Positions 1 through 64,000 of a stretch of DNA of 64,000 bases are shown piece by piece. The stretch is from a virus. The stretch lies in the IMG/VR virus record IMGVR_UViG_3300035682_000017, positions 17,704 to 81,703 of that record; one strand, 5' to 3'. Below the pieces are notes generated by a model. That model worked only from the letters and a program-made list of their open reading frames with translations. It had not been told where the DNA came from and searched no databases. Made by a program: the position numbers and the translations under genes. Positions within the stretch are counted from its first letter, which is position 1. Each line of letters begins with the position of its first letter.

Positions 1-2076
1 GATGAGTTAGAAGAAACTGCATTTAGAGATATGCTTGTAACTGATTCTGAATTTTGGCATTATAGAATGTTTGATACAGACTATGCTGTAGAAGTTTTAA
101 ATCCACCATTGACATTTTATCATAAGTCACCAAATGTTCAATACATATCCCAAGCAAACTGGGCTGGTTATATTGAAATGCTTACTATAGCAGATGTTAT
201 AGACAAGTATGGTTACATTATGGATGATGAACAAATTCAAACATTGGAATTATTACACCCAGCACGTTCTGCAAGAAACATGATGGATGGTATTCCTAAT
301 GATGGTTCACTATACAACAGTGACACATCCTATGAGCAAAATAGAAAATCAGGTGTAGATATGAAACGCCACTTGTCTTTCTTGGATAATCATTATGATA
401 CACATGATATTGTTTCTTGGATTGTAGGACAAAGTGAACATACAGGATTATTAAATAATGCAGGTATGTTGCGTGTTACTACAGCCTATTGGAAAACACA
501 ACGTAAAGTTGGATTGCTTACATCTATTGCTGAAGACGGTTCAGTTTTTTCTGATATTGTTGATGAAACATTTAAAATGGCAAACAAGCCTGTTTACAAC
601 AACACATTTAATAAAAACAAAGTTGCTGAAAATTTAATTTTTGGTGATCATATTGAATGGATGTGGATTAATCAAGCTTGGGGTGGTGTTAAAATTGGTA
701 ACAACCGTACAATTTTTAACTCAACTACTGATTCTGATTTTGATCCATTGTATATTGGTATAGATGCAAAAAAACCAGGACCTCTTAAATTTCAATTTAA
801 AAGTGATTCTTCAATGTATGGTTGTAAATTACCAATTGAAGGAAGAGTCTTTTCTGATAGAAATAGTAAATCAATGTCAATGGTTGATTTATTAAAACCT
901 TCTCAAATTGGATTTAACATAGTTAATAACCAAATCTCCGACATTCTTATTGATGAGATTGGAACTGTTGTTGTACTTGACCAAAATGCATTACCAAAGC
1001 ATTCTATGGGTGAAGACTGGGGGAAAGGTAACTTAGCCAAAGCATATGTAGCAATGAAAGATTTTTCAATGCTTCCATTGGATACAAGTATTTCCAATAC
1101 AGAAAGTGCTACAAACTTCCAGCATTACCAACAATTAAATCTTGAGCAAACAAATAGATTGATGTCAAGAATACAACTGGCAAACTATTTCAAGCAACAA
1201 GCAATGGAAATTATTGGTTTGAGTCCTCAAAGACTTGGAATGCAACTTGGACAAATCAATACAGCTACTGGAGTAGAACAAGCAGTTGCTGCATCTTATG
1301 TACAAACTGAAGTTTACTTTGCTCAACACTGTGATCAACTTATGCCTAGAGTGCATCAAATGAGAACGGATGTTGCTCAATTTTATCACTCAACAATAGA
1401 TACTGTTAAACTCAAAGGAATGATTTCTTCTGATGAAAGAACAAACTTTGAAATTAACGGAACTGATTTATTACTTGCTGACCTTAATGTATTTTGTGCT
1501 ACAAATGCTAATCAAAGAACTATACTTGAAAATTTAAAACAGTTGTTCATGACTAACAATACATCTGGAGCAAGTGTATATGATTTAGGTAGAATGATGC
1601 AAACTGATTCAATAGGAACATTAAACACTGTTCTTAAAAATATTGAAATCAAGGGAGAAGAGCTTCGTCAACAACAAGCTGCTCATGAGAAAGAAATGCA
1701 AGAAGCTGAAATTAAAGCTAAACAACAAGAAAAACAACTTGCTTTTGATCATGAATCCAGAGAGAAAGAAAAAGACCGTAGAGCACGTTTACTTGAAGCT
1801 GAAATCAAATCTGCAGGATATGGTTCAATGCAAGACATTAATAAAAACGAAGAGTCTGATTATGTTGATGCCTTAAAGGTTGTTAAAGATTCTGAACAAT
1901 ACCAGGATACTATGAACTTCAATAGAGAAAAAGAATCAAGCAAATCTAATATAGCACAACAAAAAATTGACTTGGACCGTGAAAAATTAATGGCTGATCA
2001 AAGAAACAAACAGTTAGAGTTTGCAATTGCTAGAGAAAATAAAAATAAATATGATCAGAAAAAACCTAATAAATAA
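1..2076 (+). CDS. Portal protein, crAss-like (5'-truncated; frame open from base 1)
   Basis: Frame 1 is open from position 1 (DELEETAFRDMLVTDSEFWH). Motifs LRVTTAYWKTQRKVG, WMWINQAWGGVKIG, LSPQRLG and a long C-terminal coiled coil resemble crAss portals. Lies upstream of scaffold and MCP. Confidence 0.85.
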   Translation, partial: DELEETAFRDMLVTDSEFWHYRMFDTDYAVEVLNPPLTFYHKSPNVQYISQANWAGYIEMLTIADVIDKYGYIMDDEQIQTLELLHPARSARNMMDGIPNDGSLYNSDTSYEQNRKSGVDMKRHLSFLDNHYDTHDIVSWIVGQSEHTGLLNNAGMLRVTTAYWKTQRKVGLLTSIAEDGSVFSDIVDETFKMANKPVYNNTFNKNKVAENLIFGDHIEWMWINQAWGGVKIGNNRTIFNSTTDSDFDPLYIGIDAKKPGPLKFQFKSDSSMYGCKLPIEGRVFSDRNSKSMSMVDLLKPSQIGFNIVNNQISDILIDEIGTVVVLDQNALPKHSMGEDWGKGNLAKAYVAMKDFSMLPLDTSISNTESATNFQHYQQLNLEQTNRLMSRIQLANYFKQQAMEIIGLSPQRLGMQLGQINTATGVEQAVAASYVQTEVYFAQHCDQLMPRVHQMRTDVAQFYHSTIDTVKLKGMISSDERTNFEINGTDLLLADLNVFCATNANQRTILENLKQLFMTNNTSGASVYDLGRMMQTDSIGTLNTVLKNIEIKGEELRQQQAAHEKEMQEAEIKAKQQEKQLAFDHESREKEKDRRARLLEAEIKSAGYGSMQDINKNEESDYVDALKVVKDSEQYQDTMNFNREKESSKSNIAQQKIDLDREKLMADQRNKQLEFAIARENKNKYDQKKPNK

Positions 2077-2160
2077 TGAAATAGTATTTTTTAGCCATAT
2101 ACTGCATAAAAATTAGTTTAAACCTAAAAATAGTTAAATATATTATGTTTAAAATAAGAT

Positions 2161-2180
2161 ATTTTTGCTTATATTATATA
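2161..2180 (+). promoter_or_regulatory. Putative phage late promoter (T-tract + TATATTA at 2170-2176)
   Basis: Same core recurs in intergenic gaps at 8594, 11509, 22466 and 29531. Confidence 0.5.
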
Positions 2181-2182
2181 TA

Positions 2183-2212
2183 GTCAGTTATTAACCAAAC
2201 CAACCAACCAAC
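2183..2212 (+). promoter_or_regulatory. 5' leader element GTCAG...AAACCAACC with AACC repeats
   Basis: gtcag at 2183-2187 and aaaccaacc at 2197-2205, directly before ATG 2213. Same bipartite motif at 5476-5493. Confidence 0.55.
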
Positions 2213-3463
2213 ATGACAGAAGAAGAAAAAATCGCAGCAGCGGCTGCAGCCACTTCAGGCATTGAAGAGGTAGACTTTGACAACTTAGATGATCTGCTAG
2301 GAATTTCATCTTCAGTACTTACACCTGAAGAAAAACCACAAACTGTTTTGTCATCAGCTAGAGTGGATTTAGACTTTTTAGATGATGAGGATAGTGAAAA
2401 AGGTTTAGAAAACGCTTCTCAAGAAAAACTTGAAAGTGTAGTTTCTGATTTAGTTGACAACGCAGATCAAGATGACCAAGAAGATCAAACAGTAAATAAA
2501 GGTGGTAGACCAAAACTTGTAAAAGATGCAATGGTTGAAGCTGCTACTAGAATGATTGAAAAAGGAATCTTACAGCCATTTGATGATGATAAACTTTTAT
2601 CTGATTATACAGTAGAAGATTTTGAAGAATTGATTCAGGCTAACATTGAAAGTAAAGTAACAACTACTGCACAAGTTGCACCAGTTGAATTATTCAAAAC
2701 TTTACCACAAGATGTGCAAGCGGTTGTTAAGTACGCATTAGATGGAGGCCAAGATACTAAAGCGGTATTCCAACAGTTAGCAAAAGTTAATGAAACTTTT
2801 GACTTAGATGTTGAAGATGAAACAGATCAAGAGCAGATTATTCGTGAATGGTATAATGCTTTAGGTACATATGATTCAGTAGAGGAACTTGAAGATGAAC
2901 TTAATATCATAAAAGATAGAGGGGATTTAAGAAAGTATGCTGAAAGATATAAACCAAAGTTAGATGCCAAACAAGCTGAAATTGTTGAGAAAAAACTTAA
3001 AGAGCAAAACTTAGCAAAAGAACGCAAAGAAAAAGCAGCGGAACAGTACAGAGGTACTATAGCAAATACATTAAATGCAACACACTTGAATGGATTACCA
3101 CTTACGGAAAAAGTTCAAAACATGTTGTATTACGGTTTAGTTGATGCTAGTAGATACCAAAATGCAGAAGGTAGACAAACCAATGCATTAGGGTTTTTAT
3201 TAGAACAACATCAATTTGGACCAAAACCAAATCCTTCATTAGTAGCTGAAGCGTTATGGTTACTTGCTGATCCTGAAGATTACAGAACTGCTATTAAAAA
3301 AACTGTGGAGAAATCTACAAATGAAAAAACAGCACGTATGTTAAGAACAGAACAAGCATCAAGTAAACAAGCATCAAGTTCTAGTATAGAAGGTGAGAGA
3401 GGGCAAACACAAACTAGGAAGCAACCAATACAGCGACCTAACAGAAACATTTTCTCAAGATAA
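2213..3463 (+). CDS. Putative capsid scaffolding/assembly protein
   Basis: Very acidic N-terminus, helical/coiled-coil body, basic C-terminal tail (RPNRNIFSR). Sits between portal and MCP, as in crAss-like phages. Confidence 0.65.
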   Translation: MTEEEKIAAAAAATSGIEEVDFDNLDDLLGISSSVLTPEEKPQTVLSSARVDLDFLDDEDSEKGLENASQEKLESVVSDLVDNADQDDQEDQTVNKGGRPKLVKDAMVEAATRMIEKGILQPFDDDKLLSDYTVEDFEELIQANIESKVTTTAQVAPVELFKTLPQDVQAVVKYALDGGQDTKAVFQQLAKVNETFDLDVEDETDQEQIIREWYNALGTYDSVEELEDELNIIKDRGDLRKYAERYKPKLDAKQAEIVEKKLKEQNLAKERKEKAAEQYRGTIANTLNATHLNGLPLTEKVQNMLYYGLVDASRYQNAEGRQTNALGFLLEQHQFGPKPNPSLVAEALWLLADPEDYRTAIKKTVEKSTNEKTARMLRTEQASSKQASSSSIEGERGQTQTRKQPIQRPNRNIFSR

Positions 3464-3468
3464 ATTTG
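3461..3468 (+). promoter_or_regulatory. Bacteroidota -7 promoter-like box TAAATTTG upstream of MCP
   Basis: Matches TAnnTTTG, 23 nt before the MCP ATG. It overlaps a stop codon in AT-rich DNA, so chance is possible. Confidence 0.3.
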
Positions 3469-3491
3469 TAACAATTAAATAAATAAATAAA

Positions 3492-5108
3492 ATGAGTACA
3501 CCAGTTTTAAATAACGGACTCTTATTAAGAGAGAACAGTTATCAAGCTTCTTCTCACGTTGATTCATTTCACTTGATGAATTTGATGAAAGATGCTCAAC
3601 CAGATGATTTAGGTCCAATTGAATTATGGGCTCAAGTTAAGAAAGTTGAGATGCCTTTGTATAAAATGTCATCATTCAATGGAAAAAACGTAATTGAAGT
3701 AAACCACCCAAGAGGTGAATACAAGTGGAGCACACCTGTATCTGAAGAATTACCATACATTGTTGAAAACATTGAAGCTGGTCTTAATTTAGGTGAAGAT
3801 GGAACTCCATTCCGTATTAAATTAAACAAACGTGTTTTTGGTCACGGTGACATCATCACTTATGATAAATTCAATGGTATTGAGTTATTCATTACTGATG
3901 CTGACATCCTTGATGTAGGTGATGGATTTATCTACACAGTACAAATGCCTAATTTAGATTCTACAAGAGTTTTCCCAGCGGATAAATTCTTAACATCTCA
4001 AACTTATTTCTTTAGAGTAGGTTCTGCAAAAGGTGAGTACGGTGAGAAATATTCTGATCTTTCTATGACTCACTCAACACGTGAGTTCTACAACTACGTA
4101 GGTAATGCTGATGCACACGTACATTACACAGTTTCTAATCGCGTTAAGTTGATGGAAATGGGTGGTATGAAAGCTGATGGTTCAGTTCCTGTAGTTGAGA
4201 TTTGGAAAAACTTTGATACAAATGTTGATCCATCTGTGAACACTTTAGAAGGAATGGTTGCATCTAAAGGTAAAGATTACGTTAAAAAATCAATTGATAA
4301 CGGAAATCTTGTTAGATCTTTCATCACTAAAATGGAAGCAGCTCACCTTTCTAAAATTGCTTATGATATTGAAACTTACCTTATGTGGGGTAAAGGTGGT
4401 CGTATCAAGCAAGATGGACCAGATGATTTACGTTTATCAGTTGGACTTTGGAAACAATTAGATTTGTCTTTCAAACATGTTTACAACAAAGCTGATTTCC
4501 GTTTAGATGTATTCCGTTCTGAAATTTTCAATTTCTACAATGGTAAAGTTGATTTCCAAGGACCAGATCCAAGCCGTGAACTTATTGTTCAAACAGGTAT
4601 GGGAGGTATGCGTTTAATCAATGAAGCTATTAAGCGTGAAGCAATGTCTTCTGGTTTAGTTATGAATGCTAAAGAATTAGGAGCAGTAACTAATCAAGGA
4701 ATGGATTTAGGATTTGGATTCTCTTTCACATCTTACACAATTCCTTTCTTAGCAAACATCAAGTTTGTATTGAACCCTGCGTTTGATAACTTACAAAACA
4801 ATGAGATTGAAAATCCATTGATTGATGGTTACAGATTATCTTCTTATTCCTTCATCGTATTTGATGTTACTGAAAATGGTTCAGACAACATTAAATTATT
4901 GAAATGTGCTTGGAATAAAGAATTACAATGGAGATATGTAAATGGTACTATGGATTATATGGGAAGATCTCAAGGATTCCAATCTTCAGGTAACTTTAAT
5001 GGATACCAAATCTACATGACACAGGCTATGCCAGCGATCAAAGTAGAAGATCCAACTAAAGTATTGAAAATTGTTATGAGAAACCCATTAACAGGTGGTT
5101 CATTATAA
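3492..5108 (+). CDS. Major capsid protein (crAss-like, HK97 fold)
   Basis: 538 aa. Motifs SHVDSFHL, EYKW, LMWGKGG, GLWKQL, QTGMGGM and C-terminal VEDPTK..KIVMRNP. Codon bias of a highly expressed gene (cgt, ttc, tac, aac). Followed by a terminator. Confidence 0.88.
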   Translation: MSTPVLNNGLLLRENSYQASSHVDSFHLMNLMKDAQPDDLGPIELWAQVKKVEMPLYKMSSFNGKNVIEVNHPRGEYKWSTPVSEELPYIVENIEAGLNLGEDGTPFRIKLNKRVFGHGDIITYDKFNGIELFITDADILDVGDGFIYTVQMPNLDSTRVFPADKFLTSQTYFFRVGSAKGEYGEKYSDLSMTHSTREFYNYVGNADAHVHYTVSNRVKLMEMGGMKADGSVPVVEIWKNFDTNVDPSVNTLEGMVASKGKDYVKKSIDNGNLVRSFITKMEAAHLSKIAYDIETYLMWGKGGRIKQDGPDDLRLSVGLWKQLDLSFKHVYNKADFRLDVFRSEIFNFYNGKVDFQGPDPSRELIVQTGMGGMRLINEAIKREAMSSGLVMNAKELGAVTNQGMDLGFGFSFTSYTIPFLANIKFVLNPAFDNLQNNEIENPLIDGYRLSSYSFIVFDVTENGSDNIKLLKCAWNKELQWRYVNGTMDYMGRSQGFQSSGNFNGYQIYMTQAMPAIKVEDPTKVLKIVMRNPLTGGSL

Positions 5109-5116
5109 TATTAACT

Positions 5117-5162
5117 AAAAGAAGGAGTTAGTCAGGCAACCCCCTGGCTACTCCTTTTTTTT
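5117..5162 (+). terminator. Rho-independent terminator after MCP
   Basis: aaggag-t-tagtcagg / cctggcta-ctcctt stem followed by a T8 tract. Confidence 0.85.
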
Positions 5163-5174
5163 AATACTTTAATT

Positions 5175-5429
5175 ATGTCAATTATATTATTTAAAGCCGA
5201 AAGTCCAGATCCAACTTTACAAAAAAGAAATTATGAAGAAGGTCAACTTGCACGTTTAGCTCATGTAAATGAATTAGCCGATCAAATTAAATCTCAAATT
5301 TCTAAAATTGAAAAATTGGGTGATACTGTTAGTTTAACAACAGCGTGGACAACATCTCAACCAATAGTTGAATCTAGGTTAGATGCTATTGAAGCAAAAT
5401 TAGATGCTATTATAACAGCATTATCATAA
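5175..5429 (+). CDS. Small putative head decoration/fibre protein (84 aa)
   Basis: N-terminal FKAESPDP..L...LARLAHVN motif and C-terminal heptad coil (RLDAIEAKLDAIITAL). Lies between two terminators right after MCP. Confidence 0.5.
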   Translation: MSIILFKAESPDPTLQKRNYEEGQLARLAHVNELADQIKSQISKIEKLGDTVSLTTAWTTSQPIVESRLDAIEAKLDAIITALS

Positions 5430-5435
5430 ATTAAG

Positions 5436-5469
5436 AAAAGCAGTTCTAATAGTTTAGAACTGCTTTTTT
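5436..5469 (+). terminator. Rho-independent terminator (possibly bidirectional)
   Basis: Perfect 14-bp stem aaaagcagttctaa / ttagaactgctttt, loop tagt, T tract. Confidence 0.85.
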
Positions 5470-5471
5470 AT

Positions 5472-5496
5472 TAAATTTGTCAGTAAACCAACCAAC
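5472..5496 (+). promoter_or_regulatory. TAAATTTG (-7 box-like) plus leader element TTTGTCAG-T-AAACCAACC
   Basis: TAnnTTTG at 5472-5479 just after a terminator. aaaccaacc at 5485-5493 upstream of ATG 5505. Confidence 0.5.
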
Positions 5497-5504
5497 TATT
5501 AATT

Positions 5505-6491
5505 ATGACACAAAATTTAAAACCTGGAAAAGTACGCGTTAAGGCATACTGTGATCCAACAAATGAAAACATGGGTTTAGAAAATTACAACTATGTTGTA
5601 TTTCCAAACACATTTCAAGTAGAAAGTTTAGCGGCAGTTGAACAAAACGGAAAGGTTATTTATTTAACAGGGTTAAATGAATTTGCTCCATTTGTGAAAT
5701 CTATTAAAGATGAACAAAAAAGAACCGCAGTAATTAAAGACATCAGAGAAACTGTTGCATTACTTGAAAGAGAAAGAGGCTTTAATGATATTAAAACCGA
5801 TGACAAAGACTTCTGGGCTAAAGTGCAAACCTTTAAGTCAGACAATGCTGAAGTATTCGGTACAATGAATTTAAGATTAGGAAATGATGATTTAATTTTG
5901 GATACACAAAATTTAGATCACGTGTTAATCATTAAAGCTATTGAAGGTGGAGGTTTTTCACTTGTTGCTTCTTCTTATGAAGATGCTAGAAGATTTGGAA
6001 AAAAATGGTACTTGGATAGACAAATAGATACAGTAGCAAGTAAAATTTCTGTTACTAAATTACGTAACAAAGCTTTATCTATTTTAGCTTCTATATCAGA
6101 TGACAATCCAAGAAAACTATATTACATTGCTAAAAATGCAGATGGAAACAGCATTCAGTATAACAATAGAACATTAGCAGATGTTGTTTATGATAACATG
6201 GATAAATTCATTAATGGTTTAGGTCATGAAGGTGATAAAAAAAGAGCTGCACAATTCTTTATTGATTTGTCTGAATTAAGTAATGAGGAACTTAAATTAA
6301 AAGCTGTTATTAAAGATGCAATTTATTATAAATTTATTGCTTCAAAATCTGATGGCGTTTTATATGAAGTTTCTAAAAATGTCATTATGGGTAGAAATTC
6401 TGCAGAAGTGTTAGAGTTTTTAAAGAATCCAGGTAATGATGATTTATTAGATACCTTGTTAGCTAAGGTTGAAGATGTTTGGTCAAAATAA
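5505..6491 (+). CDS. Conserved crAss-like capsid-module protein, unknown function (328 aa)
   Basis: Good ORF. C-terminal LKAVIKDAIYYKFI..GRN..EVLEFLKNP.N pattern resembles the conserved gene downstream of crAss MCP. Confidence 0.6.
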   Translation: MTQNLKPGKVRVKAYCDPTNENMGLENYNYVVFPNTFQVESLAAVEQNGKVIYLTGLNEFAPFVKSIKDEQKRTAVIKDIRETVALLERERGFNDIKTDDKDFWAKVQTFKSDNAEVFGTMNLRLGNDDLILDTQNLDHVLIIKAIEGGGFSLVASSYEDARRFGKKWYLDRQIDTVASKISVTKLRNKALSILASISDDNPRKLYYIAKNADGNSIQYNNRTLADVVYDNMDKFINGLGHEGDKKRAAQFFIDLSELSNEELKLKAVIKDAIYYKFIASKSDGVLYEVSKNVIMGRNSAEVLEFLKNPGNDDLLDTLLAKVEDVWSK

Positions 6492-6517
6492 AAAATAAAT
6501 ATAAACTAAAAATAATT

Positions 6518-6958
6518 ATGGCAACACCACTAAAACCTTCTGAAGAGTACATGTACAATTGGACAAATAGATCTGTCCTGGATTTTGCTAAAGCAATAGC
6601 TCCTGAACCAAGTGAAACAAAAGCTCTTGTAAATGTAACAACTGCAGTTAATATGCCTTTAACAACTGTAGCTAACAAAACTATTTTTAAACTTGTTACT
6701 CCTCTTGGTGATCCTAATGTTGCAAATATTAGTTTAACTAATTTAGGTGCTCAACAAATTGGTGATCAATTAATACTAATTGCTACCATAAATTCTGGAC
6801 CTAACGGAACACTTTTAAATTTTGACAATTCATTTTATTTAACTAGAGCTGGTTCAATAGTTACCTATTTGAATTTTTATTCAAATGAAACTTACAGACT
6901 TGTTATTACATTTACATATGATGGTACTAAGTTTGTTGCAACAACTGATTTTGGATAA
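6518..6958 (+). CDS. Hypothetical beta-rich protein, possible head decoration (146 aa; start revised from 6479)
   Basis: ATG 6518 has the aataatt-ATG leader typical of this genome and avoids overlap. C-terminus VITFTYDGTKFV is like phage fibre jelly-roll domains. Confidence 0.6.
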   Translation: MATPLKPSEEYMYNWTNRSVLDFAKAIAPEPSETKALVNVTTAVNMPLTTVANKTIFKLVTPLGDPNVANISLTNLGAQQIGDQLILIATINSGPNGTLLNFDNSFYLTRAGSIVTYLNFYSNETYRLVITFTYDGTKFVATTDFG

Positions 6959-6964
6959 AATATT

Positions 6965-7093
6965 ATGGCAAAGACAAAAACTACTACAAGTTCAAAAAAA
7001 TCAGATTGTGCAGAAAAGGTTAAAAAATCTTTTCAGGCAGGAATGATGATTGGTCGCAACATGAAAAAACCAGTTGACAAAAAGAAAAAGTAA
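6965..7093 (+). CDS. Small Lys-rich protein (42 aa), not in ORF track
   Basis: MAKTKTTTSSKKSDCAEKVKKSFQAGMMIGRNMKKPVDKKKK. Fills the gap and is coupled by TAATG to the next ORF. Confidence 0.7.
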   Translation: MAKTKTTTSSKKSDCAEKVKKSFQAGMMIGRNMKKPVDKKKK

Positions 7094-7260
7094 TGGCAAA
7101 GGTTAAAAAAGGTATGGGTTTTAAAGCGGCTCAAAAAAACATTGCTAGTAAACAAGGTATAAGTGAGAAAGCTGCAGGTGCAATACTTGCAGCTTCTGCT
7201 CGCAAAGCATCTCCAGCAGCCAAGGCAAAAAATCCTAATCTAAAAAAAGTTAAAGGGTAA
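7093..7260 (+). CDS. Small basic Ala/Lys-rich protein (55 aa), not in ORF track
   Basis: MAKVKKGMGFKAAQKNIASKQGISEKAAGAILAASARKASPAAKAKNPNLKKVKG. TAATG overlaps on both sides. Confidence 0.8.
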   Translation: MAKVKKGMGFKAAQKNIASKQGISEKAAGAILAASARKASPAAKAKNPNLKKVKG

Positions 7261-7958
7261 TGAATAATACTACACTTAAAATAAAAGTAAGACAAAGGCT
7301 AAATAAACTTGCTAGTAATGATTATGATAACATTACTGATTGGCAAATTGTTGAAGCTTTTAATAAAGGTACTTTGCAATGGGTTAGAAGAAACCTGCAT
7401 GGTTACAATATGCTTAAAGAAGGTGATGAGGAATCTAAAAGAAGAATGACTGATTTACAAGTTCTTCTTAAAGAAAAATCATTAAAAGTATTGAAGCATG
7501 CTATTGATTGCCATGTGGAATTACCAAATGATTTTATGGAATGGAAAAGAGTATCTGTAAAAGCTAAAGCAAATTGTTGTGATGAAAAACAAATGATTAC
7601 TTACTTGGTAAAAGAAGAAGACATTGACATCCTGTTAAAAGATTTTAATACCAAACCTAATTTCTCATGGGGAGAAACTTTATGCACATTGATTGGAAAC
7701 AAGTTAAAAGTTTATACCAATGATGAGTTTGTAGTTACTGATTTAAAATTAACATACTACAAGGTTCCAATAAAAGTTGAGTTTGGCGGTATATCAAATG
7801 CTTATACTGGTGAAATTTCTAAAAAAGAAATTGTATCTGAATTTAAAGATGATATAGTAGAAGTATTAATTGATGAAGCTGTAAAAATACTTTCTGGAGA
7901 TATTGAAAGTGTTACTGCAAATCAAATAGCTGAAAGTAGTACAGAATCTAATAATTAA
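7260..7958 (+). CDS. Putative tail ring / head-tail connector protein
   Basis: RLNKLASNDYDN, GDEESKRRMTDLQVLL, LTYYKVP and VLIDEAVKIL resemble crAss ring proteins. Synteny agrees. Confidence 0.65.
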   Translation: MNNTTLKIKVRQRLNKLASNDYDNITDWQIVEAFNKGTLQWVRRNLHGYNMLKEGDEESKRRMTDLQVLLKEKSLKVLKHAIDCHVELPNDFMEWKRVSVKAKANCCDEKQMITYLVKEEDIDILLKDFNTKPNFSWGETLCTLIGNKLKVYTNDEFVVTDLKLTYYKVPIKVEFGGISNAYTGEISKKEIVSEFKDDIVEVLIDEAVKILSGDIESVTANQIAESSTESNN

Positions 7959-7965
7959 AAATAAA

Positions 7966-8412
7966 ATGCAAAATCCTAGAAGACTCTTAACTAGAGAACC
8001 TGTTAAAAATGTTACTACTAATGTTCCAAGTAATTGTTCAGAAGCAGTATCCATGTGTGTAACAGAATTAATGAATGCAGCAGTAAGTTTTCACAAACTT
8101 CATTTAAAAGTTACTGGTTCCGGATCTTATGCCGCACACAAAGCTTTAAATGAAATATATGATGCTTTACCAGGTCATGCTGATACATTAGTTGAAGGTT
8201 ACCAAGGTGCATGTCTTTCACTTATATCCTATAGTGAATGTGCACCAAAAAGTTTAAGCACTGTAGAATCAGGAATTGCTTATGCAATGGAATTAAAGAA
8301 TATGATCAATGAACTTCAAAAAGTTATGCCGTATTCTGAAATAGTAAATGACTTAGATTTAGTGAAGTCTAATTTGAATTCACTAATGTATAAGTTAAAA
8401 TTTCTTATGTAA
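7966..8412 (+). CDS. Ferritin/Dps-like protein (DUF5856-type)
   Basis: FHKLHLKVTGSGSYAAHKALNEIYD...ADTLVEGYQG and C-terminal NDLD...YKLKFL match the Dps-like four-helix bundle pattern. Confidence 0.8.
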   Translation: MQNPRRLLTREPVKNVTTNVPSNCSEAVSMCVTELMNAAVSFHKLHLKVTGSGSYAAHKALNEIYDALPGHADTLVEGYQGACLSLISYSECAPKSLSTVESGIAYAMELKNMINELQKVMPYSEIVNDLDLVKSNLNSLMYKLKFLM

Positions 8413-8431
8413 TCTTTAAACTCAAATAAAA

Positions 8432-8569
8432 ATGGCAATGGCAAAAAAAGCAACTGCAACAAAAGGTGCAGCAGCAAAAGCAAAAGGTGCAAAACTTCCA
8501 CCTTGGTTAAAGGAAAAAGCAATTCCTAAGAAAGCAAAAGGAGGTTCAATGAAAAAAGGAGGATGTTAA
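8432..8569 (+). CDS. Small basic protein (45 aa) ending in KAKGG-SMKKGG-C, not in ORF track
   Basis: MAMAKKATATKGAAAKAKGAKLPPWLKEKAIPKKAKGGSMKKGGC, with an A-rich leader. Confidence 0.7.
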   Translation: MAMAKKATATKGAAAKAKGAKLPPWLKEKAIPKKAKGGSMKKGGC

Positions 8570-8583
8570 TTTGTTTTATTAAT

Positions 8584-8604
8584 ATTTTTTTTGTATATTA
8601 AATT
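8584..8604 (+). promoter_or_regulatory. Putative late promoter (T-tract + TATATTA 8594-8600)
   Basis: Recurrent intergenic motif, here upstream of a highly expressed-looking gene. Confidence 0.5.
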
Positions 8605-8632
8605 ATATGTTTATTAATTAAAAGTAAAAAGA

Positions 8633-10129
8633 ATGAGTTATTTTAATCATGCGTACCGTAAATCCTTTTTAGGTACAAAGCCTACATTTAACACTGGTGG
8701 TGTTAGTGTAGAAGATGGATTCTTGCTTACAGCAGGTTTACATACAAGTGAGTTAGCAAAAAATGTACAATTGGGTACAGAAGTTGTTGACAAAAAAGTT
8801 TTTGGTTTTTTCAATCCAGATGATTATTTATCTGTTAACAAAGCATGGGTTACTGCTCATCCTGGAAAACCATTAATTTTAGCATCTACTTCTTTATTAT
8901 CGCAAGATAAAATTGGACCATTCCACGGAGGTTATGCTGAATCAAACAAATCAAAGTTGATCAACCCACGTTATGTAAACAAGTTTTACAAATCAACTGG
9001 TGCTGATGCTGAACAAAACATTTACCATATTGGTAATACAAACTACTTTACTGCAATTGCTATTACAACTCCAGGTGCTACATTAGCAAATGGTGCGTTT
9101 ACAGCGGCTGCTACTACAAGTGGTTCTGGTACAGGATTAACTGTTACAGGTGTTGTTGCTGGTGGTCTTGTTACTTCAGTTAAAATTGCAAACAGAGGTA
9201 ACGGTTATAAAACTGGTGATGTTGTTTCATTTACTACAGGTAGTGGTACTGCAGCTACATTTACATTGACTGCAAATTGCAACTTTGAGTTTTATTGTGG
9301 TGAAACTTATAACTTACAAATTAACCTTTGGGGTTCTCCATTGTTACGTTATTTGAATCATGATGCTTACCGTAGATTAGCTGCTTACACTGGATGTTGT
9401 GCTACTGGTACTGCACCAACTCTTGTGAATTCAACTTTGGTAATGATTGATTGGGCTAAACAAATCATGAATGATGTATTCTTGAAAGACTTTATCCAAC
9501 CTATCGTTTATACTGAAGCTGGTACTAAGTTGGTTACTTTAGCAGAAATGGATGCTTATGTAGCTACTGCTCCTGCACACGTTGCAAACAAAACTGCTGG
9601 TATCCGTTTAGTTGGTGCTTATGTTGATACAAAGTTCAAAAAATGTTCTTTCCAAAAATCTGATTTTTACGAAAAAGAAATTGTACGTATCAAAGCTCAA
9701 TTAGTTGATTTATCTGGAGAATCTTGTTACACACCTTTATGTGTTAATGAAGAAAATCCTGGATTCCAAGGTCAAGGTTATGGTGAAACAGTTCTTAGAG
9801 ATTTGATCTTAGATGAGTCTTACTTAACTAACCATTTCCACGATGATCCAAGATTACGTGAGATTAACCAAGGTAATGATATTTATGATGCTGTTGATAG
9901 AGCAGTTAAATATAACCGTTATGTACTTATTCACTCTGTTCCAAGAGTTAGTAATCCAACTGGTGTATTTGACAATGATCAATATGCATTAACAGTTTAT
10001 GTACCAAATACATTTGGAGCAGCTACTGCATTTGAAGAGTTCGTAACAGAATTTTTAGATAAAGCAAATAGTCATGTAACTTTAGAAAGTGATTTATCAC
10101 ATGTTGCATATGTACCAGATGCATTATAA
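8633..10129 (+). CDS. Abundant structural protein, probably auxiliary capsid protein
   Basis: MCP-like codon bias, own promoter-like motif and terminator, position between ring and tail hub genes as in crAss001. Carries a Gly/Thr-rich inserted domain (VKIANRGNGYKTGD). Confidence 0.55.
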   Translation: MSYFNHAYRKSFLGTKPTFNTGGVSVEDGFLLTAGLHTSELAKNVQLGTEVVDKKVFGFFNPDDYLSVNKAWVTAHPGKPLILASTSLLSQDKIGPFHGGYAESNKSKLINPRYVNKFYKSTGADAEQNIYHIGNTNYFTAIAITTPGATLANGAFTAAATTSGSGTGLTVTGVVAGGLVTSVKIANRGNGYKTGDVVSFTTGSGTAATFTLTANCNFEFYCGETYNLQINLWGSPLLRYLNHDAYRRLAAYTGCCATGTAPTLVNSTLVMIDWAKQIMNDVFLKDFIQPIVYTEAGTKLVTLAEMDAYVATAPAHVANKTAGIRLVGAYVDTKFKKCSFQKSDFYEKEIVRIKAQLVDLSGESCYTPLCVNEENPGFQGQGYGETVLRDLILDESYLTNHFHDDPRLREINQGNDIYDAVDRAVKYNRYVLIHSVPRVSNPTGVFDNDQYALTVYVPNTFGAATAFEEFVTEFLDKANSHVTLESDLSHVAYVPDAL

Positions 10130-10148
10130 TAAATGTAAATGATTCTCT

Positions 10149-10189
10149 AAAATGGAGAATAGAGTTTTTCTCTGTTCTCCATTTTTTTT
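10149..10189 (+). terminator. Rho-independent terminator
   Basis: aaaatggagaatagag / ctctgttctccatttt stem with one G-U pair, T8 tail. Confidence 0.85.
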
Positions 10190-10203
10190 ATAATTTTGAT
10201 GCT

Positions 10204-10770
10204 ATGATAACAAACAAACTAAATCTAAATATTCCTGATATTCTTACACCATGTGTTTTAAGAATTGAAGACTTGTCAATTTATAATGAATTGATGCCTT
10301 ATGTCTGTCCTACAGTGCAAGTAAAAATACCAGGCTTTGATGAATGTGCAGTTTTTACTCAAGATGGAGATGAAGCAACTACAGTTCATAAAAACTTTGT
10401 TTTAAACTTATCTGCATGTAACTTAGGATTGCAAAGTCAAAACTGTACATCTGAATTTGAAACAATTCCTGATGGTGTTTATACAATCACATACTCTTTA
10501 TCTCCTAATGATAAGTTATATGTTGAGTATGATCACTTGAGAGTAACCAACATCAAACTTAGATTAAAAAAAGAATTATGTGAATTAGATCTAGCTGCTT
10601 GTGAACCAAGTGTAGAAGTTTTTGATAAATTAAAACAACTTAATTTAATTAATGACTATCTTGATGCGGCAAAAGCAAAGGTTGAATTCTGTAATGATTC
10701 AGAAAACGGAGTTATCTTGTATGCTTATGCAGATAAATTATTAAGTGAGTATTCATGTAAATTATATTAA
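10204..10770 (+). CDS. Putative tail hub/collar protein (Cys-rich, Ig-like plus helical)
   Basis: IPDGVYTITYS beta-domain plus helical C-terminus (AAKAKVEFC). Synteny after the auxiliary capsid gene. TAATTTTG box at 10191-10198. Confidence 0.55.
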   Translation: MITNKLNLNIPDILTPCVLRIEDLSIYNELMPYVCPTVQVKIPGFDECAVFTQDGDEATTVHKNFVLNLSACNLGLQSQNCTSEFETIPDGVYTITYSLSPNDKLYVEYDHLRVTNIKLRLKKELCELDLAACEPSVEVFDKLKQLNLINDYLDAAKAKVEFCNDSENGVILYAYADKLLSEYSCKLY

Positions 10771-10772
10771 TT

Positions 10773-10910
10773 ATGGCTAGAAGTTGTCCAAATTGCGGAA
10801 CCTGTACGTGTTCAGGAAGTTATTTAATTACAATGCCAAACAACTTTATTTGTTGTTCAAAGTGTGTTAGTTTGGTTATGGAACAACAAGCAGAATCTGC
10901 TAAAAAATAA
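10773..10910 (+). CDS. Small Cys-rich (zinc-finger-like) protein (45 aa), not in ORF track
   Basis: MARSCPNCGTCTCSGSYLITMPNNFICCSKCVSLVMEQQAESAKK, with CxxC...CxxC. Fills the gap exactly. Confidence 0.75.
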   Translation: MARSCPNCGTCTCSGSYLITMPNNFICCSKCVSLVMEQQAESAKK

Positions 10911-10917
10911 AATTATT

Positions 10918-11475
10918 ATGAATTTACCAAGTACATATAGTTCTTCTTTATCTGAAGGCTTAGAATTTTATGGATTGTTTGACTGTGATTCAAAAGAACT
11001 TTGCACTGTAAATGGTTTTCCAACTGTATTTGTATATGATGGAACATTTAATAAAGATTTAGATCCTGAAAAAATTGTAGGTAAAAAAATGAAAAGTTTT
11101 ACTACAATTAATGAAAAGAAAACTGAAGGTTGTTTTAAAATTGAATTAATAGAGTGTGCTGATAACTATGAGATTTTAAATTATAGTGAATTCTTTTTAG
11201 ATGCGGAATTTCAATTAACCGTAGATCAGGTTAAAGTATTTCCAACAGTACCTTTTGGTAGAACAATTTATCCTGAAGCAATGTTGCCAAACAATGTTGA
11301 TTCTGGAAAAGCTTTAAAAATAATGACTTCTTTTTCAATAGCAATGCAGCAAAAATATTTGCAAACTATATTGGGAATAAAGATGTGTTGCGGTGAAGAT
11401 CATTTAAAAGCTAGATTAAAACATCAAATTTTAAAACTAGATTTAATAGATGGCTCAAAAATGTGCTGTCCATAG
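10918..11475 (+). CDS. Putative second tail hub protein (185 aa; start revised from 10864)
   Basis: aattatt-ATG at 10918 follows the stop of the small ORF. C-terminal FS..M..KY...LGIKMCC helix. Ends in TAG. Confidence 0.55.
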   Translation: MNLPSTYSSSLSEGLEFYGLFDCDSKELCTVNGFPTVFVYDGTFNKDLDPEKIVGKKMKSFTTINEKKTEGCFKIELIECADNYEILNYSEFFLDAEFQLTVDQVKVFPTVPFGRTIYPEAMLPNNVDSGKALKIMTSFSIAMQQKYLQTILGIKMCCGEDHLKARLKHQILKLDLIDGSKMCCP

Positions 11476-11493
11476 ATGAATTAAGTTGCTATT

Positions 11494-11520
11494 TTGTAAA
11501 AAATTTATTATATTATAAGT
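11494..11520 (+). promoter_or_regulatory. Putative late promoter TTGTAAAAAATTT-AT-TATATTA-TAAGT-ATG
   Basis: Nearly identical to 29514-29542. Confidence 0.6.
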
Positions 11521-12036
11521 ATGAGTATGTTTCCTAAAAATATAAAACCAGACGGATGTGTTCCAACATCAAGCAAATGTGTTATTTGGCAAGGTCCGGA
11601 TATTCCATTTTTAAAATTATGTAAAGGAGATAGCATCAATGAAGTGATTGCTGGAATAGCAAATAAAATATGTCTTATCATGGAACAAATGAATCCAAGC
11701 AATTTGGATTTTTCTTGTTTAGATTTAACTGACTGTCCACCAAAAACTTTTAATGAGTTATTTCAAATAATTATTGAAGAGATCTGTTTATTAAAACAAG
11801 CAACATCTGAACCTTTAACATCTGAAAATATATTAGATGTGGAAGTTGGAGTTGCAGCATGTATACAAGGACTTGCTGGTGGAGCTTTTGTTCCAGTTGA
11901 TGTTGCAATAGCAGCTATTGGACAATTTGTTTGTAATCAAAAAGCTGAAATTACTCAATTAAATGCTACGATTTCTAACATCACTTCTAAAGTGAGTACA
12001 TTAGAATCAACTGTTAACGCAATAACTGGAGGATAA
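11521..12036 (+). CDS. Cys-rich tail fibre adaptor with C-terminal coiled coil
   Basis: CVPTSSKCVIWQGPDIP..KLCKGD motif, related to the N-terminus of 13525 (IPTDCVIYTGDD..C). Confidence 0.6.
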   Translation: MSMFPKNIKPDGCVPTSSKCVIWQGPDIPFLKLCKGDSINEVIAGIANKICLIMEQMNPSNLDFSCLDLTDCPPKTFNELFQIIIEEICLLKQATSEPLTSENILDVEVGVAACIQGLAGGAFVPVDVAIAAIGQFVCNQKAEITQLNATISNITSKVSTLESTVNAITGG

Positions 12037-12037
12037 T

Positions 12038-13519
12038 ATGATTTGTGAAAAAGAAAATAGCTTACCTTGTGATATAAGTTTATGTATCAATCCTGTTAGT
12101 TACTTAATGGGGTTGGTTTATAATGTTGTACAAGATATGGATTCAAGCACCACTACTGTTTATAAAGATGCTTTTGATGCGGTAATGGTTAGTGATGGTA
12201 TTATTTTATCAAATGCTTCTGGTAAATATTGTTGCCCTGATTGTAATACTGAAAATGGTTTTTATTTTTTAGGAGATTTTGCTGAATTTCAAAGTATTGT
12301 AACTTTTGATGGATTAGGTAATGATAAACCTCAACATCATGAATTAGGATTTGATAGAGATAGACTCTTTGGTTGTTGTGTAAATAGTGCATTACAACAA
12401 GATGAACACGTTACTTATAAAGATGATTTGTTTCTTAACACTACTAATAAAGCAGTTTGTTATGGTTACGGTTATCATTATAATTTTGTTTCTATAAGTT
12501 ATCCTGGTTACAATATTGCTAATCCTGTTAATGGTTGGAAAGTTCCAACAGAAGCAGAGGCATTACAATTAGTTAATTATATTGGTGGTAGTGCAGAAGC
12601 TGGTGGTAAACTAAAAGAAAAAAGAGGCGGTTTAAATGCATATCAGCATTGGAGTGGTGGAAACATTGGTGGAATTAATAAATATAATTTTAGTGCATTA
12701 GGTAGCGGTTATATTGATTATTTAGGTGGTGAGCATGATCTTAAACAAGAGTTTAATATGTGGACAACTACAATTGATTCTGCAAATACTACTCAAGCTA
12801 TAGTTTTAAATTTAACTACTGGTCAAACAACTTCTAATTTTATTAGTAGGGATAAACGTGAAGGACTTTCTGTTAGATTAGTAAGAGTTGCTACAGCAAT
12901 TGAATTATTGTTAGCTGACGGTACTACATCTGAAAGTAATCCAACTGAATTATCCGCTTATGTTGGAAATGATGGAAAAGTTTATACTACTACAAAAATT
13001 GGTAATCAAATTTGGTTAGCTGAAAATTTAGCAGAAACTTATTTTTCAAATGGAAGTAGTATTAGTTATGCATCTAATTCTAACATTTGGATAAATATCA
13101 ATACTAACTTTTCAGCTTATATTAAATTTGATGTAAGCAGTTATGATCCAATTGATGTTTTATTAAAAAAATCTCCTTGTTTTGATTTATTTGACAAAAC
13201 ACCTCCTTGTTGTAAAACAAACTTTAATGAAAGTTATCAAAGACTTTTATATGATACTGATTTAGATTTAACTACTTCTGCTAATGATTCTACTGGTTTC
13301 AGTTTAATTGAAGGAAGTAGTTTTAATTTAAGAAGTGGTTTAGGTATTATGTTGGATAGTTTAAAAAGATTGGATCCAAATGTTACTAAAGCTCAAATGG
13401 CTGAATTTTTTCAAGCTTTTTTAGGTGAAGAATCACTAGTAATTAAATGTATTGGATGTGATATTCACATTTATACTGGTGCAGGATATAGAAATTATTT
13501 ACAAGATAAAAACATTTAA
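12038..13519 (+). CDS. Cys-rich structural protein with inserted FISUMP (Fib_succ_major) domain
   Basis: GWKVPT, AGGKLKE, FSALGSGY, GLSVRLVR and DGKVYTTTKIGNQIWLAENL are FISUMP signatures. Confidence 0.75.
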   Translation: MICEKENSLPCDISLCINPVSYLMGLVYNVVQDMDSSTTTVYKDAFDAVMVSDGIILSNASGKYCCPDCNTENGFYFLGDFAEFQSIVTFDGLGNDKPQHHELGFDRDRLFGCCVNSALQQDEHVTYKDDLFLNTTNKAVCYGYGYHYNFVSISYPGYNIANPVNGWKVPTEAEALQLVNYIGGSAEAGGKLKEKRGGLNAYQHWSGGNIGGINKYNFSALGSGYIDYLGGEHDLKQEFNMWTTTIDSANTTQAIVLNLTTGQTTSNFISRDKREGLSVRLVRVATAIELLLADGTTSESNPTELSAYVGNDGKVYTTTKIGNQIWLAENLAETYFSNGSSISYASNSNIWININTNFSAYIKFDVSSYDPIDVLLKKSPCFDLFDKTPPCCKTNFNESYQRLLYDTDLDLTTSANDSTGFSLIEGSSFNLRSGLGIMLDSLKRLDPNVTKAQMAEFFQAFLGEESLVIKCIGCDIHIYTGAGYRNYLQDKNI

Positions 13520-13524
13520 TAATT

Positions 13525-15348
13525 ATGAGTTGTCCAAGTTGCAATGAAAATAGTAATGGAACTTTAGAAAATGTTCCATGTGAAAGTTGTGGTGCACCAA
13601 ACTGTGCAACACCACAACCATGTCCAGAAATTATTCCTACAGATTGTGTAATATACACTGGTGATGATAAAGAATGTCATGATGATTTAGTTTATGAAAA
13701 AAATGATTCATTAGGTACAGTACAAAGTAAGATTACAGATTACTTCTGCGAAAAGGTATTTACTCCTTCTGCTAAAGTGGTAAACTTACCAACACAAAAT
13801 ATTACTGTGTATGGAGCTGGAGTGCCATTATCAGATGCTATAAGTTCTGTTGTTAATTGGGCTCAAACTTTAATCAATGCTATACCAACTGGAGCTAATA
13901 TTATTTCAATTTCACATTCTGATTTAAAAAATCTTGAAACTACAAGTAGTTTTTCACCAGGACAATGGTATAAGATTATAAATTTTAAAACAATATATGA
14001 ACAACCTTCATATATAGGTTCAGCATCAGTTACAAATTCTCCAGAATTAAAAACAGATTCTCCAGTACAACCAATCATTGTATTTGCTACTGCTAATAAC
14101 AAATTAGCATCTTTTGCATTTCAACCTGATTTTCCTGAAGATGTTTTATTTTATGAATTAAACTATTCAACTCCTGTTTTAAATCAAAGCACTTTAGGTA
14201 GAATTATTTACAGAAAGGATGATAAAGGAAATGAATGTTCTTGGGATTTTAGAAATGTTAAGTTTAAAAGATACCAGGATACAGTAAGTAATTTATATAC
14301 AAGTGTATTTGATACTGGAAATAATAACTTTATTGAACAAACTATTTTTGGAAATAATTATACAGATTGTTTCAATAATTCAATTTTAATTAATAAAAAT
14401 TTTAGTACTTCTGATGCTCCTTTAACTGGAGCAACAACTATTGGATTTGATTTACCAAATATTGTATTCTTTGCTAAATGTCAGAATATTGAATTAATTG
14501 GTATACATAGAAATATAACTGTTAATGCAAATAAATGTATCAATTTATCAAATAGATATAGAATGATTGATGCAGTTATTTACGGAACAAACAATAGTGA
14601 TGTAACTAATAATTATTTTGAAGATGTTATTAATCTTTATTTAGAAGGTATTGGAATTAATCATAACAGTTTTGAAAATCATGCACATGGCGTAACTATA
14701 AAATCATATAATGGTATTTTTAAAAATGAAATAACTTATTTTGAAAATTCTAGTATTACATGTTATGAATTTAATCAAAACAACTTTGGTTATATTAACG
14801 CTGTAACTGCAAATCTAAACAATGGAGTTATGTCATATAACAAAATTGAAAACTTTTTAAGTAACACTTTAACAACATCATTTAAAAATAATGTATTTAT
14901 TGATTTTAGTGATAATTTATTAGATGGAACAGGTTCTTGGTTTGGTAATAAAGGTATTTTATTTACTAGTAATACTACTTCAGGAAGTTGTCAAAATAAT
15001 GACTTTGGTCCTAAATTTTCATCAAACACACTTGATGTAAACTTTGGTAGAAAATCTAGTACAAATGAATGGCTTGGAAATGTTTTTTTAAGCATTGCAT
15101 CTGGTAATACTATTGGAGCTGCTTTTTATGGAAATAATTTACAAAGACTTTTTAAAGACAATGTTATATTTTCAGGATTTAAAAATAATGATGTAGCTTT
15201 AGAACTTAGTGCAATTACTTTTAGTAATATGACTGGTCATGTGTATAAAGATTATACAACCAAGTTAATTAAAAATTCAGCTAACATTCAAAGGTTATCA
15301 TATTATGATCAGTATGATGCTGAACAAACAGTAAACATAACAGATTAA
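13525..15348 (+). CDS. Tail fibre/spike with Cys-rich N-terminus and Asn-rich beta-solenoid
   Basis: N-terminal CxxC cluster, GRIIYRKDDKGNECSWDFRNVKFKRY module, then ~11-residue N/F repeats (NNDFG, FYGNNL, FKNN). Confidence 0.7.
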   Translation: MSCPSCNENSNGTLENVPCESCGAPNCATPQPCPEIIPTDCVIYTGDDKECHDDLVYEKNDSLGTVQSKITDYFCEKVFTPSAKVVNLPTQNITVYGAGVPLSDAISSVVNWAQTLINAIPTGANIISISHSDLKNLETTSSFSPGQWYKIINFKTIYEQPSYIGSASVTNSPELKTDSPVQPIIVFATANNKLASFAFQPDFPEDVLFYELNYSTPVLNQSTLGRIIYRKDDKGNECSWDFRNVKFKRYQDTVSNLYTSVFDTGNNNFIEQTIFGNNYTDCFNNSILINKNFSTSDAPLTGATTIGFDLPNIVFFAKCQNIELIGIHRNITVNANKCINLSNRYRMIDAVIYGTNNSDVTNNYFEDVINLYLEGIGINHNSFENHAHGVTIKSYNGIFKNEITYFENSSITCYEFNQNNFGYINAVTANLNNGVMSYNKIENFLSNTLTTSFKNNVFIDFSDNLLDGTGSWFGNKGILFTSNTTSGSCQNNDFGPKFSSNTLDVNFGRKSSTNEWLGNVFLSIASGNTIGAAFYGNNLQRLFKDNVIFSGFKNNDVALELSAITFSNMTGHVYKDYTTKLIKNSANIQRLSYYDQYDAEQTVNITD

Positions 15349-15359
15349 ATTTAAAAAAA

Positions 15360-17168
15360 ATGAGTATATTAAGTAATTCAAGTCTTCAATTAGTTAGAGT
15401 AACTAGCGTAGCTGATCTACCAGTTCTTGGTACTGCAGAATTTGTAATGTACTGTATAGATAATGGTACAGATCCAGAAGAATATAAAATTTGGAGAGGT
15501 GGTTCTTGGGAAACTGTATTTGTTACAGGAGGTGCTGGTGCAGATGGAGCTGATGGAGTTGATGGATCTGATGGTAACACAATATTAAATGGAGGTGCTG
15601 CACCAATTGCAGGTATTGGTGTTGATGGTGACTTTTATCTTGATACTGTTACTAATACAATTTTTGGACCAAAGGTTGGAAGTAGTTGGGGTACTGGAAC
15701 ATCGTTAAACGGTCCTACTGGTGCACAAGGTCCTACTGGTGCACAAGGTCCTACTGGAGCAACTGGTCCTCAAGGTACGCCTGGTATATCTCCAGCTGGT
15801 TTAGCATTCAAAGGACTTTACAACCCAGCAACAACTTATGTTGATGATGATGTTGTAAGTTATAATGGAAGTTCTTATTGGGTATGGAATGGTCCAGTTA
15901 CTGGAGTTATTCCAACATTCAATGGTGCTCAATGGGCTTTATTAGCAACTCAAGGTGCTACTGGTGCAGCTGGACCTACCGGACCTACCGGACCTACTGG
16001 TCTTACTGGTCCTGCAGGAACTAATGGAACTAATGGTGCTCCAGGTACTAATGGTACTAATGGAGCAAGAGGTGCATTTGCATCTAATGCTTTAATTTAT
16101 CAAAATGGTACTTATACTAATGCTGGTGCTGCTGGATTTGGTGCTACTCTTATGAGTTCAATAGCTCAATTAGGTATGAATAAAACAGCTATGTCTGGAT
16201 ATTCTGGAACCGTAGGTACTACAAATAATGCTTCAGCATGGTTGGCTTCAATTGCAATAGATGATCTTATACAAGTAGTTGATATAAATGACTCAACAAT
16301 ATCTGGTATTTTTAAAGTAACATCTATACTAGCTAATCCAACTCATATTGTTTTTAATGTTCAATTTCTTTTTGGTAGTGGAACTATAGGAAACAATGTA
16401 ACTCTTGCAATTTCTTATTCTAAAAAAGGAGCAACAGGAGCAACTGGAGCTACTGGAGCTGCATCAACTGTAGCTGGTCCAACTGGTCTTACTGGTGCGG
16501 CTGGAGCAAATGGAGCAAATGGAGCAAATGGTAAAACAATTTTAACTGGTTCAACTTCTCCATCTGGAGGAACGGATGGTGATTTTTATTTAACAACTGA
16601 TTGGAAAATATTTGGTCCTAAAGTGTCTGGATCTTGGCCTGCAACGGGAACTCAATTAAGTAACCCATGGGAAATGCCTTTAAAAACAACTGCTCAAAGA
16701 TTAGCAATACCTTTAAGTAATTCTAATTTAGGGTATCAAGTTTATGATTTAGACACTTATGGAGTTTATACTGTTGTAAAAACAGGAACCGAATATAATA
16801 CTAATGCAGGAATTGTTTTAGAAACATTTGGTTGGAGATGTCCAACTATTCCTGACACATATACGCTTACAACAGATTTTGCAATTACTCCAGGGTATAA
16901 TGGTTCTATAATATATTGCACTAATACAAGTGCAATTACAATTTATACACTGCCTGCTTTTTTTGGTGTTGAAGAAGCAAGTACTGGTTTTTCTTGTATT
17001 ATAGTTAGACAAGGTGTAGGAGAAGTTACTTTTTTTGGTGGTAATCAATTTAGTTCTGAAAATTTATATTCAACTAATGCAGAGAAAAAATTACGTGTTC
17101 AATATTCATTTGCTACTTTAACTAAAAAAGGAAATGATTGGTTTTTAGGTGGTGATTTAAAAGTATAA
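15360..17168 (+). CDS. Collagen-like tail fibre protein
   Basis: Several Gly-X-Y tracts, two GDFYL..IFGPK modules, a carbohydrate-binding-like module (FKGLYNPATTYVDDDVVSYNGSSY) and C-terminal LRVQYSFATLTKKGNDWFLGGDL. Confidence 0.8.
   Translation: MSILSNSSLQLVRVTSVADLPVLGTAEFVMYCIDNGTDPEEYKIWRGGSWETVFVTGGAGADGADGVDGSDGNTILNGGAAPIAGIGVDGDFYLDTVTNTIFGPKVGSSWGTGTSLNGPTGAQGPTGAQGPTGATGPQGTPGISPAGLAFKGLYNPATTYVDDDVVSYNGSSYWVWNGPVTGVIPTFNGAQWALLATQGATGAAGPTGPTGPTGLTGPAGTNGTNGAPGTNGTNGARGAFASNALIYQNGTYTNAGAAGFGATLMSSIAQLGMNKTAMSGYSGTVGTTNNASAWLASIAIDDLIQVVDINDSTISGIFKVTSILANPTHIVFNVQFLFGSGTIGNNVTLAISYSKKGATGATGATGAASTVAGPTGLTGAAGANGANGANGKTILTGSTSPSGGTDGDFYLTTDWKIFGPKVSGSWPATGTQLSNPWEMPLKTTAQRLAIPLSNSNLGYQVYDLDTYGVYTVVKTGTEYNTNAGIVLETFGWRCPTIPDTYTLTTDFAITPGYNGSIIYCTNTSAITIYTLPAFFGVEEASTGFSCIIVRQGVGEVTFFGGNQFSSENLYSTNAEKKLRVQYSFATLTKKGNDWFLGGDLKV
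15711..15776 (+). repeat. 18-bp tandem repeat (ggtcctactggtgcacaa) in collagen tract
   Basis: Two exact copies plus degenerate copies, encoding GPTGAQ. Confidence 0.85.
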
Positions 17169-17170
17169 TT

Positions 17171-17773
17171 ATGATAAGTTCTATTGGAATATTAAGACAT
17201 AAGGTTGTTGATCCAGGACCACCTGTTACAGGACAAGTTTTACAAATTGGTACAGGTACATCGTTGGTGTATTATGCTCCAAATAATTATAGTTTTAAAT
17301 ATTCAAAATCTGCTTTTATCTGGACTGCTGCAGAAATGGGTGCTGCTAAAACCATTAACAATCTTCTCTTTTATCTTAGAAGTTATGGTGCATTTCCAAA
17401 TTTTTCAATGCAAACATTAAAAATAGGACATGTTGCACAATCTTCTTTTGCTACAAGTAATCCTCCAATTAATTTATCAGATTTAACTATATCAGATTTA
17501 ACTACGGTTAAAAGTAATTTTACATATTTTTTTAATCAAAATAATTTATGGTGGCCCGTTATTTTTGATACAAATTTTGTTTACAATGGTACTTCAAATT
17601 TAATATTAATTTGGGAACATGATGCTAATGATTGGGTTTCAACAGCTGGTGGAGCAGATGGTGAAACTCAAGCAAATAAAGGAATAACTGCTGGAAGTAT
17701 GACAAGTGCTTCAACAATACCTGCAGTTGGAACTATACTTACAAAAAGACCAAATATTAAAATTGGTTATTAA
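17171..17773 (+). CDS. Putative fibre tip / adhesin-like beta-sandwich protein
   Basis: MISSIGIL N-terminus. IWTAAEMG, FDTNFVYNGTSNLILIWE and RPNIK resemble domains of Bacteroidota surface proteins. Confidence 0.55.
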   Translation: MISSIGILRHKVVDPGPPVTGQVLQIGTGTSLVYYAPNNYSFKYSKSAFIWTAAEMGAAKTINNLLFYLRSYGAFPNFSMQTLKIGHVAQSSFATSNPPINLSDLTISDLTTVKSNFTYFFNQNNLWWPVIFDTNFVYNGTSNLILIWEHDANDWVSTAGGADGETQANKGITAGSMTSASTIPAVGTILTKRPNIKIGY

Positions 17774-17793
17774 CTTTATAAAAAATATTTACA

Positions 17794-18423
17794 ATGGGTT
17801 GTAATGAAGATTTAAAATGTAATGATGACATAAGAGGTCAACGTGGACCCAGAGGTTATCAAGGTGAAAAAGGAATTAAAGGTGATGGAGGTTCTAATGG
17901 TTCTAATGGCCCAGCTGGTCCTGTTGGTCCTCCTGGCCCTGTAGGCCCTGTTGGTCCTGTAGGTCCACAAGGAACTCCTGGTGATAAGGGAGAACCTGGT
18001 GATCCTGGACCTGCAGGACCTCCTGGTACTTCTGGAAATCCTGGTACAGATGGTAATGCTGGTGCTGCCGGTTCAAATGGTGCGGATGGTACTCCTGGTG
18101 ATGCTGGAAAAGATGGAAACTATACTGCTGGTATTTATGATGAGTCATTAGGTGAACAACAACAAGGTGGAACAATCCTTACTGTTTATAATGGTGAAAC
18201 AAATCAACCTGAAAGTAGATTTGAAATTTTAAATGGAATTGATGGAAAATCTGGTAGAGGGGTTGCTGTATTTGTACAAGGTACACAACCAACCGATGCA
18301 GATCTTATTACCCAGTATGATCAAATTCCTGGATTCACTGTACAACAATTAAATATAAGTGGTCTTTTTCAAGCAGACCAACTAAGAGCTGGTGATATTT
18401 GGATTAAACCTGAACAACCTTAA
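17794..18423 (+). CDS. Collagen-like fibre protein (209 aa)
   Basis: About 32 contiguous Gly-X-Y triplets, Cys N-terminus, C-terminal AGDIWIKP. Confidence 0.8.
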
Positions 18424-18425
18424 TT

Positions 18426-20723
18426 ATGGATTCTGATTATAAAGTATTTGATGGAACGGATTGGTTAGATCCATGTAAAAGAGAAATTTCTTTTTTAAAA
18501 ACAGATTTAGCTTGGGAAACATTAGATCCTAAAAATAAAATTACCCATTATTTTGATGGAGTTGAATGGAAACGATTAATCTGTCCTGAATGTATATGTG
18601 CACCTGGATATTTTGTAGATGCTGTTAATGACACTTGTTTTAAAGTTACCTATAAGGCTGCTCAATATAGAGAAGGTGCTGTTGTTTATGAATTAGGAAC
18701 TGCGGATAATGCATTGTATGGTTCAAAAGGTTTGGCTTTATATCAAGATATTACATTTAAAACATTTCCTTTAAATGGATATAAAAGCGCACCTGGTGAT
18801 TTTTTATCATCTTATCCAATTAAAGAGAATGCTGGAACTGGTACTCAATTATCAGTATTACAAACAAATGTTAATAATTTTCCAATTGGTGGAAATAGAT
18901 TAAGAGCTTGTGGACTTTGGGCTAAAATTCCTGGCAGTTCTCCTGTTGCAAACTGGCCTAATGGACAATGGCTTACAGTTAAATATTGTATAAACATTAC
19001 TGAAAAGAAACAATATATTTTTGCTATAGCTGGTGATAATCAAATTAAAGCTTCAATAGATTCTACGACATTTAATGGAGGAGGTGTAACAAGTTTAATT
19101 AATTTGTGGGGTGGTACTACAGCAGATGGATCAATAGCACCAGTTGCTTCAACTCAACCTTTTACATATTGGCACATGTTTCCAATAACACTTCCAGTTG
19201 GTTCTCATACATTAATTCTATCAGGATATAATTATAGTGATGCTGGTAGTTTTGGTGCTGAAATTTATGACTGTACTGCTACATTTATGAAGAATACACT
19301 TATGGCTGGTTTAGAAGCTATTGATCCATATTTACTTTTTTCAACTAAACAGCTTATAGTTCCCCCACCACAAGGTCCATTAGTAATTGCTGGTCCAACA
19401 GAAACTAATCCTGGATTTACATGTGCTGATCCTACCACTACCTATAGTGAATGTTATGGAGCTCCAGCATGTGTAAAACTTCTTACATTAGATTGTGGTG
19501 AAGTTCCACCATTTGTTTTAGATTGTTCAACTGCAGTAACTGCTGGAGTATATATTGCTAACACGCCTGTTGTTAATGGAACTATTAATATACAATATAC
19601 TGGTGGAACTGGTCAAGAATATCCTTTATCAACAAGTCAGTCTACTGGTGTTACAGGACTTACTGCTACTTTGCCAGCTGGAGTTATGAGTCAAGGTGAT
19701 GGTATTTTAACATTTAATGTAACAGGAACTCCTAATGAAGGGGGTACAATAAGTTTTGTTATTGACGTATTAGGACAAACTTGTACAGTTGATATTACTG
19801 GTGATAATGAAAACACAGTTAATGTAAACTTCCTTGCTGATTATATTGTTTTAACATATACTTTTAAAAAACCTGGAGAAAGTGAACCTGCAGATACTTG
19901 GATTCTTGATGATGGTACTGATTTTTATAATACACCATATACCGTTCCTGGTCAACCAACAAAACTTGTTAGAAATGATATTCAAGGAAAAGATTTAGAT
20001 ACACATACAAGAATTTATGCTGGACCTGATGAAAATAATCCTGTTCTTACTTCAGAATATTTTGGATATGGTACTGGTGCAAATACAACTTCAGTCGATG
20101 GGCCTTACCCATATTATACTGTTGCAGGTGGTAACATAGGCTTTATTGTAGCCGCTGATGGAAATGGAGTTATACCTTTAGATGATGAAGCAGTATTTAG
20201 GTGGGGAAATGATAATACAGGAACAGGTTCCGAAACTGTTTTAATTAACGTAAAAGAATTTTTAAGAAGATTTGGTCCTGGAGGTACAAATGTTGGTGCA
20301 GCATCTGCTACTCAAATTCCTACACCTATAACAACTTTTAATGTTGAAATGAGAGCTTGGTGGTATGATTCAAGTGGAATACCAACTCGCTATCCAGTAA
20401 AAATGAAAGCTGAATTTTATAAGAATACTACTGCAAATCCAATTACTGGTATAACATGTCAAGCCTTTAAATTTATAATTGCAGGTGGTGAAACTACTAC
20501 TGTATTAACGCCACCAGTTATAGTAATAAATGATTTAACATTAGCAAATCTTAAAGATGATCTTTATTATAATGATAATGGTGCTCAAAACCTAACTATA
20601 CCAATAAGTAAAAGAATCAACGTGTTCACTTATTCTGCATTAACTGGTGCTGGTGCATTTGTAAATGATAACTATTCATTAATTCCAATAGCACCTTACA
20701 TAAGAAAACCTATTGATATATAA
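18426..20723 (+). CDS. Multidomain fibre tip / receptor-binding candidate (765 aa)
   Basis: KVFDGTDW N-terminus, CICAPGY..C Cys motif, PA14-like segment (FAIAGDNQ...LPVGSHTLILSGYN) and an Ig-like STGVTGLTATL..LTFNVTGTP domain. Confidence 0.6.
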   Translation: MDSDYKVFDGTDWLDPCKREISFLKTDLAWETLDPKNKITHYFDGVEWKRLICPECICAPGYFVDAVNDTCFKVTYKAAQYREGAVVYELGTADNALYGSKGLALYQDITFKTFPLNGYKSAPGDFLSSYPIKENAGTGTQLSVLQTNVNNFPIGGNRLRACGLWAKIPGSSPVANWPNGQWLTVKYCINITEKKQYIFAIAGDNQIKASIDSTTFNGGGVTSLINLWGGTTADGSIAPVASTQPFTYWHMFPITLPVGSHTLILSGYNYSDAGSFGAEIYDCTATFMKNTLMAGLEAIDPYLLFSTKQLIVPPPQGPLVIAGPTETNPGFTCADPTTTYSECYGAPACVKLLTLDCGEVPPFVLDCSTAVTAGVYIANTPVVNGTINIQYTGGTGQEYPLSTSQSTGVTGLTATLPAGVMSQGDGILTFNVTGTPNEGGTISFVIDVLGQTCTVDITGDNENTVNVNFLADYIVLTYTFKKPGESEPADTWILDDGTDFYNTPYTVPGQPTKLVRNDIQGKDLDTHTRIYAGPDENNPVLTSEYFGYGTGANTTSVDGPYPYYTVAGGNIGFIVAADGNGVIPLDDEAVFRWGNDNTGTGSETVLINVKEFLRRFGPGGTNVGAASATQIPTPITTFNVEMRAWWYDSSGIPTRYPVKMKAEFYKNTTANPITGITCQAFKFIIAGGETTTVLTPPVIVINDLTLANLKDDLYYNDNGAQNLTIPISKRINVFTYSALTGAGAFVNDNYSLIPIAPYIRKPIDI

Positions 20724-20745
20724 AACTTAGTAATATTTAAAAATT

Positions 20746-22314
20746 ATGAGTAATAAATGTAATAAATGTAACAGCTTAGTTTGCGATTGCGTAAATGAGG
20801 CATTTGTAAGAAAAGGTCCAAGAGGTAAACAAGGACCTAAAGGTAATACAGGTGTAGGAGTTTCTGTAGCTGGACCACAAGGTATAGAAGGACCTACTGG
20901 ACCGGCTGGACCATCTGGTGTTATAGGACCTACAGGTTTATCAGCTTATCAAATTTGGGTAGCAAAAGGAAACATTGGAACTGAACAAGATTTTTTAAAC
21001 AGTCTTATTGGACCACCTTCTCAACTTCCAGCTGTATCCGTAGGTACTACAACCACGTTAGCAAGTGGTACGCCAGCGTATGTAAATACAACTGGTTCTA
21101 CTGCCAGTAATTCTATTTTTAATTTTGGAATTCCAACAGGACCTGCTGGTGAAAAAGGTGAAAAAGGAGATAAAGGAGAGCCTGGCGCACCTGGTGCAAA
21201 CTGCTTAATATTTAAAAATGAAGCTGGTGCAGTAGTTGTTCCAGGTTCATTTAGAACTCAAGGGGGTGCAAACTTTGCAGATGTAACTACATTGCAATTA
21301 AGTAAAACATCAATGCTTGGTTATTCAGGTTCTGTTGCTACAGCAAATAATGCTGCAGATTGGTTAGCTTCAATTGCTATTGAATCTGTAATACAGTTAA
21401 CTAATGTTAATGATTCAACAAACTTTGGAATTTTTAAAGTAGGATCTAAAACTAATAATGCTTTAGGTGTAACTCTTATTCTTGACTATATTGCTGGAAA
21501 TGGAATTGCTAATGCTACAAATTCTACATTAACAGTTTGTTATAATGTACCATGTATTGCTGAACCAGCAAATGTAAATCCAGACAGTCTTTGTGGGGAT
21601 GATACTGGTGGTAGTGGAGTACCTCTTCCAGTTCCTGGTTCAGGTTGCGGATGTCTTCCAGTTGGATTTTTATCTCCTTTTGCAGGTGCAGTTGGTGCAC
21701 CAGAAGGATGGTTGCCAGCAGATGGTTCAACAAAACTAATTTCTGATTATCCAGCATTAGCTGCTGTACTTGGAACTACTTATGGACCAACTACAACGAC
21801 TACTTTTAAATTACCAAACTTAAATGGTAAAGTTATTGCAGGACCTGGTAATTTTGGCAGTATTGGTCCTGGAGCAATTGGACAAGTTAAAGGAGTTGCT
21901 GATGTTACAACATCTATAGAACTTACGGTTGAAGGAGAATTAGGTGAAGCAATGTTACCTTTACATAAGCATACTGCTGGTACACTAGCTGCTGGTGGAG
22001 GAGGTGCTCACAACCATAAACTTAAACGAGATAATACTGGCGCACTTAGTGATCCTAATAGAGGTACATCCATAGATTTCAAAGATAGTCAAGAATGGGC
22101 TGGTCCTAATTATAATCAAGGAAATGATGATTTTAATGATACTACTAATAACACTGTATCTGCAGTTGCAGATCATACTCACCCAATTACAGGTGAAACT
22201 GGTGAAGCTGGAACAGCTGGTTCACCAGATCCAGTTAGTTTAACTGGAAATACTAGTTTTGATGTTTCGCTTATACAACCAACTTTAGTAATGCGTTATA
22301 TGATTAAATTTTAA
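20746..22314 (+). CDS. Collagen-like tail fibre with phage tail-collar domain
   Basis: Gly-X-Y tracts, GLSAYQIWV..GTEQDFLNSL, collar motif PVGFLSPFAG..PEGWLPADG..YPALAAVLGTTYG..FKLPNLNG, HxH metal motifs, QPTLVMRYMIKF end. Confidence 0.85.
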   Translation: MSNKCNKCNSLVCDCVNEAFVRKGPRGKQGPKGNTGVGVSVAGPQGIEGPTGPAGPSGVIGPTGLSAYQIWVAKGNIGTEQDFLNSLIGPPSQLPAVSVGTTTTLASGTPAYVNTTGSTASNSIFNFGIPTGPAGEKGEKGDKGEPGAPGANCLIFKNEAGAVVVPGSFRTQGGANFADVTTLQLSKTSMLGYSGSVATANNAADWLASIAIESVIQLTNVNDSTNFGIFKVGSKTNNALGVTLILDYIAGNGIANATNSTLTVCYNVPCIAEPANVNPDSLCGDDTGGSGVPLPVPGSGCGCLPVGFLSPFAGAVGAPEGWLPADGSTKLISDYPALAAVLGTTYGPTTTTTFKLPNLNGKVIAGPGNFGSIGPGAIGQVKGVADVTTSIELTVEGELGEAMLPLHKHTAGTLAAGGGGAHNHKLKRDNTGALSDPNRGTSIDFKDSQEWAGPNYNQGNDDFNDTTNNTVSAVADHTHPITGETGEAGTAGSPDPVSLTGNTSFDVSLIQPTLVMRYMIKF

Positions 22315-22351
22315 AGAATGTCACAAAGGTTGGTTTCATGTGGCTGACAAA

Positions 22352-22385
22352 AAAATAGGTCCTGGGGTAATCTGGGGCCTATTTT
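22352..22385 (+). terminator. Hairpin/terminator 1 (GUAA tetraloop)
   Basis: aaaataggtcctggg-gtaa-tctggggcctatttt. Confidence 0.65.
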
Positions 22386-22401
22386 AACCTTTGTATTAAT
22401 T

Positions 22402-22431
22402 ACCCACTAGGAAACTAGTGGGTTTCTTTTT
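22402..22431 (+). terminator. Rho-independent terminator 2 (GAAA tetraloop)
   Basis: acccactag-gaaa-ctagtgggt followed by ttcttttt. Confidence 0.85.
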
Positions 22432-22459
22432 ACAGGTTTAATTTGTATTTTTGGTGGTA

Positions 22460-22478
22460 AATTAGTATATTATTAGAT
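22460..22478 (+). promoter_or_regulatory. Putative late promoter (TATATTA 22466-22472), 6 nt before ATG
   Basis: Follows terminators and precedes a new operon. Same core motif. Confidence 0.55.
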
Positions 22479-22955
22479 ATGGTTAATGATTTAAAAGGAA
22501 ATCGGATTAGAGAAATTAAAGGAAAGGTTATTGAAAAGATAGATGTTAAAAACTTTAATGTTAAATATCCTGAACACAAAGGCTTACAAAAAGAAGATAT
22601 ACTAAAAGTAGTAAAAGTCTTTAATGCTAAAATCATTAGTGAAACTATTAATAACATTTATGGTGTTTCTTTACCACAAAACATTGGAGTTGTTTCAATT
22701 GTAAATAAAGGACCATCAGAAAAAAGACCAATAGATTTTAAAAATTCTTTGAAAGAAGGAAGAGTTATTAGATATAGAAATTGGGATACTGATAATAATA
22801 TCATGGGGATAAGATTTTCACATAGTGGAAAAGGACTTCAACCTAAAAATATGAAGCTGTTTGGATTTACAGCAATAAGACAATTTAAAAGAGAAGCCTC
22901 TAAATATTTTAAAAAAAATTGGCAGAGATGTTTATTTATAACTAAACCACTTTAA
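22479..22955 (+). CDS. IHF/HU-like DNA-binding protein (crAss tail-module type)
   Basis: Basic protein, helix followed by GVSLPQNIGVVSI, and FTAIRQFKR, echoing the HU/IHF fold. Precedes ring/muzzle genes as in crAss-like phages. Confidence 0.6.
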   Translation: MVNDLKGNRIREIKGKVIEKIDVKNFNVKYPEHKGLQKEDILKVVKVFNAKIISETINNIYGVSLPQNIGVVSIVNKGPSEKRPIDFKNSLKEGRVIRYRNWDTDNNIMGIRFSHSGKGLQPKNMKLFGFTAIRQFKREASKYFKKNWQRCLFITKPL

Positions 22956-22957
22956 GA

Positions 22958-23629
22958 ATGACAACAATCGGTGAATGTGTATCAAGACTTCGTAGTAAAA
23001 TAAAAGCAAGAACAGAAGATGCTTTTGTTACAGACCGCTATCTCTATAGTGTATTCATTAGTTATGCTAAAGCTTTAATTAGAAGACAGGACAATGAAAA
23101 TAAAATAATGAGATATGATTCATTATTTGAACTTTTACCAATGGTTGATTTAATTGAAGTTGATAAAGCAGAAGCTAATTGTGCTGGTATTAAAACTGGA
23201 TGCAAAATAATGCGTACTAAAAATAAACTACCAAAAGTATTTCAAGGAAGCTTAGGTCCTATTTTTAGAAGTGTTGGACCTATTGATGGTTCAGATACAT
23301 TTCAACAAATTAATTCTGCCATCTATGTTGCAATGACAAGCTCAACTAATTTTAAATATAACAAGACTCACTACTTTTGGTATAGAAATGGTCATTTATA
23401 TTTTCCAGATATTAAATGGGTTGCTGTTCAAATTGAAGGAATGTTTGAAGAACCTGTAGATAAGTTTTGCAATCTAAATGATGTTGATTGTACAAACATG
23501 CAAGAGAAAGAATTAAATCTTCCAGAGTATTTAATTGCAGAAGCAGAACAAATGGCTTCTCAAGATTTGCTTACACCGGTTAAAATACCTAGTGATACAT
23601 CTGATGATCAACAAAACATACATAGATAA
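22958..23629 (+). CDS. Tail ring protein
   Basis: MTTIGECVSR, IMRTKNKLP, KYNKTHYFWYRNGHLYFP and LPEYLIAE motifs; synteny. Confidence 0.7.
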   Translation: MTTIGECVSRLRSKIKARTEDAFVTDRYLYSVFISYAKALIRRQDNENKIMRYDSLFELLPMVDLIEVDKAEANCAGIKTGCKIMRTKNKLPKVFQGSLGPIFRSVGPIDGSDTFQQINSAIYVAMTSSTNFKYNKTHYFWYRNGHLYFPDIKWVAVQIEGMFEEPVDKFCNLNDVDCTNMQEKELNLPEYLIAEAEQMASQDLLTPVKIPSDTSDDQQNIHR

Positions 23630-24552
23630 TGGCTTCATATAATTTACAATACAGAACTTATGACCAATTGTTGGCAGAGGTTCAATCTGATTTTAAAAAC
23701 TACTACCTTGAAGATTTTATTAATCCGCAAGAGTTCATTAAAGTTGCTAAAAGATGTAACCGTGAATTGGGTTTAAAGATATTTAAAACTCATGAAGCTG
23801 TTCTTGATGTAGAAAGAGGAAAAGCTAAACTTCCTAATAACTTTAATGTTTTAAATTTTGCATTCATTGTAGGCAAGTTTAAAAGAATTGAACCTGTTAT
23901 TTCAGGTACTCATACAGAACGTGTACCAGTTGGAACTAAATATGATCCAGGAGTTGGAGATCTTGTAATTTGTGCAGATCCAGTTGTAAATCCTGAAAAC
24001 ACATGCTCTACTTGTAACGTGTCTGTTACATCTTGTAGTTGTAATGTTCAACTTAATTGTAAAGGTGAGCAAACAATACTTGTTCAAAAACTTAAATATG
24101 AAACAAGAGTATGGGAAGAGTTTACACCAATTAGAATAATTGAAAATGGAGATGTTGTAGATATGAATTGTCCAAATAAAAAATGGCAAGTTTATAATTC
24201 TGCATACATTAAAGATAATTTCATTTATCCTTCTTTTCAAACTGGAAAGATTTATATAAACTATCAAGGTTTTTTAGAAGACAATGATGGAAACTTATTA
24301 GTTCCTGATCATGATCTATTAAATGAGTTTTATGAATATGCTATAAAACAACGTGTGTTAGAGAATATGATTATGAATGGTGAAGTTGTTAATCAAATGC
24401 AAATTCAATTGATTGAGCAAAGATTAAAAGCTGCAAGAAACAATGCATATTCATTAGTGAATACACCAGATTTTAATGAGTTAAGAAGAATATGGGAAGT
24501 TAATAGAAAAGCTCAATATTCTAATTATTACGACATGTTTAGAAGTATGTAA
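23629..24552 (+). CDS. Tail ring / tail tubular protein (P22 gp4-like position)
   Basis: GKAKLPNNF, YIKDNFIYPSFQTGKIYINY..DNDGNLLVPD..EFYEYAIK. Directly upstream of the muzzle gene. Confidence 0.75.
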   Translation: MASYNLQYRTYDQLLAEVQSDFKNYYLEDFINPQEFIKVAKRCNRELGLKIFKTHEAVLDVERGKAKLPNNFNVLNFAFIVGKFKRIEPVISGTHTERVPVGTKYDPGVGDLVICADPVVNPENTCSTCNVSVTSCSCNVQLNCKGEQTILVQKLKYETRVWEEFTPIRIIENGDVVDMNCPNKKWQVYNSAYIKDNFIYPSFQTGKIYINYQGFLEDNDGNLLVPDHDLLNEFYEYAIKQRVLENMIMNGEVVNQMQIQLIEQRLKAARNNAYSLVNTPDFNELRRIWEVNRKAQYSNYYDMFRSM

Positions 24553-24554
24553 TT

Positions 24555-27500
24555 ATGGCAAAGAAAAAAACAGCATCTGCATCAAGCAGCACATTTAAGT
24601 CTACTGCTACTTTTGATAAAGCAATGGTAACGGATGTAAATGATTATCATTTACCGGAAAACGCATGGACCTATGCACGTAATGCAATTAACAATTCAAG
24701 AAAGGGTGACATTGGTAAGTTATCTAATGAACCTGGTAATCAATTTTGTACTACTGCTCCATTTAATATAATTGGTTCAATACATATTGAAAAAGATATT
24801 TGGGCTGTATTTTCAACAAACAATTATCTATCAGAGATTGGTTTATTTGTTGAAGGTGAATGTTCATATACAAAACTTGTAAGAAGTACGTGTCTGCGCT
24901 TTAAAACAACAAACTTGATCATTGGAGTAGCTAAACCAAATGCATTTTGTAGTCATGAATTATTTTGGGATGATGGTATTAACCCTACTAGGTATATTGA
25001 CATAAATAAAATTCCATGGCTTGAAACATGTGAAGATGTAGATGGATGTAAAATCTGTGAACCAACTTTGGATTCTAATGATGAAAAAATTCTTGATTGT
25101 GAACAATTAAGATTAGAATCTATTTATAAAACTCCAACTGCAGTTGTTAAAAAAGGAGTTGGTATTGGAACATTAAACAATGGTACATATCATGTTCACA
25201 CGGCTTATTATGTAAATGAACAAAGAGTAACTGACTATACTACAATGTCAAATACAATTTCTTTATTTACACATGATAATGTTAATGGAAGTATTGATGT
25301 AGATATTAAAAATTTAGATACTAATATCTTTGATGACTACGAGTTAGTATTGGTATACACTGTAGCAGAGAAGACTGTTGCTAGGCATATTGGTATGTAT
25401 AGTACTGGTGTAACTAAAGTTTCTATTGATAATATAAATTTAGAATCTGGAGTTATTGATTCAAAACTTTTAGGTTACATTACACCTGTTCCAGATAAAT
25501 CAAAAGGAGTTTATTCTACAGGTAAATATTTATTGCGTGTAAGTCCAACTGATAAATTTCAGTTTAACTACCAGCCATTGGCAAATCAAATTAGAACTTT
25601 TTGGCAGTCTGTAGAATATCCAAAAGATTATTATAAAAATGGAGGCATTAATGTTGGTCACATGCGTGATGAAGTTTATACTTATTTCATACGTTGGATT
25701 TATAACACTGGTGATAAAACTCCTTCTTTTCATATTCCAGGTAGAGGTCCTGTTGATTATGTTTTAACAAATGATGATGGTTCTAAAGGTTCCACTTTAA
25801 AAGAAAATGATCCCCTTCCGTCTTCATTTGAAAAGAATGTAATTGAGGATTATACTCCTAAAGTGTTTGAAGTATTCAATACAGCTTACTTTACTAAATC
25901 TCCTAACACTCTTTTAGATGACGGTGGTGTTGTTATCCATGAAGGAAGAATGGGATACTATGAAAGTTTAGAATTATATCCAGATAACAATCCTCAAGTT
26001 TGGAATGCTAGTTCACATCTATGGTCTGATTCTGGTGATGATAATCATGACTTGTGTGGTAAACCAATCCGTCACCATAAATTCCCTGAAAATTCTTTAA
26101 ACTATTCAGGACTGTATTCTGATATTACTAATCACTATAATAAAACTGGTGATAAGATTAGAGTAATGGGAGTTAGGTTTGAAAACATTAAACCTCCAAA
26201 AGATAACAAGGGAAAAGTTATTAAGAACATTGTTGGTTATGAAATCTTACGTGGTAGTCGTGATGGAAACAGAAGTGTTCTTTACAAAGGTTTAATAAAT
26301 AACATGTTTGAATATGATCTTCCTTCTAAAATTACAAGTAGAAAAGGATTGTATGCAAACTATCCTTTTAATGATTTAAGACCAGATCCATTTATTTCAA
26401 AAAAGAAAACTAACTATGATACAGCAGGTGGTTTAAAAAATCTTGTACCAAATACAGCTTACAGTAAAAAACATTTTACTTTTAATTCTCCAGATGTATC
26501 TTTTGGTAGACCTTTTTTAAATGCTAATGAGTTAAAGATTTATGGTATTGCTCATGGTATTTCTTCTGGTAAATATGCAGAAGCTAGTGATCACCCTAAA
26601 CATAAATTTTATACAGATTTAGCTTTAGGTGTTGCTTTAATTGCTGGTGTTGGATATGCTATGGCTAAACAATTTGGTAAAAAGGTAAATACATATACTG
26701 GATGGCAAAAAAATTCTACTGCTTTACCTTGGAATGTTACTGGTACAACTGTAGCATTTACTGGAGGTACTGCTATTGGATATTTACCTAATCCTAAACC
26801 TACAGCTGCAGCTGCTGCTTTAGCTGCAGCAGATACTGTTAAAAATAATGCACTTAAAGGTTTAGGTATTCTTGATATATTTACTGGTACTAATACAAAA
26901 GAATTAGCACAAAAGGCTTATATTAAATCTACAGCTAGTGCTGCTGTAATGGGTTCGATGTATAGTTCTGCATCAAAGAATGAAGGATTTGATAATGTAG
27001 ATCAAACTCCAACTGCATTAAGAATGATGCAAGCAATTCCAATGTTCTTAACTAACATGCAAGATGGTGCTAATAGTACTTTGGAATTAATAAAAGCAGT
27101 TTCTCCTTACAATCAATTTGCTCATCAGTTTATTTCTAAATGTGAGTATGAAGAATATCAAGCTCCTAGTGCTAATAATAGAAGAAGAAAGATTGATGAT
27201 AGTAGATATACTACATCGCAGATGCAAGACTTTCAAAGTACTCACATAATTAATAATTTGTATAGACCAACTGGCGTTGTGTTTAATACATTTAAAAATG
27301 TTGAGAATACTGCAATTGCAGATGTATCGCGACCTGATAGATTATCTCAAATGGCTGACAATGATAAGTTTGAGTTTCAAAGAAGACGTGCTGCTTCTCA
27401 CTACGTTGCATTTAAAAATCCGGATAGAAGACAATATGGTCAGTTAGATTCTATTAAAATGATTCCTACCAAAAGTGAATATGTTGAAATTGATTTAACG

Positions 27501-29495
27501 CAGAAAACTTCTAAATCTCCGGTTATATTTGGTGGTGATACATACATTGGAAAATACTCTGAAAAGAATACTTTATTTTATTTTACTAACTGGTTAGAAT
27601 CGGTAATGTTAGATGGTGGCATTTTAGATTATACTAAATACATGATGTTTGATTACTCTTCCTTTTGGATGAATACTTCTGAATTTAACATCAATGAGTT
27701 TTATAAAAGTATTGGTGACGGTTTAGTTGCTGCCATGAAAACTTTAAAGTTTGCTACATTTTTTAAAACTATTAAAAGTCCTTCTGATTTTCATTGCTTT
27801 GATAGAAATGGTGGTACAGGATGGATGATGTTGAAAAATGCATACATGTATTTATTTAATTCAGGAGTTAGAAACTTTTTTGTTGAGTCCGAATTAAATG
27901 TTGATTGTAGAGATTATGAGGATGAGGATGCTAAAAAACATTATCCTATTGAATCAAACTTGTCTAATTTGTTTAACATGCGTACTATTAAAGCGGATAA
28001 CTTTTATAAATTAGATAGAAGTTTATGTGAGTCATTTTTACCGCATTCAAAAACTTCTTGGAGTACTCTTCTTGATACAAAGTATGATCCGACATTGTCA
28101 GAAACTTGTTATACTACAAGAGAGAATAGATTAATTTATTCCTTACCGCAAGAAACATTAAACAAAAAAAATAACTGGTCTGTATTTTTACCAAATAATA
28201 AAAAAGATTTTACAAGTAAGATTACAGCAATTAAACCTGTAGATAAAACAGGAGCCATGTTGTTTTTTCAAAATGAATCTCCAGCATTACTTCCAGGAGT
28301 TGATGAGTTACAAACTGGAAATGGAATCAAATTGATTGTTGGTGATGGTGGTTTATTTTCAAGAGAACTACAAAGATTAAGTCATACAGAAAGATCTATT
28401 GAATATGGTTCTTGCCAAGATGGTTTATCTGCTATAAATACACCGTCTGGTATATTTTGGATTAATGCAAACCAAGGAAAGATTTTTAACTACGCTGGTG
28501 GTTTAAAAGAAATCTCATTAAAGAATAATAGATTTTGGTTAAGTAAACATTTACCATTTCAGATATTAGAATCTTTTCCAAATTTTGATGGTGTTAATAA
28601 TCCTTTAACTGGAATTGGTTGTCAAAGTGTATATGATAATGAATACATGTTGGTTTACTTTAGTAAGAAGGATTACAAATTAAAAGATGAGCATAAAGAT
28701 AAACCGCATTCTTATGTTGGAAACGGTTTATTTATTGTTGATGGGTATAGTACTTTTATTGATAACCCTTTATATTTTGATGAGTGTTCCTTTACTTTAA
28801 GTTATGATGTAAAAAGTTCTGAATTTATTTCATATCATGATTGGTTTCCTGATTTAACTTTCAGCAGTAAGAACAACTTCCTTACAACAAAAGGTGCTAC
28901 AATCTGGAGGCATAATAAAACATGTCAGAAGTATTGTAACTACTATGGTATTGATTATCCATTTGAAGTAGAATTTCAATTAGATACAAAGTTTGCTGTT
29001 TCTACTATTAGAAACATTGAATACTATTTAGAAAGTTATACTTATGCTGATAACTGTTATGATAGATTACATTTACTTGATCATAACTTTGATGAAGCTG
29101 TTGTATATAATTCTGAACAATGTTCTGGTGTTTTAAGAATGAGAGTTGCTCCTAAAAACAATATTACTCAATTGCTACTCTATCCTAAAGTGTCTTACAG
29201 TTTTATAGAGATTTTATTTTCAAAAGAAGAACAGCAATATAGATTTAATCAGTTTTGGGATATAACAAGAAACAGAGGTGAGTTTCAAGATACCAATGAA
29301 GTTATGTGGAATACAGAAGCAAATGGTTATATTCGCGAATTAAATACAAAGTATCTTAATTATAAAAAGAATGCATTTCAGTTAAAGAAATTTAGACACT
29401 ATAACAGTAGGGTTTTACTTAAAAGAAATGTTTGTAATAATGTTGAGATGCTTGTAAATGTTGCGTTTGCTAACCAGCATTTATCACCTAGATAA
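24555..29495 (+). CDS. Muzzle / tail stabilisation protein (P22 gp10-like), 1646 aa
   Basis: LSNEPGN, MRDEVYTYFIRW, PIRHHKFP, IVGYEILRG, IFGGDTYIGK, FTLSYD..FISYHDWFP signatures of the crAss stabilisation protein. Confidence 0.85.
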   Translation: MAKKKTASASSSTFKSTATFDKAMVTDVNDYHLPENAWTYARNAINNSRKGDIGKLSNEPGNQFCTTAPFNIIGSIHIEKDIWAVFSTNNYLSEIGLFVEGECSYTKLVRSTCLRFKTTNLIIGVAKPNAFCSHELFWDDGINPTRYIDINKIPWLETCEDVDGCKICEPTLDSNDEKILDCEQLRLESIYKTPTAVVKKGVGIGTLNNGTYHVHTAYYVNEQRVTDYTTMSNTISLFTHDNVNGSIDVDIKNLDTNIFDDYELVLVYTVAEKTVARHIGMYSTGVTKVSIDNINLESGVIDSKLLGYITPVPDKSKGVYSTGKYLLRVSPTDKFQFNYQPLANQIRTFWQSVEYPKDYYKNGGINVGHMRDEVYTYFIRWIYNTGDKTPSFHIPGRGPVDYVLTNDDGSKGSTLKENDPLPSSFEKNVIEDYTPKVFEVFNTAYFTKSPNTLLDDGGVVIHEGRMGYYESLELYPDNNPQVWNASSHLWSDSGDDNHDLCGKPIRHHKFPENSLNYSGLYSDITNHYNKTGDKIRVMGVRFENIKPPKDNKGKVIKNIVGYEILRGSRDGNRSVLYKGLINNMFEYDLPSKITSRKGLYANYPFNDLRPDPFISKKKTNYDTAGGLKNLVPNTAYSKKHFTFNSPDVSFGRPFLNANELKIYGIAHGISSGKYAEASDHPKHKFYTDLALGVALIAGVGYAMAKQFGKKVNTYTGWQKNSTALPWNVTGTTVAFTGGTAIGYLPNPKPTAAAAALAAADTVKNNALKGLGILDIFTGTNTKELAQKAYIKSTASAAVMGSMYSSASKNEGFDNVDQTPTALRMMQAIPMFLTNMQDGANSTLELIKAVSPYNQFAHQFISKCEYEEYQAPSANNRRRKIDDSRYTTSQMQDFQSTHIINNLYRPTGVVFNTFKNVENTAIADVSRPDRLSQMADNDKFEFQRRRAASHYVAFKNPDRRQYGQLDSIKMIPTKSEYVEIDLTQKTSKSPVIFGGDTYIGKYSEKNTLFYFTNWLESVMLDGGILDYTKYMMFDYSSFWMNTSEFNINEFYKSIGDGLVAAMKTLKFATFFKTIKSPSDFHCFDRNGGTGWMMLKNAYMYLFNSGVRNFFVESELNVDCRDYEDEDAKKHYPIESNLSNLFNMRTIKADNFYKLDRSLCESFLPHSKTSWSTLLDTKYDPTLSETCYTTRENRLIYSLPQETLNKKNNWSVFLPNNKKDFTSKITAIKPVDKTGAMLFFQNESPALLPGVDELQTGNGIKLIVGDGGLFSRELQRLSHTERSIEYGSCQDGLSAINTPSGIFWINANQGKIFNYAGGLKEISLKNNRFWLSKHLPFQILESFPNFDGVNNPLTGIGCQSVYDNEYMLVYFSKKDYKLKDEHKDKPHSYVGNGLFIVDGYSTFIDNPLYFDECSFTLSYDVKSSEFISYHDWFPDLTFSSKNNFLTTKGATIWRHNKTCQKYCNYYGIDYPFEVEFQLDTKFAVSTIRNIEYYLESYTYADNCYDRLHLLDHNFDEAVVYNSEQCSGVLRMRVAPKNNITQLLLYPKVSYSFIEILFSKEEQQYRFNQFWDITRNRGEFQDTNEVMWNTEANGYIRELNTKYLNYKKNAFQLKKFRHYNSRVLLKRNVCNNVEMLVNVAFANQHLSPR

Positions 29496-29513
29496 ATATT
29501 AATTAGTTAAGTA

Positions 29514-29542
29514 TTGTAAAAAATTTTTAGTATATTAAAAGT
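29514..29542 (+). promoter_or_regulatory. Putative late promoter TTGTAAAAAATTTTTAG-TATATTA-AAAGT-ATG
   Basis: Near copy of 11494-11520. Heads the cargo gene block. Confidence 0.6.
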
Positions 29543-32500
29543 ATGGCGAAGAAAGTATTAGATAATAAACCTACATTGGATGAATACATTAAGGTGTATG
29601 AACAATCTCTGGCTTTAGAGAATTCTTTAAAATCTAATCCTGATTATAAGTTAACTGCGGCTTTTCCAGCTAAAACAGATTGGTTAAAAAATTTACGTAT
29701 TGCTAGTGATAATTATGAAGCTGACACTAATCCAAAGCATCCATATTTTTCACGACTATTAAGTAATCCTTATCTATCAAAAGAAGATAAAGCACAAATA
29801 CTAGAAAACTCTAAAAAATATACACCGGGCTTTTATTATAAAGAAGAAACTCCAAATACTTTTTATCAAAGAGAATTATCTTTTGGTAATATTAATGATG
29901 AGTTTCCAATGGCATATTACGATACAAGAATTAAACCTACTTTACAAGTTGTTTATCAAAGAGAGGGAGCTGGAGAATTACAAGATCGTGTTCAAATGTA
30001 TAAGTATGATCTTCCTGTTTTAAGAGAACAAGTTGTTAAATTATTTCCAGAAGCAGAAGAAAAACTAAAAGCTGTAGAACAAAAGTTTAATAAACCTGTT
30101 GCTACTACTCAAGCTGCACAACCAGTACAATCAGGATACCCTTCTGGGTATGCTCCATATAGTTTGTATGGAAAAGTTCTTGATCCAAAAGTTTATGGCT
30201 ATGGAGAAAGTACAAGTGGTACTCCTATTCAAGTAGCTCAATTTTTAGATACTTATGGGTTGCAAAGAAAAATGAAAGAGTATTCAAAAGATAATTCTTT
30301 TCCATGGTCAGCACAAAAAGAAACTACTTTTGATAATGGAGGTATGGTTTTAAAACGTGACATACAAAAAAATGCAGCTTTAGTTCCTAAACAAAAAACT
30401 GTTACTCTTGATACACATGATAATGAATATTCCAATACACCTAAAATTAGAGATGCGGATAAAACTTATTATGATGATACAACTGGTACAATTTATTTAT
30501 CTCCGGAAGATGCAAAAAATAATGATGTAATTAAAGATCTTGAAGCTCAACATTATAAGTTACAAAAATACAAAGACTTGGATAAACAAGGTGTTGCATT
30601 TAAAGAAAAGAATAGAGTTAAATCTTTTCAAAGTGTTCCTTTTGATAGCAATTTTAATTTTAACTTTAATACAGATACAAAACAGGAAGCTGATAATAGA
30701 AAACAAATTACTGGAGTTAATACTTCTTTAGATGTTAATACTCCATTTGGTTTAAGTGTTGGTGCAGATGCATCATTTAAAAAAGATGCAGATAGAGTTT
30801 TGTTTGCTTTAAAAAATCAAAGAGTTGGGTTGCAAGGAAATGCAGGTAATTATAGTTTTGGTGTTAATGCAAATAACAGTTTTGATGAAAATGGTAAACC
30901 TTTATTCAATCCTAATACTACAGCATTTATTCAAAAAAATAATTTTAGAGTAGAAGGTAATAATAGTTTTCAAAAACAAGAAGATGGTACTTACAGTTTT
31001 AATCCAAATGCAACATTTTCTTATGATGATGGAAGAAATTCGGTAGCAGTAAAGCAAGAGTTTGCAAAAGGTGAAGATGGTAAATGGAAAACTACACCTA
31101 GCTTTTCTGGAAATTTTAAAAGAGGAAATTGGGATTTTGGTCAAAGTGTTTCTCCTTTTAGAGATGAAGAAGGTAATCTTAATACAGAGGCATCTACTTC
31201 AATAGGATATACTAGTCCAACTGAAAGATTTAATGTTGGTGCTACTAGAAACACTTCTAGTTTTAATAACGAATCTCCACAATTTAATAGTGGAAATCTT
31301 AATATGTCTTATATGCAACCTGTTGGTAGAAATGTAAACTTAAATGTTTCTGGTTCCAATGAGTTTACAAAAGAAGATATGTTAAATCCTAATTTAAAAC
31401 TAGGAGTTAATTATGGTGGAAAAAATAATCCTATGTCAATTAACATAGGTAATGAATTTAAAGAAGGATCATTATTTAATCCAACTGTAGGATTTAGATA
31501 CAAATTAAAAAAAGGCGGTCCTATAAAAAAAGAATTGCCTGATGATTATAATAATTTTTTAAACTTTAATAAAACTCTTCCTTCAAATTTACAAGATCCA
31601 AATTTTGAATATGGTAATCCTAATCATTATGACTTGTATGGTTTATGGGAAAGTTTAGGAAAGTCTAAAGATTTTAATCAAGCTGTAAAAAATAATCCTG
31701 ATTGGCAACCTGATGAAGAAGATGGACTATATCATGGATTTACTGTTAATACAAATGGTGTATTTTTAAAACCTGCAAACCATCCAACTACTTATAAAGA
31801 AGTTATGATGGCTAGTTTAAATACAGATCCTTATTTTAAGGAAAATACAATTATAATGAACGAGGATGGTAGATTGCAATATGTACCACGTAAAAAAAAT
31901 GGAGGAACTATGAATGAGCAATTAATGCAACAAGTGCAACAGATGATTGAACAAGGCGCATCTAAAGGAGATGTAGCTCAACAATTAATGGCAGCTGTAC
32001 AAGAAGGACAGTTAGACCAAGAATCAGTTATGCAAGTATTTCAGCAATTAGGAATTACTGAACAAGATTTACAACAAGTACAGCAACCGCAACAACCTTC
32101 TGAAGCTCAACAACAAGTTATGGCTTTAGGTGGTATGCCTAGATTTCCTAATGGAGGACAACCTTCTCCAGAAGAAATGGCTATGATGCAACAGCAACAA
32201 GCTCAACAACAAGGTGCGCCTCAAGAGCAACAACAAGGAGGTGGTGATCAAATGCAACAAGTAATGCAAATGGTTCAGCAAATGGTTCAACAAGGTGCAC
32301 AACCTGTTGATATAGTGCAAGCCTTACTGCAAAATCAATTACCACCTGAAGCAATTATGCAAGTGCTTACTCAAATGGGTATGGAACCTGAAGAAGCGCA
32401 AGCAACTATTCAGCAAGTAATGCAAGGTGGTCAACAACAACCACAACAGCAACAAGGTCCTGGTGAAGAACAAGTAGAAGGTGAATCTTCCAATCCTGAA

Positions 32501-34159
32501 GAAGAAGAAGAGGAGCAACAAGAACTTCCTCAACAAGCTTTTGGTAGTCAATTGAAAAAATTAATTTCAAATCACTCTAAAAGTGAACTTACTTCTGAAG
32601 TGGATTCTGACATTCATTCTGCAACTAGAAATTTAAAATTTGCAAATACGCTTAGAAAGAATGCACATGAGGCAATGCTAAATGAAGCTTTTGATTTTCC
32701 TAGTTTAAAAAATAATTCTAACTCTAACTCTTTACCACAAGCTGCTTGGGGGGATGATTTGAAAGCACTTCAAGATAAATATAAAGATGATGCTGAATAT
32801 AAAAAATATTTAGATGAGCAAAAGGCTTATACTGATTGGAAAACAAATCAAGGACAACAAGGTCAAGGACAAGGGCAACCAGGTGTAAATAATATTTATT
32901 ATGTAAATGATCCTAGAGGTGGTGGTTCACAATCAACTTATCAAAATCCTGGAGCATTTTCAAGATTATTTAATAACTCTGGTTGGACTTCAGATAGATT
33001 AGGTTTTGATTTTTCAAATCTTCCTTTATCCAATGATCCAGATGCTAAATACAATGTAACTGCTATAACTCCTGAAAAAGGAATTTTGGGTAGAAGAAAA
33101 GTAAGGTATGATATTAATTGGGGAACAACTCCTAATGATGCTTCAACAACTGGTACAGGTGCAACAGGTACAACTCCTGCGGTTGAACCTTTATCTGATA
33201 GACAAATAAGAAGAGGTAGAAGAAAATTTGATAATGAATATGAAGATGCTTTAGATGAAAAAATTGACGGTGTTAATAAAAATCAATCAAAAGCAGACCA
33301 ATTTACTGATAAGTGGAATGCAGCTAACGACTTAATAAATTCTAAAGAGTCTACTAAATTTAAAGATCAAGTAAATCCATATGATGCACCTAACCCACTT
33401 CTTGCTGAAAAGTATTTTGAAGGTGATGACAATATTTCCAGAAGAGATATTAAAGGTTATTATAAAGAAGCTTATCCGAATATGCCTCGTAAAGATGTAA
33501 GACAACTAGCAAGAGAATCTGCTGAAAACAAAGTGGTTATTGGTACTAATAGTAACTATGAAATTCCAGCAAGTCAAGATGATGCAAACGGTATAGGTGA
33601 CTTCTTTAGAAATACTGCTTATAATGTTCGTACTGGTATTAGTAATGCATTTGGTCATTTAAGTAATAAATCTTACGGAGGTTTAATTCAAGCTGGTCCA
33701 GGTATTAACATGGAAGATCCAATGGTTAGAGGATATAGTACAGATGAAGATAAACCTGCTACAGCTTTAAATCAAAAAGGAAGCGTTACTGTAAAAGAAA
33801 AGTTTAAATTGGATAAGGATGCTTTTGCAGATGCTTCTAAATTAACTGCGGATACAATCTCTTCTAGCTTAAATAGAGCAGATTTACAAGAAAGAGCAAA
33901 TGATCCTGAACAATATTCAGCTGTGAATAGATTCAGTCCAACTGCTTATTCACATGCTTCAAGCGGTTTATATGATGAGCAAGGTAATTTTAAACCTAAC
34001 AACGTAGGTGCTACAACTATATTCAATCCAACAAATGCAGAAGGTAGTTTTTATAAACAATTGTTTGCACTTGGTGGAGGTGTAAATAAAATAACTTTTA
34101 CAGATGAAGAGTTACAAGTTTTAAAAGACGCAGGTTATAATACTGATGACTTAATCTAA
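29543..34159 (+). CDS. Modular virion cargo (internal/ejected) protein, 1538 aa
   Basis: Follows the muzzle gene. Modules are separated by xxxGG motifs and include a beta-barrel-like segment and Gln/Met-rich repeats. Confidence 0.65.
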   Translation: MAKKVLDNKPTLDEYIKVYEQSLALENSLKSNPDYKLTAAFPAKTDWLKNLRIASDNYEADTNPKHPYFSRLLSNPYLSKEDKAQILENSKKYTPGFYYKEETPNTFYQRELSFGNINDEFPMAYYDTRIKPTLQVVYQREGAGELQDRVQMYKYDLPVLREQVVKLFPEAEEKLKAVEQKFNKPVATTQAAQPVQSGYPSGYAPYSLYGKVLDPKVYGYGESTSGTPIQVAQFLDTYGLQRKMKEYSKDNSFPWSAQKETTFDNGGMVLKRDIQKNAALVPKQKTVTLDTHDNEYSNTPKIRDADKTYYDDTTGTIYLSPEDAKNNDVIKDLEAQHYKLQKYKDLDKQGVAFKEKNRVKSFQSVPFDSNFNFNFNTDTKQEADNRKQITGVNTSLDVNTPFGLSVGADASFKKDADRVLFALKNQRVGLQGNAGNYSFGVNANNSFDENGKPLFNPNTTAFIQKNNFRVEGNNSFQKQEDGTYSFNPNATFSYDDGRNSVAVKQEFAKGEDGKWKTTPSFSGNFKRGNWDFGQSVSPFRDEEGNLNTEASTSIGYTSPTERFNVGATRNTSSFNNESPQFNSGNLNMSYMQPVGRNVNLNVSGSNEFTKEDMLNPNLKLGVNYGGKNNPMSINIGNEFKEGSLFNPTVGFRYKLKKGGPIKKELPDDYNNFLNFNKTLPSNLQDPNFEYGNPNHYDLYGLWESLGKSKDFNQAVKNNPDWQPDEEDGLYHGFTVNTNGVFLKPANHPTTYKEVMMASLNTDPYFKENTIIMNEDGRLQYVPRKKNGGTMNEQLMQQVQQMIEQGASKGDVAQQLMAAVQEGQLDQESVMQVFQQLGITEQDLQQVQQPQQPSEAQQQVMALGGMPRFPNGGQPSPEEMAMMQQQQAQQQGAPQEQQQGGGDQMQQVMQMVQQMVQQGAQPVDIVQALLQNQLPPEAIMQVLTQMGMEPEEAQATIQQVMQGGQQQPQQQQGPGEEQVEGESSNPEEEEEEQQELPQQAFGSQLKKLISNHSKSELTSEVDSDIHSATRNLKFANTLRKNAHEAMLNEAFDFPSLKNNSNSNSLPQAAWGDDLKALQDKYKDDAEYKKYLDEQKAYTDWKTNQGQQGQGQGQPGVNNIYYVNDPRGGGSQSTYQNPGAFSRLFNNSGWTSDRLGFDFSNLPLSNDPDAKYNVTAITPEKGILGRRKVRYDINWGTTPNDASTTGTGATGTTPAVEPLSDRQIRRGRRKFDNEYEDALDEKIDGVNKNQSKADQFTDKWNAANDLINSKESTKFKDQVNPYDAPNPLLAEKYFEGDDNISRRDIKGYYKEAYPNMPRKDVRQLARESAENKVVIGTNSNYEIPASQDDANGIGDFFRNTAYNVRTGISNAFGHLSNKSYGGLIQAGPGINMEDPMVRGYSTDEDKPATALNQKGSVTVKEKFKLDKDAFADASKLTADTISSSLNRADLQERANDPEQYSAVNRFSPTAYSHASSGLYDEQGNFKPNNVGATTIFNPTNAEGSFYKQLFALGGGVNKITFTDEELQVLKDAGYNTDDLI

Positions 34160-34164
34160 TTACA

Positions 34165-36381
34165 ATGAGAAATTTAAAACAAAATATTAATACTACTTTA
34201 AAACCAGAAGATAGAAAAAAATCTAATGTTGAAGTAGAAAAAGGAGAAATTGTATTTACTAAAAAGGATCCTAATTCAAACATGTTTGAGCTTTATTTAG
34301 CTGGTGGAAAAAAACATGGTTCTGGAGGAACGCCATTAAATTTACCAGTAGGGGATGGTGAAAATAAAGGATCATCTTTTATATTTTCAGATAGATTGAA
34401 AGTTAAAGATAAAGATGCTTTAGATTTTTTTGGATTTGAAACCAATAAGAAAATAACAATAGCTGATTTAATCAGACCATTGGTAGATGTTGTAAACAAA
34501 TCTAAATCTATTTTGTTAGATAAAAATGCAGATAAAATCTCTAAAGGTTCTGCAGAAAAAAATCTTGAAAATGCTAGATTTAAAATTGATGCTGCAAAGT
34601 TATATCAAGAATCTCTTAAAGGGATGAAAGATGTTCCAGAAGCAGAATCATTTTTTGAAAAAACAGCATTAAGTCCAGAAAAGGTTTTTGGAATTGATCC
34701 TAAACAACAAGAGCAAGCACATGAAGCTATCAAAATGGCTTTAGGTGGAATGATGCAAAATGCAAACTCACCGAGTTTTGATTTTGGTGGAGATCCTCAA
34801 ATACATTATTATGAAGATCCTGAACCAGAATATTCACCATCTCCATTCTTTATGGCAGAAGGTGGACAACTTCCTAAATATCCAGGTGGAACTTCTGTTA
34901 GAAGAAGAAAAACTATTGTGTTTGATTCAAAAAGTGGACCAGGTACAGTTAGTCAATGGGTTAATAGTGATGCAAAAAATAAAGAATTGGATGAAAAAGC
35001 AAATGCTATTATTGAAGCTGGTATTGCAAAAGGTGAAATTAAATATAATGAAAACACTGGAAACATTGAGCTTTTAGGAAACTTTTCTCCGACCTTTGCT
35101 GAAAGAATGATTATTACAAAAGTATTTAATCAAGCTGGTGAAAAAAAACTTGCCACTACTCAATTCAATGTAACTAATCAAAAACCTGGAAGATACTCTA
35201 AAGCAAATTCAAAAGGTACGTTAGAAGGAACTGGTTCATTTGTTGCAGGATTTACTCCTGAAATGTATGAGCAAAAATATATGTATTCAAAAGCTCTTGC
35301 TGAAGGTAAATCTGAAGAGGAAGCATTAAAATTTGCGGATGCACATAGATCTACAAAAGAATCAAGAGCAGAGTTTACTAAGTATTTAGGACTAAACATT
35401 CCAGATGCAGATTTAGCAGATGACAAATGGTATGATAAAAACTATGATAAAATTACTTCTGGTATTGAAGCAACATTTCCAAAAGATCAATATAGAAAGT
35501 ATAAAGGTAATGATGGTACTTCAGGGTTTGACCACTTTGATGCAATTGGATTTAAAGCTAAAAAACCTATAGAAAGTTTACCAGGAACTAGTAATGATAA
35601 AGATACTTCTGTTACAACTGTTGATCATGTTAATCCTAATGTGGGAGCTACTCCTTTTGGTTATAGACAAGAAGATATTAATTTATTAAATAGAGGTTTA
35701 GAACGTAAAAATGAAATAGGTGCATTGCTTCCTATACAAGCATCATTTAATGCTGTCATTCCTAAAGTGCCATACTATTCTCCTGAAAGAGCTCTTGCTT
35801 CAAATAAAGAAGACATGGCGCAAGCTATTGCTGGAATTAAAACTTTTTCTGATCCTAATGCGGCAGCTGCTAATGCAATGGCTGTATACAATGAAGGCTA
35901 CAAAAAATCCATGAATATAATTGACAATGTTTCTGATAAGAATATTAATCAAGAATCTATTTATGAACAAAGCAAAGCACAAATTCTAAACCAGTTTAAT
36001 CAAGCTGATGCTGCTTCTGATGTACTCTATACAGATAAGGTAAATTCTACAATGCAAAATGTTAGAGATGCTTTAAGTACAGCCAAAGATGCGATTGTAG
36101 GTTATAAGAATTCAGCACTTACTAATGCTTCTGATATTTACAATGTTAACCAAATGCAAGAGCACTATAAGAAGAATCCTGTTACTGGTAAGATTGACTT
36201 TGCTCCAGGATACGATCCATTTGCAGCATCTAAAAGTTCTACTACTACTGCGTATGATGAGTTCAATTCAATTAAAAGTAAATACAAAAATATGCCTGAT
36301 GAACTTGCTGTTAAACTAGTAGCTATTCAAATGGGTAAAAACACAGATAAGACGGTAGCAGATCCAGATGAAAAAATTTAA
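34165..36381 (+). CDS. Cargo protein (crAss cargo protein 1-like N-terminal domain)
   Basis: NVEVEKGE...GKKHGSGGTPLNLP...SFIFSDRLKV motif, a cluster of xxxGG motifs, helical C-terminus. Confidence 0.65.
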   Translation: MRNLKQNINTTLKPEDRKKSNVEVEKGEIVFTKKDPNSNMFELYLAGGKKHGSGGTPLNLPVGDGENKGSSFIFSDRLKVKDKDALDFFGFETNKKITIADLIRPLVDVVNKSKSILLDKNADKISKGSAEKNLENARFKIDAAKLYQESLKGMKDVPEAESFFEKTALSPEKVFGIDPKQQEQAHEAIKMALGGMMQNANSPSFDFGGDPQIHYYEDPEPEYSPSPFFMAEGGQLPKYPGGTSVRRRKTIVFDSKSGPGTVSQWVNSDAKNKELDEKANAIIEAGIAKGEIKYNENTGNIELLGNFSPTFAERMIITKVFNQAGEKKLATTQFNVTNQKPGRYSKANSKGTLEGTGSFVAGFTPEMYEQKYMYSKALAEGKSEEEALKFADAHRSTKESRAEFTKYLGLNIPDADLADDKWYDKNYDKITSGIEATFPKDQYRKYKGNDGTSGFDHFDAIGFKAKKPIESLPGTSNDKDTSVTTVDHVNPNVGATPFGYRQEDINLLNRGLERKNEIGALLPIQASFNAVIPKVPYYSPERALASNKEDMAQAIAGIKTFSDPNAAAANAMAVYNEGYKKSMNIIDNVSDKNINQESIYEQSKAQILNQFNQADAASDVLYTDKVNSTMQNVRDALSTAKDAIVGYKNSALTNASDIYNVNQMQEHYKKNPVTGKIDFAPGYDPFAASKSSTTTAYDEFNSIKSKYKNMPDELAVKLVAIQMGKNTDKTVADPDEKI

Positions 36382-36430
36382 ACAATTTTTAGTTAATTTT
36401 TAATTAATATATTTACAAAAACATTATTAC

Positions 36431-38290
36431 ATGGCAACTTTTAATCAAAAAGATATAGCTTCTACTTTGCAACCTAGCAAACCTAACTTGCAGTTTGACT
36501 TGCAGTTACTACAAGCTAAGGAAAGTTTGTATAAGGCTAACAAAAAAAAAGTTAGTGAGCTTTACGGTTCTATTTTAGATTCTGATGTTACAAGAACAGA
36601 CAGTCAAGAAAAAAAAGATGAGTTCTTCAAACAAATTTCTTCTGATATAAAATTACTTGGTAGTGTGGATTTCTCATTGGATTCAAATGTTGATGAGGCA
36701 AAAAATATGTTCAAATCTATTTATACAAATAAACAGGTTTTGAAAGATATGGTCTGGACAGAAAACTTTAAAAACCAATTACAAGCTGGTCAAAATTTAA
36801 AAGGATGTATAGATCCAAAAAAATGCAACGGTCAATGGTGGGAAGAAGGTGATAAATACATGGCTTATAAAAAACAAGAATTTATAAATGCCAGTAAAGG
36901 AGACATGCTAAATTTTTCTGATGTAGAATATGTTCCATATATAGACATTACTGCTAAAGGATTAAACATTGCTAAAGAAAAAAAAATTAGTGTTAAAAAA
37001 GATAAAGTAGTTGGTAATTATATTGTTACAACTACCAATGGAGTAAACGGAATTTCTGCATATACTGCTTTATTTGGTGCATCAATTGGAAGTGATCCTT
37101 CTGTAAAAGCAATGTATAAAGCTAAGTCTTATGTAGATAGAATGGATGGTGTTTACTCACTTATGCAAAACGGAGAAGCTGCATCATTTGAAGAAGCTCA
37201 AGTAAAGTTTTATGAAACAAAGAGTGAGGAGCTTGATCAAAAATTACAAGAGAAAGCGGATGTTCTTAATGTGGAAAGAGATTATCTAAAAGAAAAAGTT
37301 GATGAGTATGAAACTGCATATAAGAATGGAAAGTTAAAAGAAAATACACCTGAATGGGAAAAAGCATTGGAGGTAAAAGAACTATATGCTAATTCTTTAC
37401 GTATTGAAGAATATTTTGACTTAGCTGATAATGCAAAATTAAATATGAACAGGCAGTCTAATTTAAACTTCTTAAATGAAAGTTATGATACAAGAGCTGG
37501 TATTAATTTAATGTTTGATGATATTACTAAAGTTGCTTCCGCAATTTCAAATGCAAGTGAGGAAACAGAATTAACAGAGTCAAAATTTGCTTTAGAGAAA
37601 ATGAAATTTAATAATGATGTTTCTTTAGAACAAACAAAACTTGCTAATAAAAAGAATTACGCATTATGGAAAAAAGAAAACAACATTACTGATAGTGATG
37701 GAGATGGAGATGGAACAACTCCTGCTAAAGAAGAAAAAGCTAAAAATGATAGAGCTGCAGTTGCTAATAAAGCAGATGCGGCAAAAAATCTTGTTTCTTC
37801 TTTTAGTTTACAAGATGAAGTTAAAAAACAATATAAAGATATATATGGTTCTGATTTACCAGCTGACACAAAAGGTTTTCAAGCAGGTTCTCCTGAAGTA
37901 AAAGCTTATAAAAAAGCAGTTAAGGCTGCTAAAAATGAACTTATTAAATTAAAACGTGAGGCTAATGATGTAATTATAAATAGTAAAAAAAGAACTATGC
38001 CTTTACCATATCCTGAAGCTGTAACTCAATCTCAACTTTATTCGACATCTAATATTTTAAGTGATGATCAAGTAGATCAAGTTACAAACTGGATGCAAAA
38101 ATCAAATCTTTTAAATTCTGAAGGAACGCCTGTTGGAAAAATTGGTAAAAACTTTATGGGTTTATTAGAAAACGGTGATTTTAATAAATACTTTACACAA
38201 GGACTTACTATTTATGGATTGTGGAATATTTATAAAAAGAAAGGTGATTTGCAAGATGTAAAAGATTATTTAGGAGAAGAAGAAGAATAA
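36431..38290 (+). CDS. Helical cargo/ejection protein (619 aa)
   Basis: Helical/coiled-coil composition, position in the cargo block, YVPYID motif. Confidence 0.55.
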   Translation: MATFNQKDIASTLQPSKPNLQFDLQLLQAKESLYKANKKKVSELYGSILDSDVTRTDSQEKKDEFFKQISSDIKLLGSVDFSLDSNVDEAKNMFKSIYTNKQVLKDMVWTENFKNQLQAGQNLKGCIDPKKCNGQWWEEGDKYMAYKKQEFINASKGDMLNFSDVEYVPYIDITAKGLNIAKEKKISVKKDKVVGNYIVTTTNGVNGISAYTALFGASIGSDPSVKAMYKAKSYVDRMDGVYSLMQNGEAASFEEAQVKFYETKSEELDQKLQEKADVLNVERDYLKEKVDEYETAYKNGKLKENTPEWEKALEVKELYANSLRIEEYFDLADNAKLNMNRQSNLNFLNESYDTRAGINLMFDDITKVASAISNASEETELTESKFALEKMKFNNDVSLEQTKLANKKNYALWKKENNITDSDGDGDGTTPAKEEKAKNDRAAVANKADAAKNLVSSFSLQDEVKKQYKDIYGSDLPADTKGFQAGSPEVKAYKKAVKAAKNELIKLKREANDVIINSKKRTMPLPYPEAVTQSQLYSTSNILSDDQVDQVTNWMQKSNLLNSEGTPVGKIGKNFMGLLENGDFNKYFTQGLTIYGLWNIYKKKGDLQDVKDYLGEEEE

Positions 38291-38312
38291 ATAACAATTA
38301 AAATATTATAAA

Positions 38313-40469
38313 ATGACTGATTTTTTAAAACGTGTGCAACAAAGAATTTCTGAAAAAAATGAAGGTTCTATACCAACACCAGCAGTTTCTAGTTCTAAGC
38401 CAGCAGTTTCTACAGCAACTGTTTCTACTGCATCAGCAACATCAAATAAACCTGTTGTAAAATCAGATTGGCTTAAAGATGTACAACCATTAGCAGATCA
38501 ATTAAAAACTGGTTTAAATTATGAAGAACATGGTTACATTATGCGTGCTTATTCAGGTAGGTATGATGGTATAGCTAATGATCCAAATACAGATGCTGAA
38601 TTAAAAAAAACATTAAAGGCTTTAAAACATGGTGCTGTAACTCTTGCTGCTGGATTAAAAACAAAAAATGATAAACTCTACCAACAAGGTGCTTCTGAAA
38701 CATTTAATAATTGGCAGAAAGTACAAGAGTTAACTGTTAATGAAAACTCTGCATATAAAGTTGAATCAGATAATTTTAAATTATCAACTAAAAATCAAGC
38801 TGCAAAAAATAATGAACATCCTGTTTTTTATACAGACAAGCAAGGTAATGTTGAATCTACAGTTAAAATTACTGGAGAAGATAATATTAATAAAGAAATT
38901 TCTTGGTCTTATTTTTCACAAAAAGGAATGAATAACAGATGGCAAAGTAGTATTAAAAATCAAATTAAACCTGTATTAACTAATTGGTATGATCAATCAA
39001 CAAAATCACTTTACGGAAAGAGTGTAAATGCTGATGATAAATATAATGCCTATAATTTAAGTAAAGATTTACTTCAACATATTGCAGAACATGGAGATGA
39101 GAATAAAGAAAATAAAAAAGAAGCAAATGCAATTATAAAACAAATGTGGAAAGAGAAAACCATTGAAGGTAAAATTGAAGTTATTAAAAATAATAGAGCT
39201 GCAATTAAAGAACTTTCTGGAAAACTTGGATACTATGGTTCCACTTCTATATATAATAGACACGTTGATAAACTTAAAACAAAAGAGTTATATCATTCAG
39301 ATGATTTAGACAATATCAAAGAATCAATCAATGGCTATAGTGAATTTAAAAATTTTGATAAAAAAGTAAAAGCTGATGTTGCAACAAGATTAAAAAATTC
39401 TAATCCAAATGGAGATCCTGCATTTAATTATTTATTTAATGAAGACAATAATTTAAGATCATATTCAGAGTTTAAAAAATTATATTACAATAAAATTCCA
39501 TTAGATAAACTTACAGATGCTGGATACAACGTACAATATGCTTCTCAACAAACATATGATGCTGCTTATAACGAAGCTTCTGCAAAAACATATTCTGAAC
39601 TTACAAAACAATACAGGCTTGGTTATAACAATGTTGATATAAAAAACTTTAGCAATGATACCTTTTATGTTAATGGTATTGGTAATGAAGTTGTAAAAAT
39701 TGGAGGATATGAAAGTATTGATTTTACTTTAAGAGGTGATAACAAAACTATTAAAAACATTGGTAAATCAAACAAACAAAACTATGCTCAAAATGTTTTA
39801 AATAAAATTTTTGATGTAGATGGTAATCTTGAAAAAGATGTTGTAATTAAAAAAGATGTAGATGGTAATTTTGAAAGATACTTTGATTATGAATCATCAA
39901 CAAAAGATAAAGTTGGTTCTTCTGGAAAACCTACTGCTAAAAATTTAAAAGAAGCTTTTAATGAAGGTAGTCGTGCTGCATATTCAGAACCGCAAGACAT
40001 GGATGTGTTTAAATCTTATTTTAAAAATCCAAGACCTGATGTTGACATTTTATTTATTAAGCATACTGGTAATCAAAATTATTCTTCTTATGTTATAAAA
40101 GATAGAAAGACAAAAGAAACTTTACAAATGTATGTTCCAAAAAGTAGATTAAAAGATGACTACTTTTTTAAGAATACAGACATAGATAAATTTGAACATA
40201 ATTTTAGAATTACCGGTGAAAAAGTTTTGCCAGAAATTAAAGATAAAAGACCAGATGGCTCTGATATTTTTATGGGCCAGCCTTCTATTTCTATTAACAA
40301 TAAAAAAGGTACAAAAGAACTGCATTATACACTTGTTAATGATGAAGGAAAACCTGTTGATAAAGTGGTTACACTTGGATCAAATGAATCTATAAACATT
40401 AAAGAGGCTAATGATTATGCTAAAAAAAGATTAGCTGAAATTGTTAATTACTATAATACCAACAATTAA
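38313..40469 (+). CDS. Hypothetical cargo-region protein (718 aa)
   Basis: Long ORF with a low-complexity S/T/A/P N-terminal linker. No recognisable family. Confidence 0.5.
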   Translation: MTDFLKRVQQRISEKNEGSIPTPAVSSSKPAVSTATVSTASATSNKPVVKSDWLKDVQPLADQLKTGLNYEEHGYIMRAYSGRYDGIANDPNTDAELKKTLKALKHGAVTLAAGLKTKNDKLYQQGASETFNNWQKVQELTVNENSAYKVESDNFKLSTKNQAAKNNEHPVFYTDKQGNVESTVKITGEDNINKEISWSYFSQKGMNNRWQSSIKNQIKPVLTNWYDQSTKSLYGKSVNADDKYNAYNLSKDLLQHIAEHGDENKENKKEANAIIKQMWKEKTIEGKIEVIKNNRAAIKELSGKLGYYGSTSIYNRHVDKLKTKELYHSDDLDNIKESINGYSEFKNFDKKVKADVATRLKNSNPNGDPAFNYLFNEDNNLRSYSEFKKLYYNKIPLDKLTDAGYNVQYASQQTYDAAYNEASAKTYSELTKQYRLGYNNVDIKNFSNDTFYVNGIGNEVVKIGGYESIDFTLRGDNKTIKNIGKSNKQNYAQNVLNKIFDVDGNLEKDVVIKKDVDGNFERYFDYESSTKDKVGSSGKPTAKNLKEAFNEGSRAAYSEPQDMDVFKSYFKNPRPDVDILFIKHTGNQNYSSYVIKDRKTKETLQMYVPKSRLKDDYFFKNTDIDKFEHNFRITGEKVLPEIKDKRPDGSDIFMGQPSISINNKKGTKELHYTLVNDEGKPVDKVVTLGSNESINIKEANDYAKKRLAEIVNYYNTNN

Positions 40470-40480
40470 AATTTTTTAAA

Positions 40481-43400
40481 ATGGCAAATGAAATAAATCC
40501 AGGTAAACCTAAAAAAAAAGTTGACTCTTCTGAATTAGCAGACAAACAAGCATCTATAGCAACCGGTAAAGAACTTGGAAAATTAAGAGAGGGTAATTTT
40601 AAAAATGCTATGCAAGGTGGTCAAGTAAGTGCTACTAAAGTTGGTGTTGATAGATTTATTACTTACGGAAGTAAGACTTTTGGAAAATTAGGATTTGATC
40701 CAAATAGAGATAATGCTGAATTTTATAACAACCGAACTTCTACTAGTGATGAAATGTGGAGAAGTGTTAAAGGTGCTTGGAATTTAGCAGGTGTTGGTTT
40801 TCAAGATAGTATTTTTCTAGGTGCAGTTTCTGATAAAAATTCTTCTCAAAAGTTTTCAGACATCATGGCTGATTACCAAGTTGATGAAAGAAGAGGTAAC
40901 ACTGCATTTTGGGGAAACACTATTACTTCTGCTGGATATACTGCTGGTATTATTGGAGCTATTGCTATTGAAGAAATTGGATTAGGTATTGCTACTGGAG
41001 GTTTAGGATTACTTGGTTCTGGTGGTATTATTGGAAGAGGTGTAGATAATATCTTTACAGGTTTAGGTAAAAGTAAACTTGCTAAAGTTGCTGGTGGTGG
41101 TAGAACTCATATTGAAATGATGGAAGGCCTTGCTGAAGTTGAAAGAGCAAGAGAAGCTTATGACAGTTATAGCAAGTTAAAAAAAGTTGGACTTAGTTTA
41201 GGTGAGTTTGGTAAAGACATTGCAAAAGGTTTAAATCCTATTGGTAATACTGCTGGGTTTTTAAAAGACCTAGAAAAAATGAATGATGTTAACGGCTTTG
41301 TTAAAATGGCAAATGGAGCTGGAGCTTTATACAGAGATGCTAGAAAGTTTACTATGACTCATAGTGAATCTAAACTAGAAGCTGAAATGAACTCAAAAGA
41401 ATTTTTTAATAAAGAACTTGATGCACTATATAAAAAGAATCCTGGTGCAGAAATATCCGAATTAGATCTTGAAGATTTAAAATCTAAAACTCAAAATGTT
41501 TTTGAAAAAACTTACAACGCCAACTTTGCTTTAATCTATGCAACAACTGCAATTGCTTTTGATAATGTTTTCCGTAACTTAAAGTTTAATCAGAATTGGT
41601 TAAAATCTGCAGAAGCTGGTAAAAACTCTATGAGAAATATAGGTAAGTCTTCGGCTGAATTTGTAACAGAAAACTTAGGAATTAATTTATCAAGAGGTTT
41701 AAAAAATTATGCTAAACGTACATTTTCTATTGGAGGATTAACTAGAGCCACTTTAGGAAATATTGCAGAAGGTTACCAGGAATTACAACAAGATGGTATT
41801 TCAACTAGTGCTGTTAGTTTTGCTAAAAGAAGTAAGGTAACAAAACAAACTGAAGGTAACTATTTTACAAATCTATACAATGAGTTAGCAGACAATTTTG
41901 ATTTTGTTGCTAATGGATTAGAGTATAAATTTATTCCTAAAACAGGAAGAGAATTAAGTACGTTTTTATCTGGTGCTTTTATGGGTGTAATTGCTTCTCC
42001 AGTTTCTATGGTTACGCAAGGTGCTCAAAAACTCACACTAGGAAAAGGATACAAATCTTTTTCTAAATCTTACAGAGAAGAACAAGCTAAATCAAATAGT
42101 AAAAATCAAGCAATTGCTAAAGTTCTTAACATGACCTTTAGAGAAAATCTTGATAAAGCTTACGATGTAGTTAACAAGCCTTTATTTACACAGATAGAAC
42201 TTCAAGAAAAAATTCTTGAGGCTGTTGAAAAAGGAGATACAAAAGCATTAGAAGATTTAAAAGATGCTACTTTTGCTGTGCAAGCAAACATGTTGTTAGA
42301 AACAAATGCAGATGAGGATTTTGCTGAACATTTAGATCAAGCTGCTTCAAAACTTAATGATTCAGAATTAGCAGAATTTTTAGGAAGAACTAACATTGAT
42401 GCAGAGAACTCTTCTAAAGTGCGTAAGGTTTTAAAAGATAAGGCAACTACTCTTAAAAAATTAAGAGCTGTTAAAAATGAAATTGATGCTAATGTAGTTT
42501 CTCCAATTAATCCAAATCTTTTAAATAAGAAGGATCCAGAGTATGCTCAAAAATATCACACATACCAGGCGTTTCAATCATTGAAAAAAGAGTTGTTATA
42601 TTCTCATGCTGCTATTTTGCAAAATGTAAATAGAACAGAAGGAATTAGAAGTAAACTTTTAGATAACTCAAAAAATATAAATTTTAGTTCATTTGAAGTA
42701 GAAGCGTTATTAAGTAGTGCTGATTTAAAATCACAAGTTGAGTTATTAAAAACTGAAATAGAATCAGTTAAATCTATTGGTTCTAGTAGACCTGAATCTA
42801 AAAAAGAATTAGAAGTTTTAGAAAAAAAACTTGTGGCTTATACAGAGTATCAAAAAGCATATGAGAAATTAAAAACAACTAAGGATTCAAATTCGGAAGA
42901 ATATGCAGATAGTGTAGATGCTGTACAAGAAGCTTTTCAAAATGTTGCTAAAGCATATAATGAAAGAACTACAAATAGATTCTTAGAAGTTGAAGGTATG
43001 TCTACAGACATTGTTGATTACTTAACTTTAGGTGAAGAAAGAGATGCTTTACAACAACATGTAAACCTTTTAACAAATAAAGATTACGCTTTCAATTTTA
43101 TTACAGAAGCTGAAAAACAAAATAAAAAAGCTTTAGCAAATCTTCAAAATCATATTGAAGATTCATTAAATGAATTTGATAAAAGAAAAGCTGCTAATAC
43201 CATGATGAAAATATTATCTGAAAAAGGAATAATATTTGACATGAATGAAATTGATGACTTATTTGAAAAAGGAATAATGCCATCAAAAATTTATGATATA
43301 GCAAAAAATAGTTTTGCTAATTCAAAACAAGTAGCAGAAGCACAAACCATTATTAGTTCTATTTATAAAAACCTTACAGGTAAAAGTATTTTAAATGATA

Positions 43401-46400
43401 AATCTAAAATAACAAGAGCTGGTTCTCAAAGAGCTGACAATGATACTAGAACTGTTAAAAATATCATTAAAGAATATGGTCTTAAAATGGATGAAGACAT
43501 TGATTTGTCTACTCCAGCTGGTAAAAGAATTATTAAAAAAGTTCTAAATTCAAATAAGTTAAGAGCAACAGATGTTGAAATATTAAATGAACTTCTTGAA
43601 AAAGGTGGTATAATTAAATTTGTTACTAATGCTGAATTGCCAATTACTTTTGAGAAAGGTGTTACAACTATTGATTTAAGATTTGCTGGAGCTGATTACA
43701 AAGGAACCACTTTATCTTTTGAAGGATTATTTACAACAGCATTACTTCAGGATAAAGTTGCTAGAAGAATTACAACTGATTCTGAATTTGCAGGTGAGGT
43801 AACGCAGTTAATGCAACAAACTAAACAATCACTCATAGATAAAGATCAAAGTGCACCAGCAGCTTTCTTTACGGATCCTGTGTTGTTTCTAGTTGAAGCT
43901 ATGAACAATAGAGCTTTGCAACGTGAAATGCAATCTATTAAAGATGACACACAAGTTTCAGAAAAAAGTATTTGGGCTTCCATGGCTGCGTTAATCAAAC
44001 GTATAATTAAAAGCACTTTAGCAAATGATACTCTACTTGAGAGAGCAGTTTACTTAACTAAGACCGCAACTTCAGATGGAGAACTTATTAAAGTTGAGGC
44101 AAAAAATGAAGAGGAATCTGCTGTAGAAACTGAACAAGAAGTTCAACAAGAAGAACCTACAACTGAAACTGAACTTGGTTTTGAAACAGATCCTGTTCTT
44201 GATTTAGAAAATAGAATTGATCAACTTAAAGTTGAATTGGCAGTATATGAAAATGAATTACGTAAAGTAAATAAACTTACTTCATTTAGAAAGTACTCCC
44301 AGCTTCAAAAGAAAATAGCTGGTTTAAATATAATGATTAATGATTTATCTGTTGAATTAAATGATCTTGTACCTGCAGAAGTTGTTGATAAACCAAAACC
44401 ATTTTCTCCAGTTAATAGAGTAGCGGATGAAGATCAGTATGGAAATATTATTCTAAATGAGAATGCTCCATTAAATGCTTTTCCAAAAGACATACTTAAT
44501 GAACTTTCTAATATCTATGGTAAAGATGTTACTACTTTAAAAGATTATGAGGAAGAAGAATTAAGAAAACTTATATCTCAACATCCTTTAATTATTAAAA
44601 TATTGAAAGCTCACAATGATGATGTCTATTCAATAGCAGATGAGTATGCTATTCTTACTAGCAATGAACAGGCTATGGAAGAAGGCAAACTTCTTGCTGA
44701 AAAAAGAGCAGCTGCACGTGAAAAAAGTATTCAAGACAACAAAGAAGAAGCACGTAAAAATGCAACTTTACAAGAAGACATGACACCAAAAGATATACTT
44801 TGGTTTAAGTTTGAACAAGCAGGTTTGTCTACAGATAATTTAAGATTGTTAACTGACAAGCAAGCTGAAACTCTCTTTGTTAAAGTGCGTGCAAAAGAAC
44901 TTGATCTTAATGATGTATTTAAGTTTGTTGAAAAGAAAAAACTTTTAAAAGACCAAAGAGCTACTAAAAAGTTTCAAAAAGAATTAGACTTATTAATTAC
45001 TAATGAGCAAGAAGATTTAGATAAGCAAAAAGAAAAAGAAGAGGCTCTTCAAAAAATAATTGATGAAAACAGAAAATTATTATCAGGTAAAAACATTAGA
45101 AGACGTAAAAAGATTTCTGAAAATAGATCAAAAGTTGTAAAAACAAATGTTCCAAAATCACATATTTTATTTTATGAAACATACTTTCCAGAAGTTTTAC
45201 TTATTGAAGATGAAATTAAATTTATTGAATTTATAAACAATGTTATTAAAGCAAGAGTTAACAATGGTAGAGTAAAAGCTAAAGCTGCATCTTTTTCAAA
45301 AAACAAAAATGAAGCATTAAATCAACTTGTAGATTTATTTATTGAACTTGATCACGCTAAAGAATTATTTCCTACAGTTGCAAATACAATTAATAAACAA
45401 CTACGCGCATCTAATTTACCATATAGAATTACTATGACTCCTACTAATAAAGGTGAACAACTGGTTGGTAGTATGTATAAAATTAGACACGTAGGTGATA
45501 TTAAAAAAAGAATTTCTAAACCTAAAAGAATACTAGGAGTTAATGATATTTTTAACTATTCTCAAAAAAGAGAGTTTGTTAAAAGTTATTTACCTACAAA
45601 TCTTAATGGAGAAGCTGCAGTTGAATTAGCAGTTATTCAATGGTTTTTAAATGGTGGTCGCGTTAGTTCTGAATTTATAACTTCTCAAGTTGGTTCAGAT
45701 TCTTCAGAGTTAAAAGCTAAAAAATCATTAATTAGTGCTAATGGTAAAAATAGATTGGATACAATCTTAGATGATTATATAGATATTTTAGATGTTGACA
45801 TTACAGAAAATGTTGCAATTTCTTTGTTAAATGATTACAGCACCATTAAAGAAATGGTTGAAGGAATGTTTGATGCTATTAAAGCTAACATTGATTCTGA
45901 AGAAAATCAACAAGGTGGTTCTGAAGATGAAAATTGGAATAACTTTATTAATTCTGAAGAGGGATCTGATTTCTTAAAAGATATGTATGAAGATGCTAGT
46001 ACTTATGAAAAAGAAGAACTCAACTTACTTGAATTTTATGCAAGCCCTGAAGGTAAAAAATATACAGATGCCTACAATAAAAATGTAGAATCTTATTACA
46101 ATTCCACATTATTTCAAATTGAAATGGGTGCTTTTGAAGGAGATCCTAACACTTTAGAGGGTGCGGAAAGAGAAGCTTACATGACGGCTGTAAAAGAAAA
46201 TCGTTATGAAAACAAGTTAAACCAGGATGAGAATACTGATGATACTGAAGATGTTTCACAAAAACCAAAAAAGGAAACTGCTGAAACTAAAGATGCATTA
46301 ATTTTTGAAGAAAAATTAAATAAAGAATTTGATATTTTTTACAATAAAGTTTTAACTGAAAGTTCTGGGGATTTATTTAACAAGCCAAACTTTGTTTTTT

Positions 46401-46894
46401 ATAATACAGCTGTTGCCAAATTAGAAAAAGATTTTACACTTAAAAATTTAATTTTAACACTTGCTGCATTTAACCAGTTTGGAAGCATTACACCTGCTCA
46501 ACATCAAAAGTTTTCAAGTGAGATGGTGAATAAAATTAGTGAAATTTCTACTGCTAATTCAAAGGAAATCCTTATTATTAATAATAAGGCTTATGAATTA
46601 TTACCTGGATTGAATAACAAACAAGTTCAATTAAAAGAAATTGGATCTGATGAAATTATTCTTAAATCATTTGAAGAACTTCCATTAGTAGTTTCAAATG
46701 TAAATGTTTCTGGAGATAATGTTAAATCTAAAACTGCTGTTGATGTAGAAAAAGATGAAGAATTTGAACCTGTTAAAGATGCCCTGTTGAATGTTTTTGG
46801 TAACTTTAAAAAACTTTTTGAATCAGGTGAAATTCCTGATAATTTGAATGGTATCAAAGAAGAAATAATTAAAAACTTAAATAACTGTAAGTAA
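40481..46894 (+). CDS. Giant ejection protein with putative membrane-spanning segments (2137 aa)
   Basis: Gly-rich hydrophobic stretch AGYTAGIIGAIAIEEIGLGIATGGLGLLG, EGYQELQQ motif, long coiled coils, degenerate zincin-like domain. Directly upstream of RNAP. Confidence 0.7.
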   Translation: MANEINPGKPKKKVDSSELADKQASIATGKELGKLREGNFKNAMQGGQVSATKVGVDRFITYGSKTFGKLGFDPNRDNAEFYNNRTSTSDEMWRSVKGAWNLAGVGFQDSIFLGAVSDKNSSQKFSDIMADYQVDERRGNTAFWGNTITSAGYTAGIIGAIAIEEIGLGIATGGLGLLGSGGIIGRGVDNIFTGLGKSKLAKVAGGGRTHIEMMEGLAEVERAREAYDSYSKLKKVGLSLGEFGKDIAKGLNPIGNTAGFLKDLEKMNDVNGFVKMANGAGALYRDARKFTMTHSESKLEAEMNSKEFFNKELDALYKKNPGAEISELDLEDLKSKTQNVFEKTYNANFALIYATTAIAFDNVFRNLKFNQNWLKSAEAGKNSMRNIGKSSAEFVTENLGINLSRGLKNYAKRTFSIGGLTRATLGNIAEGYQELQQDGISTSAVSFAKRSKVTKQTEGNYFTNLYNELADNFDFVANGLEYKFIPKTGRELSTFLSGAFMGVIASPVSMVTQGAQKLTLGKGYKSFSKSYREEQAKSNSKNQAIAKVLNMTFRENLDKAYDVVNKPLFTQIELQEKILEAVEKGDTKALEDLKDATFAVQANMLLETNADEDFAEHLDQAASKLNDSELAEFLGRTNIDAENSSKVRKVLKDKATTLKKLRAVKNEIDANVVSPINPNLLNKKDPEYAQKYHTYQAFQSLKKELLYSHAAILQNVNRTEGIRSKLLDNSKNINFSSFEVEALLSSADLKSQVELLKTEIESVKSIGSSRPESKKELEVLEKKLVAYTEYQKAYEKLKTTKDSNSEEYADSVDAVQEAFQNVAKAYNERTTNRFLEVEGMSTDIVDYLTLGEERDALQQHVNLLTNKDYAFNFITEAEKQNKKALANLQNHIEDSLNEFDKRKAANTMMKILSEKGIIFDMNEIDDLFEKGIMPSKIYDIAKNSFANSKQVAEAQTIISSIYKNLTGKSILNDKSKITRAGSQRADNDTRTVKNIIKEYGLKMDEDIDLSTPAGKRIIKKVLNSNKLRATDVEILNELLEKGGIIKFVTNAELPITFEKGVTTIDLRFAGADYKGTTLSFEGLFTTALLQDKVARRITTDSEFAGEVTQLMQQTKQSLIDKDQSAPAAFFTDPVLFLVEAMNNRALQREMQSIKDDTQVSEKSIWASMAALIKRIIKSTLANDTLLERAVYLTKTATSDGELIKVEAKNEEESAVETEQEVQQEEPTTETELGFETDPVLDLENRIDQLKVELAVYENELRKVNKLTSFRKYSQLQKKIAGLNIMINDLSVELNDLVPAEVVDKPKPFSPVNRVADEDQYGNIILNENAPLNAFPKDILNELSNIYGKDVTTLKDYEEEELRKLISQHPLIIKILKAHNDDVYSIADEYAILTSNEQAMEEGKLLAEKRAAAREKSIQDNKEEARKNATLQEDMTPKDILWFKFEQAGLSTDNLRLLTDKQAETLFVKVRAKELDLNDVFKFVEKKKLLKDQRATKKFQKELDLLITNEQEDLDKQKEKEEALQKIIDENRKLLSGKNIRRRKKISENRSKVVKTNVPKSHILFYETYFPEVLLIEDEIKFIEFINNVIKARVNNGRVKAKAASFSKNKNEALNQLVDLFIELDHAKELFPTVANTINKQLRASNLPYRITMTPTNKGEQLVGSMYKIRHVGDIKKRISKPKRILGVNDIFNYSQKREFVKSYLPTNLNGEAAVELAVIQWFLNGGRVSSEFITSQVGSDSSELKAKKSLISANGKNRLDTILDDYIDILDVDITENVAISLLNDYSTIKEMVEGMFDAIKANIDSEENQQGGSEDENWNNFINSEEGSDFLKDMYEDASTYEKEELNLLEFYASPEGKKYTDAYNKNVESYYNSTLFQIEMGAFEGDPNTLEGAEREAYMTAVKENRYENKLNQDENTDDTEDVSQKPKKETAETKDALIFEEKLNKEFDIFYNKVLTESSGDLFNKPNFVFYNTAVAKLEKDFTLKNLILTLAAFNQFGSITPAQHQKFSSEMVNKISEISTANSKEILIINNKAYELLPGLNNKQVQLKEIGSDEIILKSFEELPLVVSNVNVSGDNVKSKTAVDVEKDEEFEPVKDALLNVFGNFKKLFESGEIPDNLNGIKEEIIKNLNNCK

Positions 46895-46895
46895 C

Positions 46896-49800
46896 ATGAA
46901 AATTTGCATTACTCCCAATTCTATTAAATTATTCTACGTTTATTTTGAAAGCATAGCTCCTAATTTTAAATTAGATAAAAGCACTTTACCAGAAACATTA
47001 AAACTGTTTTATGATAAAGCAATGGATGATTTTTCAAGTAGTTCTCAAAATAAAAAAGAATTAACTGAATTGGTACTACAACATTTAAGCATTTTGCCAA
47101 AAGTTTTACAATCAGAACTTGTTCTAACTTCAAATAGAGATTTGGTAAAAAATGTAAATAATTTACAATTAGAAATTGAATCTGGTATTTTAGAAGGTAG
47201 TGGAAAATTAATTGATGTAATTAATAATATAAACTCAATGATTGGCAATGGTCCAATCATTCCTACAGTGTCACAAAATGATGAAGATGATTATAGATTT
47301 GATGCTATATCATTTGAGTTTAGTAAAACTAATAATCAAGACACTGAAGTATCTTCTTTAAATTCTTTTAAGGATAACATTAAAAGTGAAAATCAAACTT
47401 TGACTACTAATGTTACGATAAACATTGTAAAATCTAACAATGCTAAAAATTATAAATTTAAAGCATTCTTATTTAAAGATGTAGAGTCTTTAGTTTCTGG
47501 TGAGTTAGATAAAAACTTTTTACCAAATGATTTTGTTATGCTTGTTGTTGATGCTAATAACAACATAGTAAAGTTTGATAATGCTGGCGTTGAATCTGAA
47601 AAAGGAATTGTTCCTATTTATTGGACAAAAGTACTAGGTACTGAATTTTCATTTAAAGCAAACAACTTGGCTTTAATCTTCTCACAAAAATATAAAATAT
47701 CAATTAATGAGGCAGAGAAAATTGTTGCTAGTAAATTAAAAGAGCATTTATCTAAAATTGAATATATTAAAACCAATCTTGAAAAAGGAAATGAGGTAAC
47801 TATTCCAATTGATATAAACAATAGTTCAGTAGGGTTCATTGAAAAGTCTTTTGTTGAAAGATTCCCATTGTCTAATATGACAAACCTTGGTGAAGTTAAA
47901 GTTGTACTTAAACAAGATTCAAAAAGAAGAAGTGCTTTAATTATTCCTGAAAAAGGTAATGAGTCTTTTCCAATTTCTGGAACTGAATTAGGACCAATGT
48001 TAACAGAAGAATTTTCTGAAGTTCTTTTTTCACTTGCGTTTGCTCCAAACCTTCTTTATAAAAATTCAAACGGAAAAGTTTTTTCAAGTGTACTTGGTAT
48101 AAGTGAAAGGAAAGAAAGATTAAGCACTTTACTTAAAGGGGTTTTAATTTCTTCTGTTGCAATTAAAAGTGAAAATCCAAATGAAAGACCTGTTATTAAA
48201 AATCAAGTTATTTTTGGTAACTATTCTTTTTCATATACGTATGATACCAAAAACAATGAATATACTTTTGACAATGGTGTTAAAATTGAACAAGTAAAAA
48301 ATTTATTCAATGAATTTTTAAAAGAAGATGACATCATTTTAACTAAACTTGATCCATCTAATCCTAAAATTTCTTCTAAGTTAAAAGAAAATAGAGCTTC
48401 TGCAAATGCAGGTGATTTCTTTATTGAAAATGACTCTGTTTATTTTAAAACAAAAAAACTTGTAAATCTTGGTATACCTACAGGTGTTGTTAAAGCTGGA
48501 GTTGATTCACCAGTTATTCGTGTACCAGTTTCATCAGAAATATCTGAATCCGGACAGAAAGTTATTGTTTTTGATTCTTACAGTTTGAGTGATTTTGTTA
48601 AAACTTTTGGAACAACAAACTTGATTCCAAATAAAAACAATGAACTTGTAGCTAACTATCCTTATTTAACTTTTGGTAACCCAATGGTTAAGTTAGAAGA
48701 AAACAATACTGAAGAAGATGAAACTTTATTTCAGTCACTAGCTGATACAGTTAGACCTACTGGTTCAAGTGAACTTCAGGAAGCTGCTCTAAAGTGGTTT
48801 CAAAATCATCCATTAAGCAAATTAATTTCATTAAATATTTCAGATCAAGTTAGTGCAAAAGGTCCAAACTTTGTTGCTAACTTTTTAAACAATGCTATTA
48901 CTTTGTACAAAGGCTCTTTAAATACTGATATATTTCACGAGTCTTTTCACGCATTTACACAATCTGTTTTATCACCAAAAGAATTAGAAGCATTATATTC
49001 TAAAATTAAAAGTACGCCTGGTTATTTTACAGTTGTTGTTCATGGTGTAAAAAAAGAATTGCGTTTTGATAAAGCAAGTAATCTTGAAATTGAAGAGTAC
49101 CTTGCTGAACAATTTAGAATGTATGCTCAAAACAGAACTACTTCTTCTAAATTAAGTGTACAAGTAAAAGAATTTTTTGATAGACTTTTAACACTCATCA
49201 AATCTATTTTTGGTGATATGCGTATTACTGATGCTGTAAATTTGAATAGGTCTAGCAAGTTGGCTTCTAAAACATTTGAGGCTTTATTTTCTGGAAATAT
49301 AAACCTTTCAAATTTTAGACAATCAAGTACAGATGCTTTATGGAAATCAAGTGAAATTGATACAGACTTTTCAATGGAAGAAATCCATGTAATTATGGAT
49401 TCTATGAAATCTTTGTTTAATGAGTTTGTTACATACGGTGTTAACTCAAACAACAAACCTTTATTAAACTTGATGATGCAATTATCTGAAGTTAATGAGG
49501 AGTTGGAACCAGAAAAATATAATAAGATTAAAGAAGAACTTTCTTTAAAACAAAATTCAATTAGAGATAAATATACTGCACGCGGTTTATTTTCTGTACA
49601 AACAAATTCAGAGTTGTTTAAAACAGGATTAACTTATATTAAAAACAACCTTATCCAGCAAAGAAATTTATTAGATAAAAGATATTCTGAAAATCCAAAC
49701 AACTTGAATTTTAAATTTGCAGCAGATGTATTAAACAAAGCTGTATCTAATTTTGGAGATGAGCAAGAAGCATTTAATGAAGTTCCTACTGAAAAAGGAT

Positions 49801-52800
49801 ACGCAACTATTTCTGCATTATTTTTAAATAACTATTCCAACTTAAATTTAAAAACTGTTTCTAAAGAAATTGAAACAAGTCAAAATAATTTAGATGGTGA
49901 ACAAGAATTACAAGAAAGAAATGATGAAGACTTGGCGTTAAATGAAGATCCAACATTGGACTTTAACAAAAATGGTAATGATGAAAGCATCCAGGACTTA
50001 ATGGATAATCATACTAAAGAGCTTCTTTCAAATGTAACTAAGCATACTAAAAATGGTAAGGGTGTTCCAATGTTAAATCAACTTGGATTTAAAAAAGCAT
50101 TGCCATTAGAAAACATGATTGCCAAAACTGCAAAGTTATTAGCAAATACAATTAGTCGTATTGACATGTATAATAAGCTTAAAGAAGCTGCTTTAAAAGA
50201 TGGTGAGTTTAAAGAATTGCTTTTTAAACTTGGAGATCCTTCTTCTGCAAATACAACTTTGAGTGAGCAAAAACAATGGCTTGCATTTTGGCAGGCAATG
50301 AATAAAGCTGATATTATTCTTAGACAATTTGTAATTGAAAAGAATGATGTAATAAATGGTAAAGAATCTTCTACAGAGTTATTAATGTATTCTGGTAGAA
50401 CTGTTGCAGACTCTCTTTATATTGGTAGAGAATGGGCTGCTAACTTTAATGAGTTATTAGAGTTAAGTCCTTATGCAAAAGAAGATGAGAATGGAAAAAA
50501 ATACATTGATGTAAAAATGTTTTTTGAAGAATTCCAACCTGAACTTCCTGTCTACAGTGTAAAAGATCCAGCCTCAACTTTAGAACCATATCTTACACAT
50601 GCTGAATACATCCGTTCAGTAAACAAAAAAGAATATGAAAGCTCAAGAGCATTAAAAGCATATTCAGAACCATTTGAATTTTTAAATGCTTTTGGAATTG
50701 ATCTAGTAGATGATTCAGCTGTAAGAGATATTATTAGAAAAGGTTCTAAAAACTTTAAGTTTGAACCTTTATTTTTATCATACATTGTTGATTCTTTAAA
50801 AAACAAAATTGAACAAAATGATGGTAAGTTATACAGGATGGATGAAATCTTTAGCGCATTTAACTTTAAAAATAAAGATGGTGTTTACATTCAACAACCA
50901 GCAACATATACAGTTAAAAATGCTTTACAAGAATTGCATTCTCAATTTTCAAATGACAATGTATCCTTCATGGCTACAACTTCATACAATGAAAAGAAAT
51001 CTGAAAAAGCATTAAACTCATCTTTAACTGTTGAATTAAATGCTTTAAAGAAAGCAAACACGTATGAAGAGTTAATTGTTATGCCAGGAATGAGAAAGTT
51101 TGACATAGATTTAAACCCTTTTGTTGGTGGCAATAGAGCATTTGTTCAATTATTTAATTTGGATAACGCTAATCCTATTATTAGAGGTACAAAAAATAAA
51201 AACATTGAATTTAAACTTGAAGATTTAACTGGTTCAAAAGTTAAATACAATTTAAAAGTAACCAATGATGGTGAAACTGTTACTTCTGAAAATGAAAAAG
51301 GTGTTTCTTCTATGGCTTCTGATGAAAATACAAAATTCATTACAGATTTTTATACCACTTTAGAAGGTATACAAGAATTACCAAGGATGGAAGCTAAGTC
51401 TTCTTCATTTGCAATGTTTAATACACAATTTGTAGATGAGCAATTACGTGGTAATAAAACTGGAGATAAAAATAGAAAATTGATTTTTGAAAAAAATGAA
51501 ATCAATCAGATATTTTCTAAAGATTATACTGGTGATTTTTTATATCAACAGTTTAAAGGGCATTTAAGTGCAGAGATGATTCGTATCCAAAGAATAAATA
51601 AACTTGAATCTGAAATTTTAAATTCAGATGAGGAATTTATTTTTGATTTTGATTATTTGAATAGAGCAAAAGACTTTATGATTTTTCAAAATTTATTAAG
51701 CAAGGATGTTAAAAACAAATTAAAAAAATTAAACTTAGATCAACTTTCAGTTCTTCAAGTAGAATCTTTATTTTCTAAAGAACTTATAGCTGATATTGAA
51801 AAAGATCTAGTTGTTTACTTTAAATCAAAATCTAAAAACATATCTAAAAATTTCAACAACATTCCAATTAGCAAATCTATTTTGGAAGAGTATACAATGT
51901 TGAATCAAGATGAAGTTGTTTTATCTGAAGAGGATGCAAAACAAGTTATGTTTGATACATTTACAACTAACAACTTTATAAACAATTTAAACTTTGTTAC
52001 TTTGTTTATTGGTGACATAGGTTTGTTTAAAGTAACAGATGAAGATTTTCATAAACGTAATGCAGGTATCATTTCTAGTGGTAAAATTTCTGCAGTAGAT
52101 GAAGCGTTTTTAGATTTTGTTAATGGTGCTACTTTTAACAACTATGGTTTTGCTAAAAAGTTTAATGGTGAAGCAAAAGATAAAAGTTTTTATTCCTATG
52201 ACGGTAAACTTAATACTGCAGTATTAGAAGAATCTAAAGCAGATTCTAAATACATTGATACATTTAGAGAAATTATAGGAAGCAAAGCTGAATCATATTT
52301 AGGTATGGAAGAAGCGGATGGTCAAGGTTGGATTACTTTTGATTCATATAGATTGTTAAATTTATCTTATAATGAATGGTCTGATGAACAAGAGGCACTT
52401 TACCAAAAGATGTTATCTGGTGAGAACTATTCTCAAGATGAAATTTTAGCAACTTTTCCTGTTAGAAAGTTTCAATACTTTGGTCACGTTACTAATGATT
52501 TAGGTGTGTCTGCATCTTTATCTACAACAGCATTCCACAAGTATTCATTAATGCCATTAATACCTGATTTAATTAAAGGAACTAAACTTGAAAAATTAAA
52601 TGAGAAATTAATGCGTGAACATATTGATTACGCGGTAATGAAGTCTGGTTCTAAAGTGTCTAGTTTATCAAGAATAACAAGAGTAAAAAAGGCTGATGGT
52701 ACTTATGAATTAAAAAAAGAACTTGACTTATTTTACAATAAAGATAGAGAGGTAATAGATGAAAAACCATTTATCAAAAATATTATTGATGCTACTCATT

Positions 52801-55800
52801 TAAAAAATGTTGTGTTTTTAGGAGAAGGTTTTAAAGGAAAAATTCCTTTACCAACTCAAATGCGTAAAATGATTCTTCATGGTTTAATGGAGAATGGTGT
52901 TCCAGTTGATTATAAAGGTGCACCAGAAGAATGGAATGCATTAAGTGAAAAAGAAAAACTTAAAAATAAATACTACCAATGGTATCAAAAATACGCTTCT
53001 ACTATTAAAAAATTGAGAGATGTATTTAAAAATGAACTTTTGGATGACATCTCTATGAAATGGGATGAAAAAAAGAAAATGTATACAGGTGATACAACTG
53101 CTATTGTTAATTACATTAAAAATGAATTAGAAAAAAATGACTTTTTACCACATGAAATAGATGGTATTGCTGATGTAAATGGTCACTTAATTGATGATTT
53201 ATCTTTTGATTTAAACAGTCAAAAAATTGAAAGCATTTTAACTGCTCTTGTTGATAAACGCCTGCGTAAATTTAAAGTAAATGGTGAAGCAATGGTTCAG
53301 GTATCTGGTGCAATGTTTGAATCAAATGGAGGTCTTGGAACATTTGCTAAACCTACGGATGAACAAATGGTACAATTCAATGGTACAAATGATTTAAAGT
53401 TTTATCCAATAGAAAAAGATGCTGAAGGCAATGTTATCATTAGCGCAATGGAAGTTAAAATTTCATTGCAAGGAGATTTTAAAAATTTAATTTATTTAAA
53501 ACATCCAGACAAAAATGTTATTGCTGTTAAAAATGCTGATGGTAAAATTGACATGGAGGCTTCTCGTTTAAGATTAAATGAGGCAATTAAAGACCGTGCT
53601 TGGAATAATAAACATAAGAATCTTTTACAAATGCCAGGTGTTCGTATTCCAACACAAGGGCCAAATGCATTAGATGTTGCTATTGTTGCTGAATTTTTAC
53701 CTGAATGGGCTGGACCAATAGTTATTCTTCCTTCAGAAATGGTTATTAAAACTGGTGGGGATTATGATATTGATAAAATGTTCTTCATGCTTCCAAGTAT
53801 ACTGCGTAACAAAAAAGATGGCGCATCCTTATATGAGTATGAAGAATTAACTACTTCTTATGAAGAACTTGATGCTGAAAAAACGGTTTTAACAAAAAAT
53901 ATAAAATCTACATCTGAAAATATTGACAACCTGTATAAAGAAAAATCAAAATTATATTTAACAAATAAAGATATTTCTGAAGAGGTTAAAGAAGAGTTTG
54001 AAGCTGAAAATTTAAAAATTGGAAAAGCAAAAAAACAACTTGCATTTTTAAAAGAAAATTTACAAAAAATTAAAACGGTTCCTTTAAATGAAACTAAACG
54101 TAAAAGATTAATTGAAGAAAATGAACTTCAAAGTATAACACTTGAAGAATTAATTATTTCAATTAGAAATGAAAGAGAAAAAAGACAAGCAGAATTATTA
54201 AGTTTTGATACAGGGGTTTCTAGTTATAAATCTGCAATGGATTCATTTGTTTTACAAATTAAACTTGAAGAAGATGTATTGCAAAAACTACTTGATAGAA
54301 AAGAACAAATAGTTTTATCAATGAAACAAAGTTCTACCAAAGGTTTGGAAAATGAACTTTTAAGATTGATGGTAGATAAAATTTTAGATACTAATAACAT
54401 AAAAGATTTACTTACACCAAATGGTACAGAAGAAGCTAAACCTCTTTCAAAAAAATTAGAAAGAGTTTTAAATAAATCATTTAACAAGTATGAAAAAATA
54501 CATGATGAGATTACAGATCCTTTAAAAATATCACCAACAACTCTATTTGATTATGAATACAACTTGCAAAAACAACAAGAAAATTCAGTTGGTAAAGATG
54601 CATTAGGTATTGCTGCAGTTGTATCTACATTTTATGCATTGTTTACAACATTTGATTCTAAGTTAAATGGTCCAACTATTGAAGCATTAGACTCATTTAA
54701 AAAAGCACTTTCTTCAAGTGATCCAAAAGGTATTGAAAAGTTTAGAGGATATGCTATTAAATTATCTCACAACTATGTTGAAAATACATTACAAGGCAAT
54801 AAGATAAAACAAGTTGCATTAGGAAAAAGATATAGTTCTGAAACAGATAAGAAATTAATTGCGGATACTATTTCACAATTGATTAATGGATTTGTGGATG
54901 TTGCTAAAGATGCTTGGGTGTTTAACATTCAGGGAAATAAAGAAAATTCACCAACTTTATTGTTCATGATAATGGCTGGCGTTCCTTTAGAAGATGCTGT
55001 TTATTTATCATCAAACCCTTTAGTTTTAGAATACAATAAAATTAAAAAAGAAATGCAGGGTGTATATTCTAAAGTGAATTACGAACAAGGTGATCCAATT
55101 GTTGAAAATGGTTTTAAGTTAAATGAGTTAGCTGGAAAGGCTCTTTTAGATAAGTATCCTACACTATTTAAAAAATACAAAGGATTAACTCCACATGCAA
55201 TAAACAACATAACTGAAGGAGATTTTTCTAATGACGCACTTTACAATAGAATTGGTAAGACTCCAACTGAAGAAGATATTATATATTTTGCACACTATGT
55301 TGAAATAGAATCTATCTCTGGTGACTTAACAAAGTTTCAACAAGCTAATAAGCACGATACAACAAAAGTTTCAAACATCACTGATGCTGAAAATAACATT
55401 GTTAAAAATGAAAACTTTTTTAGATATAGAAGTGCAATTCCAAGAGAATGGGAAGACTTGTTTAAAGAAAATCCAATTGGTGTATTTAATGCTAATGATT
55501 TTATTGTACAAGTATTTAAACAGTTCTTTAAAATTAAAAACAACCCTGTTGTAAATCAACTTGCAATTGAATTTTCTAAATCTGAAAATGTTAAAAAGAT
55601 TGTTGGTAAAGCAGATACTTCAAGAAATGCATTTAAAAATGATTTCATTTGGTTCTTATATCAAAATGCTGTTTATAATAGTAATAAACTTTCTTATTTT
55701 AATGAAGAGGGTAATTCTGTAACAAACACTTTTATTGAAGATGATTCTATTAATAAAGCAATTGAACTTAATTTTGAAGAAGACAGTGATAATATAAATA

Positions 55801-58800
55801 TTACTTACAGTCCATCAAAAATTAGCCAGGAGTTAGCAATGACTACTGATAATTTAACTAGATCCGTATTTATAAATAAAGGCAAACCTGATATTTTAGA
55901 ATATGCTAAATACAAGTACTTGTTTACAGAGTATAGTGCAATGTTTTCCAATGTTAGTGAAGAAGAATTAAGAAGCAAATATTACTTCTTGGCTTCTAAT
56001 AAATTTACTAAAACTCATTTAATAAAAGCTATTGTATTATATGATTTAAAAAGTCCAAGAAGTTTGTTTAATTCTTATGTAGGTGCAGGATCAATAATTA
56101 AAAAATTCATACGCAAGCATCCTGATTTAAAAAACTATTCATTTATTTCAGATTTAAAATTTGATGATGATTATGATTCTTTCAAATCAAATATTTATTT
56201 ACCAAAAAACACTGGTAAAAAATTAATGCAAACTTATCTTGAAAATATAAATGAGTTGCGTAATCATACAGCACCGGAAGTTGCTGAATTTTTTAAAGGT
56301 TTTGACAACTATTTAGTTATGCAGTCAGGTTTAAATGCGGCTTCTAAATATTTTATGGGCCCATTGATTTCAAAAGGATATGTTTATAACACAGCCGCAT
56401 CTCAATTAGATTTTACATCTATGGAAGATTTGTTTAAAGTTTCTTATGATCAGTTTAAAGAATTTGGAAATAGTTTTTTAAGCTATGAATATAAGGATGG
56501 TAATAAGATTGTAACAGATTCTGTTAAATTAGGTTTACTAGAACAGTTTTCTGAATCAATTTTTAATGTTGTAAATAAAAATGGTTGGAGGCAACGAGGA
56601 AGAGGTGTTAATTATGTTCAAGATAAACCATTGAATTATGGTGGAGTTAAAACTGTTAAAGAAACTCCTTTGACATATAGCAATGTAAGTTTCTTTAATA
56701 ACATGTCTGATATAAATATTAGTGATTACGACTTTATTTTTAATCCGGCTTCAATTTTTGAATCTGAATTTGAAAGTATTGATGATGTTGTTGAGATGTT
56801 AAAACCTTTTGCTGATGATAAAGTAGCATTTCCAAATTATAAAATAATTGTTCCAGAAGAAACTTTATTTACACAAAAAGAATTTGATGATTTCCTTTTA
56901 GAGTATTTTGGTATTGACAATACAGGAATGAGTCCAAATGCAATTCCAAAATCTAAAATTGGCAGGTCTTCTAATATGACCATTTCAACTGTTCCTTCTA
57001 AAGTGAAATACGAATGGTATTCAGATGAAATAATCTCTTCAAATTCTACAAAAGCAATTGCCTTTGAAAGTAAACAAGCACCAAAATATGCAAGTAAACA
57101 TAAAAATTACATTGATGCATTAGAAGGTTTTGTAAACAAAGATTTCAATGCTGATGATGCTGTTTGGATATTTGGTGCATCTTTAAGAAGTGAAGCATAT
57201 TCAGATAAATCTAAATCAGAATACGAACAGGTATTGACTGATGATTTTAACAATAAATATGTTGGTGAGATTGATAAAGCAATTGCTTCAGGGGTAACTA
57301 AATTTTTAACAGATGCTAAGAATACAGGTATTTCTTTAAGAGCTGGAAACCATTTACTTGCACAAGGTTTTAAAAAGGTTGTTACATACGGAGCTAACTT
57401 TGAAAAGTATTACTCTTATTATAAATCTTTATCAGATGTTGATTCACAATATTTTGATCCAAGTAATTCTGAAATTTCTATAAGTGATCTTAAAATTGAC
57501 ATTCACATAAATGCAATTTCTAAAATACTTACTAAAAAGTTTTTTGAATTATCAGAAGAACAAGTTGCTAATAATGGTGCAAGTTTTGTAGAGGGTATTG
57601 TTAAAGCGTATTTTTCTGATAAACTTGGGGAAAAATTAAATTTTGCTAGAAATTTATACATGTCTAAAAATTCTCCATTAAAAATTGGAACTTCACCTGC
57701 AGCTGTGTATTTAGAAAAATATTTAATGGGAAGTTTAATTCCAGCATTAGATAAAAAGTTTAATGTAGCGACTGATCAACCATCTGCTAGTGTTAAAGAA
57801 AGAAAAGTAAAAGTTGTTGCTGACGGTATTAAAGTTATAGATAATGCAATTACACAAGAAGAAGAGTTAGAATTATTTACAGCTATAAAACCTTTTTTAG
57901 AATCACAAGGTGTTCAATCAAACATAGGAAAAAATGCTCCTATTATGATAGGCTTAGGACTTAGATGGGATTACACATCAAACAATCCAGGAAAAACTCC
58001 TGTTGAATTAGGTGAAACTATAAACAATAGTGAATATCAAAAGAATAAATATAGATACTATCTTGTTTCAGCTGACGGTCAACCTTTAGGTGATATTTCA
58101 CCAAGAATAAAGGAGTTAATGACTAAAGCTACTGGTATTGATGCTACCAACTATGATGGTGCAATTATAAATATATACCCTAAAAATTCTTTTATATCTG
58201 CACATAATGATGTAGATGAATCAGTTACTGCAAAACAGTATCCTGTATTAGTTGTAAATATAGGGGGTGAGGGTAGTTTAAGTGTTGAAGGTTCTAAAAG
58301 CCAAACTGCTAAAAAAGGTTATTCTGAAAAAGAATATACAGATACTCCTTTATCTACAGGTTCTGCTTATATTTTTGGAGAAGGTGGTAAAAATAGAGAT
58401 GTATTCCATAGAACTTTACCGTCAGCTGTTAAAGGTACACTGCCTGAATTAAACATTAAAGGTAAAATTATTCCTGCTAATTCATATAGAATGACGATAA
58501 CATTAAGAAGAGTCATGCCTTTAGAACCAGGAATGCTTACAGTACCAGCTAAAGCTACTACTCAATCATCTACTAGTAGAAAAACTTATTCTGGTAAAAT
58601 AACTGAATTAAAAGATAAGCAAGTATTTGTATTTGGAAGCAATCCTTTAGGTATTAATGGTAATCCTGCTAAAGGTACAGGAGGTGCAGCATTAGTTGCT
58701 TACAATATTGCTGGTGTAAAACAAGGTGAAAAAATGGACAACATTCTTTCTGATTCAGGAAAAGCATATGGTATAACTACTGTTACAGCTCCTGGAAAAC

Positions 58801-64000: not shown

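Follow-up and report, generated by a model that had tools for sequence, protein, structure and literature searches.

What do the extra domains at the end of a crAss-type RNA polymerase do for the phage that carries them? CrAss-like phages are among the most abundant human gut viruses and, to our knowledge, the way in which they evade host defences at entry is largely unknown. The question is raised by a viral DNA of 64,000 nucleotides (the whole stretch analysed, referred to as the window), in which all 29 ORFs of at least 150 aa lie on the + strand. One of these, at 46896..59225 (+), was found from the ORF list and its translation to encode a polyprotein of 4109 aa consisting of a putative zincin, a crAss-type virion RNAP, and an accessory tail. 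The two giant ORFs adjoining it returned nothing with PHROGs and Pfam.

Judged from its sequence, the 4109-aa ORF is a crAss-like virion RNA polymerase polyprotein. Comparison by tblastn matched query residues 1668-2867 to phi14:2 g066, annotated as 'Catalytic RNA polymerase subunit', with an E value of 7e-17 and 25% identity. The core homology covers residues ~1780-2300 (52233..53795, +) and includes the DxDxD-type catalytic motif GGDYDID (53754-53774, +), which is also overlain by crAssphage features named 'RNAP subunit'. Solved structures gave 0 matches to the whole protein at E <= 0.01, in spite of the tblastn match to phi14:2 g066. Upstream, the HExxH zincin-type motif HESFH (residues 681-685; 48936..48950, +) lies in a region without a Pfam match and is read as a putative zincin by analogy with gp65 orthologues that are mentioned in the preprint 10.1101/2020.03.07.982082. 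Passages of the same preprint describe phi14:2 gp66 as packaged, translocated with the DNA, and transcribing the early genes, and mention phages in which the polymerase and the zincin protein next to it are fused to form a single polyprotein. From the homology to gp66 and these passages, we infer that the window polymerase likewise travels in the virion and is delivered into the cell along with the DNA. Its tail comprises the last ~770 residues, with three modules followed by an end-piece; their predicted identities and their order are shown here by sequence comparison, and all strings quoted in a sequence-only reading of this DNA were recovered at their positions in the frame of this ORF (+), the domain assignments faring better than that reading had anticipated.

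The first tail module, which is lineage-specific and SLOG-like, spans residues 3341-3635 (56916..57800, +) and was delimited from 21 relatives, their alignment, and profile comparison. By these sequence criteria it is a real conserved module. The 21 relatives were retrieved at E <= 0.001 in an exhaustive search of 1.84 billion representatives, and all of them are giant proteins of the same type, with no other proteins among them; twelve are 3665-4234 aa long and match the module at about residue 3170-3470. The strand-1 motif AVWIFGAS occupies residues 3422-3429 (57159-57182, +), and a helical extension starts after about residue 3515. The Gly-rich signature that follows strand 2, G-x-[AG]-x-G-[IN]-D, was found in 17 of the 22 copies of the module and is missing from the window, P0122, P0123, P0138, and P0142, so that the window and its two nearest relatives have lost it; the degenerate window version, TDAKNTGIS..., reads FLTDAKNTGISLRAGNHL from residue 3472 onward (57309-57371, +). 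Profile comparison with hhalign gave a short 31-column match to a YAcAr profile of five sequences (29.7%, P 5.6e-4), a DprA match in the same register (P 0.066), and a weak 81-column match to a broad SLOG mix (13.7%, P 0.002), against which LOG scored 76% and eight other control profiles gave P 0.04-0.51. No SLOG Pfam model matched the window tail (E <= 1) or eight module-bearing relatives, the comparison with solved structures yielded noise only, and a search of viral contigs for related loci found no relative of the module. The weak signal suggests derivation from a SLOG-type nucleotide-binding Rossmannoid domain whose signature is gone here, and the earlier label 'degenerate SLOG-like' is a fair one, given that the GxAxGID of the relatives weakly matches the YAcAr and DprA profiles and the window is without it.

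The second module, at 57804..58535 (+), is an AlkB-type Fe(II)/2-oxoglutarate dioxygenase domain. Pfam PF13532 (2OG-FeII_Oxy_2) matched with an envelope of residues 3715-3871 (58038-58508, +; E 1.4e-10) and scores of 42.2 bits for the whole protein and 44.7 bits for the 909-aa tail, relative to a gathering cut-off of 31.2. The iron and 2-oxoglutarate ligands, HxD...H and the RxxxxxR pair, are all intact: H3770-x-D3772 (58203-58211, +), H3838 inside RDVFHRT (58395-58415, +), and RMTITLRR with R3865 and R3871-R3872 (58488-58511, +). In four of four aligned AlkB cassettes the H-x-D is invariant, and the three cassettes long enough to include the RR pair all have it. With the profile over its cut-off and every catalytic residue kept, the AlkB that had been proposed in the polymerase tail is called certain. 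It is far from the E. coli equivalog model TIGR00568 (18.2 bits, cut-off 231.05), and its comparison with solved structures gave noise only.

Among the 21 module-bearing relatives, AlkB is present in three (Pfam and HMM), and the position behind the conserved SLOG-like module is, on sequence comparison, a variable slot. There the nearest relative has a DprA-like SLOG domain in addition to AlkB, and other relatives have 93-606 residues of different content. The protein closes with a conserved C-terminal end-piece (QLSLFDD ... FLSLPLKVQQ ... NCK; 59061..59222, +), which phmmer matched to the extreme C-termini of P0122 and P0123 with E values of 8e-9 and 1e-11; a Cys within the last six residues was read from the sequence ends of all 21 relatives and the window. 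Between AlkB and the third module, a repeat search delimited a T/S/Q/P-rich linker (58546..58573, +), of which a weak DNA copy follows that module at 59023-59050 (family D1: 28 nt at a spacing of 477, 71% identity); chance often produces two-copy families of such a size. Direct repeats bracketing the modules were considered and rejected, this weak repeat being the only one, and AlkB has no bracketing repeat of note at the DNA level.

The third module (58587..59036, +) belongs to the A1S_2505 family and is, by its profiles (NF049995, phrog_2072, hhalign), a divergent macrodomain of the DarG/AdfM/TARG1 type. NCBIfam NF049995 (A1S_2505_Nterm) covers residues 3910-4038 with 50.4 bits against a cut-off of 45, spanning model positions 1-109 of 109, and phrog_2072 covers residues 3898-4047 with an E value of 1.7e-15; the domain noted after AlkB in the sequence-only reading thus has a family. 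Both the AlkB and the A1S_2505 matches exceed curated thresholds and hence are, as sequence assignments, beyond chance. The core family and the window clade are joined by hhalign at 99.5% (E 3.8e-23). The family is very large, numbering thousands of sequence clusters or more (of 8000 candidates scored, 7998 fell at E <= 0.001), Pfam has no model for it, and the window clade also occurs as 207 standalone proteins of 88-282 aa.

Its most conserved features are FVFGSN (residues 3911-3916; 58626-58643, +), ending in the Asn N3916 (58641-58643, +), the Gly-rich loop GTGGAA (58674-58691, +), and LNGYTG (58923-58940, +). All 59 clade sequences have N3916 (N27 of the query), which the core family also keeps (N22); eleven positions, including the Asn and the Gly-rich loop, are invariant across these 59 sequences at 34% mean column identity. 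The core family retains a second phosphate-binding loop, VTEIGCGLAG; the window copy is without IGCG and reads ...VGKKNLNGYTG there, following the clade pattern ...Y-x(6-8)-LNGYT. Where DarG-type macros have PTK, it has ITTVT with no lysine, and elsewhere in the family this strand appears as LPTKDL in part and as IPT-x-N in the core clade. The lysine of the P-T-K strand is catalytic in DarG and TARG1. Because the window copy lacks both the IGCG loop and PTK and bears a 6-residue insert in its Gly-rich loop, catalysis of the DarG/TARG1 kind is doubtful.

The macro-like character attributed to this domain was upheld by profile-profile comparison with permuted controls, which link the A1S_2505 family to the DarG/AdfM/TARG1-type macros. 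Against a reference set of 12 phage macros (10 of which match Pfam Macro, with no other family matched), the core family reached 94.7% (P 6.2e-8) over 115 columns, and the window clade reached 34.9% (P 4.1e-4) over 93 columns in the same register. A bona fide MacroD control scored 86% against this reference, and LOG, DprA, methyltransferase, SDR, YAcAr, and the pre-AlkB module gave P 0.055-0.26. The family score was 52.3, with shuffle maxima of 19.3 and 21.5, and in four runs of 60 permuted controls each, covering family and window clade, none attained the observed score (one of the 240 shuffle scores may duplicate the score before it). In the alignment the invariant Asn falls on Asn23 of L181, a PhiKZ-like AdfM homologue; in PhiKZ AdfM, mutating the conserved catalytic-site Asn lowers de-ADP-ribosylation, as stated in sections of PMC13309987, where a methods heading reads 'gp104 N23A'.

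A narrow Bacteroidota set of DarG-like sequences gave an ambiguous result, which was resolved only by the broader phage macro set. The two halves of the domain aligned to it separately, the N half with P 0.022 and the C half with P 1.3e-5, and the crossed halves gave P 0.3-0.44; the set as a whole gave P 0.1 against the window clade alone and P 0.012 against the wider A1S alignment. The match reached 54%, but 9 of 150 shuffles in 8-column blocks scored as high, and the GCG block was likewise recognised by a SAM-methyltransferase profile (P 0.0016). The MacroD-like and LOG/DprA-like readings of the domain were dropped because the first profile tests, with Bacteroidota MacroD-type macros, LOG, and DprA, were all under 1%; MacroD/YmdB-type macros gave no signal against the family (P 0.2-0.9), and SLOG profiles (LOG, DprA, YAcAr, broad mix) gave P 0.11-0.39. 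As references, YpsA (PF06908) was unusable, occurring in 0 of 151 Bacteroidota genomes, and YAcAr occurred in 2 of 201. AdfB of ICP1, a 77-aa non-enzymatic binder, was ruled out as a relative. Pfam Macro (PF01661) had no match in the window tail at E <= 1 and is absent from the 25 families listed for the 59 clade members at E <= 5, none of which is recurrent (the commonest, Beta_helix, is found in 5 of 59). Solved structures compared with the macro-like domain, the window-clade profile, and the core-family profile yielded only noise at E <= 10. In terms of sequence profiles, on which the macro fold (a three-layer alpha/beta/alpha sandwich) rests, homology of the A1S_2505 family to DarG/AdfM/TARG1-type macrodomains is shown here.

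The company that the family keeps points in a similar direction. Among 120 longer proteins listed, the domain is fused to NADAR in 12, SF1 helicase domains in 10, cpYpsA in 8, ART-PolyVal in 6, YAcAr in 4, AlkB in one, and DUF4326 in one. P0189 has the architecture DUF488-N3a/DUF4326 - YAcAr - NADAR - A1S_2505, and L119 looks like an ADP-ribosylglycohydrolase-type protein joined to A1S_2505. Recurrent fusion to predicted ADP-ribose enzymes is thus shown here for the family by domain annotation. Atlas models gave structural neighbours in clusters with the ADP_ribosyl_GH, PARG_cat_microb, and NUDIX families, the clusters bearing PARG or NUDIX families also containing the A1S_2505 domain. One cluster, at TM 0.90, bears the automatic name 'Macro domain-containing protein', and when fused families are skipped the first Pfam-bearing cluster has Macro on 11% of its members (score 0.82), which is to be taken as a lead only. 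The homologue P0263 has a confident model (pTM 0.87) with listed neighbours all in-family; the Atlas held no entry for the window domain, P0022, P0134 (whole or residues 1-200), P0127, or P0131.

On balance we lean, by a little, towards a tail whose accessory modules are carried along by the polymerase, namely a SLOG-derived module, AlkB, a divergent macrodomain, and an end-piece with a terminal cysteine. The most likely function suggested by these domains is that of a ready-made kit against host defences arriving with the phage DNA. The polyprotein would be packaged and enter the cell with the DNA in the manner of phi14:2 gp66, AlkB would take alkyl lesions off single-stranded DNA or RNA, and the macro-like domain would bind or remove ADP-ribose on DNA (DarT-type) or from ADP-ribose-derived signals, the two activities jointly shielding the incoming genome and the first transcripts. 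Either anti-DarT de-ADP-ribosylation or the binding of NAD-derived signals, as the sequence-only reading proposed, would be a putative function of the tail. If a packaged polymerase carries erasers of DNA or RNA alkylation and ADP-ribosylation, this would be a concrete and testable counter-defence acting in the first minute, and it would also explain the large, variable polymerase genes of crAss-like phages. The link of A1S_2505/phrog_2072 to DarG/AdfM-type macros likewise suggests, as a working hypothesis, that very common phage 'hypothetical proteins' bind or remove ADP-ribose.

Of the alternatives to this kit, the one that survives best, unlikely as we consider it, would have the macro-like domain act on small molecules rather than DNA: it would bind or break down diffusible ADP-ribose-derived signals or toxins of host NAD-dependent immunity and blunt signalling at entry, with AlkB as an unrelated repair add-on. 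The fusions to NADAR, SLOG, and DUF4326 and the NUDIX clusters, all tied to soluble ADP-ribose metabolism, are consistent with it, as is the loss of the DarG-type PTK lysine and GCG loop from the window copy. Its nearest detectable relatives are nonetheless DarG/AdfM-type macros, AdfM, the only phage example so far characterised, acts on DNA according to sections of PMC13309987, and tethering to a polymerase would suggest a nucleic-acid substrate.

A further, slightly less probable alternative is that the tail modules are largely non-catalytic here and serve as decayed or repurposed spacers, packaging or ejection adaptors, or polymerase regulators. Loss of the SLOG signature in the window and two nearest relatives, absence of two core-family motifs from the macro-like copy, and a conserved terminal-cysteine end-piece that closes a slot of 93-606 residues in relatives, as would fit a structural frame, speak for this alternative, but every catalytic residue of AlkB is kept, the 11 invariant positions in the 59 macro-like sequences argue for a conserved ligand site, and the clade also exists as the 207 standalone proteins. 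That A1S_2505 is another Rossmann-like nucleotide-binding fold (e.g., SLOG-related) whose profile match reflects convergence on Gly-rich phosphate-binding loops is improbable: the strongest block of the first comparison, strand + GCGxxG + helix, did survive block shuffling and was also matched by the methyltransferase profile, but the broader macro match extends over 115 columns with all motifs in order and scores far above its shuffle maxima, the SLOG profiles gave no comparable match, and the Atlas lead names Macro.

Returning to the kit against host defences, a more specific version of it, which we hold as speculative and give no better a chance than the small-molecule alternative, is that the tail cleans the template in cis. 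AlkB and a DarG-type macrodomain, both of which would erase base adducts on single-stranded nucleic acid, may clear the strand that the polymerase will read, or the first transcripts, of alkyl and ADP-ribosyl marks in a 'repair-coupled pioneer transcription'. The slot behind the SLOG-like module would then let phages swap the eraser to fit the host defence, and the Pfam-less A1S_2505 family might, as a side claim, be a minimal macrodomain clade specialised for host-defence conflict.

Several known systems resemble parts of this arrangement. AlkB-like enzymes occur sporadically in jumbo phages (Iyer et al. 2021, PMC7824862); the AlkB proteins of other viruses and phages have the HxD...H...R...R set in common with the window copy, which differs from them in being embedded in a polymerase tail. 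Phi14:2 gp66 has a homologous polymerase core and the DxDxD-type motif, but it is 2180 residues long compared with 4109 for the window protein with its N-terminal HExxH part, and the gp66 passages of 10.1101/2020.03.07.982082 contain no description of a tail like the ~770-residue accessory one. The viral SLOG/NADAR/Macro/DUF4326 fusion network (Iyer et al. 2022, PMC9503650; Iyer et al. 2021, PMC7824862) has the same partners as A1S_2505, namely NADAR, YAcAr/cpYpsA SLOG, DUF4326, SF1 helicase, and 3'-5' exonuclease; the text of these two papers names neither A1S_2505 nor crAss RNAPs, and their supplementary lists may already count the family as Macro. 'A1S_2505' was met only in papers on Acinetobacter genes, the term crAss-like is absent from the main text of PMC7886860 and, among the articles listed for one query, occurs only in a general review of phage resistance, and a search of article texts turned up no account of crAss polymerases with macro, AlkB, or SLOG domains.

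For the macro-like domain, the best profile-profile partners are AdfM, DarG2, and TARG1 macros. AdfM (PhiKZ gp104) is described in sections of PMC13309987 as a phage enzyme that takes DarT2 ADP-ribose off DNA. The motif order that the A1S_2505 family shares with these macros runs from a strand ending in Asn through a Gly-rich loop and helix, an x-P-T-x strand, a helix, and a strand with a G-C-G loop to a final helix. The A1S_2505 domain is shorter (~140 aa), the stretch from helix 1 to the PT strand being reduced by some 20-35 residues, and the window clade in addition is without the GCG loop and PTK lysine and has the 6-residue insert in its first loop. The window domain is furthermore fused to a polymerase, unlike the free AdfM, and its role is predicted from sequence.

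The closest overall design is that of the polyvalent proteins (Iyer, Burroughs, Anand, de Souza, Aravind 2017, PMC5512222), of which we rate the polymerase tail a probable variant, with several domains seen and delivery predicted from phi14:2 gp66. The main text of that paper does not contain AlkB, SLOG, 2OGFeDO, or crAss, and the matches to 'macro' seen in it are to 'macromolecule', with no macrodomain among them. In both cases a huge protein, predicted to be delivered by the virion, carries effector or enzyme domains behind a structural or essential core; what sets the window protein apart is that the carrier would be the crAss-type two-barrel RNAP itself.

The domain bearing FVFGSN near the end of the crAss-like polymerase polyprotein (giant ORF 46896-59225, + strand, 4109 aa, with the tail modules at its end) is matched over the full model length by NCBIfam A1S_2505_Nterm, which scores 50.4 bits (cut-off 45) at residues 3910-4038, and also by phrog_2072 of PHROGs, of unknown function (residues 3898-4047). 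Of 237 candidates between 88 and 282 aa, 207 are standalone homologues belonging to its clade at E <= 0.001, and almost none of them has a Pfam domain; the alignment of 59 members that underlies the clade profile A1 has 11 invariant positions and a mean column identity of 34%. Relatives occur in 98 annotated phage records, mostly as 'hypothetical protein', with one sitting within a 'DNA helicase' in cr50_1 and another within a 'putative RNA polymerase' in cr112_1. The core A1S_2505 family, entered via a Bacteroidota genome match (4 of 401 genomes), has at least 7998 members, given that 7998 of the 8000 candidates scored lie at E <= 0.001, and no Pfam domain was found among the 120 proteins listed for it; it is a very large family that has no Pfam model. 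Core family and window clade have no sequences in common and are clearly homologous as judged by profile alignment (hhalign 99.5%, E 3.8e-23).

The macro-like character that the sequence-only reading had ascribed to this domain was supported by profile-profile comparison with reference sets assembled from genomes. Profiles of MacroD-type macro, LOG and DprA from Bacteroidota gave no signal against it (<1%). A narrow set of 14 DarG-like/TARG1-like Bacteroidota macros reached 54% (P 1.3e-4) and, in a second comparison, 40.5% (P 2.9e-4), and each half also matched in register when aligned alone, at P 0.022 for the N half and P 1.3e-5 for the C half, as against P 0.3-0.44 for crossed halves. This narrow result was fragile: 8-column block shuffles equalled its score in 9 of 150 runs and the strand-GCG-helix block was also matched by a methyltransferase profile at P 0.0016. 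The broad reference comprised 12 diverse phage proteins chosen from a tblastn search with a DarG-like macro, which matched 537 phage records; the products of these 12 CDSs include 'Appr-1-p processing', 'macro domain-containing protein' and 'O-acetyl-ADP-ribose deacetylase 1-like', and 10 of them carry Pfam Macro and no other family. Against this profile the A1S_2505 family scored 94.7% (P 6.2e-8, 115 columns; 90-95% in scripted runs) and the window clade 34.9% (P 4.1e-4, 93 columns) in the same register, while a true MacroD profile gave 86% and the LOG, DprA, methyltransferase, SDR, YAcAr and pre-AlkB module profiles gave P 0.055-0.26. Where the family scored 52.3, single-column shuffles peaked at 19.3 and 8-column block shuffles at 21.5; for the window clade, with its score of 30.4, the corresponding peaks were 19.7 and 14.8. 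In each of four runs, with a program error in one iteration, none of 60 shuffles of the reference alignment reached the observed score. On these results the A1S_2505 family is very probably a divergent macrodomain of the DarG/AdfM/TARG1 kind.

At the residue level, this alignment pairs FVFGSN of A1S_2505 with ..ITVN of the macro reference, G-R-H-G-K-G-A-A with G-V-M-G-A-G-L-A, Y-A-I-P-T with M-F-P-T-K, and V-T-E-I-G-C-G-L-A-G with I-P-P-L-G-C-A-N-G-G. The window clade differs from the core family in its first loop, which is lengthened by a six-residue insert (GINGNPAKGTGGAA), and in having TTVT where PT(K) stands and ...VGKKNLNGYTG where the GCG loop stands. Since it departs from the core at these three places, the window domain may act by binding instead of hydrolysis, or by another mechanism.

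As for the partner domains of the family, precomputed Pfam domains in the 120 proteins of 351-2000 aa that were listed for profile A1 include NADAR in 12 proteins, SF1 helicase domains in 10, cpYpsA SLOG in eight, ART-PolyVal in six, YAcAr SLOG in four and Toprim in two, with AlkB, DUF4326 and RNase_T in one each. The A1S_2505 protein P0189 is arranged as DUF488-N3a/DUF4326 - YAcAr - NADAR - A1S_2505, and three others (P0172, P0173 and P0179, 578-731 aa) carry two tandem A1S_2505 copies followed by NADAR, the second copy being devoid of the FVFGSN strand in P0172 and P0179. This partner set is identical to that of the viral Macro/NADAR/SLOG/DUF4326 network of Iyer et al., as set out in the available text of PMC9503650 and PMC7824862, and since the set is shared, a link of A1S_2505 to ADP-ribose chemistry is supported by architecture. 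The Atlas model of the homologue P0263 is confident (pTM 0.87), and its structural neighbours, which we treat as leads, include clusters that carry the families ADP_ribosyl_GH, PARG_cat_microb, NUDIX and DUF1810, and also one auto-named 'Macro domain-containing protein'. On contig 14 of a Bacteroidota genome (L119/L120), a 411-aa ORF fuses an N-terminal part, which looks ADP-ribosylglycohydrolase-like from motifs read by eye, with the leading half of an A1S_2505 domain; the rest of that domain is matched in an overlapping frame of 166 aa, and the split suggests a frameshift or sequencing error.

Pfam recognizes a single domain in the tail, 2OG-FeII_Oxy_2 of the AlkB type, which spans residues 3715-3871 and scores 42-45 bits (cut-off 31.2). 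The AlkB assignment made from sequence holds, with the ligand motifs complete: H3770-x-D3772 and H3838, as iron ligands, and the RMTITLRR arginines (3865-3872) are all present, H-x-D is invariant in the four AlkB cassettes aligned (window plus three other giant or long proteins), and the RR pair is kept in all three that are long enough to reach it. By profile the domain lies well away from E. coli AlkB (TIGR00568, 18 bits against a cut-off of 231) and is taken as a predicted active AlkB-family dioxygenase. All other strings quoted in that reading likewise stand at their positions in the translated giant ORF.

The protein that carries these domains belongs to an 81.7-kb IMG/VR virus record, in a window of ~30% G+C in which all 29 ORFs of >=150 aa lie on the + strand. 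In a tblastn search of 50,697 phage records, residues 1668-2867 matched 25 records in total, among them g066 of Cellulophaga phage phi14:2, annotated as 'Catalytic RNA polymerase subunit' (25% identity, E 7e-17), and, around GGDYDID (residues 2287-2293), crAss phage features named 'putative RNA polymerase / RNAP subunit'. According to the available text of 10.1101/2020.03.07.982082, phi14:2 gp66 is a virion-packaged protein of 2180 residues that accompanies the DNA during translocation and transcribes the early genes, uses single-stranded or denatured DNA as template in vitro, has a described crystal structure, and is in some phages fused to neighbours, including a zincin, as one polyprotein. 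A HESFH (HExxH) motif at residue 681 (48936-48950, + strand), recognized by neither Pfam nor PHROGs, suggests by analogy that the zincin-type neighbour is here fused to the polymerase in one 4109-aa polyprotein. That this enzyme is an injected RNAP is a reasonable prediction from its homology to the packaged and translocated gp66. Despite the match to phi14:2 g066, phmmer with the whole protein found no solved PDB chain at E <= 0.01, which may be due to the filters of HMMER, the query being long and biased in composition. The flanking giant ORFs at 40481-46894 (2137 aa) and 59225-64000 (>1591 aa, running past the window end) gave no Pfam match at E <= 0.01 and no PHROG at E <= 1e-5.

The stretch before AlkB, for which a degenerate SLOG-like domain had been tentatively proposed, has no database match and only 21 relatives at E <= 0.001 when 1.84 billion representatives are searched exhaustively with phmmer. 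Twelve are giant proteins of 3665-4234 aa matched near residue 3170-3470, and the remaining nine (426-2457 aa) are probably fragments. The module alignment shows VW[IV]FG[SA] and, ~45 residues on, F-x-V-G-x-A-S-G-I-D-x-x-A-x-x-Y-L-x-x-K-G-F, the same pattern as in the DprA/YAcAr SLOG domains examined. By hhalign the module matched YAcAr at 29.7% (P 5.6e-4) over a short match of 31 columns, DprA in the same register at P 0.066, and a broad SLOG mix at 13.7% (P 0.002, 81 columns), against which LOG gave 76% and eight other profiles P 0.04-0.51. No Pfam SLOG family was found in eight relatives carrying the module, and nothing in it evidently corresponds to the latter half of a SLOG domain. Of 22 module copies, 17, among them those of P0125 and P0131, keep G.[AG].G[IN]D, a signature that the window and its two nearest relatives lack, so that 'degenerate SLOG-like' is a fair but unproven label, slightly favoured over its negation.

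This module is fixed in position, whereas the content behind it varies, with 93-606 residues following in the 21 relatives and 474 in the window. AlkB occurs in three of the 21. The nearest relative, P0122, has AlkB at residues 3708-3848 and, where the window has its macro-like domain, a weak DprA-like SLOG match (residues 3994-4046, E 0.0016, below cut-off), a predicted domain swap within one slot. P0123 gave neither an AlkB nor an A1S match; profile A1 matched none of the 21 relatives, and the broader core-family profile A2 gave three candidate domain rows in P0141. The extreme C-terminus is kept in P0122 and P0123 (E 8e-9 and 1e-11), and all 22 proteins, whose ends were read by eye, have a Cys within the last six residues (...KNCK in the window, 59211-59222, + strand; ...NC, ...EC, ...CYK, ...CGE and so on in relatives). 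Kept despite 93-606 variable residues ahead of it, this Cys may mark a conserved site of anchoring, metal binding or processing. The linkers between modules are rich in T/S/Q/P; within them a weak 28-nt direct repeat (71%; 58546-58573 and 59023-59050) flanks the macro-like cassette, and the linker ahead of AlkB (~57768-57791) resembles the repeat linkers in protein sequence only.

[quoted passage not shown] The macro-like domain would either bind ADP-ribose or take it off, its substrate being DNA bases, as in DarT-type defence, or ADP-ribose-derived small molecules, and the SLOG-like module of the window phage is probably a structural remnant. Enzymes of both the AlkB and the DarG type work on single-stranded nucleic acid, and in vitro gp66 accepts DNA that is single-stranded or denatured. 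An attractive idea that follows, and one that we consider rather improbable, is that the polymerase has its template, or its first transcripts, cleaned by the erasers it carries. The literature searched contained no report of a crAss polymerase that bears macro, AlkB or SLOG domains, and none linking A1S_2505 to macrodomains; the latter link may already be implied by the automatic cluster name or by supplements of the Iyer et al. papers. In principle the design is known, both for the carriage of many enzymes on one delivered phage protein and for ADP-ribose enzymes in phage heads (PMC5512222, PMC9503650). A comparison is offered by AdfM (PhiKZ gp104), in which mutation of a conserved catalytic-site asparagine reduces removal of DarT2 ADP-ribose from DNA, the methods naming 'gp104 N23A' (PMC13309987, in the text available); the invariant asparagine of the A1S_2505 family, N3916 in the window, aligns with Asn23 of a PhiKZ-like homologue.
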